NCBI RefSeq assembly: GCF_035594765.1 | Contig: NC_085846.1 | Coordinates: 13,069,190 to 13,133,189 of the forward strand | DNA length: 64,000 bases | Source: Anolis carolinensis | Taxonomy: Eukaryota | Direction: 5' to 3' | Part shown: positions 1 through 64,000 of the stretch, piece after piece | Layout: each line of letters starts with the position of its first letter | How positions within the stretch are numbered: position 1 is the first letter of the stretch | Notes under the pieces: generated by a model | The model's input: the letters and a program-made list of their open reading frames with translations, nothing else | What the model was told of the DNA's origin: nothing | Database searches by the model: none | Program-made: the position numbers and the translations under genes

Positions 1-3000
1 ATGTCAAGCGTTGGCTGCACGAGATCGGACAAAACTGTGACAGCGTCTGCAAGATTTTGGGTGAGTAACTCAGAGTAGTACATCTGTTTTCACTTCTTCT
101 ATCCTATAATGTTTACTGGATGTTATTTTTCAAACTCTTGAGCCAGTTGTTCCAATATGATATATTGGAACTTAGATGTGGAAAGCCTCCCAGGATTCAC
201 CATGGTCATCATACCAGGTTGGGAAAAAGCACCGTATCCTCGATATCTCTTGTTTATAGAATAGCAATCTTGAAAGGATCTTCAGATTGCATAAAGTTTA
301 CAATTTTCATTTGGTCAGAAACATGTTTCCAGTGGTTACCTATGTCCACATTTTTGTAGTACCTTGACCACCTTCCCAAAGCCTTCCAATTTTTTTAAAA
401 TGCGAGGTTTTGGGGACACTATATTGCTCCCAAATCACCTCCGTTTAATCCTAAAGCAGACTAGAACTGTATATATACATGTCTGTGTTCAAGCTGCTTA
501 TCAATGTGTTGTGACCCTACAAATTTCAGAGGCAAGGAGCACTTACATGTAGTTTTGCCAGTTCAAAACTATTTAAAGTACCCAAAACATTCTAAATAGA
601 TTTAATAGTAAAAATAACCACATAAGTGATGACCGTATATTGCATTAGAACAGTGGTTCTCAACCTGTGGGTCCCCAGGTGTTTTGGCCTACAGCTCCCA
701 GAAATCCCAGCCAGTTTACCAACTGTTAGGATTTCTGGGAGTTGAAGATGGAAACATCTGCGGACCCACAGGTTGAGAACCAATGTATTAGAAGCAACTT
801 GAATGAACTAGTACTGAAAACAAGGAACGAGGGCATCATGCAGTACACCCCAAATAAGGATATTTCATAAGCTTGGAGTCACCACAGAAAAGGCCATATA
901 TTTTGTACCTGAAAACAGACTAGATTGCATGAGAAAGTGTGTGAGATTGAGTGTCTGTGATTAATCTTAAAGCCTGGGCAGGTTTGTGTGGGTGCAGATG
1001 ATCCTGGGACAACCTGGATTAGATCATTTGAGATTTAAAATCTTCATTTAGAGCAGTGACAGGGAACATGCAGGCTGCATGCAGCAACAGAGCCTGACGT
1101 TTCTGCCCCCAATGACCCATGCCGTTATTGTTTAAAGCAAAATTGCCACTGAATGTCAAGCAGTTCCTTCTACCAGCACAAGCTACAACACAAAACCAGA
1201 TGCAAACATAGCAGCTGATTTTTTCTGTCCCCGCAGCCTTCCAAGCTAATATAATTGGGGAGAAAAGGCCAACAATCTTCTGGAGGCAATATGACATCAC
1301 TTGGTGTACTGTACCCGAAATGTGATGGTGTGTCCCATGTAGTTGTGCATACAGGGATAAAAATGGGCCACTTTAATAATCTGAACCTGCCTTTTGTTCT
1401 GTAAAGGCATCCCAGAATTAACTAATTACTTGAGAGTTTGCCATGTCCCTTGTCGATGTATTCAGTCTTTCAGGTCACAGAGAGGCCTCCTGTTGCAGCT
1501 GTCTGCAATTGAGTTTTGCTCCACAGCTATTTGGAGCCATGCATCTAGCAAAGTGGCACCTACTGGGCGGAATATGCTTCTCTCTCAAATTTGACATGCT
1601 CCAATAATTTTTGAGTTTTAAGTGTGTGTTTTGCAAGCTTTCCCAGTGTAGCCCAACCTACCATGTCATTGCTGGCCATGGCGACATTGATAATTTTAGG
1701 AAAGAATGACAGTCTGCTTGGCCAAGATTGTCAATGTTAGCTTGTGGCTGATAATAAAAATGGGGAAATAGCTAAGATATTTGGGGGTTTAATTAAGAAA
1801 AGTTACAGGAAATGTCTTATGTCCTTCATTTAAAATTTAGAGAAGGCAGATTTGCAAGATTTCTGATTCACCGATTCTTGGCCTTGGGTCAAACAGCTAT
1901 CCACAATTCAAAGTATTCCGGCTTTTTGGATTTCAGCTTCCATGTTGACCAAACATATCTTATTGGCTTTTACAGACATTACATCTGTAGTATCTTTTTC
2001 TGTAATAATGAGAATTGTTGAACCCTTTTCATTCCTTTCTTCCAATCTCCTTCTGTCTCCATCCCTCTAACTCATGCTAGTGGGTAACAAATGCGAGGAC
2101 CCATCCCGGAAGCAGGTGGAAACAGCCGATGCTCGGCGGTTCAGTGACCAGATGGGAGTGCGGCTCTTTGAGACCAGTGCCAAGGAAAATCTCAACGTTG
2201 AAGAGGTACTGCTTGGGATGGTTACGAGGAATTATATGGGAAGCAATGATTTAGAAACACCCTCTGTACTTCAAGGTCTTTGGTTGTGGGGAGCATTGAA
2301 GAAAAATCATCTTGTTTTGGACTACCCACTTCCAGAATTTCCCAGGGATTTTAGGCTTTTCGGTCCAAAAATGTAGCTTTTCAATTCTGCATATAAGGAA
2401 TCATAGAATCATAGAGTTGGAAGAGACTGCAGGGCCATCCAGTCCAACCCCATTCTGCTATGCAGGAAAAGCACAATCAAAGCACTCTCGACAGATGGCC
2501 ATCCAGACTGTGCTTATAAACCTCCAGAGAAGGAGATTCCAAGGCTGCATGTTCCACTGTTGAACAGCTCTCACCATTAGGAAGCTTTCCCTAACATTTA
2601 GGTGGAATCTCTTTTATTGCAATTTGAATCCATTGCTCCGTGTCCAAAGTCTCCAGGGAAGCAGAAAACAAGCTTGCCCGCTCCTCAATGTGGCATCCTT
2701 TCAAATATCTACACATGGCTCTCATGTCCCCTCTCAGCCTCCTTTTCTGCAAGCTAAATATACCCAGCTCCCTAAGCCACTCCTCATATGGTTTGGTTTC
2801 CAAATATTTGATCATTTTGGTCAACCTTCTCTGTTCAAGTTCAAACTTGTCCTTATCCTTCTCGAACTGTGGTGCCCAGAACTAGACACAATATTCCAGG
2901 TAAGGCCTAACCAAAGCAGAATAAAATTGGATTATGGCTTCCCTTGATCTCGACATTGTACCCCTATTGGTGCAGCCTAGATTTGTTAGAAATCGCAACC

Positions 3001-3992
3001 TTCTCAAGCCTCCACTACTAATTTGTTGTATGTATAATTCAGGTTGTTTACTGTATTGTATATGTGTGTATTGGTATGCAGTTTTCCTTAACTCTTTATC
3101 ATGGGAGGGGCTGCAGACCATGTGATCAGATTTGGGATTTTTCAGGACTCAGACTCCATTTTAGAAAGAGTATGATTAGAAACTTCAGTAGAAACAGATG
3201 TGTGCTTTCAGATGCCAGTAGAGTTAAACTCCATTGGATTTTCAGACTAAACAGAGACTCTATTAGACTCTCAGACCAAAGAGATGCTTTGGTCTTTGGA
3301 CTGTTGATTATGAGAAATATGCCTTGTGTTAGCTACACAGAGAAACTACTTCAAATCCTGTCTGTAACTAGATTGATATACAAAGTTCCTGTATGCTGAA
3401 TACATGAAGTTTGTGAGTAAATCAACTATGTTACTTTTCAAGAAATCTACTTTTTTTTGTCTCTTGTTAGCATGATTTAAACCAAGATATTTTAAGGGAG
3501 AAAAGATGCTTTTTGGGCAACTGAAAGAAGCACTTCTGAAACTTTGTTGTGTATGTGTTTTTTGTGCATTGACATATATTTGTCCCTAAAAGTTCAAAGA
3601 GATATCTAGGTACATGAGTTTAACAGCTGAGAAACCTAATTGCCTTGCATGAATGCCATTTTCCCAAAAGGTATGAAGTCATGCCTCCATAAAAGATCAT
3701 TATGGAGATTTTCATTTTCCAAAAAAAATTGCATCTGCTTTTTTAAGCTACCGCATCACGCTGTTCACTCATGTTTAGCTTGTGGTCTACTAAGACTCCT
3801 AGAGCCCTTTCACGTGGACTGTTCAATCATTCCTTTTTCTTGTGTCTCCCTCTCTTCCGGTAGATGTTCAATGCCATTACGGCCATGGTGCTCCGAACCA
3901 AACAGGAAAACCTGGCACGTCTCCAACAGCAGAACGAAGTCGTCAAAATCAACAAACCCAAAAAGAAACCTTCGGTGAAGAAATGCTGCTGA
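1..3992 (+). CDS. RAB35-like small GTPase (divergent paralog), last 3 coding exons; 5' part lies outside the window
   Basis: Exons <1-60 (phase 1, G|gtgagt), 2081-2205 (125 nt) and 3864-3992. They translate to NVKRWLHEIGQNCDSVCKILVGNKCEDPSRKQVETADARRFSDQMGVRLFETSAKENLNVEEMFNAITAMVLRTKQENLARLQQQNEVVKINKPKKKPSVKKCC*. G4 (GNK), G5 (ETSAK), a polybasic tail and a C-terminal CC prenylation site are present. Colinear with RAB35 but clearly diverged. Candidate AATAAA at 5215-5220. Confidence 0.9.
651..785. mobile_element. Non-autonomous hAT-type MITE (CAGTGGTTCTCAACC termini)
   Basis: Terminal inverted repeats; near-identical 8-bp flanks cattagaa/tattagaa; same family at 61728-61862 and a relative at 58811-58945. 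Confidence 0.75.
2398..2980 (-). mobile_element. CR1 LINE 3' fragment
   Basis: Minus-strand peptides LVRPYLEYCV and LGIFSLQKRRLRGDM, typical of the CR1 ORF2 C-terminus; ends in an (ATTCTATG)-like tail. Confidence 0.85.
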
Positions 3993-5906
3993 AGGGGCAA
4001 TCTCTCTCCCTCTCTATATTCTTCCTCCTCCTCACCTCCTTCCCCTTGGTCCCCAATTCTCCGAAAGAGCGGACTGTGGAAGACTGAATGGATTAAAAAA
4101 GTAGTTGCTGTCTGTTTTGTGTGTGCATGGTGAGGAGTGGGGTGGGCACAGGAATCTATGTGAATGATGTCCCCAACATAGGAATTGCTCTCCTCCTGCC
4201 CCAGTCTCTGGAAAAACCGAGTTGTTAGTGTAGAAAAATCTACAGAAACATGGAGATCTCTTCTTGGAGATAGTGAGTCCTGTTCATAGAAGGAGTGCTG
4301 AATGGGGCATGTTGAGGACCAGTAAAAATAAACTACTGAAATAAATTGGAACAAGATGATGAGTAGAAGGATGTGGGATACAGATGAGTTAGAGGTGTAG
4401 TTCTCTTCCCCCTAAATCTTCAACCATTTTGCCTGTGTAAACTCTTCTCATTTTGTTTTACTTCTCACATCCCTGTCCCGTGTTGCCATGTTACTGCAAC
4501 ACGTGCACCCATTGTTTGGGTTCCTTTTAAGGAGATGTACAAGGTGGGTATTGGCCAGGAGGCAATAATTCCCTGCTTTAGACCTATACCTGTCACAGCA
4601 AAGTATAAGCTGAAACTGGGTAAATCCAACAGAAGATGCCTCAACTTAGCAATACTAGGAATTTATTGCCATTTTCTTCACCTTGCTTGTGCTCAACAAT
4701 GGGGTTCAGGAGATAAGACTTTGTGCCTGGGTTAGGAACTGGGGTGATGTTCCTCTCCCATCATCCTCAATAGGATTGTCCCATCTCTTCCTGGTCAACC
4801 CCATAAGTCATGCAGAGAATAGCCATGTGAAACAATGTTCTAAGAGAGAGGTGCTTGAAGAAAGCATCTCTTGGCAATCTCTCCATGCAACTTGTGCTTG
4901 GGCTGCTCTCCGTGTCTGCCCATCCTTCCTTCCTGAAACTTAGGAACTAATCAGAAGCAGGGAGGTGTCTGCTCCAAATGAGGACCATGAAACGATCTCT
5001 GGGCCCCACCCTATGATTCATTCCCCAAAGGGTGGGCACCATAGGGGTCGAAACTCTCCTTCTGTTATCTTTCAATATGGGGACCTTCTGACTGTGCAAT
5101 ATGTCGGCTTCATGAATTATTTTATATACACACAAATGAATTATGTACATAATTAAAACATCTTGTTTTAACCCACTGCTAATGGCATTAAACATTAAGG
5201 AGACACCACTATTCAATAAAGAAATTTAGATACAAACTAGTTTCTTTTGCTCTTTATTTCTCCAAGGTGCTGCCCAGTCACACTTTTGATGGCTTCTGGG
5301 ATAACACTACATAAGGATACATCTACACTGTAAAGGTAATACAGTCTGATACCACCTTAACTCCCATGGTTCAATACTATGTAATCATGATTTGTAGTTT
5401 GGGGGGCACCACAACTCTTTGGCAGGGAAGGCTGAGTGTATTTTAAAACTACAACTACCATGACTCCATAGATATTGAACCATGGCAGTTAAAGTGGAAT
5501 CAAACTGCAGTAATTCCTCAGTGTAAAGGTTCGCATTTTTTCCCTTTTAGATGAAAGTTAAAAACTCCCCTTTGGTAAAGTAGAACAGGTGAGTGCAAAA
5601 AATCCATTCTGAAATATCTTTAAAAGGACATAGCGCAAGGGAAATTCTAGCACCGACACCACTGCTGCACATTTAGTTTTTAATGGCCTCTTATTAGAAG
5701 AGGGGAAAAGCACACAATAGCCACATGCAAAATAAAAGGTTGCTTATATGCTTCATAACGAGAAGGCAAAAAGGAAAATCAGATCATTAGAACTGAAAGC
5801 AAGGGTGTTGTTATATGGATGGAAATCATTTGTTTTCACTCAAATATGGTGCTGTTGGTTGGAAGCCTGGCTGGTCATGGTAGAAGAAATGGCTGGCTTC
5901 AAAGCA

Positions 5907-8900
5907 TCATACTTCCATTTCCTCTTCTGCTCCCGCCGCTTTTTGCTGGGCCTCTACAGAGGTGCTCGCGGAAGAGGGGATGCCCATCATTGTCCGAATG
6001 GTGTGTAAGCTTGTCTTATTGTGAGGGCTCCATAAGACAACCTCTGTACAAGGATTCCTGGAGGAGAGAGGAAGGAAAGAAGGGGTAACTGCCACAAATT
6101 ATCGACTTTTATGTGTTTGCCCTTTCTTCCCAAACTCACATTTATACTTACAGAGAAAGAAGCAGTTCTTCAGCTGTAATACCGACTTCTCCAAGTCCGG
6201 CTCGTAAGAGAGAAGGGTGCGTCAGCAAGGGGCACTCGCCCATGATGTATTCTCCATCCACAATAACGTTGTTGAGCTCATCTTCGTCATCCGAGCAGGT
6301 TTCGTCCTGCGCTCTGTCTTGGGAGAGCCTGGGATAGAGAAGATTCTGTGGGTGAATCTACACTGTAGAAATAATACAACTTGACCATGGCACAATGCTA
6401 TGGAAACTTGGGATTTGTAGTTTGGCAGAGCCTAAGAATGCCAGTGCCTTTGGCAGAGCCTAAGAATGCCAGTGCCTCCCATGGTCCTATAGTACTGAAC
6501 TGTGATAGTTAAAGTGGTGTCAAACTATCAATTCTACAGTGTAGATCAGGAGTGTCAAATTCATTTTCATCGAGGGCAACATCACTTTTATTATGGTTGC
6601 TTTCAAAGGGATGTTGAATCCACGGAGATACTGTGATTATAGAAGGCCAACTATAATTGGCCTTCATGGAGGAAGAAACCATGAAAACGAACAAAATCTG
6701 GCTACCAGTATTAAAAAAACTCTAAAATCAGGACAGTAAATAAAGACCAACACTCAGAAAACTGGAATTCCAGACAGAAAACAATCACCCAGCTAACACT
6801 TCCCTACAAAGGTTTTCCCCAGGCAGAAAGCACCCAGGATTTGAAGCTGCAAGGCTATTCAATGCTAATCAATGTGATTAATTGTCAATCAATGTGATTC
6901 AAACCTGCCTCAAACAGACAAGAGTTCTTTCTCCAACCCTGGACCTTCCATAGATATATAAACCCCACTTGCCTAGTTTCCAACAGACCTAACAACTTCT
7001 GAGGATGCCTGCCAAGGTGTGGGCGAAACATCAGTAGATAATACTTCCAGAACATGGCCATACAGCCCGGAAAACTCACAGCAACTCACCAACTGTAATT
7101 CTTTTTACATAGTGGTTGGTGCTATTTAGTTTTTACCCAATTTGGGTCTCCAGGTGCTACTGGAAGGCAATGCCCATTTACTTTTTAGTATCCATCATGC
7201 ATACTAGGGATAATGTGAAATGCAACCCAACAGCACTTGTGGTTCTGAGGTTGGGGAAAGGCTAAAGGACATTTCAAAGTCAGACATCATATCCACAAGC
7301 TTTGTATTTAAATTCAAACCCTATACAGTACTCCTGAATAACAGAACAAACTGTAGTCTCCCAGATGTTACTGTATCACAACTCCCATCAGCTCTAATCA
7401 TGTTTTCTAATGATGAGGAATACAGGAGGTGTGGTCCAGCATTTGGAGGGCCACATAAAATGACCTGCTGGGCCAGATTTGGCCCAGGCCTTGAGTTTGA
7501 CACCTGTGGTGTAGATGCACCCCATGTGATAGAAGTTTTTCTAGTTTCCCTTGACCACATCTTCCAAATCACTCGGTCACCATGATTCCCCCTACCTCTG
7601 TTGTAGCTCTTTCAGGCGTGAATAGGCCTGCTGCCACTGGGGGTCTTCGTCGTGGATAGGGAAGCCATTGGAACTGTAAATGTGATCATTTTCCAAGCTA
7701 AGGGAGTTGAAGCGGGCAGCCATCTTGTCCTCTGAAAGAAAATGCTTGGAATTGGGCTCCCTTTTGAAACAGAGAAAACAACATCAATTTAGTACACCAT
7801 CCAATTCTGCTTTGGGCTTCATTAAGCCGAACGAAATGTCCCATTAGGCCCATAAGCACAGTCCAGCATGCAGCGTAACAATTGATTTTGTAGCAGTGTT
7901 TAAAAGCATGACTTTCAAAAGTCAGTGCAGCGGTGCATATGCAGAAAAGGTTGATTACATTTGCTGTATATCACTGTCATATTGTCTAATCTGTTTCTTA
8001 AAGATGGATAGTATTTTACCAGCTTTTAAAAATCTATGGAAAAAAAGATCATGGGATTCTAATCATCATGTCTGCTGTTCCCAAACTTTTTTCGTCATGG
8101 AACCCTTCAGAAGGTATTTATTTTCCATGGAATCTTAACGCCATCCTTGATATGTTCAATCAAAAAATATATGGATCATTTTGTGCCAAGATCCCAAGAT
8201 CCAAAATGTCTTTAATCTCAAAAACTGCACAAGAAAGTTTTAAAAAAGAAAAGAAATTTGGAATCAACATGAAAAACTGACTATGTATGAACCACTCTTG
8301 TAAAATGTTGAAACATTTAGCTAGCAATTATATACCTCATAGTAATAGTTGTAGCACAAAATAGCTTTACGGAGACTGTAAATCAAGTAATTTGCCTCAT
8401 GTGGTTTTATTTTAGTACCTGTTTTAAATTTGATTTGTAAGATTTTCATGGAACCCGCATGATGCTTTTGTGGAACCCTAGAGTTCCATGGAACAGTTTA
8501 GGACTCTTTGCTGTATGCAAAAGAAGAAAGTTTACAAAGAAGAAGTGGAGACTACAGTCATAAAACATCTTTCCTATCCAAATAGTTTCCCCTTCATATT
8601 CTATTCTATTCTGACTTACTGATCTCTGTGCTCCAAGTGGCGTTTGAAAGTCAGAGGTCCTGGGCGGCACCTAAAAGAAGATGGGAGAGATCTGTTCAAG
8701 AGTTAGATGTTTCCCTTTCCTCGTTCTCATCTGCACTATCAAATTGTGGCAGTTTGATATCACATTGACTGCAATGGCTGCACGTTGCAGAACTTTAGGA
8801 CTTGTGTTTCAGTGAGACACTAGAACTCTATGGCAGAAAATTCCAAATATCTTGCAAAATATATCTCAGCACTCAATAAGATGGGGTCATGATGGTTAAA

Positions 8901-10551
8901 ACAGCATCAAAGTGCTATAATTATGTAGTGCAAAAAAAGCATCCTAACCACTGGCATATTTTCATTTTGCTAAAATTAAAATAGCCACTCCTCCCTTCCT
9001 TGTAGCTCATAAAAACCACAGGTTTGCAAGGCTTTCCTTTTTCAACAGTTTTCTCCATATTAACTCTCTTCTTTTTCCCGTTACCAAAAGCTGGTTTATC
9101 TTCCCCTTCCTTATATTTAAATCTAAGCCCTTCGCTGCTTAGGAGCAGAATAGCTGAATGACTCCTTGGGCTCTATCTACACTGCCATATAATGTGGTTT
9201 GTACCTGCAGTACATGGTCAGGGTAAACCAATAAAATGCAGTTCAATGCAATTAAACTGCACTATATAGGTCAACACTAACCATATAATACAGATTCAAA
9301 CTGCATTATATGGAAGTGTAGATCCAGAATATTTCACATATACCCTAACCATACCTGGAGGCTGAAGGCAAGGATTTTGTTGTTGCTCTCGTTGAAGGAA
9401 CAATATTACTAGTGATATCATGGTGAATGGCCTCCTTATACCTCCGTTCAATAGTTGGTCAAAGATCTTTTTGTTTTCCCAAGACTTCAAACTGGGATAG
9501 GCAAAGTTTTGAATGCATCCAGGCACTGCCTGGATTTTTAGTCGTATCAAAAAACTGGAAGTTTCTATGAATGTCAACACCTTTTGAACAGTTCACAGAC
9601 ATTTCACTGTTTCCCACTCAAAATCAATTACAAATTGGAAATCTGGGCTATTTTTTTCAGTCTGAAGAGGCTGTATAGCTCAAGACTCCTGGAATATATG
9701 CATATCTCTTTAAAGTTTTTAACGTACTGAGTTTTCTTGGATTAGTAGTTTTATCACCATTTTTGCTTTCTTAAACTGGGCTTTATTGTGAAATGCCGTT
9801 AAAAGACTGCACAGGTATCTGTAATAAATAAATAGATCTGCTGCAAAGTTGCAAACATTGTCTCTGCATCCTTCCTACAACCTTTAAAGGAGGGACCAAT
9901 CAAATAATATAGACAAACTGGGAAAATACCAACAAAGGAGGGCGTGTGTTTGCTTGTTTGGATTAGTCCGAAAGCCTCAAACATGTAGCTAAGAGCTTTC
10001 CAAACTGTGTGTTGCAACACATTGTTAGCTACAGCATGTAGATGTCACGTGAACGTAACCAGACATCTCTGAGTCTATGTGAAATAACCAATAAGCCATA
10101 GCTTTTTAAAATGAAAGGTTTACATTGTGTACCAAACATTTTGTTACTAAAGTTATGGTGTGTCTATATCTCTGTAGGACTTCAACTCCTACAATTCCTT
10201 TTTTTTTTGTTTTTTTTGTTGTTGTTGTTTTAGCTCTGATATAGCTATATTGGTTCATAAATGCCAAGAGAGTGAGCACTATTCAGAAGCCATTCTTTTC
10301 CTAATTCATCCAACAAGATAGATCCATCCCAGAAAGAGCATCATGTCATAAATGTACCGGGATCGCTGTGTACCACTGAAGTTCACCACTCCTTGGCTTG
10401 TCCTGAACCATGTCCCTTTGCGTGTCATGTCTCGTTGCCAGCCGGAGACATGGCTATGGCTCCAGCCCCTCTTCCCTGGTAAAAGGGAGCAGCGCTGGGA
10501 TGGGCTGGATGGAAGCAATGCAGCTGATGGGTCACCAGGTGTTGGATCCAT
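5907..10551 (-). CDS. HCFC1R1: Host cell factor C1 regulator 1 (HPIP), ~245 aa
   Basis: Exons 10551-10358, 8670-8620, 7760-7596, 6328-6152 and 6057-5907, all joined in phase 2 with an open frame. Contains KRHLE..QEPNSKHFLSEDKMAARFNSLSLENDHIY (HCF-binding motif DHxY), PCTEVVLW and a C-terminal EEEMEV, matching human HCFC1R1 blocks. Head-to-head with THOC6 as in human. The first coding exon has a weaker donor (CG|gtacat), so it is less certain. Confidence 0.85.
6547..7508. mobile_element. hAT-type non-autonomous element with a nested Penelope-type repeat fragment (~6665-7088)
   Basis: Termini caggagtgtcaaa...tttgacacctgtg; perfect 8-bp TSD gtgtagat at 6539-6546 and 7509-7516. Confidence 0.7.
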
Positions 10552-11072
10552 CTGTGACGTGAAAGGTAAAGAGGAGATATGTTGTCGAAGGCTTTCATGG
10601 CTGGAATCACTAGATTGCTGTGAGTTTTCCAAGCTGTATGGCAGCATTTAGGAAGAGCTTAAAAACATGGCTCTTTCAACAGGTTTTTGGAGAGTGAATT
10701 CCCCATCCCCATGATAGACCATGTACCTACGACCTCCTCAACTGTTGCACTTTTTCTTCCCCTTTGTTATAGTCACAGGGTCCACCCCACCCAAGTTGCT
10801 CTCCCATTGACAGTAGCACTTAATCAACTACTTCGTGTTACAATATTCACTGGTTGCACTTTGCCCAGTTCATTTTACCCCCTCTACTTGGGTGCCAAAT
10901 TCATGTTTTTACTATTATTTTCATTTTATGCTTTTACTGTGTTCAGAGTGTTAAATTTTAATACTTGTGTTTGTATTTCTTGATGTTATTTTATTTTGGT
11001 TTACTGTTTTATCCGGGCTTGGCCCCATGTAAGCCGCCCCGAGTCTCTTCGGGGAGATGGAGGCGGGGTATA

Positions 11073-11073
11073 A

Positions 11074-11126
<53 letters not shown>
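11073..11126. repeat. (TAT)n microsatellite forming the tail of an L2-like LINE 3' end
   Basis: Preceded by tgtaagccgccccgagtc...ggggtataaat. Similar ends with (AAT/TAT)n tails at ~25689-25800 and ~45260-45373. Confidence 0.7.
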
Positions 11127-12899
11127 GTTGCAGAAGCATACAACCATACAGCCCAGAAAACTCACAGCAAGCCAAAGAGAAGATGGTTAAAATAAGGCTC
11201 TACTCTCATACACAGGCATAAACTGCCCCAATTTGGCAGGGATGGCCCTAATTAATCCTTTGTTATTCCTCTTACCCAACTGCTTTTAGAAAGTCCTAGC
11301 TTCTCTCTGCTCCTTCCACTTTGCCTTGTGTCCTTTACTATAATTACTGCAAAATGAGTTCAAAATGCAAAAATACTGTATTTCTTTGATGCTAAGACAC
11401 ACTCATTTTCACCCGCAAAGGTTTAGCCAAAATGAGAAACACTGGAAGCCCTTTTGTATATTGTTGAACACTCCCCATCATATTTGACCACTGGCTCTGC
11501 TAAATAAGGCTAATGGGAATTGGAGTTTAACATCTGGAGGACCATTGCTTTCCACCCCTAGCCTTTATGTTTATCTTTTACACGGCCATATAATCCAAAT
11601 GATCAAAGCAGATAACCCACATTATCTGCTTTGAACTGGGTTATATGAGTCTATACTGTCATATAATTGAGTTCAGATAATCTGGATTTTATATGGCTAC
11701 ACTAACAAAGCAGATAATGTGGATTATTTGCTTTGATAATCTGGATTATATGGCAGTGCAGAAGGGGCCTCAATGTTGTTTTATATCAGCTGAAAACAAA
11801 GTGAAGTAACTTTTGAAGTACCTTTTTGGCTGGACTGTTACTGTATCCTTCACTGCTGATGGCTGTAAAACATTAAGGCATAATACCAGAATAGGTCATG
11901 CTTGATCCAAACAACAACTGATGCTTATAATGGACTGAGTGGGGGCTATTTTTAGTGCTGTATGTTTTTTTTAATGTTTCGATTCAACGCCTCCTTCACC
12001 TCAAGGAGCACTAATGTTATGGCATGAATGGTGTGTTTAGAGAAGAGGAAAAGGAAGGGAGGACACCTAACACCTAACCCACTGAAACAATAATAAACCG
12101 CAACGATTAGAATAGGAAAATAATAATATGTGTACAGTGGACTCTTGTTATCTGCTGTGGTTTAATTTCAGGGTACCCATGGATATCAAATCTATAGGCT
12201 AGGCATGAGACTTTGATCTCTGACGTCACAATGTGGCTTTTGGAGAAACCTGTCGGTTCTTACAAGCGAGGTGTTTACAGCTGCTTAAAAAGATGAGAGA
12301 AGTGAGTTATAGCACACAGCACAAAAAAAAATAGACAGGAGAGTCTGTAGAAGATTAAGGACTGAGAAGTGTGAGAAGACAGCATCGGATCGGGCAACCC
12401 AATAGAGAGTCTACAAGAGAATTAAGGCAAGATACCAATGAAGGTGAGACAATATATTTCTCAAGAATAATTAAATAAAGCGTGAAAACTCAATTGAGAA
12501 GAAAGGAGGGAGAGGGGAGAGGAGAAGGAAGGCAGGAGGAAGAAAGAAGAAGAAGGGGACTCCCCCAGAGGTGGAAGCCAGCGGTTCCCCCCCCCCCTTT
12601 GCTGTGGGTGTGTGTGTGTTTGTTTTTTTTTTCCTTCGTCCACATAGAAAACAATTAAAGATATGTAATTTAAATTTTGGGCATTAAATTAACTATAAAC
12701 AAGTAATTAATTAAGAATTTAAATAATCAGGTAATTGCTATTCAGATTAACTGTTTCAGGGAAGGGAAAGATTGGGAGTATTTACATTAATTGTTTATCT
12801 GTATTTATGAACTACTCTATTAATTAATCAATTAAGATTTCAACAGATAACAAAGTAGCACTAAGAGAGTGTTAATCCCTGGGATTTCAAAGGAAATAA

Positions 12900-14005
12900 T
12901 GATAACAGCAAAGTGGAAAATGGAAAAAGACCCGAAAGACAACAAATCTATGTTACGCAGAGGATCGCTGAATGATGAGATAAATCTAAGGGATCTAATG
13001 AAGGAGATTCAATCGATCTCAGCTAAGCAAGACATGATCCAAAAGGAGGTACAAGCCATTGCTGTTAAGCAGGATCAACAACAGAAATCGCTAAAAGAAG
13101 ATATGAAAGATCTAAAGGAAGAACTCAGTTCCCTAAGAAATGAAATGCTCAATAATACAAAAGAAATTCAGGATATAAAAGTGGAAACGATTAATAACAC
13201 AAAAGATATAAAAGAACTGAAAATGGACAATAAGAAAACGGAAAAGATCCAAAGTAAAATGCAAAAGAAACTGGAAAGCTTAGAATCCAAAAATCAAAAA
13301 CTAGAAAAAATACAAGAAAAATGTGAACAACAAGAGTCAGAATTCCAATTGAGATTTAGAAATATTGAAGAAGATTCCAAAGAAAATATTAGAACGGTGG
13401 TGTCACAGTTGATCGCCAAAATTCTCCAATGTTCGGAACTAGAGGCTGATTCTCAAATTGATCGGGTCTATAGAATACAAACTAACTACGCAAAGAAGAA
13501 CCAATCAATAAGAGATGTAATTGTCTGCTTTATCAAGAAAAATACCAGAGATGAAATATTAAAAAGTAATTTGACCAACCCACCCTACTATAAACAAAGA
13601 AGAGTAGCAATAATGAAAGAAATCCCCGCATCAATAATGAATAGAAGAAGGAGATACTATTTTCTCACAGATGAATTGAAAAAGCTGAACATCAGATTTA
13701 GGTGGGAAAAATTCGAGGGGATTATGACAACTTACAAAGGAGAGAAATTCTGGCTGACATCAGAAGATAAAGCCAGGGACTTTTACAGGAAACTTAAGAG
13801 AGATATAGATCCAGAGTCAGTATCACCAAATAAAGAGAAAGTGCTCAATCCAAAAAATCCAAAAAAGAGAAGATTTGACTCACCAAAAGAAATCGAAGAA
13901 AACCTAAGACGGAAAGATAAGACGGACAAAGCAGCCCCATCTTCAGAGGCAGATGATGAAGAGGACGACGACAGCCCAATCGATGACAACCCAACCGATG
14001 AATGA
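12900..14005 (+). CDS. L1 ORF1p (coiled-coil + RRM/CTD), intact
   Basis: Open frame with a heptad coiled coil followed by [14 protein letters not shown] and RDVIVCF motifs typical of L1 ORF1. Confidence 0.85.
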
Positions 14006-17000
14006 TTTTACCCAAACAATAAAATGTTTTTCAAACAATATTAACGGTCTGAACTCGCCATCCAAAAGGAAAAGACTATTTAGTAAATTATGGAAAGAAA
14101 AATATAATATTACAGCCCTACAGGAGACACACATAGCAAAAAAACATGTAAAATATTTGATAAATGACCCTTTAGGACAGGTATATTACTCCTCGGATAT
14201 TAAGAAAAAAAGAGGAGTTGCACTATATATAGACACCAAATTTAAGTCGTTGGAAAAATTCAAGGACAATGAAGGAAGAGTTATAGGGGTAATGATAGAG
14301 ATTGGAGATGAGAAAATCCTTCTATGTAATATATACGCTCCAAACGGTCCAAAAACGAAATTTATAAAATTTGTTTGGGAAAATATCAACCAGATAGATT
14401 TCGATCATATGATTTTCGGAGATTACAATGGGGTGCTAGACAATAAATTAGACAAAACCTATAATCAAAAGAGGAAAAAAGAATTCAGTACCCTGCAAAA
14501 AATGTTCATAAGATTTAAGGAAGAATTTGACCTGAAAGACACATGGAGGGAACTTAATCCTAATCAAAAAGACTATACCCATCTCTCTAGCAGACATCAT
14601 CAATGGTCAAGAATCGACATGATTTGGGTGACCAAAACATTGTTAACTAAAATAGACAAAATTAAAATATTATCAAGAGACCTTTCGGACCACTGCCCAC
14701 TTGTTATGGTAATAAATCATAAAAACCATAAGAGAAAATGGAGACTAAATGATAATTTAATAAAATTAGAGAAAGATATAGATAGAATAAAAATTAAATC
14801 AAAGGAATTTTTTAAATTAAATGATACCCCTGAGGTGAGCCCACAGATAATCTGGGATGCCTATAAAGCTGTAATTAGAGGAGATTTAATTCAATTAAGC
14901 GCAAGTAAAAATAAAAGAAGGAACCAAGAAATAAACGAGTTGGTTAAACAAATTGATTCAGAAGAAAAGAAACTTAAACAAAATCCCAAAAACCAATTGA
15001 CGAAAAGGAAATTAGAATTATTAAAAAAACAAAAAAATACTTGGGAAATAGAGAGACTAGCCAATCGGTTGAAATGGGCGAAACAACAAATGTTCGAAAA
15101 TGCCAATAAGCCAGGTAGGTGGCTGGCTCGAATGATAAGAAAGAGGAAACAAAATAAACACATAGCTAAAATAAAGGTAGGAGATAGAGAGATAATTAAA
15201 GACGAGGAAATAAAGGAGGAATTTAAAATCTTCTATAAAAATTTGTACTCAAAGGATCCCATAGGCCAGGAAAACATTGTAAAGTACTTAGGAGAACAAA
15301 AGCTACCAAAAATAACGGAAGACCAGAGACTTGGACTAAATAAGGAAATTACAGAGGAGGAAATAAAAAAAGCAATAAAAGATCTTAAAGTAAATAAATC
15401 ACCAGGCCCAGATGGCTTCACCGGAGAATTTTATAAAACAGTACAAGAGGAAATAATACAATATTTGAAAAAAATAATGAATCAGGCGCTAAACTTGAAA
15501 AAAATCCCTGAATCTTGGAAGGAGGCTGAAATAATTATGATACACAAGGAAGGAACAGAAGCACAAGAGATCAGCAACTATCGGCCTATATCCTTACTCA
15601 ATATAGATTATAAAATTTACACAAAAGTTCTGGCAAATAGATTTAAAGAGTTTTTAAACGATTGGATTTCCGAGGACCAAACGGGATTTTTGAAAAACAG
15701 AAGTACAAAAGATAACGTAAGAATCATATTGGATATAATAGAATATTATGAATCAAACCCTCAAAAAGAGTTAGGACTTGTCTCAATAGACGCCGAGAAG
15801 GCATTTGACAACCTAAATTGGGAATTTTTCAAACTACTGTTACAAGAAATAGATATAGGGTGGCAATTTCAAAACGCTATTAACGCTATCTATGACAAAC
15901 AAAAAGCCAGAGTTAGTATTAATGGCCTGACATCAGAAGAATTCCACATCGAAAAAGGAACTAGACAAGGCTGTCCTTTATCTCCGCTGTTATTTATTTT
16001 TGCCCTAGAAATACTACTTAAAGCCATAAAAAATGATAAAAACTTACATGGGACAAAATTGGATAAACAAGAAATAAAAATAAGAGCCTTTGCAGATGAT
16101 ATAATCTGTATAGTAGAAGACCCACAAAGAGAGTTAAACAATTGGCTAGGAAAAATTGAGGAATTCGGCAAAGTGGCAGGTTTCAAATTAAATAAAAGGA
16201 AAACAAAAATTTTAACCAAGAACATGACTAAGAAAAAACAAGAAAATCTACATAAAATCTCAGGACTAGAAATAGCAACAAAAATTAAATATCTGGGGAT
16301 CTGGATCTCTGCAAAGAACAACCAACTCCTGGAACTAAATTACTTAGCCAAATGGAAAGAAATAAAAAAAGACCTCGAAAATGGGCAAAATCTAAATTTA
16401 TCATTACTAGGGCGAATAGCGGTAATCAAAATGAACATACTTCCTAAATTATTATATCTTTTTCAAAATGTCCCAATTATAAGAAATACAAAAATATTCA
16501 AAGATTGGAATAAAGATATATCCAAATTTATTTGGAAGAATAGAAAACCTCGAATCAAATACTCAATTATGATCACTCCCAAACTAAAAGGCGGTTTCGG
16601 TCTCCTTGATCTAAGATTATATTACGAGGCCTGTTCTTTGGAGTGGGTGAAAGAATGGGTAACCCTTAAAAAAGAAAAAATACTTACCATAGAGGGATTT
16701 GATTTAAGAAGGGGGTGGCATGGATATATGTGGTATGATATGATGAAAGTAGAAAAAAATTTTGGAAACCATTTTATTCGCTCAGCCCTGTTAAAAGTTT
16801 AGATTAAATATAAAAATTATTTCTACACAAAAACCCCATTGTGGCTATCTCCCCTTGAGGCAAACCAAAGAAGGCTCTTAGGCTGGACAATCTGGCCAAC
16901 ATACAAGGAGATCCTGGGCGGATTAAATAACAGAGATGAAGAGCCCTTTGTAAAAAGCATGGAAGAGATACAAAAGAATTATAAAAACGTCTCGTGGTTT

Positions 17001-17691
17001 CAATATATTCAAATTAAGGAATTCTATAAAAAAGATAGACAAGTAGGGTTCAATCAAGAAAGTGGCTTTTGGGACAAATTCCTGCAAGTGAAGGAGAAAA
17101 GTATAACTATCCTCTATAAAAAGTTATTAGACTGGGTTACCGAAAGAGAAGAAGTCACTAAATCAATGATACAATGGGCCAAAAATATAGGGAGGCCTAT
17201 AAACATAAAGGAGAATTGGTTAAAAATAGTACACAGGTGGTACTTGACACCAAAAAAATTGAACTTAATGTATAAAAATGTTAGTAATAAATGTTGGAAA
17301 TGCAAAGACCAAGTGGGCTCCTACCTACATATGTGGTGGTAAAAAAAATGAAAAGTTTTGGAAAACAATACACTCAGAATGTAATAAGATTCTTAAACTA
17401 AAAATGATCTTTAAACCAGAACTCCTCCTGTTAGGGTTGTATGATTCTGAAATTAAAATGGAGACAAATAAAGATAAACTTTTTACTTATTTTATAACGG
17501 CAGTGAGGATAATTTTGGCGAAACACTGGAAATCGGAAGAACCCCCCACAAAAGACCAATGGTTAAATAAAATTATAGAAATAAGAGATATGGACATTTT
17601 AACTTTTTGGATGAAGAGTAACTCCGGTAAGGCCATGAAAAGAACAAACTGGGAAGATTTCGACGAGTATCTCAAAAAAGAATATGATTGA
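13998..17691 (+). pseudogene. L1 ORF2p (APE endonuclease, reverse transcriptase, C-terminal Cys-rich region), disrupted
   Basis: NINGLN, LQETH, GDYN and SDH endonuclease motifs; [12 protein letters not shown] and YLG RT motifs; CWKC..H. In-frame TAG at 16800-16802 and a frameshift/stop at ~17340. Confidence 0.92.
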
Positions 17692-18039
17692 AGAGAGAAG
17701 ATGCCATATTGGAAGAGAAGAACGGAAGTCACCCAACCCCCCCCCCCCAAACTTTAGGCAACATTCCTTCCCTGGCCCCCTCATCCTACCCTCCTCAATT
17801 TATTCCTACCCCTCTTTTCCCTCTTCCCCCCCCCCTTTTTTTTTCTCTTTCTCTTCTTGCCCCTCCCCCTAAACCTACCCACTTCCCTCCCTCAAAAACT
17901 TTCCCGCACAATCTTTTCCCTTAGTTTCTTCCCCCCTGGATCACTGTTATGTATAAGCAAAATTTCAATAAAAATTATTAAAAAAAAAAAAGATGAGAGA
18001 AGTGTGTGTCCCTAAGTGGCACTTATGGTAGAGCCATGT

Positions 18040-19130
18040 ATGATTCCACAGCAAGCTGGCTTCAAAAAAGGCAAAAGGTGCACATCAAAAATGTTAAACC
18101 TGACTCATAAAAGATGGATTTGAAAGGCAACAGATTACAGGAGCTGTTTTCATAGACCTGTCAACAGCTTATGACACTGTAAATCATTGCCTTCTCCTGA
18201 GGAAAAAAAAAATCACAAAGGACTACCATCTGACCCACTTCATAGGAAATACGCTACAAAACAGGTGGGTTTTTTTTTGTTGAATTCTAGGGCCAGAGAA
18301 GCAGATGGCGAACACAGAAGAACGGCCTGGCGTGTTTGCTCCATCAATGTTTAACATCTATACAAATGACCAGCCATTGGCAGAAGGCACAGAGTTTAAT
18401 CTATGCTGACGATAGTGACATCACCGCCCAAGCAGGGAGCTTTGAAATGGTTGAACAGAAGCTCTCTGAAGATTTAGGTGCTCTTACTGTCTATTGCAGG
18501 GAAAACCTGCTGATCTCTAATCCATCTAAAACCCAGACGTGTGCTTTTCACCTTAAGAAACTCCAACAAGAGAACAATGGTTAGAGAAATTGAATTAAAT
18601 TTACGATATGGACAAACTAACATATCTAATGAAATCAAGCAGAGGAAATGCTATAAGAACAGACTGGAAAAAATACAAAGAATACAACGAAAAGGCAAAG
18701 GAAGAATAAATAAAAAGAGAACCCGAGAATGGAAATTATGAAATAAACCAAAAAAGCAAAAGAAAATAAGAATTGAAGACAGTACCACAAAGAGTAGAAA
18801 GCGGAAGACCAACAGGACTTTTTACCCTATATATACCTCCCTATCCTAGTATTTTTCTTCTTCTTCTTTTCTTCCCCTTTCAAATCCCATCCTAATTTTC
18901 CTTCACTTTTCACCCTCTTTTAATTATGTACACAAAAGAAAACCTGAATAAAAAGTATTTTTTTTTAAAAAAAAGAACAGACAAGCATCTCGAGCTCTGA
19001 GGATTACCTAGGAAGAAATCCCACTGGAGCATTGCAGCACACCAAAATACTTGGGAGTTACCCTGAACGGTGCCCTGGCTTACAAGAAGCACTGCTTGAC
19101 TATCAAGCAAAAAGTGGGTGCTAAAATAAT
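18040..19130 (+). mobile_element. Degenerate Vingi/Ingi-like LINE RT fragment, interrupted by a 5'-truncated L1
   Basis: Fragments translate to QQAGFKKG, DLSTAYDTVNH, YADD and CAFHLK|NRQASRALRIT...PKYLGVTL. The family assignment is from motif recall. Confidence 0.6.
18560..18973 (+). mobile_element. 5'-truncated L1 (second subfamily), 3' end only
   Basis: Encodes TPTREQWLEKL..YDMDKLTYLMKSSRGNAIRTDWKKYKEY, which resembles the ORF2 C-terminus of the neighbouring full-length L1. AATAAA plus A-tail; short TSD aagaa. Confidence 0.75.
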
Positions 19131-19269
19131 ATGGTGTTCTTACAGAGGCACTCCAAGTGGCCAGCTACTGGTCAAAGGACATTTAGTATAATGCCAAGTT
19201 GTTGTTGTGTTTTTAAATACATTACAACTTGTATCCTCGGTTTGCCTCTGACACGATAAATACCTATGT

Positions 19270-19935
19270 AGGAGCCCCCAGTGGCGCAGTGTGTTAAGGC
19301 GCTGAGCTGCTGAACTTGCAGACCAAAAGGTCGCAGGTTTGAATCCGGGGAGCAGAGTGAGCGCCTGCTGCTAGCTCCGGCTTCTGCCAACCTAAAAGGT
19401 TAAAGTTTTTCCCTGACGCTAAGTCCAGTCGTGACCAACTCTAGGGTTGGTGCTCTTCTCCATTTCTAAGCCGAAGAGCCAGCGTTGTCCGTAGACACCT
19501 CCAAGGTCATGTGGCCGGCATGACTACATGGAGCGCTGTTACTTTCCCGCCGGAGCGGTACCTATTGATCTACCCACATTTTCGAACTGCTAGGTTGGCA
19601 GGAGCTGGGGTTAACAGCGGGCGCTCATTCCACTCCCGGGATTTGAATCTGGGACCTTTCGGTCTGCAAGTTCAGCAGCTCAGCGCTTTAACACACTGTG
19701 CCACCACCAGGGGCCCTTCTGCCAACCTAGCAGTTCGAAAACATGCAAATGTGAGTAGATCAATAGGTATCGCTCCAGTGGGAAGGTAACGGCGCTCCAT
19801 GCATTCATGCCAGCCACATGATGTTGGAGGTGTCTACGGACAATGCTGGCTCTTCGGCTTAGAAATGTAGATGAGCACCAACCCCCAGAGTCGGTCACGA
19901 CTGGACTTAACGTCAGGGGAAACCTTTACCTTTAC
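19270..19935. mobile_element. Sauria SINE (+) with a second Sauria SINE (-) nested at 19395-19715
   Basis: ggagccccc.gtggcgcag head and (accttt)n tail; 14-bp TSD cttctgccaaccta at 19381-19394 and 19716-19729. Confidence 0.85.
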
Positions 19936-20149
19936 TTAGAGAAGGACTAATAACTGTGCCAAGTTTCATTGCTCTCAGTCCATAGGAAGTAGGTCAGGGA
20001 AAATCTTTAATGAACGCTCCTAGTATATAGATTCATGAATGTGTGCTTGGCATGTCTTTCTTTCCAAGGTTCAGGGTCTAAAAAGGTCACAGTAGGAGGC
20101 AGGCCTTTTGAGGGCAATTCAGGACAAGGCCTCTTTGCCATGGCCTGCC

Positions 20150-20720
20150 TTCGGCCTACTAATCCAGGCCCACGCCCACAGAAAGGCAACAAATAGGCGT
20201 CCCGGTGTCCTTTGCGCTCCAGGCGGCCATTTTGAGGGAGCCCTTCGAACGCCGACTTCATACAATCCCATCACGGTATGCTAATGAAGGGGCGTGGCTT
20301 GCTTTCCCTGTCATTAAAGCTTGCTGCTTCTCTGCGCATGCGTCATGCAGAGGAGGGAAACACGGCGCCACAAACGGTTAGTACAGGGCCTAGCCTAGGA
20401 TTGGGGATGTGGGCCTGCAAGTCTCTTGTGCGCATGCACCGTACGATAAGAAAAGGCTTTCCTCATTCTTACCGTGCGAATATTATTTACGACGCTCTTC
20501 TGCTTGGAGGAGCCCGCTCTTAGAAGCCGGGGATGAAGCGGCGTAGAAAAGTAGCAACAAAATGCCCCTTTTTAATCACATGACGGAATGTAACTCTACC
20601 GCGAGGTAGGTTGGGAAATGTAGTCCCAACTTCCGTTTCTTCCCCACCCTTGGGTGAGATATGTCTCTGGGAAGCCTACGACTCCCGTGACGCCTTGCGC
20701 GCGTTGAGCTTCTCTAGCCT
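20150..20720. promoter_or_regulatory. CpG-rich bidirectional promoter of HCFC1R1/THOC6
   Basis: CpG-dense; YY1 site GGCGGCCATTTT (20222-20233); NRF1 sites TGCGCATGCG (20333-20342) and GTGCGCATGCAC (20428-20439); ZNF143/THAP11 motif TTGGGAAATGTAGTC (20611-20625); lies between the two divergent genes. Confidence 0.75.
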
Positions 20721-21007
20721 TCCTTGCACATAGAGATAGAAAATGAAGAGTATTGGTTCTGATTCCTCGTCGCTGTGAATGGATTGGAGAGCAAAGCAAG
20801 ATAGCCATCAATTTTGTGGTTGGTTTGGTTTGCGGGGAAGGCATGAAGAAATGGATATGGTTTCTTAAAGCAACAGTGTCATATTTTGTACCTACAGGCA
20901 TTTTGGACATCTGCTCCCAGGATTCCTGACTGTTGGCCCAGATGGATGGGGCTTCTGGGAATGGAAGTCCAAAAACAACAACAACAATTGGAACCATTGA
21001 TTTAAAA

Positions 21008-21174
21008 CAGGCATGGGGAAACTTGGTCCCTCCAGGTGTTTTGGACTCCAACTCCCACCATTCCTAACAGCTTCAGGCCGCGGCTGAGGGGGAAAGAGAA
21101 AGGGCCTGAGGCTGTTAGGAATGGTGGGAGTTGGAGTCCAAAACACCTGGAGGGACCAAGTTGGCCAATACCTG
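21008..21174. mobile_element. Palindromic hAT MITE (CAGGCATGGGCAAAC family), internally deleted
   Basis: TIRs present; 8-bp flanks atttaaaa/acttaaaa. Confidence 0.75.
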
Positions 21175-21469
21175 ACTTAAAACATCTTACAACACATAAA
21201 GCAAATGTATTTTAATAGTAAATAGACTCAATAACAGATTTATGAATCCCTCCCTCATAAATTCAAGAAGATAGGAAACTGTTCTCATTGGTCCATTTCT
21301 CCCAATATTGTCAGTTCTGATTTACAGCCACTTGACAGAATTACAGGCTAGATTCTTTCCAAACAGTAGCGATCTCCAGGCCTGATCTTGTTTACTTCCT
21401 CAAGACATTGAAGACTGGGATTTTTACGGTGGTACTATTGAACTGACTTCTCTTTCCACCTTTTGCCAG

Positions 21470-21941
21470 ATGGATATCCAGCGATCCCTTGAGCTGCTGC
21501 ACATGACCGTCTACTCCCAGAGCGTCTCGCCTTGTGGGAAGTATTTAGCGGCAGGGAATAACTATGGAGAAATTGCCATATTCAGGTAACTAGGCCTCTC
21601 TTAACACAAAGGGTGTTTTTGGAGTGAGACATTAATTTGAAATTATTTCAAGTTACATTTCACGGTCTTTCCCTGCTCTTTACAGTCTTTCAGCAGCACT
21701 AAGTTCAGAGGCCAAGGAAGAGAGCAAGAAGCCAGTGGTCTCCTTTACAGGTAGATATATTTTTTTAATTTTATTGAAAAACGTATAAGTGATAAACATA
21801 CATACCACTGTGCGAAAAGTATAGAACGATAACATGAATACACACACACACACACATATATATATATAGAAGAAATAAAGGAAGAGGGGGAAAAAACATG
21901 AAAAAGGTAAAAAACGAAAGAAAGAAAGAAAGAGAAAGGAA

Positions 21942-21990
<49 letters not shown>

Positions 21991-22893
21991 TAAAAAAATT
22001 AGGGCCTAAATTCTCCCTATGGACTTAACATCTATACATAAACAATACAATCACAGGTAGATAATTATGGTCAAGTGAATCTAAGCAATTCCCGTTATTG
22101 TGTTGTCAAAGGCTTTCATGGCCAGAATCACTGGGTTGCTGTGAGTTTTCGAGGCTGTATCATCATGTTCCAGAAGCATTCTTTCCTGACGTTTCACCCA
22201 CATCTGTGGCAGGCATCACGAGAGGTTGTGAGGTATATTGGAAACTTAGCAAGGGAGGTTTATATATCTGTGGAAGCTAGGTCTTGAAGATGCAAGGCTT
22301 TTCTATGCTAATCAAGGTGATTGATTGCAACATTCACACTTGCCTCCAACAGATGAGTTCTTTCTCCCATCTTGGACTTTCCACAGATATATCAACCCCA
22401 CTTGCCTAGTTTCCAACAGACCTCACAAACTCTGGGGTTGCCTGCCATAGATGTGGGTGAAATGTCAGGAGAGAATGCTTCCGGAACATGGCCATACAGC
22501 CCATAAAACTCACAGTAACCTAATTCCCGTCATTTTTGTGACTGTTAAAATTCATTTTATGTGGCCATCGAGATACTGGACTACGACTCCTATGTTCCTC
22601 ATTATTAGTCATCATGACTAGAGCCAATGGGAGTTCTGATACAGTCACACCTGAGAGGCTGCAGTTTATTCTGTTTAGTCAGTGGAATGTGGTTTGAATT
22701 TAGATACAATGCTTGTAGATATGATGTCTCCCTTGAAACTGTCCTTTAACTTTTCCTCAGCTTCAAAGCCACAAGTGCTATTGGATTGCAATTATCATTA
22801 TCCCGAGTCCGTACCATGAATGATCAATGTGCTTGTTGGCATTGAATATTTGCCTTTGATGTTGTTAGCCATATTGGGAAATGGGGCCAGGAT

Positions 22894-22937
<44 letters not shown>

Positions 22938-25688
22938 CAACAACAACAAAGTGATTGGAATTGTCGTTAAATAATTTTGGGGGACCCTAAAGAGTCCTGA
23001 GACCATTATGTAAGAAAAATCTGTTGGCCCTCAGTATCCACACACTTTCTGTCCATGGATTCAACAGCCCATTGAAGGCAACCATAAGGCTGATGTGGTC
23101 CTGTATGAAAATGAGTTTGACATTCTGGATTAGGTACACAGAATCCCTGTAAAAGTGGAAAAACTACATATATATATACCTCATCAGCCTTACGATGGCA
23201 CTCTAAGAATCTCTAGGTCCTCCAGTGTGACTCTATGGTCAATTTCTGGCAAAAGTTTCCTAGTTATTTACCAATAAACTGATCTTGTAGTAATCAAAAC
23301 TTCAAAAGCCAAATCCACAGATATGGCCGACTGTTTATTTTTTCCAGTTTTCCATTTATAGCACAGCAAAGCATTTTTCTTTTTAAATCATATCCCAAAG
23401 CCTGGTGTCAGGTTATGTCATTGAACAAATACATAGAAGACTCAGTGTGTTTGGGATTGACATTATTTTCCTTGCAACCCTAATTTCAATAGTTTAGAGC
23501 TAAAAAGAGACACATGGGTCCAGGAGAATACTTTGCTTTTTCTGTTTCACATCAGAGAGTATACTTCATTATGGGAGTCCCCAATTCTGAGGAATGCAGA
23601 TTTTTGGTGATTGTTCATGGTAATCTGAGGATATCCCTTGAGTCATCTCAGGATGTTATTAAGTCCACCTTAAACCCCACTTTTTATTTCTGTAGCCCAC
23701 GATGGTCCCATCTATGCCATGGTTTCCACAGACCGACAGCTATTAAGTGCTGGCAACGGTGAAGTCAAGGCTTGGAACTGGAGTGAAATTGTGAAGAAGG
23801 TAAGGAAGGGTTGCCTGACAGTCACCTTACTATACAGGGTGTTTGAAAAAGAACTCCCTATTCAACATTTAATTTAAATGGTGAATAGGGAATTCTTTTT
23901 CAAACACCCTGTATTTCTCATGATCTATGTTGTTGTTTCATAACATCTATTTTCTGTGTAACTAGGGCTGCAAAGAAGCCTGGAGTAGAAGGCCTCCTTA
24001 TGGGTATAATTTACTTTCTTCCTTCAGTTTTCCTTATCGCCTTTTCCTTCCTTTTACAGACATCCCAATGCAATATTCCTCTTTCATTTTCTTTTCAGGA
24101 GCAGCCTAGAAGTGCCAGAAATCAACAGCCTTCAACTGAACCTCAAGGTAATAACCACAGTGGTGCAGTGTGGGAAGTTTCAAATGTGGTTCATTCAACT
24201 ACCTCACATCCAGAATTGCTTTCCTTTTTTAGGACAATAGTCTTCTAATGGCTGGTGGAGACTGTTCTATTCACATGATGGATCTCGAATCTGGAAGCTT
24301 TACTGTGAGTATTTGGAGCCTAAGATGAACAATTTGTGGGGAAGATGGTCAATATCTCTTAATTTTTGCACAAACTCAAACTGATCTAATCTTTTGTTAC
24401 TAAATCTGGATAAAAGGGTCTAGCCTGTCAACCTTCTCAGCAGATAATGAATTTTTGTGTCCATTTACTTTTCTTCCAAACTCACAAACTTAAAACTTAT
24501 TTTGAAAAACCCTACATTCTTAGAGTTTCGGTTTGCAACAATGATATAGTATCGTAATACAGTAAGACCCCTGAAATCATGGCACCCATACTAGCGGTTT
24601 CACATACCCAGACCTGGGGAAAAATGTTCTCTAGAAATTTTTCAGGTTCTCTAGATCAGAGCTTCTTACACTTTTTCTTCTGGTGACCTCTTTCTGCCCA
24701 AGAAATTTTTACGTGACCCCAGATACATAGGTACATAATGTAAAATAGTTATTAAAAAGTCAAACATTTGCTGATAATAAATCAGTATTTGCAAGACTTA
24801 CTAAACAGGCTGTTTCTCCTTTTTGTGCATTATGGCCAAAGCATTTTCCACAGAGTCCATTGTAAACACTGTACTTCGTTGCTAACAGATTTGTGTAAAT
24901 GACTGGCATCAGAAACTTTTTTACTGTTGCCAATTTTTTTCACAACCCCAACATTGAGCTAAGGGGACCCCATTTGGAGTTGGGGTGCACAGTTCAAGTA
25001 GTGACTGGTATGCTTCTTTTGGAAGTTTCCATAAAGCTGAGAGAAATTCTTAGAGAAGGATGCCTTTGTTGCAATGTCTAGGTCCTCTGATGGAAGTATT
25101 TTTGGACCTGAAGTCGGGTAATTAATGGTGTTTGATTATTGTATCTTTGGTTTCATCTAAGTATGGTATAACCCGGAATGTATCTCACATATATATGAGG
25201 GTCTTACTATACAAGAACCTTCCCCAGAAAGGGAAGTGCTATGTTACAACTATTTTCTCAGTCAACACTGAGCACCTCCATGTAGTTCTGTTTTATACCT
25301 CATTTTTCAGGTTCAAAAAAACCTTAGTATTTCCACAATTCCATTGCAGATATTACTGTACATATTTTGCTCAAGATATAGTACAATACAGTGGTTCTAT
25401 TTGCTCCCCTCCCTTCCTGTTAGTCTTCTCTGTTGACTTCCTGGAAACGTTTAGTACTTTGAACATATGTAATGACTGTTTACAAGATAACAATTCTAGA
25501 TGGGATGGTATAACTAATTGTTGCTTCTAGATAATTTTAAGGCAAAATTTCTCCCGTTTCAAACTTATTTGAAGCCCTGCGTCTATAATTGTGCCTTTTT
25601 CTTTTTAAATAATCTGTAGATATGGTTCCCAGGACTGTATGGAATTGTATTGCTTTTTTTCCTCCTGAACATCATTGCCAGTTTAGAC

Positions 25689-25744
<56 letters not shown>

Positions 25745-28700
25745 CAACAACAACTTTATTTATAACCCGCTTCCATCTCCCCGAGGGGGGAGCGGTTCAC
25801 ATGGGGACATTTCTGCTAAATGAAAAGCTTTTGTAATCCACTTTTCTTCTGTTGGTATTTGTAAATTTTCCCCAAGCTTGGGGCATATAATATTATCTGC
25901 CTGACGATCATATATTGTAATGTTTTTGCGTTTATTGATTTCACTTGTTCATTTTGTAGTCTTAGTAAAATTAGTTCAGGGTTTAATTGTGTGGCTTAGA
26001 AAAAAAATGTAGTTTTTGTATCAAATTCCAAAACTGTTTTGATTTAGATCAGGTCTACCTAGTTCTGTTTTCTGACACCCAAGTGTTATATCCATGAACC
26101 GTTTGTTTAATCAGCCCCACTGCTGGCATGGTGGGTTTTAATTACCTCTGCTCTGTCTTGCGCACAGCATGAATTTCAGGGTCACAGCGATTACATCCAC
26201 TGCCTGGCTCTTCGAGAGCAGCTCCGGGAGTGTTTGTCAGGGAGCGAGGATGGCACTGTGAGGCTTTGGGGTAAGGACCTGTGGTTTGGGGTTCCTTTCC
26301 AGTCTTCCACCAGCTTCTTAGTTACTTGCTTTTGTATCTTGGGAAGTTTGTCTTCAAATGTATATGCTTCCAGCTCCTTTAGAATCAGCTACAGAGGTTG
26401 TAGTACACTTTCCTAAAGAATTCCTTAAATCTAGATTCTATCTAGGCAGAACCTTATCAGTGGTGGCCCCAGTAGATGCAGTCCCCAAGTTACAAACATC
26501 TGACTTGCAAATGACTCATAGTTAAGAACGGTGGTGAGACAACAGGAAGTGAGAGAAATCTACCCCTAGGAAGGGAAATTCACTCCTGAAAGAGTTATTA
26601 TGGGGGAAAGGAGTCTCTACTGAAGTTTTATCTCCAATCCTTGTTTCCACAACAAGCCAAAATTTTCAATGATCACAGGGACAGAAAGTGAGATGAAATC
26701 TTCTGAACAGGGGCACAGACTGCAAAACAAACACCACAGGGGTGTTAACCCTTGTCTATGCTATCCAAAGCTAGCTGTGTGTATGCGTGTGTGTATGTAT
26801 GTACGTACATATGTACATATATACATACATGGCTGTAGTTACACTTAAAAACATACCTGTTCTGACTTACATAGAAATTCAACTTAAGAACAAATCTACA
26901 GAACCTATCTTGTTCATAACTTGCATTGCCTGCATTGTGGAACCAGCTTTTTAACTGAACACAGAGCCTGAAAAAAAAATCTTTTTTGGATTACAGCCGG
27001 CCATGATGGCTACATAATTCTAGGAGTTGAGGAACAATTTTTTTTCTCATAACTGAAAAGACTGCCAAAGCTGAACATGCAGGAATTTAGGAAGATAATG
27101 AAAGAAATGAGCCTTTAATCTAATCTGTCATTTTCCATTATCTGGTAATTGCCAGATTACCAGTGTACACCTACACTTACTAATTTTACTTTTTAAGAAT
27201 TGTGATTTAGATTTAACATTTACTTTATTGTATGAAGGAACTAACTAAGCCCACTTCCAAGTAGTCCTTGCCTTAAAACCTTCTGAAATTAATGAGGTCA
27301 TCATAAATGGGCACAGAGACAGACAGACAGATGCTTTGAAATGTATTAAGAAATGGGATATTTATTCTACAAACATGAATTTGTTTCCAGAATGTTTGGG
27401 GGCAAACAAGTGCAACATATGCCACAATTACACATTTATTAATTGCTTTATAAAATACTTCCTAATTTTCTTTGGTCCATATGCTAGAATTGTGACAATG
27501 GCAAGCTGTACAGTTGGAAAGAGGAAGAAGGTTTTGAGTGCTTTTATTGATGGGAAGATTGAGACTATTTAAATAAATATATTACATTTCTGTTTTTCAG
27601 ATTTACGTACTGGAAATCAAGTCCAGTCCATTGAGGTGCATAAATATGAGGTACGATTATTCTCCTCCATCTTCCTGCAACTCAAGAGATTTGTTCATCC
27701 TCGCTATTTTTAATTCTGCACCTGTCCATCTGCTTCCATATTTTCAATTATTTATGAAATAATCTTTTAACATGCAATTGCTGCTACTAAAAGAGAATGA
27801 GAGGAGTATGCAATTCACCCAAAGTTTAATTATTTCACATATGTAACTTCACATTTTACCGAAACAACACAAGCCTTCAGGGGAAATGGAGCATTACTCA
27901 TTTCTGATCAGGGTCTTCATGCGTTGGGCTTGACATCCTAGCATAACCAATCAGGGAGCCAATTTCCTCTGGGCATTTTCCCTTAACACTCATCTCAACT
28001 CCCTTAGGAATGTAACCGGCCGCAGAATGGGAAGTGGATCCGTTGCTTGGCAACAGACTCCGACTGGATGGTAAGTGTGCCTGATTTCTGTCAATGAGCG
28101 AGAATTGCAAGACATCCCACAGTGCACTGGGCTAGCGGTCACCCATCCTGGTTGCTCAGTTACTGGGCTTGAGTAGCCTCGTGGGCTCAGCCAGCATCAC
28201 TAACCTTCATGCCTCCTCCTTTGGAGAACCTTGTTCTGCCTGTGCTTTTCTGAAATTGATGTTCAAGGCAAGGAGCTGGAGAAGTACACAGACTCAGAAA
28301 TGAGGGCAGCAGGGGATTGTGAATTGTCTGTAGAACAAGCAAAAGAATTGAGGAGACAATATGTGTCATCAAAAGATTTTAGGCTCCCTTTGGTTCCCAA
28401 TCTCCATTTTCCTTCCTATAGGTGTGTGGTGGGGGGCCAGCGCTCACTCTGTGGCACTTGCGGTCAGTTACACCTACAACGATATTTCCCTTGCCCCAAT
28501 GCCAGCAGCAAGTCATGTTTTACCAGGACCTGGTAAGTCTTCTTCCTCTGGACTAAAGATCTATAGCAGGCAGGCTGTTAGGAATTGTGGAAGTTGAAGT
28601 CCAAAACCCCTGGAGGGCTGAAGTTTGCCCAAGCCTGATCTATAGTGTCCCTTCTTTCTCGGCCTCATTCCTCACTGCCCTTTCGTCTTTTAATTCCTGA

Positions 28701-29867
28701 ATTGCTCCCACTCTTGCTTCTTTGGATTTTCAAGGGGACATGCAGCATTTTTCCCTACTCCTACTCTCTGAAAAGGGACTTTTTTTTTACTTCAACTGGC
28801 TATGCCATTTGGTGTAGTCCAAAGTGTAGCTTTTCCAAGCTCTGCCCTTCTCACTCTTTCATGCTTGGAATTGCCTTTTACTTGCTCGTATCTCACCTAT
28901 ATTTGCAGTAATTATCTCTCCCCCACCCCCCGCACCTAAATATGTTTCTCTCAGATCCTTTCTGCTGGCCACAGCCCAACCATCAACCATTTACAGATCA
29001 GCGGGGAAGTGAAGGCCCAAATCCCTTGCATGCTGCATTGCGTCCACTCTCTTTCCATCAATGAACAATCGCCAGAGCACAAGGTACCTTATAAATTGGA
29101 AATTGTATGTAAAAAAGTCGTACTACATCCTGTTAGTGGCATACGCACATACATGCATGACATTTTGTTGGTTTTGCAGAGGTTAGTATTCCCTCCCTCC
29201 ATAGTATCCAAAGCATCTTTCTTAGACTTGCTGTAGAACATTGAAGCCCTGTCTTGCAGGGCTATTCTATGGCTTATGCAGATTAGGCAGGGTTTGAGAT
29301 GTCTGGCTGTGTTCCCGTAGCCAGAAGAGAGATGATCACATCACTGCTGAGGTCTACTGAGTACACCAGTTTCAGTTTGTTGCAGTCATTTCTTGTCTAG
29401 CTACAGAGGCATAATCAGGCACCTCTCCAGTTTTCCTTACTCCTCCTCTTTGGATGGAATGGTAATTTCAGGGTCCATACAAAGCATCCAGAGGTGTGGT
29501 AAATGGTTCAGGGTGCATAGGTTTGCATGTGGAACAACGGTGCCAGTGACTCATACAGGATTGCAGCCATAGTGTCCTCTAAAAAGAAGGAGGCTTCTGT
29601 GAATTTTGAATCTTCTTGGTGGTGTTCAATGCAATTTTGAACAATCATTCTGAAAAATGTGAATTTGGAATTGGAAGTGAGAGATGTCGAAGATTTGAAA
29701 GAAGAGGGATGGCCCTGGGGCAGTGGAAGGGGCTTCAGGAGTCTTCAACCCATTGAAAAATTTCTTGCTCTCTCCATCCCCAGGTCCTGACCGCTGCCGG
29801 AAGCAGCCACTGCATTGATGTCTTTACTAACTTCGGTTATCGGGCCTTTTCCCTTGTCTTCACCTAG
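21470..29867 (+). CDS. THOC6: THO complex subunit 6 (WD40), 327 aa from the ATG at 21470
   Basis: Exons 21470-21585, 21686-21750, 23696-23799, 23966-24003, 24099-24147, 24233-24304, 26168-26270, 27601-27650, 28008-28070, 28422-28532, 28955-29083 and 29784-29867; all GT-AG and in frame. Peptides [61 protein letters not shown] and [13 protein letters not shown] few N-terminal codons might come from an upstream exon. Confidence 0.97.
22098..22520. mobile_element. Penelope-type terminal repeat, inverted pair
   Basis: tgtgttgtc.aaggctttcatggcc...ggcaggcatc followed by its inverted copy. Same family at 38580-38810, 42132-42650, 47250-47643, 49158-49647 and 55483-56279. Confidence 0.6.
23835..23911. 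mobile_element. 77-bp Tc1/mariner-type MITE (hairpin)
   Basis: TA-CAGGGTGTTTGAAAAAGAA...TTCTTTTTCAAACACCCTG-TA; TA TSD; almost entirely inverted repeat. Confidence 0.75.
26477..26932. mobile_element. Tigger/Tc1-mariner-like non-autonomous element; second copy at ~32840-33235
   Basis: Two dispersed homologous copies starting (ca)gtcccc.agttacaaa and ending ttgttcataa. Confidence 0.55.
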
Positions 29868-30864
29868 TACTCCTTTTTTCTCTTCTTTGTGGATAATTGT
29901 ATATATATATTTTTTACAAATCTTGAGTATGGATAAAAAGTACCTGTGTATAGCAGGTCACCTTGCCAGCTATCTCTGGGGATAAACAAGCAGCTCCATT
30001 GTTGACTTGCCTCTGGTCAGTTCCACTAAGGAGAAAAATGCCTCTGAAACTGTATTCCTCAGCATGCTTGTTTAGGAACAAACTGCACAGGTTTACAATT
30101 ATTGTAGAGGCTTGGAGAGGTTATCTAGGCTGTATTGTTGTGGGAGGAGGAATTCTGGGAGCTGTAATCCAAAAAGAGTCACTTCTTCCAATAATGTGTA
30201 TTGTGTCATTGAACAGAACAGCAGGCTGCCCATTTTTGCTGCAAGCTGAAGCCTTCAGTTGCTCAATCAGAATACTTGTTATGTCACAGGAAATGATGTG
30301 TAAATCATTCAGATTAGGTGCATTAAAATACTGTTTTTTAAGGTTGAGAAATAGACTATTTAATTTCATGTGTTTACAACTTTATTCCATCTTTCCTTCA
30401 AGAGGCTAAAAGATAGAATACATAGTCTCTTTCTATTTCTTATGAAACTCCAGTTCATATATGTTATGTTGAAGAACAGCGATTGGGAAAAATCTCTGTG
30501 AGCTTTTTGGCTGAGTGGAGACCCAAGTCCAGGTGTCCCATGTCTGGGTGGGGATGATGGGAGTTTTAAAACTGGGGAGGGGGCACATTGAAGAAGCCTG
30601 CTATAGCCATCATATCATATTGGCTCTCATACAGAGCTTCACATATGAACCTGACAGCAGCAGGAAACAAGAAGGAGCTATTCAGGGGTGATCTGCCTAC
30701 TTGAGGCCCTTCTCTATTTTGGTCAAATTTGGTCCATAGGATTTAAAGCTTTAGTCCCTCTGCCTTGTAAGGACTGGAATAATCTTTTCATGGAAAATTG
30801 AGAAAAATAAAGTGAGAGGAGTACTCTTGGGGAACAAGAATGCTCTCAACCTGATGCTCTTCTC

Positions 30865-33800
30865 CTAAGCTTCTCCTGCCTCGGACATTTCCACACTCTC
30901 ATACATATGTCCATCCTCCATTCTTTTCAGTTCCTTCAGATCTTCCTTATGTTCTTCCTTGAACATCCGAAGGGCTGCCATCATTTCTTCATAGGCACCA
31001 TCATGTTGTGGCTCAGAATCGGGCATCAGGTATTGCATGGTATTGGTCAGCATCACTTCGGCCTCACAGCAGAGGGCCTCCAAGCCTAAAGGCCTGTAGA
31101 TGGCATTGCCGGATTTGTAGCACCTGCTGAAGAGGTTGACAGATACCAAGAAGTAGTGAGGGAGGTTCCCCTTGTTGAGGGTGTGGATTAGGAGCCTTAG
31201 GAGGGTCTGGATTGAGGACAGGAGAGTCTCCCATTGTGACGTCTGAGGATAGATTTCACAGCACCACAACAGAATGGTCTACAAGAGAAGAAGAAATGTT
31301 AGATAGACATGATAGTCATTAATTGTGGTCTATAGCTCATGAGTCCCAAAGACAGAGACCATCAAGGGACACCTAGTACCAAATAGGTAGCACCTCCCCC
31401 CCCCCCCCCAAAAAAAATCTATATACCTATCATCTGAAATGATGGTATATAGCATTTTTAGAATTTTTGCTTTCATCACCCCCAGGATTCCTAGTGATAT
31501 TGTTTACTCAGCAAGCGTACCTTGAGGTGGTAGGAAGTCAGGATGCTGCCATATTCTGGTGTCCATCTTGTCATGTTGATAAACTTCAGCACCCGCAGAG
31601 CTGCCCCTCTGTGTCCCCCATCTGCATCAATATCTTCGAGAAGCTGAGTTTCCGCTCGGCTAAAACAGAGCCTAACACCAGGTCGAGACTATAAGAATGT
31701 GGCATTTACAATCAGCTAATATAGTTTAAGAAAAGTCAAACAGCACATGTTTGACTGCTATGAAGCCAATTCCCAGCGTTTTCAGTGGGGCTAACTTCTG
31801 AGTAAGTGTGCAAACGACTAGAGCACAAAGAAATATTTACACAGTAGAATAAATGTGGTTTGCAACCACTTTAACTACCATGTCTCAATGCTATGAATTA
31901 CTGGAATTGTAGTTGATTTTAGAGTGCTGACACCTCCCCAAACTACAACTCCTAGGATTCCATAGAATTGAGAAATGACAGTTTAAATGGTGTTAAATTG
32001 CATTGATTCTACAGAGTAGGTGTACCCTAAGACCTGAAGTGACTGCTGAATGAATTCAAACTACAATGAAAGAGATTCTACCTAAACATTAGGTAAACTT
32101 AATGGTGAAAGCTTTTTGGCAAAGGAATATGCTGCCTTGGAAGGTGGTGGGGGTCTCCTTTTCTGAAAGTTTCTAAGCAAAGGCTGCATGGCCATATGTC
32201 AGGAGTGCTTTAATTATATGTTCCTACGTGGCAGAACAGGGTTGGACTGGATGGCTCTCGTGGTCTCTTATGAGTCCACTTAAAATTTCTCATCTTAAGA
32301 ATATGAAAATCTGCTTTGAAATGGAATCCCTTTTAATTTTCAAGAGTAAAACTCAGGAAGTGCTCCAGCTCAGTCAGTCAGCTTTGGATTTTGAAATCAT
32401 TTCTGGATTTGTGACGATTAGATTTATTTTCTTACCTCCAAAATCCTCCTTTGGAGACCAGCTCCGGCCCAACTTCTCGGACCACTCTGGCTTTCCGGAG
32501 GAAGTTGGCCCTTTCATTGGTCAGGTCTCCGTCCCACCAGTCGGAAAGGTGGGCGAGGTCCTCCCGTAACCACTGGTTGGAGAGCTTGAAGGCCCCCAGG
32601 ACGGCAGGCACCAACCTCACTGGGACATTGTCACAGCCATCATTGAAGGTCAGTTGGATGGCTGGACCATCCAGATCCAAGGCCTCCAGTCTGAAACCTC
32701 CTATCAGAGCATAAAGAAAAGAGATGTTATTCTAGGAATACGTATGTTGCTAATTTAATATGCCCTTAATTTTGTTACAGTGTTTTTCCAGGTGGAAATG
32801 CTAAAGGTGCTACTCGACTTCTAGAAAATAATATAGTGTACTGGAAGTCCCCGAGTTACAAATCCCCGACTTACAAACGACTCGTAGTTAAGAATGAAGT
32901 GAGACAACAGGAAGTGAGAGAAATCTACCTCTAGGAAGGGAAATTGAGTCTTGAAAGAGTTCTTATGGCGAAAAAGTGTCTCAAGTAAAGCTTTATCACC
33001 AATCCTTTCCACAAGCCAATTCAAACAAGCCAAGTCAAAATCTAATTAACACAGACAGAAAATGAGGGAATCTTCTGAACAGGGGCACAGACAGCAAAAC
33101 TCCACAGCGTGTTAACCCTTTCCTATGCTACCCATATATATATCTGGAGTTGCATTTAAGAAATGTACCCTTTCCGACTCACAAACGAATGCAACTTAAA
33201 AACAAACTTATGGAACCTATCTTGTTCATAATGAGGGAGGGCGGGCAAATGAAGGAGGGCGGCAAAGACTGGGTCAACTGGCTTCTATGATTTTCTTTCC
33301 TCTCTCCACTGAATAACCCTCAATTTATCCATTAGTCACATCAAAAACTCATAATTTTGGCCAAAAAAACCTGCCCGTGATATCTGATCTTTGAGGAAGG
33401 CACCTGACAACAGCTACCTGTTGTCAAAGTTTGAACGATTTAACCCCCCAAAATAAATAAGTTCACCTCTTATGTGATGGTCTATCTTGGGAACTCGGGA
33501 AGGGAAGAGTCTTCGCTGGAACACTGGGTCTAGGTTGGAAAAGGCAGAAAGAAATTGCTGCATTAATTTAAGCAAAGAGTTATGAATGGTGCAGAATCTC
33601 AGAATGGGAAATAACTGGAAAATAGCATTGCTTATTTAATTTTCTTTGAACTCACCATTTTGCCGAGGATGGGTATATGCTGGCAAAATGGGAAGAAAAA
33701 CAAGAGAAAACGAGTTAAGAAAAAAACCGTCGAAGGAAACAGCTGTCCATCGTTTTTTTCCTGCCATGATTTCTGAACATTTAAGAGCTACATATTAAGA

Positions 33801-36800
33801 AAGTAATGTTTTAAAAAATATAGCATTCCCCCTTAATGGCAAAAAAAGAGAAACTCTTAATTTTACACCCCTTTAATTGCCATAGCTCACTGCTATGGCA
33901 TCCTGGGAGTTGGAGTTTTGCAAGTTCTTTAGCCTTATCTGCCAAAGAGCACTGATGTCTCACCAAACTACAACTCACAAGATTCCATAGCACTGAACCA
34001 TGGCAATTAAAGTGGTTTCAAACCACATTCATACAACAATGCATATGCACCCCTTTGCTCAGTATCTAAGTTAAACTTTCAGAACAAGGGTGACAACCTG
34101 CATTTCCCTAGAAGGGCCACATGTTTTCTCACTTTAAGCAATAAATACCAGGAAGTCTGAAGTATCCCAGTCACCAGATAGTGAAACTTCTATGTCTGAG
34201 GATTATGGGGAGATGCTACTCTGCTGTGTGAACCCTACCTGGATCCAAGGCAGTTTGAACACAACGGTGCAAATCCTTCAAGATTTGTTTAGGTTCTAGG
34301 TTGTGGTGACTTAGGCTCTCCTGTGAAAAAAAAAGGGAAGAAGGTTGTTGAGTCCTCAAGAACTGAGCTTGGACATCAAACTGCATTCATTCTACCGTGT
34401 AAATGCACCCATTGTTTCCATTTGCATTGTTTTATATTTATTGGCACCAGTATTCCTTGGCAGGGAAGGTGAAAGACCTTATAAAACTACAGCTTCTATG
34501 AATCCATAGGCCTTAACCATGGTGCTTAAAGCGGTGTCCAACTATATTCATTCTACAGTGAGGATGTACTGGGCTTTGCACAGTGGGCTAAATTGCTGTG
34601 CTGCAGCAAATCCTGACAATCGAAAGGTCAGCAGCTCAAGCCCGAGTTGGGGTGAGCATCTGCCATCAGCCCCAGCCCACCTGCCCACCTAGCAGATTGA
34701 AAGCAGAAATGTGAGTAGATAAATAGGTACCGAGCCCAGGTCAGGGTAAGCACCTGCCATCAGCCTCAGCTCACCTGCCCACCTAGCAGATCGAAAGCTG
34801 AAATGTGAGTAGATAAATAGGAACCAAGCCCGGGTCAGGGTAAGCACCTGCCATCAGCCTCAGCTCACCTGCCCACCTAGCAGATTGAAAGCTGAAATGT
34901 GAGTAGATAAATAGGTACCGAGCCCGGGTCAGGGTAAGCACCTGCCATCAGCCTCAGCTCACCTGCCCACCTAGCAGATCGAAAGCTGAAATGTTAGTAG
35001 ATAAATAGGAACCAAGCCCGGGTCAGGGTAAGCACCTGCCATCAGCCTCAGCTCACCTGCCCACCTAGCAGATCGAAAGCTGAAATGTGAGTAGATAAAT
35101 AGGTACCAAGCCCGGGTCAGGGTAAGCACCTGCCATCAGCCTCAGCTCACCTGCCCACCTAGCAGATCAAAAGCTGAAATGTGCGTAGATAAATAGGTAC
35201 CAAGCCCGAGTCAGGGTAAGCACCTGCCATCAGCCTCAGCTCACCTGCCCACCTAGCAGATCGAAAGCTGAAATGTGAGTAGATAAATAGGTACCGAGCC
35301 CGGGTCAGGGTAAGCTCCTGCCATCAGCCTCAGCTCACCTGCCCACCTAGCAGATCAAAAGCTGAAATGTGAGTAGAGAAATAGGTACCGAGCCCGGGTC
35401 AGGGTAAGCACCTGCCATCAGCCTCAGCTCACCAGCCCACCTAGCAGATCGAAAGCTGAAATGTGAGCAGATAAATAGGTACCGCTTTTAGCGAGGAGGT
35501 AAGAGAAGGCATGCTCCTCTGCATGGATGATGGAGTGATAGCACCCCCCCCCCTCCAAATGGCCAGAGTTGAGCACAGTCTTCAAGATTCTAGAAATAAG
35601 ATTGGAAATGCCTTTACCTCTCTTTGTGTATTGTCTGTCCTTGTAAATTGTATAATGGCATTGAATGTTTGCTGTATGTTTGTTCTGCGTAAGCCACTCT
35701 GAATCCCCTTCGAGGTGAGAAGGGCAGGGTATAAATACTGTAAATAAATAAATACCCATTGTTTTAATTTGCATTGCTTTCTACGAATGGTGGACTGCCT
35801 TGAGTTCTGATATTGGCAGGGAAGGACCTTGTGAAACACCAATTGTTTAAACTGGCAATTTTTCCTATTTATAAAAATGAAGAAAATACAACCCAAATAA
35901 GTAAACAAAGTACAAAAACATGAAAATAAATCAAATAATAATGTAAAAATAAATACAAATAAAGGACATAAAGTAAAAATAAACAAAAATAAATTTGAAA
36001 TAAACAAGGGAAAGGTAAAGGTTTCCCCCGACATTAAGTCTAGTTGTGTCCGACTCTGGGAGTTGGTTCTCATCTCCATTTCTAAGCTAATTTACATATG
36101 TTTTAATTGTTATAATGTATTTTAATGATGTATTTTTATAGTTTTAATTGATTATGTGTACTGTTTTTGTTTTATTATTATGTTATTGGCATTAAATGTT
36201 GCCAACTGTTGTAAGCCGCCCTGAGTCCCCCCCGGGTGAGAAGGGTGGGGTATAAATGCTGGAAATAAATAAATAAATACATAAGCTGAAGAATCGGTGT
36301 CGTCCGTAGACACCTCCAAGGTCATGTGGCTGGCATGACTGCATGGAGTGCCGTTACCTTCCCACTGGAGCGGTACCTATTGATCTACTCACATTTGCAT
36401 GTTTTAGAACTGCTAGGTTGGCAGAAGCTGGGGTTAATAGCAGGAGCTCAATCCACTCCCTGGATTCAAACCGCTAACCTTTTGGTCAGCAAGTTCAGCA
36501 GCTCAGTGGTTTAACCCGCTGTGCCACCGGGGCAGAAAAAATAAGCAAAAGTAAATTTTAATTTTTTAAAAAGGAAATAAAGTTTAAATTAATAAAAATA
36601 TTAAATAAAGTAAAAATTAATAAAAATGAAACAAAGTAAAACATTAAAAATTACGCAAAAAAGTAACAATAAATTTAAAATAAACAAGAATAAAGTATAA
36701 CTAAAAAGGAAATAAAAATAAGGTAACAAAATAAAAATACATTATAAATTCATAAAAACAAAGCCAATAAAGTAAAATAAGTAAAAAAATAAAGGAAATC

Positions 36801-37295
36801 AATGCGAGCCCCCACTTCTAGTTCCTCCAACTTGTCCAAGTCCGTCTCGTCGTCTTCGTCCTCCCGGCGCGCCTCCTGCCGATGGCAGTGGATCTCCACG
36901 TAGATCTCGGCCAGCGCCTCCAGATCCAGCAGGGCTTGGGAGCCCCAGCGATGGAGGGGCAGCCCCTCCTCGCGGAAGATGTAGGTGGGCAGCGCCTGCT
37001 TGCACCGCGGAGGCGCCTCGGCCAGCCCTCCGCTCACCGGCGCCAGCTGCGGGTTGTATCTCACCGGGAGGAGGAAGTCGAAACCTGCGGAACTCCCTGC
37101 CGCTTGAAGGTGCAGCCCTTCGCCGTAGCTGCCGACCGGGACGGGCTCCCCGGGGAAGAGCCCCGTGCTGGCTTCGTAGGCCCACTGGGACACCTTCCCC
37201 AGGGCGCTTTTGGCCAGGAGAAAAGCCCGCCCCGTCCGCCAGGCCTCGTCCCCCGCCAGGAAGACCCGCTCCGTGTAAAAGCGCTCCAGGCTCAT
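30865..37295 (-). CDS. Mab-21/cGAS-like nucleotidyltransferase-fold protein, 484 aa (MAB21L3-like C-lobe; probable pseudoenzyme)
   Basis: Exons 37295-36816 (phase 0), 34320-34239 (phase 1), 33529-33467 (phase 1), 32700-32436 (phase 2), 31671-31521 (phase 0) and 31278-30865, totalling 1455 nt with no stops. Family motifs in order: GSYGEGL..GFDFLLPV, LEPKQILKDL, GPAIQL..VRLVPAV, WRLCFSRAETQLL..DGGHR, LTSYHLKTILLWCCE.YP...W, LPHYF..VNLF. Confidence 0.9.
34640..35483 (+). repeat. Minisatellite of ~9 x 94-bp units derived from an internal Sauria-SINE-like segment
   Basis: The unit marker tcagggtaag recurs at 34741, 34835, 34929, 35023, 35117, 35211, 35305 and 35399 (period 94), after a diverged first unit. 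The unit contains acctagcag..gaaa..aatgtgagtagat.aataggtacc, as in the SINEs of this window. Confidence 0.9.
36008..36532 (-). mobile_element. Sauria SINE split by an L2-like 3' fragment (~36090-36282)
   Basis: The SINE tail half and head half flank a tgtaagccgccctgagtc..(aaat)n insert. Confidence 0.7.
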
Positions 37296-37353
37296 CGCTT
37301 CGGGCCTAGGCTTCGCGGATGAGGCAATTCCTCGGCTCTCCTTTTCCGTCACA

Positions 37354-37370
37354 GCTTTCGCTTTCGCTTT
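37354..37370 (-). promoter_or_regulatory. Tandem IRF-binding element/ISRE upstream of the Mab-21 gene
   Basis: The minus strand reads AAAGCGAAAGCGAAAGC, matching the IRF-E consensus GAAA(G/C)(T/C)GAAA(G/C)(T/C), ~60 bp upstream of the ATG of a CpG-rich first exon. Confidence 0.6.
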
Positions 37371-37733
37371 GGGACCATTCCTGCCCGATGGATTGGAGGA
37401 ACTTAGATATCAGGCCTGGGCAAACTTAGGCCCTCCAGGTGTTTTGGACTCCAACTCCCACCATTCCTAACAGGCCCCTTCCTTTCCCCCCTCACCTGCT
37501 CACTGCCTCTCCCTTAACCCTTTCCTAAGGCGCACAAAGGCATTGATCAGCAGCTGGATAGACTGGAGAGGGTTGGGGAACGGACTCAGCAGGATGGAAG
37601 TTGTAGTTCCCCCTGCATCAAGACACAGTACTGTGACCCCCACCCACAATGGGCCTGGACCACCCGTGGCACACAGAACCCCGATGACCAGGTTTTTGGG
37701 GGAATTGACCTTGATTTATTGATTCACCTACAT

Positions 37734-38054
37734 GCCCCCCAATGGCGCAGTGTGTTAAAGCACCTAGCTGCTAAACTTGGGGACCGAAAAGTCACAGGTT
37801 CAAATCCGGGGAGCAGAGTGAGTGCTCACTGTTAGCCCCATCTTCTGCCAACCTAGCAGTTCGAAAACATGTAAATGTGAGTAGATCAATAGGTCCAGCG
37901 GGAAGGTAACAGCGCTCCATGCAGTCATGCCAGCCACATGACCTTGGAGGTGTCTATGGACAATGCCAGCTCTTCAGCTTAGAAATGGAGATGAGCGCCA
38001 ACCCCCAGAGTCGAACACAACTAGACTTAATGTCAGGAGAAAACCTTTATCTTT
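37734..38054 (+). mobile_element. Sauria SINE
   Basis: Full head-to-(acctt) tail similarity with the other copies. Confidence 0.8.
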
Positions 38055-38845
38055 AATATCCAGAAGGCTCCAGTTCGTTCTGCTTAGTAAGGAGAGTGGG
38101 GTGTGAATTTAGATACAAGGCTTGTGCATATAAAACTCCTTTTCCCCAACCTCACATCTGCAAGTGCTGTTGGGCTGCAACTCACATTATCCCCAGTGTG
38201 CCTCCTGGATACTCAAAAGTGATGGGAGTTGCCATTCAGTAACATCAGGGGACCTCATCTTGTCCCTTGATAAAAGAATTCTGGCCATATTTTGTTACAG
38301 CGCTCAGACAGCGCAATGGTAATTGTAGGTAGCACTTCCAACCATGAGATGGCACCGTTGTATTTCCATTCGGAATATAATCTGAAATGCTGAAAGGATA
38401 AATGTTTATCAACAAAATAAGAATGGAATGAAGTTTAATCAAAAAATCAATGGAACACAGGTGCAAACCACCCTGTTGTTGCTTCCAATAATTCCATTCA
38501 TTAGTAATTTTTTCTTTTCCATAGTCCCATCCCAGATCCAACGTAAAGATTACACAACACAACTAGAGGTGAACATTGGGTGTGTTGTTGAAGGCTTTCA
38601 TGGCCTGAATCACAGCATTGTTGTGTGTTTTCCGGGCTGTATGGCCATGTTCAGAAGTATTCTCTCTTGATGTTTCACCCACATCTATGGCAGGCATCCT
38701 CAGAGGTTATATACCTCACAACCTCTGAGGATACCTGCCATAGATGTGGGTGAAACATCAGGAGAGAATATTTCTGGAACATGGCCAAACAGCCCGGAAA
38801 ACACACCACGATTCAGCATTGGGTGTGTTTATTGATTTCTGTCCT

Positions 38846-41800
38846 CTATGTGGTGATGATTGCAGATGGCTCTGTGGAAAGGGAGGATTGATTCCCGGCC
38901 CCAATCTCTGGGTCTTGGTCCCAGTGGAACCCGAGAGCGTTGACCAAAGACCCCGAGCGCCCGCTGATGAAGCGCAGGACCGTGTTGGGGAACATCGGCT
39001 CAGCTTCGAAGCCCATCCCGGGACCAAAGTTGGGCCCGAAGGCAAAGACGCGCCCCAGGTTGGTCCGGAACGCAAGGTACTCCACGTAGTTCCCAAAACG
39101 CCCCGTGACTTGGATAAATCCCTCTCCGTGGTACAGCTCCATGCCAGACGGGTTGCCCGCCGTACTCCCTTCGGTGACAGACCATGAGTCTCCATAGCGG
39201 ACCTGAATGCTGCAATGAGTAGAGAGAGAAGGTGTCGGCATGAGTCTCTTTAGTGTGACTATGGTGAAATTCCACCAAAACTGACCATAAAATTGTATCC
39301 TCTCTAAGCATCTCTAGGTCCTCTTGCATGCCACTATGGTCAGCATCCAGTGCAAGTTTACCCTAGAATTATACTACAAGGTATAAGGATTCATAGAGAA
39401 AACATTTTAATCCAAGCTGTGAATAATCAGATCTGTAACCGTCAAACCCGCAAATGTGGACAGCTGTACGTTTTGTTTGATGCAGCTGCTCAAGGGCCTC
39501 GGATGGTTCAGTGCTATGAAATCACAGAAGCTGTGCTTTTACAAGATCTTTAGCCTTCACTGCCTAAGAATGCTGGTGCCACAGCAAACTACAGGACTCC
39601 ATAGCATTGCGCCATGGCAATCAAAAGTGTCAAACTGCATCAAGTCTAAAGTCTAGACGTACCTTAAGTAGCAATCATGAATGTGGAAGAGTTCTGGTCA
39701 ACTTAACTAAGGCCCCTTCTACACTGCCAGATAATACACATTATCTGCTTTGAACTGATTTATATGAGTTTACACTGCCATATAATCCCATTCAAAACAA
39801 ATGATCTGGATTATTTTAGTCCCCTTCTACACTGCCATATAAAATCCAGATTATCTGCTTTGAACTGGATTATATGGCAGTGTAGACTCATACAATCCAG
39901 TTCAAATCAGATAATGTGGATCATCTGCTCTGCTGATCTGGATTATATGGCAGAGTAGATCCAGCCTAAGTAGCTAATGTAGAATATTAATTATGTTTTG
40001 CAGATTTCAGGTGCTTGATGCACCTCTCTGGTCCTCAAGGTGAATGGGAACGAATCTCAGGGTGAGAGCACTCCTTTGAAAAGTGTAGGTGATCTTCATT
40101 TGTTAGACTTTTTCTTTTACTTGCATGTCTGTTGATGCTTAATGTGTGATGCTTAACCGCAGTGCTAAGGTCTGATCCTTAAAACATCACCCTTGCTAAC
40201 ATCTCTATGTCCCACCACTTGTGGCAAGTGATGACTGACATATTGTCTGTCTGTCTGTCTGTCTATCTCATTTCTTTGCTGCCTTTCTCCCAAAATGAGA
40301 CCCAACACTGCTCCTAGACACAGGCAATTTAAAATATATTCACAATGAAATCAAATAGCAATGAAAACCAGCACAGCATATAATCATTTTCAAGACTAAC
40401 AGCAGTTTTAAAAGATAAAACACTAATAAAATGCTCCCCCAACACTTTAAAAGCCTGCTTAAACACACAATTTTGGCATTGAATCCTCAGGGTCTCTGAC
40501 AGTCCCTTCCTGGCAATCCTTGTCTCTAAAGATATACATACCTTAAGAGGTACCTGTCATTTGCTCTTATTTTTAGGGCAGTCACGGGGCCATCCAGTTC
40601 ATTATTCGAATGGTCAAAATATTCTCCACTGTCACCACCAAATTCTCCAGAGAAAGAGGCAAGCCTTGCCAGGGCTGGATCCATACAAAAAGATGCGTGA
40701 AAGGTGTAATAAATAAATAATAATAATACATGATAATACACTTATTTATATTCCTCAGAGGAACTCAGAGCAGATTACAGAACACATATGAGGCAAACAT
40801 TCAATGCCCTTTACACAGCGACATACAATACACATAGAGAGGTAAAGATCTTCCTCTTCTTTCATCTTACGGTCTTACCTTTTATGTGTTTTTAATGTAA
40901 TTTTTATCCTGTATTGTTGTTTTAATTGATATATTGCATTACTGTTTTATCTGTTTTATATTGTGATTGTATTATGTTGCTTATATTTTGTTCTTATGTT
41001 GTTTGGGCCTCTGCCCCATGTAAGTCGCCCCGAGTCCCCACGGGGAGATGGTGGTGGGGTATAAATAAAGTTTATTTTATTTTATTATTATTATTATTCA
41101 GCATCTGGAGGCGATGCTCAACTTCTGGCCATGGGGAGGTGCTTTTGTTCTGTTTTCCCATGCTTAGGAGCCAGAGGTTCTGTGAAATGGTGGGAAATCA
41201 AAAGTTTTTGCTGCCAGCTGCTTACGTCCACCTCACATAACACAAATAATGACCAAATGGGGAATAAAGCTGGAGAGAAATTGAGGATCGGAGAGACGAA
41301 AGAGCTGGGCTGTTACAGTGGAAGTGGTCAGCTGGCAGGAAAAAAAAGTTTTGATTTTTGAAGATTTCAAACAAGGGAGGCTTAGTGGGATTATAAATAA
41401 TAATAATCTTTTGAAAGCTAAATAATTACACTAAGCATTCCAGTACACAATAAATGGAGATTATATTATTAGTATGCAGTTCCCCCACCCTTTCAGTCTG
41501 GGAGCCAGATCTGGCTCTTCTGTTAATTGTTCTGTTTTGGCACCCTCCAGAACTTTGATCTGTTGTGCTTTAATTATCGGGATTATGGGATTCCTGCAGG
41601 AAGTTCAATCTTGGCAGCTAACAAAAGACAAAGAAGCTTAGAAGTTAGGGGATAATTATCATCTGAGATATTAGAATTTTCAATAATTTAATCCAAGACA
41701 TGCAGTATAGTCAAAACCGCAGTCGTCTGCTGCCTTTTAATGGGATTCAGGTTGCCGTGTTATAACCTGCTCCAAAAGCTATTTTATTAAAATAAGCCTG

Positions 41801-43344
41801 ATCTATCATGGTGAATGTACTCTTCATTCTACCTGTTGATTTATGACGACCTTATCAATTTCGTAGAGCTTTCTTAGGCAAAGCACACTCAGAGCTAAGT
41901 ATGAAATAGAGCCTATGGCATGTAATATTATTGGTGGTCTCCCATCGAAATACTAGCCAGGGCTGACCCTCCTTAGCTTCCAAGACCATTACAAGATCTG
42001 GTATTTGTAGCCTTTTTAAGGCATGCTAGCAACTCTTGCGGAATGATAGTCATTATAATAATTATAATAGTGTAAGGTGATTGTTATCTGGTGTTTTTGC
42101 ACTACATAGATATAGGAATTTGATCTACTTTGTGTTGTTGAAGGCTTTCATGATCGTAATCACTGAGTTGCTGTGAGTTTTCCGGGCTGTATAGCCATGT
42201 TCCAGAAGCATTCTCTACTGATATTTCACCCATATCTATGACAGGCACCCTCAGAGGTTGTGAGGTCTGTTAGAAATTAGGCAAGCGGGGTTTATATATC
42301 TGTGGCATGTCCAGGGTGGGAGAAAGAACTCTTGTCTGTTTCAGGCAAGTGTGACTGTCTTAATGTTGCCTGGCTGCCAGTGTTGCAATTTGAAGCCAGG
42401 CTTTGAAGCTGTAAGTCTATTCAATGCTAATCAAGGTGGCCAATTGCACCATTCACACTTGCCTTAAACAGACAAGACTTCTTTCTCCCACCCTGGGCAT
42501 TCCACAGATATATAAACACCACTTGCCTAGTTTCCAGCAGACCTCACAACCTCTGAGAGTGCCTGCCATAGAGGAGGGCAAAATGTCAGGAGAGAATGCT
42601 CCTGGAACATGGTCATACAGCCCAAAAATCTCACAGCAACCCAGTGATTCTACTTTGTCTGCCATGGAATCCTGGGATTTGTAGTTTGATGAGGAATTTA
42701 GAGAACTACAGTGGCAGAACTTTCTGGTACAGAATCACAAGTGTATACAAAACTATAAATTCCCCTGATTCTGCAGTGTCTGGCTATGAAAAGCCGAGGC
42801 TGGATGGCCATCAGTCCAGAGTGCTTTGATTGTGTATTCCTTCATGGCATAAGGTTGGACTGGATTGCCCTCATGGGTTCTAACTCTACAAATCTATGAT
42901 TCTGCGATGGTTAAAAATGGATCCAAACTGCTATCACTGTGCAATGTGGGTTCCCCATTGATATCCCATGATAGATGTGTTAAAAGCCAAGGGCCCAAAG
43001 TTATTGCCTGAGTCACCTGCCTGAATCGAAATCCAGTCCTGGCAGGACTCCATCCAGTCCCAGAGGATTGCCACTTTTTTTGGATAATAACTTCAGCCCC
43101 CCTGCAACTATTGGAAAGTTTGGGGGGCTATCGTCCAAAAAAAAAAAAAGAGAGAGAGGAAAATTTCCAAGCTGCACCCACTCATAAATCAACCCGCTTA
43201 CCTTGCTGCACATCCTCACATTTCCATCATTCCTATGATTGAAAGGTATAATGCTATTTTGTAACAAGTTCCCTCTTCCTTAATCTTACCTGGGCTTCCT
43301 GATACTCCGACACAGAGGAAGGGTAGGAGAATTAATACCATCAT
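38846..43344 (-). CDS. ZG16-like secreted jacalin-related lectin, 183 aa
   Basis: Exons 43344-43290 (55 nt; signal peptide MMVLILLPFLCVGVSG), 40674-40542 (133 nt) and 39209-38846. Peptides SGEFGG..F.HS.N.LDGPVTALKIR, QVRYG..WS and PNTVLRFISGRSGSLVNALGFHWD closely follow ZG16. An acceptor at 43368 implies an upstream non-coding exon. AATAAA at 38833-38828. Confidence 0.92.
39711..39966. mobile_element. PIF/Harbinger-like MITE (GGNNNNTCTACAC termini, TAA flanks)
   Basis: taa-ggccccttctacactgcc...ggcagagtagatccagcc-taa. A related gggtgcatctacactgtagaa family is scattered across the window (e.g. 5315-5530, 33815-34050, 48360-48571, 63110-63320). Confidence 0.55.
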
Positions 43345-44198
43345 CTCAGCGGGTTAAATACAACGGACCTGAAACAAATTAAAGTTACAGTTTATCCAAG
43401 ACCTTTGGATTTGTTATTTGGTCTGCAGTCCCCTATAGAGCTGAACCCAGTGGGATTTCATTTCTAAACAGGCAAGTGTGTTGTCGGTTCCCATCAAATC
43501 GGATTGACTTATGGCGACCCTATAAATGAGAGAGTTGAGATACTCAACCAGGTCTACTCATAAATTCCTGAGCTGGAGCTGCAACTTCAATTTATATTAT
43601 AAAGCACTCTTGCCTTTGTCTAGTGCCTTCTGCTTTCTCCAGTATTATTGTCTTTTCCAACCAGTTCTGTCATCTCAGCATATGATATAAAGTAAGTTTC
43701 ATCATACTTGCATCTCATCGGAATTCGGGTGCTTGGCTTGCTATGAAAATCATTTATCTTTATGTCAGTATCCAATACCTATTTGCAAAATTTTGGTAGT
43801 TTCTTTTGTGCTTCTCTCAGATTTACCTTGCTTCAGAGGAAGACCTGCGAACGGTGGTTAGGAGCACAGCGGTGTTGTGACCTTCCCCTTTGGTTTGATG
43901 CTCAGGAAAGAATTTCATCTGATCACAAGGGTTACTCAGTCCCTCTCCTACAAGAAATAGGGCTTTACCTGGTTGGTTTGGCATCCTCTTGTCTTATTAT
44001 GGGAGGTTTGTTTTCACCTGTCGTTTGCAGCAGGGAAAACGAACAGGTCTTCTATTGTGTTCTAATATTTCCCCTCCTATTCACCATTCAAAGAGGGGCA
44101 TTCAGTTCCAAAAGCACTAAGCAATGGACAAATGTGCGCGTGTGTGGGAGGGGATACAAGTGGATTATTCCTTTGCTTATAGAGCTTGGAAATATATT

Positions 44199-45310
44199 TA
44201 CTAGCTTGGGTACCCAGCATTGCCCAGGTTATTTGAAAATGTCAATTTTAATTGTACAAAATGCATATTGTTGTAGATTAATTGCAACTGACATCATGCC
44301 AGGTTAACCCTGAGAAACTCCATCAGTCCTTAAAGTTTGTTATGTTGGGCAAATTTGCTCTAGATGCATCATTGGTGGGGTTCAGTGTACTCTTTGGCTG
44401 TAGGGTAAACTACAACTCCCACTATGGTGGTCAGTCTCCTCAAATCCCTCCAGGAGTCATGGGGGTTCTGTGTGCCAAGTTTGTCCAGGTCCATCATCAG
44501 GGGAGATCACAGTTTCCCTGGTTGTGGGTGAACTACAACTCCCAGAAAGGAAAGTCAGTTCCCCACAAACTTCTCCGGTAATCAAATTTCGGTATATCAG
44601 GTGTGCGTGCCAAGTTTGGTCCAGATTCATTGGTGTTTGGGTTCACAGTGGTCTCTGGATGAAGGTGAACTACAACTCCCCCAAATCAAGGTGCATTTCC
44701 CCCAAAGACCTCCAGTATTTTTTGCTGGTCATGGGGGCTCTGTGTGCCAAGTCTGGTCCAATTCCATCATTGGTGGAGTTCAGAGTGTTCATTGATTGCA
44801 GGTGAACTATACATCCCAACTCCAAAATGTCCAGGCCAATTCCCCTCAAAACCGACCAGTATTCAGATTTGGGCATATCGGGTATGCATGCCAAGTGTAG
44901 TCCAAATCCATCCTTGTTTGGGTTCATAGTTCACCCTACCATCCTTTAAGAAACAATTGAAAACCTGGGTGTTTGGGCTGGCCTTTGGAGAGACAGCTAT
45001 TGGATGACCAGCCTCATAATTCTATTCTGAATGTTATTAGGTTCCTTTCATCAGGGTATTTTAATCTAATGAGTTTATCTTATAATGCTGCTCTAGTCCC
45101 CCCCCCCCCCCCACCTTTGAAGCTGACTGAATTGCATTGGTGGTTGTTTGATATTATTACTGTTGTATAAACCTTTGTTTTAACTTCTGTTTTATCATCT
45201 TCTTGTGTTTTAAACTGTGTATATTGTTAATGTATTTGCGCTATTACTTTTGTAACATTGTGAGCCGTCCCGAGTCCCTACGGGGAGATGGTGGTGGGGT
45301 AAAAATATAG

Positions 45311-45375
<65 letters not shown>

Positions 45376-45997
45376 GTGCGCTCTGGATGTAGGTGAACTA
45401 CAACTCTTAAAAATCCCTCCAAAGACCACCAGTTTTATTTTCATGATCATGGGGGTTCTGTGTGCCAACTTAGTTCCAGCTCCAGCACTGCTGGAGTTCA
45501 GAGTGCTCTTAGATTTCAGGTGAACTATACATCCCAGTACGTACATCTCCTATGAATCATGGTGAATTCTCCCTAAACCTCTCGAGTATGTTCAGTTGCT
45601 GGTCAATTCCGCTGTTTGCTGTGTGCCATAGAAAAGAATAGGAAAGGGTTATGGGAGAGGCAGTGGGTGGGGTCATGCAAATTCCACACCAATGGAGAGA
45701 TTCAGAAACATTGGGATGTCTGTGATGGAGAAAAAACAGAAAAATTAGTATGAAATTGTTTTCATGTGAAAGCCTTCACTTGGGTGGTGGGCAGTATGGT
45801 GTTTGTGGAAGACATTGGCAGGGCTCTTGGACATGTTCTTGGCACTCTCAATAACCTGCAATGTCATTGGAGGGAGGGCCATTGGTGTCTCCTGAGTAGT
45901 AGTAGCTACTATAGCTATTTGTGGAAGTGCGAGCTTGTCTGTGTAAGTGGACACCCCAGCCAGACATACATATTTTTACTTTTATTGTGTGTATAGT
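44199..45997 (+). mobile_element. Helentron/HINE-like non-autonomous element with internal subrepeats and a nested L2-like tail
   Basis: Starts tactagcttgggtaccc..tgccc; repeated gtgtgccaagtt and gaactacaactccc blocks; ends tttattgtgtgtatag. The class assignment is tentative. Confidence 0.45.
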
Positions 45998-48090
45998 GTA
46001 CACACACTACACCCCCATTATCCCCAGCCAACCTGAGATTAATTCTACACTAACAAGTAATTTTACCTTATTTTTAGGCTGAACATTTATATCGCAATAT
46101 TGTAATGAATTATGCATAACAAAGTCATTGACAAAAGTGGGTGTGGGCAGAAATGCTTGGATTCTGGAAGTTGTTTGAGAAAAGTAACTTTTCCAAGTTC
46201 TAGGTTTCACCATTACAATGCAGAAACTAACCAGAGAAGCTTTCCAAATCCGAGCAATTGTAGTATCGGCATAAGAAGCTATTGTCCACTATTCCAAAAC
46301 CTAGTGACCCTTTTCCGACGAGCGAAAGAGAAACTGGCACCAGTCGACTGGCTTCCAATTCCACAAGGACAATGCAAGTAGTCTTTGCTTGGGAAATGCC
46401 TGTGTGTCAGCTTGTTATTAATGGAATAAAAAAGTCCAGCTTTCTTTTTAAGAGAGGACAGCCTCGATTCAGAAACTGCCAAGTCACTACACATTCTGGG
46501 CAACAAATCTACTCTTTCTTTTTGGATTCTGGGTTTTTAACTGCAGCCTACCTGGATGAAATTTACAGTAAAACTCTGCATATCCCAGCTGAGAAGTTAT
46601 TTCAAGCTCAGTATGTATAGCAGACATGGGCAAACGTGGGCCTTGCAGGTGTTTTGGACTTCAACTCCCACAATTCCTGGCCTCAGGCCCTTTCCTTTTC
46701 CCCCTCAGCCGCTTAAGCGGCTGAGGGGGAAAAGGAAGGGGCCTGAGGCCAGGAATTGTGGGAGTTGAAGTCCAAAACACCGCAGGGCCCGTGTGTTGCT
46801 CTTGTTGAATTGCAACTCCCAATATCCCCATATGATATGACCAACATCATATGCCACAACATCAGGAGGGTTACTTCATTCCCACCTCTTTCTATCATCT
46901 CCAGTAACCATGGCCACTGGCAAGGGATAATGGGAGCTATAATCAAAACACTACATGGGAACCACAGTTTGCCACGTTGGGACGGGACAACCAGAATCTT
47001 TTTTTCTGTCTGGAATTCTACTTGATGTGAAGCAGTTTGGGAAAGTATATATATATATATATATTTGGACTACAAGCCACATGATTTTAGTACAACTCCA
47101 AGCCACGATGATCGGGGGATTCTGGGAGTCGTAGTCCTTAAAGGAAGTTCCCACAAACTCTGGCATGAGCTAACTCAACTGAAAGGTCTTTCCATGCTTT
47201 GCAAAAAGTGCAGGTGGCAAGAAAGGCATGCAAACATTATTTGTTCCATGTGTTGTTGAAAGTATTCATGGCCGGAACCACTGGGTTGCTGTGAGTTTTC
47301 AGGGATTTATGGCCATGTTCCAGAAGCATTCTCTCCTGACGTTTCTCCCACAGCTATGGCAGGCATCCTCAGAGGTTGTGAGGTCTGTTGGAAACTAGGC
47401 AAGTGGGGTTTATGTATCTGTGGAAGGTCCAAAGTACTAGTCTGTTTGAATATTGCAATTGGCCACCTTGATTAGCATTGAAAATGCTTGCAGCTTCAAA
47501 GCCTGGCTGCTTCCTGTCTGGGGCAATCCTTTGTTGGGAGGTGTTAGCTGGCCCTGATTGTCTATTGTCTGGAATTCCCCTGTTTTCAGAGTGTTGTTCA
47601 TTATGTATTGTCCTGATTTTAGAGTTTTTAAATACTGGTAGCCGCACCGGAATTATTTGTTCTACCGTACTTGCTGGGAAACAGGTGTATTAAATTCACT
47701 TTTCCAGTGAAAAATTTGAGAACCCGAAGCCTAATTTTGCTACCTTTTGAGTAGATTGGAGGATGTACATCCCTGGAGGCAACTTTGCAGTTTTCTTGGA
47801 CGCAGAGCACACGTAGGACAGCTTTGCATAGGACAGTCATAAGGTGGCAGCAGACACCATGAAATAGGACCATATGCATCGCTCACTCTCTTTGTATTAA
47901 CTACCTAATATCTAAAGGGCAGCCTTTTAAGGACTTCAGATCATTTTACCACTACTCAAGCTGATACCCATGACGTCTTGCCAGAAATATGGCTTCTGCC
48001 ATGCAGAGGGCATTACGTTCTTCTACAGGATATATACCTCTGAGCTGATCCAAATAGAATTTGTGTTTGTTTATTCATTTCAATGTAAAT

Positions 48091-48284
48091 CAGGCATGGG
48101 CAAACTTGGGCCCTCCGGATGTTTTGGACTCCAACTCCCACCATTCCTAACAGCCTCAGGCCCCTTCCTTTTCCCCCTCAGCCGCTTAAGCGGCTGAGGG
48201 GGAAAAGGAAAGGGCCTGAGGCTGTTAGGAATGGTGGGAGTTGGAGTCCAAAACACCTGGAGGACCCAAATTTGCCCATGCCTG
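48091..48284. mobile_element. 194-bp near-perfect palindromic hAT MITE
   Basis: caggcatgggcaaac...ctcagccgcttaagcggctgag...tttgcccatgcctg. Copies at 46621-46790, 56859-57056, 60083-60276 and 63859->64000; shorter variants at 28567-28637 and 50240-50373, several with 8-bp TSDs. Confidence 0.85.
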
Positions 48285-51200
48285 GTGTACATGGATCCAA
48301 AGATGCTTCCTATTTATCTCCACAATAACCCTCTGCAGTAATTTAACTTATGAGTGACGCCGAGTGCATCCATACTGTAGCATTAATGCAGTTTGAGATC
48401 ACTTTAACCACTATGGAATTCTGGGAGTTGTAGTTTTACAAGGTCTTTAATCTTCTCTGCAAAAGAGTGTTGGTGCCTCTCCAAACCATAGCTCCCAGGG
48501 TGCCGTTGCATTGAAACATGCCAGTTAAAGTGGTATCAAAACTGTATTAATTCTACAGTATAGAGGCACCCTCAAGGTTTGTCATCTTTGGGATATAATA
48601 CATGGTTTAAAACCTCTTTTCAAAATCTTCCCTCTTATTCCAAAATAATATCCAAAACTGTTCTCAATCCACTATCATTCTGAGAAATCATGGGAAAATG
48701 ACATTGTGGTTAAGCCCGATCACTGTGGCCAAATCTACTCTTGGCTGGAGTGAGGCAGCTGCCTCAGTAGGCTTTATGTGTTATTATTGCTTCTGATCTG
48801 CTTTGTTGTTGTTATGTTTTTATCACCAAGGAGGAGGAGGAGGATTTTCTGATTCATGCATCAAAATGACTTGGTGTGATTGGTGGGTCCATCTACAATG
48901 TAGAATCAATGTGGTTGACACTATTTTAGATGCCATGGCTTACAGCTATGGGGTCCTGGGAGTGTAGTGTGGTGCTGAGGCACCAACACTCTTTGGCAGG
49001 GAATGCTAAAGACGTTGTTAAACTACAACTCCCAGAATTTCATAGCATTGAGCCAAGGCAGCTAAAGTAGTGTCAAACCACACTGATTCTACATTGTAGA
49101 TGTACCCTAAGACATATTCCCCCCATTTAAATCCACAAAGAGGAGTCTTTCTGTGTATTGTGTTGTCAAAGGCTTTCATAGCCAGGATCATTGGGTTGCT
49201 GTGAGTTTTCCGGGGTGTATAACCATGTTCCAGAAGCACTTTCTCCTGATGCTTCATCCACATCTGTGGTAGGCATCCTCAGAGGTTGTGAGATCTATTG
49301 GAAACTAGGCAAGTGATGTTTATATATCTGTGGAATTCTAGACAGATAACAGGGCTATTTAACACCTCCCAACAAAGGATTCCCCTAGACAGGGAGCAGC
49401 CAGGCTTTGAAGCTACAAGGCCATTAAATGCTAAATGAGGTGGTCAACTGTAACTTTCACACTTGCCTCCAACAGACAAGGGTTCTTTCTCCCACCAGGG
49501 ACATTCCACAGATATATAAACTCCACTTGCCTAGTTTCCAACAGACTTCACAACCTCTGAGGATGCCTGCCATAGATGTGGATGAAACGTCAGGAGCGAA
49601 TGCTTCTGGAACATGGTCATACAGCCAGGAAAACTCACAGCAACCCATGTTCTGTGTATTTTGGAGGAATTATCAATACTATTGAGGACTGGAAGGCCAC
49701 AGCCATTTCTTTCTGGAAGGCAGAAGCACACTGGGAATGAATATGCTCTGCTCTCGTAGCAGAGCGTGCCAGCTGACCCATGCCTTTGACAACAGCTGTG
49801 TCTTTTTAATACACAGGAAGTGGTTTGTACTTTAGCATGGCACTATGAACTGATAAATGTCTTCAAATGAAAGTGACTAAAAGGCACAGGAATACAGTGG
49901 TTTTAAGAAGTTGGCAGCCTTAGTGGTGGAATTTTCTCCCAAGCCAAAACCTTTCAGTAGCATCTCTGCTGCCCAGACTTTTTATACCTAAAGCAGATAA
50001 GCTGTTAGAGACGTTTTGAAGTTGCCACTCTTTCCTCCTTCAGAGCTCTTATGCCTCTAACCTGCAACAGGCAAAACCCCCAACATTTGCTCTTTTTCTT
50101 TCTGATTTTGGGATGAGAAAAAAAAGCCTCCTCTGTTAAAGGTCTCACTTTCTAGGGAACTGGCTGAAGGCACAGGAGCCCTGTCAGAATAAAACATGGC
50201 AACCTAAGTACCTTTTGTCAGCTGAGGGTGAATCTACACCAGGCATAGGCAAACTTGGGCCCTCCAGGGGTTTTGGACTTCAACTCCCACAATTCCTAAC
50301 AGCCGATAGGCTGTTAGGAATTGTGGGAGTTGAAGTCCAAAACCCCTGGAGGGCCCAAGTTTGCCCATGCCTGATCTACACTGTAGAATGAATGCAGTTT
50401 ATCATCACTTTAACAGCCATGCTATGAAATATCTCAATGTTATGAAATCATGGAAAATGTAGTTTTACAAGGTCCTTAGCCTTCTCTGCCAAAGAGTTCT
50501 GGTGCCTCACCAAAACTACAAGTCTCATGATGCCATTGCAGTTAAAGTGGTGTCAAACTGCATTCATACTACAGTGTAAATGCACTCATTGACAGGGAGT
50601 AGGTAGGCCATACCTTCGCATTTATTGAATTTCTCCCTGGCATTCAACTGTTAAGGGTGCAAGAACATTGCGAGCGGAAAATTGTAGATTCTTCTCCCCG
50701 ATACCACCCCCGCTTCCATTCTGGAAACGGGCCACAGGCCTCCCTCTTTTCTTCCTCTCTTCTGACTCATTCCCTCTTTCAAACAATCCTTGGTTGGGCC
50801 TTTGCCCACCCTCTTTCTGTTTGGCTCATTGCCCTTGGAAGGACTAGAACAAGTTCTTTGACTTTTTAAAAGTTTTTTTGTCAACACAGTGGGGTGATTC
50901 CAAGCTCCCTTATTGGAAAGGGTTTCCAAGGGGGGGACCATAGTATGCCAGTGTTTGAGGTCAACGCATGGTGGGTGGACGGGTGGCACGGACACCAAGT
51001 GCAGACAGACAACACTCTGAGCCAGAACACTTGAGTTAATTCAATCTCTCTCTATCTCATTCTCTTGTGTCTGACTCTTTCGGTTTTCTTTTTTTTTCCG
51101 CTCAGACTCTCCTTTCCCCAATCTGTGATTCATTTGTCTTGTTCCGGCTGGGTAGCTCCAACCTTCCAGGGAACACACACAGGCAAAAGCTCCACATTCC

Positions 51201-52560
51201 TTCCCCATGACTTTATCCGTCTGGGCATCCTCGTCTTTGAGTTTCCATCTCTTTAATCTTCACCTTCTCTTCCTCCTCCCCCTCCTCCCCTCCTAATTAT
51301 TTATTAAATTATTGCAAAGCCGGATTCATGCAGCACCCGTACAATTATATTTTTAATTGATTCCAGCCAACTTTACTTTCCCCAAAGCACAGTGGAACAT
51401 ACAGAAGTCACCACGCTTCTAAAAGAGGTCCAGAGTAAAGCCGTAGAACCTGAAGACTCCAGCTAAGCAGGACCAGTCCTGGTTTGTATTTGTATGGGAA
51501 GCTGCCAATAGATAACCGGGCGCTGTAGACTATAATTCAGAGAAAAGAACTGGCAGGACCACCTCTGACTCTTCCTTGCCTGTGAAATTCAAGGGGTCAC
51601 CATATGACATGAAGGCAGGTCCATCCAAGTCCATATTCGCATTCTCATAGCACACTCAACAACAACAACCCCAATAAGGGACAGTCCTAATTAATCCTCA
51701 AACATTGTGTCATTGTGTTCTACATCACTTACCAGAATATGAATTTGTGTGTTTTGGATAACACTTCTCAGACCCCTTCAGCCATTGTGAGAACTGTAGT
51801 GCAAAAGAGTAGGTTTTCTAAGCCATTGGGCATTGGCTTTAATAATTGTGATCAGGAATATAGGCTTCAATTTTTGTTTTACATATATGCCAATGTAGAA
51901 CTCTGAGAAATAATTTACTAAATAAATATTAAAACAATAAGTGAACAGAGAACCATTCTCCTTTTTCCTGCATGTCTGGCGATTGGACTTGATGGTGCAG
52001 GTGGTCTCTCTTCCAGCTCTATGATTTCCTAATATATTAGATTAATTTTATATGTTGCTACTAGCTCAGAGCTTTCTACATAAAGGTGCGGTTTTAAAAA
52101 ACAGTTGCTTTTATATTCTCTGCCAAAAAGTTTAGATGCCTCACCAAACTACATATCACAGGATTACATAGCATTGAGCCATGGCAGTTCAAGTGGTGTC
52201 AAACTGCATAACTTTTACAGTGTAGATGCACCCTCAAATAGTGTGAGCCATGTCACTACAAGACCCAGTGGTAGACTATTTGGACAATGTCTCCTTAAAT
52301 ATTTGGAATTAGCTGGCCCTGTTTGGGACCAGGGACAGGAACCCACGGCACAATACCTCCTTGCCCTGATCAGATTATTTTTCTTGAGCTGTTCCCAGTC
52401 AGGAAATGGCAGAAGCCAACTCAGTTGACACTGCCTTCCGCCAAGGAATGCTAGGAATTAGATCTTTTTTGTAGGAGAATGCTGACTATTCCCTCTTGCA
52501 CCACAGATCTGCAAGGGCCAGGACACAACTGTAATCGTCAATTCCTTGGACTTTGTGTAA

Positions 52561-52878
52561 AAAAGGTAAAGGTTTCCCCTGACGTTAAGTCCAGTCATGA
52601 CCGACTCTAGGGGTTGGTGCTCATATCCATTTCTAAGCCAAAGAGCCGGCGTTGTCATAGACACCTCCAAGGTCATGTGGCCAGCATGACTGAATGGAGC
52701 GCAGTTACCTTCCCACCGGAGCGGTACCTATTGATCTACTCACATTGGCATGTTTTCGAACTGCTAGGTTGGCAGGAGCTGGGGCTAACAGCAGGCGCTC
52801 ATTCTGCTCCCGGAATTTGAACCTGGGACCTTTTGGTCTGCAAGTTCAGCAGCTCAGTGCTTTAACACACTGTGCCAC
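52561..52878 (-). mobile_element. Sauria SINE
   Basis: Reverse-complement match to the 19270 and 58015 copies. Confidence 0.8.
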
Positions 52879-54362
52879 CTTTGTGTAGCATCAATAAACT
52901 TTTTGGAGTTGTTTCACCCAAGTATTATCATTCATCCCAGGTGAGAGGAGGCATCTTGTCCAAAGTTACATTAATAGTTCTGAAAATGAAGCACGTGGCA
53001 GAGCTCTCTGTTACTCAAAAATGCTCATCCTTGGTGCTGTAAATTGAACAGCCACTGGATTTGCAAAATCCAATATGTGTAGGTGCATACTTTAATTAAA
53101 ATGTAGAAGGGACTAACAGACAAAACATCTCCAGACCAAAATTCTTGGGAGCTTTCTTTTAATTGCCTTTGTTCCCATTTACTTCATTGCTTTTCAATCT
53201 GTTTTGACCCCCCCCCCCCCCAAGACCATCTTTAGCACCCAAGCGAGATGCAGACCTATGACTTGAACTTGTCACTTTTCTTCCTGTGCAAGATTTTATT
53301 TGCGTATTTTTAGTATGAAGAAAAGAAAGCCGAGAGAGCATAGGATGGCCATGTTTAAATATTTCAAAGGATTATTGAGGCTCACTAGTGATATCTCTTT
53401 AAAGTAGGTATTTCCTTAACCTCCAAGGCCCGGTTCCCAATGAGAAGGAGGAGATTGATATACACAGACTTTATTTGGCAAATAAATGAGATTTGTAGGC
53501 AGCAGTAGAAAAAAGGAAGTGCCACCCTGAGACGCAGCTCGGTTGGGGCTTTATAGGATTTCCAAGGACATTTCACACCTCCTTTTTCCCAAGCTCCCTT
53601 TCCTTTCCTTTCCCCTTTCATCCTCCTATATTGTTTTTTGATCTGTTGTTTATCCAAGCAGTTCAAGTGAGCAATTTCCCCTACAATTTCCTATTTACAA
53701 TCATTCATTATATCAAACACCATTTGGATTCCTGAGTCCTTGTTTGAAGCTTCAGTTTGGTCCAATCAATCAAAATCAAAATACATCAAAATGCCATTTC
53801 TAATTCCTACATCTGAGACTGCTGTCTCTAAGGTTTTATTGCCCTGCTTGCTGGCTTGACATTCCCAGACCTTCAATTGATTCCTTTTTGCGTATCTAAG
53901 GAAGTGATGGGCTGTTCATTGCTGCTATTTGGTGGTGTTTGTGGCAAACCTTTCCTATCTTCTAACACTAAGAAAACACTTTTATTTAATCAAACCTATG
54001 AAGCTCCATGCAGTCACATGACCTTGGAGGTGTCTACGGACAACACCGGCTCTTTGGCTTAGAAATGGAGATGAGCACCAACCCGCAGAGTTGGACATGA
54101 TTAGACTTAATGTCAGGGGAAAACCTTTACCTTAACTTTTACTACTCTTCATACTATTGCTGTTCATTAATCAAATTAAATCAGGCCCTTGTTCCTTGTT
54201 TCCTTCAGGATGTCACATTGAGAAAGGGGCAAACTTGTTTGATGTTACATGGAGCAATGAATTCAAATTTCAAGAAGAGATTCTGCCTAAACATTCAGAA
54301 GAACTTCCTGGTGATAAGAACTGTTCGGCAAAGGAATATGCTGCCTCCAAGTTTTTAAACAG

Positions 54363-54568
54363 AAGCTGGATGGCCATCTGTCTGGAGTGCTTTGGTTATA
54401 TGTTCCTGCATGGCAGAATAGGTTTGGACGGATGGCCTTTGGGGGTCTCCTCCAATGTTATGAATAGTCATAACATTGGAGGAGACCCCCAAAGGCCATC
54501 CGTCCAAACCTATTCTGCCATGCAGGAACACATAACCAAAGCACTCCAGACAGATGGCCATCCAGCTT
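54363..54568. repeat. Inverted repeat: 101-bp arms with a 4-nt loop, made of a CR1 3'UTR
   Basis: The arms are reverse complements with one visible mismatch; centre ttatga-atag-tcataa. Confidence 0.9.
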
Positions 54569-57439
54569 GGATTCTATCCCACACTGGCTCATCAGAGTTC
54601 AAACAGGAGGGTTCCTATAACTTTGTGCATAGGAAGGGATGTAAACATGTGTTGCTTGTTACTTGATTCTGTGTCAAGCAACACCTGCTGAAATACTCCC
54701 TTAAAGCTACAGGTGCAGTCTCCAGTTTTCATGCCGGCAAACCCATCGGCCCCATAATGTGGGCTGTGTGATCATAGGTCTTATGAGAGGCCTGGCAGCA
54801 GCAGTACCCCAAAGAGAGGCATACCTCGAGCTTATATTCCTTTTCTCCCCCTCCAGCCCCGCGTTGCCCCACCACCTCCAGATGACTCACTGGGTGGTGT
54901 CCTGGACAGGCTGGTATGAACTAAGGCGACAGGAATGTGCAGCCAAGCGGGGCCATAAGGGCAAGCTCAAGAAAAGGGAGAGTGAGTCACCCGGAGAGAA
55001 GGGGGGCGGAGAAGGAAGTTATGGGGGAGGAGAACCCTACAAAAGGAGCAAGAGGCTCAAGAGAAAAAAAGAGAATGCAAGTGGAAAAAAAATGCTGGCA
55101 GGATATGGGAATGTTACCCCAAGCCAATGAGGCAAAACTAAAGCATAGAACCATACAGGTTGTTTTAATCCTTTTAATGAAAACTTTCCCAATCCATAGG
55201 ATCCTCCTCCTTTGCTCCCTCCCACTCAGCTGTCTTCCGACTGAATGTGACAACCAGAAGAGGAAGGACAAGTGAAAAGGGGTGGGAAGGGGGGGAATGA
55301 TAAAAATAAATGGAATGATTAGCATTGAGACAAAGAAACTTCAAAAAATATGCACACTCTGTGGGCGAAAGAGGAAAACCAACCTCAAAGCAAAGAATGT
55401 GAAATGGATTTGCAAAGTTCCAAGCAAGGCCTGGCACTTACTTTTGTAGGTGCTTAGTGTACATTTTTACGCATTTTTTGTTGTGTTGTCGAAAGCTTTC
55501 ATGGCCAGAATCACTAGGTTTTTGTGGGTTTTCTGGGCTGTACGGCCATGTTCGAGAAGCATTTTCTCTTGACCTTTCACCCACATCTATGGCAGGCATC
55601 CTCAGAGGTTGTGAGGTCTGTTGAAAACATGGCAAGTGGAATTTGATTACCTGTGGAAAGTCCAGGGTGGGAGAAAGGACTCTTGTCTGTTTGAGGCAAG
55701 TGTGAATGTAGCAACTGGCCACCTTGATTAGCATTTAATTGCCTTGCAGCTTCAAAGACTGGCTGCTCACTGCCTGGGGGAATCTTCTGGTAGGAGATGT
55801 TAGCTGGCCCTGATTGTTTTCTGTCTGGAATTCTCCTGTTTTCTGAGTGTTATTTACTGTCCTAATTTTACAGCTTTTTAAAAATACTGGTAGCCAGAGT
55901 TTGTTCATTTTCATGGTTTCCCGCTAACACCTCCTAACAAAGGATTTCCCCAGGCAGTAAGCACCCGATGCTTGAAGCTGCAAGGCCATTCAGTCCTAAT
56001 CAAGGTGGCCAATTGCTACATTAACACTTGCCTCAACAGACATGAGTTCTTTCTCCCACCCGGGACTTTCCACAGATATACTAACCCCATTTCTCTAGTT
56101 TTCAACAGACCCCACAACCTCAGAGGATGCCTGCCATAGATGTAGGCGAAACGTCAGGAGAGAATGCTTCCGGAATATGGCCAGTTGTGTAAGCCACCCT
56201 GAGTTCCCTTGGGGAGAAGGGCGGGGTAGAAATATCGGAAATAAATAAATAAATACAGCCTGAAAAACTCACAGCAACCGAAAGGACGTTGTTGTTGTTG
56301 TTGTTGTTGTTGTTAGTCTTCAACTTGTTTCTGACTTATGGTGACACTAAAATGAACATATCCCTCAGAAGAGGTTTTATCAGTACCTTCTTCTAAGGCT
56401 GAGAGTGTGTGACTTGCCTAAGGTCGAACTGGATTCATGACCAAGTGGGAATTTGAATCCAGGTCTCCAGAGTTAGACTCCAGTGCTCAAACCACTTCAG
56501 TGTCTTTGAATGCTTACATACAACTTGGAAAAACTCTCACGCTCATCTCATGTCTGTGTAGGAAATGGTTGGGAATTTTGCCTATAGGCCATTAAGCTGT
56601 GGCTGTCTTCTAGGGCTCTGTGCTGTTTGTTTATTTTCAACTGCTTTAAAAAGTGGTTTGGCAGCATGTTGGCAAGGTCAGGAGCAGCACATTAAACAAG
56701 TGACACATATCAGTCTAACACACCGGCTGGAATAAAGTAATTGACTTCTGTCAGCAGCTGCCTGGCCAGCCGTTATGTCATATCACTGCTCAAGTGGCCA
56801 AGAAAATAAAACTGCTCTTCACCTGTCTAGAGCAGTGTTTTTATTCTACAGTGTAGATCAGGACTGGCATGGGCAAACTTGGGCCCTCGAGGTGTTTTGG
56901 ACTACAACTCCCACAATTCCTAACAGCCTCAGGCCCTTTCCTTTTCCCCCTCAGCCGCTTAAGCGGCTGAGGGGGGAAAGGAAGGGGCCTGAGGCTGTTA
57001 GGAATTGTGGGAGTTGTAGTCCAAAACACCTCGAGGGCCCAAGTTTGCCCATGCTAGTGTAGATGCACCTTGTGTCCACTATCTCCTTTCCTGTCCAAGG
57101 CCAAGACTTGCATATAATTGCATGTTGGTTGCCATTTATGAACCACTGGGATTGCGGCTAAGTTTTTGCTTGTGTCAGAAACCACAAAGGCAATTGTGTT
57201 TGGTTTTGTCATCGGCATCCCTGCCGTTGAAATAGCCCGCTGGCAGCCTACGCTTTCTCTCATCTGAGGATCGGCTGGGTTCAGACCTGCAAAAAGGAGA
57301 CGCATCAGGAGTGCCTCGAGGCTGTATCTGAGAAATTGGGAAACCACCTGTATGGTATTGCCTTTCCTGCACTCTCGAATTTCCCTGCTCATCAAAGGAA
57401 ACTGGAAGTACCCATTATCTCACCGGTTTCCCACCGTAA

Positions 57440-57838
57440 CATGTCAGGAAGGACCTTGACAAGCTGGAGCGTGTCCAGAGGAGAGCAAGCAAAATGATTC
57501 AAGGCTGGAAACCACGAATCCCGATGAGAAGCAGCTTAAGGAACTCAATATGTTTAGCCTGGGGAAGAGAAGGTTAAGGGGCGATGTGATAGCTGTGCTT
57601 AAATATTTGAAATGTTATATTCAATATGGAGCAAGCATGTTTTCTGCTGCTCCAGAGATAGGACACTGGAAAGGAGAACTTTCTGATGGTTAGAGCTGTT
57701 CAAATGCTGCCCCGGAGTCTCCTTCTTGGAGGTTTTAAATAGAGACTGGATGGCCACCTGTCGGGAGTGCTTTGATTGTGCATAGCAGGATGGGGTTGGG
57801 CTGGATGAGCCTAGGGGTCTCTTTCAATGCTGTGATTC
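57440..57838 (+). mobile_element. CR1 LINE 3' fragment
   Basis: KLERVQRRA...MFSLGKRRLRGDVI-type degenerate coding sequence. Confidence 0.75.
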
Positions 57839-58014
57839 CAATTAACATCAATGATAGTCAGCAATTTTGGTAGTAAATGATGATCTTCAATCATGGAACT
57901 TGTGAATAAATTGAACATATTCAGAGAAAACTTTCCTAACCACATGAATCACCACTGTCATACATCTGGAATCGGAGGAAATCCCACAATCTCTCATTTG
58001 TGGAGGCTTTGTTT

Positions 58015-58340
58015 AAGCCCCAGTGGCACAGTGAGTTAAACCACTGAGCTGCTGAACTTGCTGACCAAAAGGTCAGAGGTTTGAATCCGGGGAACAGGGT
58101 GAGCTCCTGCTGTTAGCCCCAGCTTCTGCCAACTTAGCAGTTTGAAAACATGCAAGTGTGAGTAGATCAATAGGTACTGCTCAGGCGGGAAGGTAACAGT
58201 GCTCCATGCAGTCATACCGGCCACATGACCTTGGAGGTGTCTACAGACAACGCCGGCTCTTGACCTTAGAAATGGATATGAGCACCAACCCCCAGAGTTG
58301 GACACGACTGGACTTAATGTCAGGGGAAAACCTTTACTTT
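58015..58340 (+). mobile_element. Sauria SINE
   Basis: Full-length similarity to the other copies. Confidence 0.8.
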
Positions 58341-61300
58341 TACTACCTTGTTTAAGTTTGTGAGATTGGTTTGAAAAGGCATTTGACAAACAACCACATC
58401 TTAGCAAACAGAGAATGTAGAAGCACAGAAACAGCCTGAGAGATGGGTACCTTCTGGTCGTATCTTTGCCACCCTTATATGTAAGCATCTCAGAGTGAAA
58501 AAGCCAAGTATAAGAGACAGAGGAAGATGAAGAATGAATGGAAATTATAAACACAGACTCAATGGAAGCTGTGACCCAGCATGGTGTAGCGGTTTAACTA
58601 GGGACCAGGGTTCGAATCCTTGCTCAGCCATTAAACCCATCGGATTACTTTAGGTAAGTCACTCACTGTCAGCCTCAGAGGGCGGCAATGGAAAAACCCC
58701 TCCAAGATGACCCAGTGATAAGTTAGTCTTGGGGTTGCTATAAGTCAGAAATGAATTGACGGCACACAGCATCAATTGCAGATGATGTAGCATATTGGCT
58801 CAGCCTGGAACAGTGGTTCCCAACCTTTGAGCCTCCAGGTGTTTTGGACTTCAACTCCCAGAAATCCCAGCCAGCTTACTAGCTGTTAGGAACTGTGTGA
58901 GCTGAAGTTCAAAACACCTGGAGGCCCAAAGGTGGGGAACCACTGGTCTGGAAACTAGGCTGTGTCAGACCTTTTATCTATGCAGGATTATAATGTCTGA
59001 TTGGATGAACAATAGCCTTTGGGGCTTTTGAACGCAGTCTTTTCTCATCAGCTACCCTTCGATCCCTTTTAATGGGAAATTGCAGAACCAAATGCAGGTG
59101 GTGTGCAATGGCACTGTATGAGTAATTCTACTTTTTTAAATCCTTCACTTGAAAACAAATTATGCATTGGTCAAAAAAGTACTACTACATGTAGAAGGGA
59201 ACTTGCCCATGCATAAGATGCTAATCGTTGTCCAATGCTATCGAAAGGACTGACACATGGATGGAGTGAAAATCGCCACGACATTTGCATATAAAAACAG
59301 AAAGCCCTCTGGTTTCATCAAGAATTAAACTTTATTTTATTTAAACTCACCAACTCTAATTCATTCTGACATGCTGTTGATTTTTTCTTTAAAAAATCAC
59401 GCCTGGAAAACACACACTTAGATAATTAAAAGTTCTCTTTGTGATAATAGAAGACATAAATAGCACCCTCTCTGCACGAGCACCGAGGAAGAGGAGCAGG
59501 AGGAGGGAGGAACTCACATCAACGTAGTTCCTATTTAACTTGTGACCTTTCTTTTTCCCCTCTTCACAATGGCCCAGCCGCTGCAAAGAGAAAACCGCAC
59601 AAGTGGCTCATCTTGTCCTTCTCCCAGGACTCTTGTCACGCGACACATGGATAACATTATGGTTCCCCTATAAACTTTTGGGATTTGTCGTTTGAGGAGC
59701 CACTAAGGCAGGCACGGGCAAACTTTGGCCCTCCAGGGATTTCGGATTTGTTAGGATTTGTGGGGGTTGAAGTCCAAAACATCTGGAGGGCCAAAGTTCG
59801 CCCTTGCCTGCACTAAAGCTTCCCGACAGAGAATTCTCAATGGCCAGTGTCAGAATCCCAACAGGATGGAGTGGAATCATAGTGATATTGTTGTGTAGTG
59901 TCAAAAAGGGCCCTTGGAGAGCCTTAACACACTATTTTTTTCTCTCTCTCCAAGTATATACAATGGGCCCTCCACATTGGTTTGGGGTGCAAGACCCACG
60001 CAAAAGTGGAAAAATCACAATTAAAAACACTTTTTTAAACTTGAAAGAATACCTCTTTAGGTTCTCCAGTGTCACTCTAAGGCAGGCATGGGCCAACTTG
60101 GGTCTTCCAGGTGTTTTGGACTTCAACTCCCATCATTCCTAACAGACTCAGGCCCCTTCCTTTTCCCCCTCAGCCGCTTAAGCGGCTGAGGGGGAAAAGG
60201 AAGGGGCCTGAGTCTGTTAGGAATGATGGGAGTTGAAGTCCAAAACACCTGGACGGCCCAAGTTTGCCCATGCCTACTCTAAGTTGAACTTCTCCAGATG
60301 TTGACCACAGACCTGGAGGTCTTACAAATACTTAAGATAATTAACCTCTCTAGGAATCCCTAGGTCCTTTAATGTAACTCTATGGTCAACTTTCACCAGA
60401 TGTTGACTATGGACATGTGTTCGATAGCCTACAGAAGTGTTCTCACTAGGAATCTCTAGGTCTTCTATCATGACTTCAGCTGACTATAGACTTGTGCTGA
60501 AGGACCCCAGAGAAATGTTTCCATTAGGAAACTCTAGCTATGGTCAATTTCTGAATAATCCCGCAAAAGTTAAACCCACTCATGTGGAGGGCCAGCTGTA
60601 TATAAATCATGGAGGAAATCACATTTAGATTTGCTTTAAGCTGCTCCCCAAAGGGAAATGTCACAGCAGCATCTGTGATCTTCCAGGATGTGGGAGCTGC
60701 AAGTTTCCCCACAGCTGTATCCCAGTTACGAAAAATCAAGCGCCTCAATATGAGGCATTAGATCCTGGAAGATTTAATTGATCCCTTCTGCTCCTTCCCA
60801 GTAGCCAAAAAAAAATTAAGGGGAAGGCTGATGTGCCTTTACAAAAGGGATCACCAATACTTTTTGTCTTGTTTTTCCTGAAATGTTTACAAGGCACTGG
60901 AGCAGTTGACCTCACAGCACATCAGCTTCTCATGTGCCCATCTATGCGCTCAAATGAATGTAAGGCCCTGAACTCCAGGGCAGAAGAAAATGTCCTCCTG
61001 GTATCTTCAGAAAAAGCCAGAGGTAATGAAAGTTGACATCTCTTCTTTCGTTTGAAATGCTGCGGGAAAGATCTGCAAAAGAGGAAGGAAAAAGGAGGAA
61101 TATGAACGGAGAGGACCAAAGTTGTGGGAAAAAACTGGACTTACTTAGGGGTGTTAAATTTTAGAAAGAGTGCAAAGTGTCAGGCACCAGCTCCCTGAAA
61201 TATGTCCATAAATATATGCATAAGGCCAAGTTACATACATATATGTCACTCAGAGGATGTCATACCATGTGTATTGGATAACAACTCCCAAAACCCCCTG

Positions 61301-62149
61301 CCAGAATGGCCATTGTGATCGATATATTTGAGAGTCTGAAGAGCAATAGTGACTGCTTGCGTGAGTGAGAATGGTTTAGAGGCCTTTGTTCCCAATTGTT
61401 GTTTCTCTGGGTTTTGGGACTTCAACTCTCAGAAGCCCCAGCCATCTTGGCCAACAATTAGAAGTTGTGGGAGTTGAAATCCAGAATTGCTGGAGGATCA
61501 AAGGATGGGAACTACTGCTTTAGAGGGTTGGATTAGACCTGAGAAAACCAGATTCCACAAAATTTCATAAGCAGAAAGTAAACTAGATTGATCTGAGCTG
61601 CAGTTTGGTGATCCACTTGCACTTTTTAGCAGAGAAGGCTAAAGACTTTGTCAAACTACAACTCCCAGGATTCCATAGCATTGAGCCATGGTAATTAAAA
61701 TGGTCTCATGCTGTATTAAATCTACAGCAGTGGTTCTCAACCTGTGGGTCCCCAGGTGTTTTGGCCTACAACTCCCAGAATTCCCAGCCAGTTTACCAGC
61801 TGTTAGGATTTCTGGGAGTTGAAGGCCAAAATATCTGGGGACCCATAGGTTGAGAACCACTGATCTATAGTGTAGATATTTCCTAAGCCTATGTTTCTAT
61901 TCTCATAGAGGTCCTCTTGAGTTCAGTAGGATTAACTTCCACAATTGGAAGCCATTTCACTCACTAGGTGCTTTGGGACTTAGCATACGCTGTGCCAAAA
62001 GGGAAAACAACGTTGTTTTTTTGGACAACAACTTTGCTCCTTTAAAAAAAATGAAAACGTGCCAAGGCAGTGTAAATGTTCAGTTAACCAATGAAAGGTC
62101 AGGGCAGGACAAAACTATGGTCTAGGATCAGAAATGTTCATCCTCACCT

Positions 62150-62708
62150 TCAGTGTATCAGCGATTCCTGAGCCGAGTGCCCTCCGGTCTCCTCAATGGG
62201 GGCTGAAAACATCGCAAAAGAGAAAGCAGTTTTAAAAAGAGAGTTTACATGATTTTTGTATATCATGTTAGAAGTGACTTGAGAACATACTGCAAGTTGC
62301 TTCTGGTGTGAGAGAATTGGCCATCTACAGAGATGTTCCCAGTGGATGCCTGGGAGGCTTCTCTCATGTCTCTGCAAGCTAAAGCTGACAGATGGAAGCT
62401 TACCCCGTCTCGTGGATTTGTACTGGCAACCTTCAAGTCAGCACCCCAACCTTTAGGTCAGCAATCCAACCGGCACAAGGGTTTAACCCATTGCACCACC
62501 TAGTTTACATGATAATTGGGAAGGAGATGGAGCTCTAGTCCTGAAGCTTAAATCTATTAGAGGGGGCACTTACTGGTGAATTTTTCCCGCCGCCGACAGC
62601 GGGCATAAGTTATTATGCCCACAGTAAGACTCAGCAGAAAGACAGCTGCCAAAGGCACTCCCACAAAGAGCCACAAATTGAATGTGTCTGGAGGTTGAGG
62701 GTCTCCAC
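62150..62708 (-). CDS. TNFRSF12A: TNF receptor superfamily member 12A (Fn14/TWEAK receptor), last two coding exons
   Basis: Exon 62708-62574 (135 nt; transmembrane helix WLFVGVPLAAVFLLSLTVGII followed by RCRRREKFT) and exon 62202-62150 (TPIEETGGHSAQESLIH*), which carries the TRAF-binding PIEET motif. Upstream exons lie beyond the window. Confidence 0.93.
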
Positions 62709-64000
62709 CTGGAATAGAGAGAAATTGGTCAAACTCAGTGGAGCATCCCAAAAAAAAATCCACCCCAAATACATTCATTCTCCTTCTCACTCTGCCCAGC
62801 CACTCTTAATCTGAACCAGATTTCCATAGATCTATTAATTTTTTTTTAAAAAAAACTTGTATTTTCTGCCAGACTTTCCCTCAAAATGGGTAGATACTGG
62901 AAACCACTCTGAGTCCTCTCGTGGAGATGGAGCAGTATATAAATAAAGGATTATTATTATTATTATTATCATTATTGTTATTATTATTGATCTACCACTA
63001 CAAAGGAATCGAATACACACACACATATACACAACAAGTAGTTTGAGAGTTGGACTAGGGATGCAATGGAACACACACATATATAAACACACACATTCGG
63101 AGAGCCAGTGGGTGCATCTACACTGAAGAATTAATGCAGTTTGATACCACTTTCATTGCCATGGCACAATGCTATGGAATCCTGGCAGCTGTAGTTTTAC
63201 AAACTCTTCTCTGCCAGAGTGCTGATGCTTCACTGAACTACAACTTCCATGATTTCATAGCACTGAATCACAGCCGTTAATGAGGTATCAAACCACATTA
63301 ATTCTGCAGTATAGAGGCATCGTAGGACTCTTGGAGATCTGGTTTCAAATCCTAACTAAGCTAAGGAAACCCACTGGGTGACCTTGGGCAAGCCACACTT
63401 CCCCAGCCTTAGAGAAAGGCAATGGCAAAGGCACTCGGCCAATGCAAATCTTGCCAAGAAAACCACATGAGAGATTTCCCAGGGTTGCTATGAACCAAAA
63501 GCAATTTGGAGGCACAAAACACACATGGTTCTAAACAAACACACATATAAAATATCTCCAGCTCTGATTTTTTTTGAGAGAGACAGAATGAAGGAAAATG
63601 TCAATGATCTCCCCCCCCCCCTTTTTCAACATGTGGATTTGATTTGTCGGGGCAAAGGAATCAACCCAGACGTCATGAATTGGGTGTGTACCCATATGAA
63701 CGGAAACAAAAGAGAGAAAAACACTCAGAACTCAGAAATTCCATTTTTAAACAGAGATGTGCGTCATTTCGAATTGGAGCCTCTCTTTGCCAAGTGTATC
63801 CATGTTGTACATACCCACCACATGGATGATGCAGTTGAGAATTGGAGTGCATCTACACCAGCCATGGGGAAACTTGGGCCCTCCAGATGTTTTGGACTTC
63901 AACTCCCACCATTCCTAACAGCCTCAGGCCCTTTCCTTTTCCCCCTCAGCCGCTTAAGCGGCTGAGGGGGAAAAGGAAGGGGCCTGAGGCTGTTAGGAAT

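What the first reader, a model, noticed from the sequence alone, without database searches (positions are those of the whole stretch)
30865..37370. Unassigned intact cGAS/Mab-21-fold gene with a broken catalytic triad and an ISRE at its start: candidate interferon-inducible pseudo-nucleotidyltransferase
Seen in the sequence: six exons splice into an uninterrupted 484-aa frame carrying all Mab-21/cGLR motifs in order. The activation-loop GS (GSYGEGL) is kept. The metal-binding [DE]h[DE] reads G-F-D, and the third acidic position (hDhVPA-type strand) reads V-R-LVPA. There is no cGAS zinc thumb or transmembrane helix, and there is an acidic insert REDEDDETDLDKLEELEES. Established knowledge: cGAS/cGLR catalysis needs three acidic residues; catalytically degenerate family members (e.g. 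MiD49/51) act as ligand binders or adaptors; as I recall it, human has no Mab-21 gene beside THOC6. The C-lobe resembles MAB21L3, but the N-lobe and synteny do not. Inference: a separate vertebrate Mab-21 lineage, apparently absent from this locus in human, that may act as an IRF-induced nucleotide/cyclic-dinucleotide binder, decoy or scaffold in innate immunity.
Basis: partly seen in the sequence, partly recalled or inferred. Interest (0 to 1): 0.9.

Follow-up and report, generated by a model that had tools for sequence, protein, structure and literature searches.

The report
Interferon-linked dead cGAS-like protein of lizards
Lizards and snakes keep an unnamed relative of the virus sensor cGAS that has lost its enzyme residues but is conserved and sits behind an interferon-type switch, while turtles keep copies with the catalytic residues intact, so this is an overlooked reptile branch of an antiviral gene family.

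Summary
The orthologue's fold matches cGAS (Z 25). In the anole the catalytic triad reads G-F-D…R. The third acid is lost in all 21 squamate orthologues, yet dN/dS is about 0.2 and the pocket residues are kept. An IRF/ISRE element lies 56–88 nt before the ATG in six squamates and one turtle. It is not MAB21L3: Komodo dragon and leatherback carry a separate MAB21L3. The family was found only in squamates and turtles, with a lungfish canonical cGLR as nearest outside relative. Most turtle copies, a tandem cluster, keep D-x-D…D, so the enzyme was lost on the squamate stem. Best reading: an interferon-induced, catalytically dead cGLR-fold adaptor that works through its N-lobe inserts and an acidic Tyr-Glu-Glu tail. 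Induction, binding and partners are inferred, not shown; no anole RNA data could be read. No paper on the family was found. The scan had noted the ISRE in this window and a different dead cGAS paralogue elsewhere in this genome, but not this gene on other DNA.

The parts
37354..37370 (-). IRF-E/ISRE-type element (two full GAAA half-sites plus a third AAA half-site), 70-75 nt before the ATG
   Evidence: Only strict match in the window, chance 0.14; same place in 5 other squamates and one turtle
36816..37295 (-). Exon 1 (aa 1-160): spine helix, GS loop, G-F-D, acidic insert; CpG-rich
   Evidence: exhaustive search finds squamate and turtle relatives only
37128..37133 (-). Gly55-Ser56 of the activation loop
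   Evidence: invariant in alignment A1
37077..37085 (-). Gly71-Phe72-Asp73: first acid replaced by Gly, second acid kept
   Evidence: aligned to mouse cGAS E-F-D; Asp73 in 21/21 squamates
34239..34320 (-). Exon 2 (82 nt)
33656..33679 (-).
   Evidence: same exon in five squamate loci and turtle A
33467..33529 (-). Exon 4 (63 nt), second half of the conserved clade-A insert (aa 188-216)
32436..32700 (-). Exon 5 (265 nt): strand carrying the third catalytic position
32615..32617 (-). Arg245 in place of the third catalytic acid
   Evidence: K/R/N in 21/21 squamates, Asp in most turtle copies
31521..31671 (-). Exon 6 (151 nt): pocket motifs (Arg305, Ser309, Glu312, His353, Lys355)
30865..31278 (-). 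Exon 7: Mab-21_C helical lobe, C-terminal helical extension, acidic tail, stop codon
   Evidence: Pfam Mab-21_C E 2.5e-11
30889..30918 (-). Acidic tail with conserved Tyr481 (Y-E-S-V here; Y-E-E in 17 of 20 full-length squamate orthologues)

Best explanation
An IRF/interferon-induced, catalytically dead cGLR-fold protein that acts as a soluble adaptor in squamate antiviral signalling. IRFs bind the element just before the start and switch the gene on (inferred from conservation). The protein folds like cGAS (shown on the A. sagrei orthologue's model) but cannot bind the second metal because Lys/Arg stands at the third acid (shown in sequence; loss of activity inferred from cGAS mutants). Its strongly acidic character makes DNA or RNA sensing unlikely (inferred). 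It most likely works through protein contacts at its N-lobe inserts and an acidic Tyr tail that looks like a tyrosine-kinase/SH2 site, with the retained pocket perhaps holding a nucleotide as cofactor, as in MiD51 (inferred). It descends from an intact-triad cGLR still represented in turtles.
For: Fold: Z 25.0, rmsd 3.5 A over 318 residues to mouse cGAS. Third acid K18/N2/R1 in 21 squamates; single Ala changes in any triad residue inactivate porcine cGAS (PMC4897736). dN/dS 0.17-0.27 among squamates, upper limits at most 0.39. pI 5.1-5.7 in squamates against 8.8-8.9 in lungfish and invertebrate cGLRs. IRF element at -56 to -88 in 7 of 8 clade-A loci, about 0.002-0.005 chance per locus. Inserts lie in the N-lobe stretch that is the protein interface of MAB21L1 and the Drp1-binding region of MiD51 (PMC4897736). 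Tail Tyr in 20/20 full-length squamate orthologues. Non-enzymatic shrimp Mab21 proteins activate IKK-epsilon by direct binding (PMC12928593).
Against: No expression, induction, binding or partner data for any member. Pocket residues are also kept in intact cGLRs and may be structural. The loose motif was chosen after seeing the sites, and the loci are related, so the chance figures are not independent. The leatherback copy and two turtle clade-B copies have no element near the ATG. The SH2-site reading rests on my own knowledge of pY-E-E-I motifs and the anoles have Y-E-S-V.
Confidence: 0.45

Rival explanations
1. Interferon-induced decoy or sink: the dead pocket binds cGAMP, another cyclic dinucleotide or NTP and dampens cGAS-STING signalling as negative feedback; the basic residue at the third acid position replaces the metal in binding phosphate.
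For: Ser56, Arg305, Glu312, His353, Lys355 and Tyr397 are invariant in full-length squamate orthologues; the 301-360 block is the most conserved part (0.88 against 0.77 overall); the third position is basic in 19 of 21.
Against: The same residues are kept across the fold family; conserved inserts and tail are not needed for a simple sink; no binding data.
Confidence: 0.2
2. A dead Mab-21 protein with a constitutive or tissue role (epithelial or myeloid), where the element is read by a lineage IRF (IRF1/2 basal, IRF6, IRF8) and not by an antiviral response.
For: IRF family members share the AANNGAAA core and IRF1 drives constitutive expression (PMC7819612); dN/dS near 0.2 and a single copy in squamates show no arms race; no GAS site within 600 nt of the start.
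Against: Tandem GAAA half-sites at a fixed place before the start are typical of interferon-stimulated genes (own knowledge); turtles show a tandem cluster with broken copies, as immune genes do.
Confidence: 0.17
3. Residual or altered catalysis: with Asp73 invariant and Asp71 in many species the protein still binds one metal and carries out a slow transfer or hydrolysis.
For: D-F-D in 12 of 21 squamates; GS loop intact; the MAB21L1 authors did not exclude activity with two of three acids (PMC4897736).
Against: The first acid is Gly or Asn in 9 of 21 squamates spread over several lineages, so it is dispensable; the anole has only one of three acids; a basic residue cannot bind the metal. Model coordinates could not be inspected for a substitute acid.
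Confidence: 0.1
4. A plain orthologue of MAB21L3, as automatic names suggest.
For: Several database entries are named 'protein mab-21-like 3'; the C-lobe resembles MAB21L3 by eye and the lungfish relative's nearest Atlas cluster is MAB21L3.
Against: Komodo dragon (XP_044308377.1) and leatherback (XP_038228246.1) have a separate, typical MAB21L3 of about 390 aa with no GS loop, beside their copies of this family (P0032, P0006, P0064). No bird, mammal or fish protein matches exon 1.
Confidence: 0.02

Closest known systems
cGAS (MB21D1)
   Same: Same two-lobed nucleotidyltransferase fold (Z 25); GS loop and pocket residues align; link to interferon.
   Different: About 20% identity; triad broken; no zinc thumb; acidic, not basic; 171 residues between second and third acid; extra C-terminal helices and tail.
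Invertebrate-type cGLRs (coral Sp-cGLR1, oyster Cv-cGLR1)
   Same: Top of the wide fold search (Z 21.6-21.7, tied with mouse cGAS); the lungfish relative scores best against Sp-cGLR1 (113 bits against 71 for MAB21L1 and 70 for cGAS).
   Different: These are active nucleic-acid-gated enzymes with a full triad and 50-90 residue spacing (PMC9980059); the anole protein meets neither.
MAB21L3
   Same: Similar C-lobe; degenerate active site; source of the automatic names.
   Different: A separate gene in the same species; MAB21L3 lacks the GS loop, which this family keeps; different N-lobe and length.
MiD49/MiD51
   Same: Dead NTase-fold adaptors (Z 19.5 to MiD49); the functional analogy favoured here.
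   Different: They are membrane-anchored mitochondrial fission receptors; this protein has no membrane helix and weak sequence similarity (27 bits).
Shrimp LvMab21-1/2/3 (PMC12928593)
   Same: Mab21 proteins acting in antiviral signalling without nucleic-acid binding or cGAMP synthesis.
   Different: Crustacean, no shown orthology; they act upstream of IRF, whereas this gene appears to be an IRF target.

Membership tests
Mab-21/cGLR superfamily | Mab-21_C and Mab-21 Pfam domains | tested here: met
   Exon 7 Mab-21_C 44 bits over cut-off 24.1; PF03281 above cut-off in Lacerta (27.7), just below in A. sagrei (19.3)
Mab-21/cGLR superfamily | Caged NTase core plus C-terminal helix bundle | tested here: met
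   A. sagrei orthologue model pTM 0.79; Z 25 to cGAS
Active cGLR (Li et al., PMC9980059) | G[S/G] activation loop | tested here: met
   Gly55-Ser56
Active cGLR (Li et al., PMC9980059) | [E/D]h[E/D] ... [E/D] triad | tested here: not met
   G-F-D and R in the anole; third acid absent in 21/21 squamates; present in most turtle copies
Active cGLR (Li et al., PMC9980059) | 50-90 residues between second and third acid | tested here: not met
   146-183 in squamates, 164-171 in turtle A, 134-151 in turtle B
Active cGLR (Li et al., PMC9980059) | Ligand-gated second-messenger synthesis | not testable with these tools
   Needs biochemistry
cGAS | Zinc thumb and basic DNA-binding surface | tested here: not met
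   Gap opposite the thumb; orthologue pI 5.6, net charge -17
MAB21L3 | One-to-one orthology | tested here: not met
   A separate typical MAB21L3 exists in Varanus and Dermochelys
MAB21L3 | Tree position within the MAB21L3 clade | not testable with these tools
MiD49/51, ITPRIP, TMEM102 | Transmembrane anchor | tested here: not met
   Max KD19 0.93-1.25 in five family members
Interferon-stimulated gene | Conserved proximal ISRE/IRF-E | tested here: met
Interferon-stimulated gene | Induction by interferon or virus | not testable with these tools

The most novel reading that the evidence does not exclude
Reptiles carry a second, cGAS-independent cGLR branch missed by published surveys: turtle copies with an intact triad are active second-messenger enzymes, and the squamate orthologue became an interferon-induced dead regulator of that or the cGAS-STING pathway, giving a dated natural enzyme-to-pseudoenzyme pair in vertebrate innate immunity.
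Probability: 0.25. Interest if true: 0.85.

Novelty: new variant of a known kind. Interest (0 to 1): 0.62.

Why it matters
In vertebrates the only cGLR with an established immune role is cGAS. The main survey took vertebrate members by annotation only and counted two per turtle species, so this family, with its long active-site spacing, seems to have been passed over. It offers candidate active vertebrate cGLRs (turtles) and a matched dead orthologue (squamates) with an interferon-type promoter element. That makes two open questions testable: whether vertebrates signal through cGLRs other than cGAS, and what catalytically dead Mab-21 proteins do in immunity.

Tried and rejected
Six-exon model: rejected, because orthologues need both small exons. 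MAB21L3 orthology: rejected. Pseudogene: rejected by intact frames and dN/dS. Membrane-anchored type: rejected. Chance ISRE: unlikely; in the window alone 13 of 100 shuffles give a match, and only cross-species position makes the case. The joined anole protein was never searched or put in a tree: searches went exon by exon by reference, and the A. sagrei orthologue stood in for folding and trees. A tree with cGAS, MAB21L1-4, MB21D2, ITPRIP, TMEM102 and MIEF was left out because none was held under a reference. Both trees are quick trees; the careful search did not finish. Turtle synteny: no THOC6, HCFC1R1 or jacalin match within 10-kb flanks, inconclusive. Paper searches for the family and its LOC names found nothing. 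No GAS site near the start. One contig look-up (P0039) was blank.
Full report
1. Observation. The gene lies on the minus strand from ATG 37295 to stop 30865. Exon-by-exon translation shows no stops, matching phases and GT-AG introns. The correct model has seven exons: 37295-36816, 34320-34239, 33679-33656, 33529-33467, 32700-32436, 31671-31521 and 31278-30865, in all 1479 nt or 492 aa. The Anolis sagrei orthologue P0024 is 492 aa and matches the window exon by exon at 72-94% in the five larger exons. The same seven-exon plan holds in Lacerta, A. sagrei, Paroedura, Python, Hemicordylus and the turtle Natator. A spliced turtle transcript contig maps to the Natator gene in seven blocks. Scan notes call this genome the green anole, which fits the A. 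sagrei identity.

2. Fold and active site. Exon 7 hits Pfam Mab-21_C (E 2.5e-11). The AlphaFold model of P0024 (pLDDT 75.5, pTM 0.79) matches mouse cGAS at Z 25.0, rmsd 3.5 A over 318 residues. The wide search ranks oyster and coral cGLR1 and mouse cGAS together (Z 21.5-21.7), then MiD49, beetle cGLR and MAB21L1 (19.1-19.5). Residues 1-442 form the core and the rest is an extension. The family profile aligns its D-F-D with cGAS E-F-D and its third position with cGAS S-V-D-I. In the window these read Gly71-Phe72-Asp73 and Arg245. Single alanine changes at any of the three acids inactivate porcine cGAS (PMC4897736), so loss of cGAS-type catalysis follows. I could not inspect model coordinates, so a substitute acid is not formally excluded. 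There is no zinc thumb and no membrane helix.

3. The family. An exhaustive HMMER search with exon 1 over 1.84 billion proteins gave ten hits; the eight named ones are squamate or turtle and two are unnamed contigs of squamate type. Three further searches added 21 squamate orthologues, two turtle clades (A and B) and one lungfish protein. No bird, crocodilian or mammal sequence appeared. The word-indexed searches are weak for absence; the exon-1 search is the stronger evidence. Quick trees join squamates (100) with turtle A (99) at 93-94 support, with turtle B (99) outside; the shared exon 3-4 insert agrees. The lungfish protein P0075 is a 371-aa canonical cGLR with E-F-D and D, best matched in PDB by coral cGLR1 (113 bits against 71 for MAB21L1 and 70 for cGAS); it is on a long branch, so its place is unsure.

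4. History of the triad. Second acid: Asp in 21/21 squamates. First acid: Asp 12, Gly 7, Asn 2, scattered over lineages. Third acid: Lys 18, Asn 2, Arg 1, never acidic. Four turtle A copies and 10 of 11 turtle B copies keep D-x-D and D; both Pelusios copies lost the first and third. The simplest reading is loss of the third acid on the squamate stem, then free decay of the first. Turtle activity is not assured: the Lys after the GS loop of the invertebrate cGLR is mostly His or Gln in this family, and two B copies have changed the GS serine.

5. Not MAB21L3. The supplement of PMC9980059 lists typical MAB21L3 proteins from Komodo dragon, leatherback and coelacanth. They are about 390 aa, lack the GS loop and differ plainly from the Komodo and leatherback members of this family (P0032, P0006, P0064). 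Their C-lobe does resemble the lungfish protein by eye, and the Atlas puts a MAB21L3 cluster nearest to it (TM 0.78). A common cGLR ancestor with MAB21L3 is therefore plausible, but untested by a tree.

6. Selection and synteny. Pairwise dN/dS on whole codons, exon by exon for the anole, is 0.22-0.27 against five squamates and 0.17-0.26 among them, with upper bootstrap limits at most 0.39. The order HCFC1R1-like, THOC6-like WD40, this gene, jacalin (ZG16-like) gene holds in the window, in Paroedura and in Hemicordylus; Lacerta, A. sagrei and Python show the WD40 and jacalin neighbours. The THOC6 name rests on the WD40 gene standing head to head with the HPIP-domain gene (own knowledge of that pair). 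Turtle copies lie as a tandem cluster, with many fragments, 1.1-1.8 Mb from the start of a 131-136 Mb record; no squamate neighbour was found in their 10-kb flanks.

7. The IRF element. The strict pattern GAAASYGAAASY matches once in the window, at 37354-37365 (chance 0.14). It recurs at -70 in A. sagrei, -72 in Lacerta, -76 in Paroedura and -88 in Natator A; Python has the variant with one extra A at about -64 and Hemicordylus a GAAANNGAAA core at -57. A looser pattern, fixed after seeing the sites, has 0-2 other matches per 20-35 kb locus, and the element is the one well-aligned block of the upstream sequence. It is absent before the frameshifted-looking leatherback copy and two turtle B copies. 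Retention over the squamate-turtle split (about 280 million years, own knowledge) argues for function; it does not show induction.

8. Mechanism. Shown: intact conserved gene, cGAS fold, broken triad, conserved element, acidic protein (pI 5.1-5.7 in 20 of 21 squamate entries against 8.8-8.9 for the lungfish and invertebrate cGLRs). Inferred: IRF-driven induction, no catalysis, poor nucleic-acid binding. The stretch between second and third acid is 171 residues against 106-113 in the canonical relatives, made up by a variable acidic insert (125-160) and a conserved exon 3-4 insert (188-216). This N-lobe stretch is the protein interface of MAB21L1 and the Drp1-binding region of MiD51 (PMC4897736). 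The tail keeps a tyrosine after acidic residues in 20/20 full-length squamate orthologues, Y-E-E in 17, like Src-family substrate and SH2 sites (own knowledge). I therefore favour an adaptor (0.45) over a nucleotide decoy (0.2), a constitutive tissue role (0.17) or residual catalysis (0.1). Shrimp Mab21 proteins give a precedent for non-enzymatic antiviral action (PMC12928593).

9. Novelty. Database entries are uncharacterised or carry best-hit names. Paper searches found nothing on the family; the library lacks most subscription papers. The cGLR survey chose vertebrate clusters by annotation and used a 50-90 residue spacing, and counted two cGLRs per turtle species; its main table is cut in the held copy, so inclusion of a family member is not fully excluded. 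Dead Mab-21 proteins are a known kind; this is a new variant of it, with intact-triad turtle relatives as the more surprising part.

10. Limits and handling. After it, one exon was sent by reference to the PDB sequence search and the earlier exon-1 job was collected; after that the window was used only in local scripts. No contig was taken for human and no human sequence was fetched, so the claim about the human locus is untested. Named Mab-21 families could not enter the tree because no reference to them was held.

Noticed in passing
L012:10850-12888 (Lepidochelys kempii, P0055): A turtle clade-A copy is predicted with its last Mab-21 exon spliced through two small exons into a PRY-SPRY (B30.2) domain; similar linker sequence appears in P0005 and P0043. 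Either a real cGLR-PRYSPRY fusion or a merged gene model.
   Followed up: partly
L007:10001-24511 and proteins P0042, P0058-P0074: Turtles carry a tandem cluster of clade-B paralogues, most with an intact D-Y-D and D triad, six exons and no IRF element near the ATG in the two checked; candidate active vertebrate cGLRs.
   Followed up: partly
P0075 (Protopterus annectens, gene span over 150 kb): Lungfish 371-aa protein auto-named mab-21-like 3 is a canonical cGLR with a full triad and pI 8.8, closest in PDB to coral cGLR1; not typical MAB21L3.
   Followed up: partly
P0005 (Pelusios castaneus): A 1038-aa model joins a clade-A and a clade-B copy; both have lost the first and third acids, independently of squamates.
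   Followed up: partly
window 34650-35484: 94-nt tandem repeat, 8.9 copies, 95% match, in intron 1; looks like an amplified piece of a lizard interspersed repeat.
   Followed up: no
window 38849-45965 (-): Jacalin-domain (ZG16-like) gene directly upstream in the same orientation; conserved neighbour in all squamate loci.
   Followed up: partly
window 21470-29867 (+) and 5928-10549 (-): THOC6-like WD40 gene and HCFC1R1-like (HPIP) gene; about 11 kb apart here against under 3 kb in gecko.
   Followed up: partly
L001:about 9825 and L011:about 9982: Lacerta has a second, reverse IRF-like site 175 nt before the ATG; Hemicordylus has a TATAAA 19 nt before the ATG, just after the element.
   Followed up: no
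L002:10001-22805 (Dermochelys): The leatherback clade-A copy P0006 looks frameshifted in its last exons and lacks the IRF element; possibly decaying.
   Followed up: no

What the first reader, a model, noticed from the sequence alone, without database searches (positions are those of the whole stretch)
37354..37370. Triple GAAA-type IRF/ISRE element immediately upstream of the Mab-21 gene
Seen: AAAGCGAAAGCGAAAGC (minus strand) lies 59-75 bp before the ATG at 37295. A short out-of-frame upstream ATG (37378; MVPKRKRKL*) overlaps it. Established knowledge: GAAANNGAAA repeats close to the TSS are the signature of interferon-stimulated genes bound by ISGF3/IRF1. Inference: the gene is an ISG.
Basis: partly seen in the sequence, partly recalled or inferred. 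Interest (0 to 1): 0.7.

Follow-up and report, generated by a model that had tools for sequence, protein, structure and literature searches.

The report
Interferon switch on reptile cGAS relative
A lizard gene shaped like the virus sensor cGAS, but missing the residues that sensor needs for catalysis, carries a rare interferon-factor binding motif where its RNA begins, so it is likely switched on by the interferon system; induction and the protein's job are untested.

Summary
The 17-mer AAAGCGAAAGCGAAAGC is at 37370-37354 (minus strand), 59-75 bp before the ATG. It has two full GAAA cores plus an AAA half-site. It fits the IRF1/IRF2-type element but not the detailed ISGF3 consensus. The gene is Anolis LOC103280824: seven exons, 492 aa, cGAS fold (Z 27), two of three catalytic acids lost, in a squamate-turtle clade. 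Six RNA contigs begin at 37325-37366, so the motif lies at the start site and the upstream ATG is probably not transcribed. Twelve other non-satellite loci in the genome carry a CpG-containing triple motif. Six are at gene 5' ends: two GBP genes, MHC class I, TIFA and two non-immune genes. Four of five squamate orthologues with annotated upstream read-throughs show motif-compatible peptides at the same place in two reading frames (p about 0.002), which points to conservation at DNA level. Orthologous DNA and induction could not be tested. Verdict: probably a real IRF element (about 0.85) and probably interferon-responsive (about 0.68). The element is an ordinary kind; the gene it controls is the interesting part.

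The parts
37354..37370 (-). IRF-type element: AAA half-site plus two GAAAGC cores (GC-TTT-CGC-TTT-CGC-TTT on the + strand)
   Evidence: exact 17-mer at 4 loci in the genome
37349..37378 (-). Short out-of-frame ORF MVPKRKRKL*; the motif read in another frame, probably upstream of the start site
   Evidence: no RNA contig end beyond 37366 in 6 runs
37325..37366 (-). Spread of RNA contig 5' ends (37325, 37326, 37326, 37334, 37348, 37366); inferred start zone
   Evidence: weak hint, a variant at 37327 may cut three of them
37392..37396 (-). CCAAT match upstream of the element
   Evidence: consensus match only
37337..37351 (-). TGACG half-site and a further GAAA core (GAAAAGGAGA) just downstream of the element
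   Evidence: consensus match only
37409..38250 (.). Interspersed repeats that bound the unique promoter DNA to about 110 bp; the element lies outside them
36816..37295 (-). Exon 1 coding part, in a CpG island; GS motif and G71-F-D73 (first catalytic acid lost)
34239..34320 (-). Exon 2
33656..33679 (-). Exon 3 (24 nt)
33467..33529 (-). Exon 4
32436..32700 (-). Exon 5; R245 in place of the third catalytic acid
31521..31671 (-). Exon 6
30865..31278 (-). Exon 7 coding part (Mab-21_C domain, stop); the 3' UTR runs on past 30000

Best explanation
The 17-mer is likely a working IRF-binding element at the start site of a reptile gene with a cGAS-like fold, and likely makes that gene respond to interferon or virus. 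Shown: the motif, its place in about 110 bp of unique TATA-less DNA at the edge of a CpG island, RNA contig ends at or just below it, the spliced gene, and the lost catalytic acids. Inferred: IRF1/IRF2-type dimers bind the GAAAGC cores, with the AAA half-site adding affinity. They would keep a basal level and raise transcription when interferon or virus sensing raises IRF1 or activates IRF3/7. ISGF3 may contribute but fits less well. The product would be an interferon-responsive, probably inactive nucleotidyltransferase-fold protein acting by binding rather than by making cyclic dinucleotides.
For: Strict triple motif: 1 match in the window, 0 of 100 shuffles. On the + strand it reads GC-TTT-CGC-TTT-CG, close to human STAT1 (AG-TTT-CGC-TTT-CC), TAP1 (GA-TTT-CGC-TTT-CC) and OAS3 (GC-TTT-CAG-TTT-CG) sites tabulated in PMC5985295. 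6 of 6 contig 5' ends from two studies fall at 37325-37366. Of 12 other non-satellite loci with a CpG-containing triple motif, 6 are at gene 5' ends: 2 GBP, MHC class I, TIFA, and 2 non-immune genes. Both lizard Mx genes have ISRE-like sites in CpG-rich patches upstream. 4 of 5 squamate orthologue read-throughs carry a motif-compatible peptide 34-38 residues before the conserved F-Y/H, in two frames; null 1-2% per 20 residues, p 0.0017 against residue shuffles without a position window. The element is outside the flanking repeats.
Against: No induction or binding data. No orthologous DNA was seen. A peptide alone implies the strict motif with only 2-6% probability under a neutral codon prior. 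Vipera fits only loosely and the one turtle read-through not at all. The motif fails the detailed ISGF3 consensus. Triple motifs are common outside promoters: 338 matches in the genome, and 0 of 27 CpG-free ones examined lay in CpG islands; 89 of the 102 CpG-containing matches were in satellites or doubled hits. CpG-island enrichment over a permuted control was not significant (6 of 12 vs 2 of 12, p 0.19). Two of six 5'-end loci are non-immune. Contig ends are weak evidence for a start site, and the DNA control run did not cover the stretch. The lizard's own cGAS CpG island has no such motif.
Confidence: 0.68

Rival explanations
1. The site is bound (by IRF2, basal IRF1 or BLIMP1) but only sets basal transcription of a TATA-less promoter; the gene is not notably inducible.
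For: Spliced transcripts are present in several runs of two studies. The same motif class sits at the 5' ends of a HEAT-repeat gene (DOHH-like) and a RING gene (BFAR-like), names recalled. IRF1 keeps constitutive expression of many genes (PMC7819612 passages). BLIMP1 binds GCG-type sites that overlap IRF elements (PMC2938208 passages).
Against: 3 of the 6 other 5'-end loci are GBP or MHC class I genes, classic interferon targets (GBP per PMC5985295; MHC class I recalled). Basal and induced control often share one site.
Confidence: 0.17
2. A neutral (AAAGCG)n microsatellite that arose by slippage and happens to lie near the start.
For: It is a perfect hexamer repeat. 2 of the 3 other exact 17-mer loci are a simple repeat and a satellite. 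Large satellites are built of such hexamers.
Against: It sits at the start zone in a 110-bp unique stretch. Orthologue peptides imply different spacers (KVKA, KVKV, ESES, QSES) at the same place, as expected of a selected site rather than one repeat.
Confidence: 0.1
3. The repeat is there for coding reasons: an in-frame KAKAKA extension of the protein, or the basic upstream peptide MVPKRKRKL acting as a translational brake.
For: The main frame is open back to 37409 and reads KAKAKA. Podarcis and an unnamed Logan protein show KVKA and KVKV in the same frame.
Against: No in-frame ATG and no upstream exon. Both Anolis species are annotated from the same Met. Only 4 of 24 aligned proteins have long extensions, and lizard and snake extensions do not align. 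Gecko and boa show the motif in another frame. No contig reaches 37378.
Confidence: 0.05

Closest known systems
IRF-E / ISRE proximal promoters of GBP, MHC class I, STAT1, TAP1
   Same: Tandem GAAA cores with 2-bp spacing at a TATA-less start. The CGC linker matches human STAT1 and TAP1 sites. The identical hexamer run lies upstream of a lizard GBP gene.
   Different: No GAS or kappaB match within 37291-37700. No GAAACT end. The promoter is only about 110 bp of unique DNA. Nothing is tested functionally.
cGAS (MB21D1) and cGAS-like receptors
   Same: Fold: AlphaFold model pLDDT 87; Z 27.2, rmsd 3.1 A over 324 residues to mouse cGAS. cGAS itself rose after viral mimics in crocodile cells (log2 2.2 and 2.9, supplement rows of PMC5702629).
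   Different: About 17-20% identity. The first and third catalytic acids are G71 and R245. The protein is net acidic (52 K+R, 73 D+E), with long inserts. The lizard has a separate cGAS-like locus on contig C1 (name recalled from sequence).
MAB21L1/2/3, MB21D2, TMEM102, MiD49/51 (other vertebrate Mab-21 proteins)
   Same: Mab-21_C and weak Mab-21 Pfam hits; nearest Atlas clusters are Mab-21, TMEM102 and MID49 types. MiD49/51 are known inactive members (recalled).
   Different: Forms its own squamate-turtle clade (SH-aLRT 100), apart from Anolis MAB21L1/2. cGAS, MB21D2, MAB21L3, TMEM102 and MiD proteins were not in that tree.

Membership tests
ISRE / IRF element | Core GAAANNGAAA | tested here: met
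   GAAAGCGAAA at 37365-37356; definition from PMC6954429 passage
ISRE / IRF element | IRF1/IRF2-type consensus AAA(G/C)(T/C)GAAA(G/C)(T/C) (consensus recalled, not from a call) | tested here: met
   two overlapping matches, 37370-37360 and 37364-37354
ISGF3 site | Detailed consensus WBVGGAAANNGAAACT or GAAANNGAAACT end | tested here: not met
   ends GAAAGC; functional ISREs with other flanks exist, e.g. OAS3
ISRE / IRF element | Proximal to the transcription start | tested here: inconclusive
   6 of 6 contig ends at 37325-37366, but contigs cannot map starts
ISRE / IRF element | Conserved in orthologous promoters | tested here: inconclusive
   peptide read-throughs only: 4 of 5 squamates, 0 of 1 turtle; no DNA available
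Interferon-stimulated gene | Induced by interferon; IRF binding needed | not testable with these tools
   no stimulated squamate data reachable; run conditions are not given
cGAS-like receptor (active) | cGAS/Mab-21 fold | tested here: met
cGAS-like receptor (active) | Motif h[QT]GS-X8-20-[DE]h[DE]h-X50-90-h[DE]h (PMC9980059 passage) | tested here: not met
   Anolis VGS, G-F-D-F, V-R-L, spacing 171; third acid missing in 19 of 19 squamates, first acid in 9 of 19 (by alignment)
cGAS-like receptor (active) | Nucleic-acid-triggered cyclic dinucleotide synthesis | not testable with these tools
   needs biochemistry

The most novel reading that the evidence does not exclude
Squamates keep an interferon-induced, catalytically dead cGAS-fold protein that acts as a decoy, cyclic-nucleotide binder or scaffold in antiviral signalling, while some turtle copies of the same reptile clade keep all three acids and may still be active receptors: a vertebrate cGAS-like branch missed by studies centred on mammals and birds.
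Probability: 0.2. Interest if true: 0.75.

Novelty: new member of a known kind. Interest (0 to 1): 0.45.

Why it matters
The element is a textbook kind. Its value is that it ties an uncharacterised reptile Mab-21 gene to the interferon system, whereas MAB21L1-type genes are developmental. If induction holds, it gives a testable vertebrate cGAS-fold pseudoenzyme in antiviral defence, with turtle copies that keep the acids as natural comparisons. Searches for the locus id and for pseudoenzyme/Mab-21/cGAS/reptiles found no papers; searches listed none on this gene. The library lacks most subscription journals.

Tried and rejected
The genome tool's built-in control (pattern read backwards) is a rotation of the same hexamer repeat, so its counts were not used as a null; a permuted pattern was run instead. 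A search for short exon-1 relatives found none. No RNA holder is listed as RNA on record; six runs were treated as RNA because their contigs are spliced or end at exon 1. Run X3 was dropped: its contig crosses the intron border and runs into the repeat unspliced. Run X16, meant as DNA control, did not cover the promoter. The first AlphaFold model (24 rows, pLDDT 50) was discarded for the 70-row one. Origin of the motif from a transposon was rejected: repeat matches begin at about 37400-37409. The crocodile viral-mimic supplement names only cGAS, MAB21L2 and DMRT2 under 'mab'; an unnamed LOC orthologue cannot be excluded. A search for TIFA as an IRF1 target gave nothing usable, so TIFA is counted as innate-immune, not as an ISG. 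No bird, mammal or crocodile protein appeared among named hits, but only 10 of the 150 listed profile hits were looked up, so absence is not shown. One search was uninformative.

Full report
Observation. The 17-mer lies at 37370-37354 on the minus strand, 59-75 bp before the ATG at 37295. The upstream ATG at 37378 gives MVPKRKRKL*. The first unit is CAAAGC, so the element is an AAA half-site plus two GAAAGC cores. The loose pattern GAAANNGAAA has 16 matches in the window and says little. The strict IRF-type double has 4 matches, two of them here, against 0.96 expected. The strict triple has 1 match, with 0 of 100 shuffles reaching it. The exact 17-mer has 6 matches at 4 loci in the 1.85-Gb genome.

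The gene. Exon 1 belongs to Anolis carolinensis LOC103280824, 492 aa. Contigs from three runs show six canonical introns. The seven exons sum to 1479 nt, or 492 codons plus stop (my count). It is single-copy by two exon searches. Of 24 homologues found, 21 are squamate, 1 is turtle and 2 are weak distant hits. A profile search added more turtle copies and weaker caecilian and lungfish relatives (10 of 150 hits looked up). In a quick tree of 41 rows, squamate and turtle proteins form one clade (SH-aLRT 100), apart from Anolis MAB21L1/2; cGAS and other named paralogues were not included. A model from a 70-row alignment (pLDDT 87, pTM 0.88) matches mouse cGAS at Z 27.2, rmsd 3.1 A over 324 residues. 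The active-site motif for cGAS-like receptors (PMC9980059, passages) is not met: Anolis has G71-F-D73 and R245. The third acid is missing in 19 of 19 squamates and present in 3 of 3 turtle and 3 of 3 lungfish or caecilian rows examined. The protein is net acidic. It is therefore probably a pseudoenzyme (inference).

Position. Unique DNA above the ATG runs only to about 37409; beyond that lie interspersed repeats to about 38250. Exon 1 is a CpG island; no TATA, GAS or kappaB match was found in 37291-37700. Exon-1 contigs of six runs from two studies end at 37325, 37326, 37326, 37334, 37348 and 37366. None reaches 37378 or splices upstream. Of 8 runs laid, X3 (unspliced) and X16 (no cover) were left out. 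Contigs cannot map starts, and a variant at 37327 may cut three of the ends, so this is a hint.

Company the motif keeps. Two searches for CpG-containing strict triples gave 102 matches. Setting aside three satellite arrays, 13 loci remain, this one included. Of the other 12, six are at gene 5' ends: two GBP genes, an MHC class I gene, TIFA, a HEAT-repeat gene and a RING gene (DOHH and BFAR by recall). Five were outside CpG-rich DNA and one was borderline; I did not scan these six for genes. Counting the GBP pair once, 2 of 5 are classic interferon targets; if about 5% of genes are (recalled), the chance of that is about 0.02 (hand arithmetic). Against this, a permuted control pattern had 2 of 12 loci in CpG-rich DNA versus 6 of 12, not significant (p 0.19). 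The full strict triple has 338 matches, and 0 of 27 CpG-free ones examined lay in CpG islands. As a positive control, both Mx-like genes have ISRE-like sites in CpG-rich patches 10 and 30 kb above their first recognised coding exon; their starts are unmapped. The lizard cGAS-like locus has none.

Conservation, indirectly. No other vertebrate genome was available. Some orthologue models read through the upstream DNA. Podarcis shows GKVKAEK, an unnamed Logan protein GKVKVE, Gekko ERESES, Candoia QSES and later ERKRES, Vipera KRKSERK. Four of these five fit the strict motif, 34-38 residues before the conserved F-Y/H (Anolis 24-26, with a shorter N-terminus), in two reading frames; one turtle read-through does not fit. 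Such peptides occur in 0.7-1.9% of 20-residue frames of lizard DNA. Against residue shuffles p is 0.0017 with no position window and 9e-6 with a window chosen after seeing the data. Different frames argue for a DNA-level site. The limit: each peptide alone implies the strict DNA motif with only 2-6% probability under a neutral prior, and the species are related. An unreviewed earlier AI note on another lizard genome reaches a similar reading; it is a lead, not support.

Which factor. The core meets the ISRE definition but not the detailed ISGF3 consensus ending GAAACT (PMC6954429, passages). It resembles listed human STAT1, TAP1 and OAS3 sites (PMC5985295, passages with Table 1). IRF1 also drives basal expression (PMC7819612, passages), and BLIMP1 binds GCG-type overlapping sites in a methylation-sensitive way (PMC2938208, passages). 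IRF1/IRF2-type binding is the best guess. PMC5702629 was seen as passages and supplement rows; other papers only as search listings.

Verdict. A functional IRF element is likely (about 0.85: inducible 0.68, basal only 0.17); a neutral repeat 0.10; a coding reason 0.05. The element is a new member of a known kind. What lifts it is the gene: an undescribed reptile cGAS-fold protein without its catalytic acids, probably under interferon control. Interest 0.45.

Noticed in passing
G000 C9:29.256-29.277 Mb; C17:12.888 Mb; C24:0.43 Mb: Tandem arrays packed with IRF-type triple hexamers (79 listed matches on C9, spacing often 71 bp; 14 and 10 matches in 9.9 kb on C17 and C24). Could act as IRF sinks or be neutral satellites.
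   Followed up: no
L093 (G000 C5:30.603 Mb): Triple IRF-type motif about 2.9 kb upstream of the TIFA coding exon, beside a splice donor on the other strand; possibly a two-way promoter shared with ALPK1 (recalled synteny, not found in 20 kb).
   Followed up: partly
L090 (C9:31.624 Mb) and L096 (C15:7.630 Mb): Triple IRF-type motifs at CpG-island 5' ends of a DOHH-like and a BFAR-like gene (names recalled), not known to me as interferon targets.
   Followed up: partly
P0057/P0206, P0059, P0056, P0207: Turtles have two branches of this family; Pelusios models join one of each in one protein. Three turtle proteins keep all three acids, while both Pelusios halves lack the third.
   Followed up: partly
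G000 C1:122.367-122.387 Mb: The lizard cGAS-like locus has no IRF-type or GAAANNGAAA match in its CpG islands; one GAAANNGAAA in 20 kb, in AT-rich DNA.
   Followed up: partly
window 34660-35490: Tandem array of about 60-65 bp units in intron 1, resembling pieces of a SINE.
   Followed up: no
window 2074-2376; 12899-17691; 21386-29000; 38846-40760: Neighbours: a Ras-family (Rab-like) exon, a LINE-1 copy with long ORFs, a WD40 gene (THOC6-like, recalled) on the + strand and a jacalin-domain gene (ZG16-like, recalled) on the minus strand ending about 1.5 kb above the promoter.
   Followed up: partly
G000 C3:80.63-80.69 Mb: Two Mx-like genes in tandem; three ISRE-like sites within 110 bp at 80,666,247-80,666,353.
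   Followed up: partly
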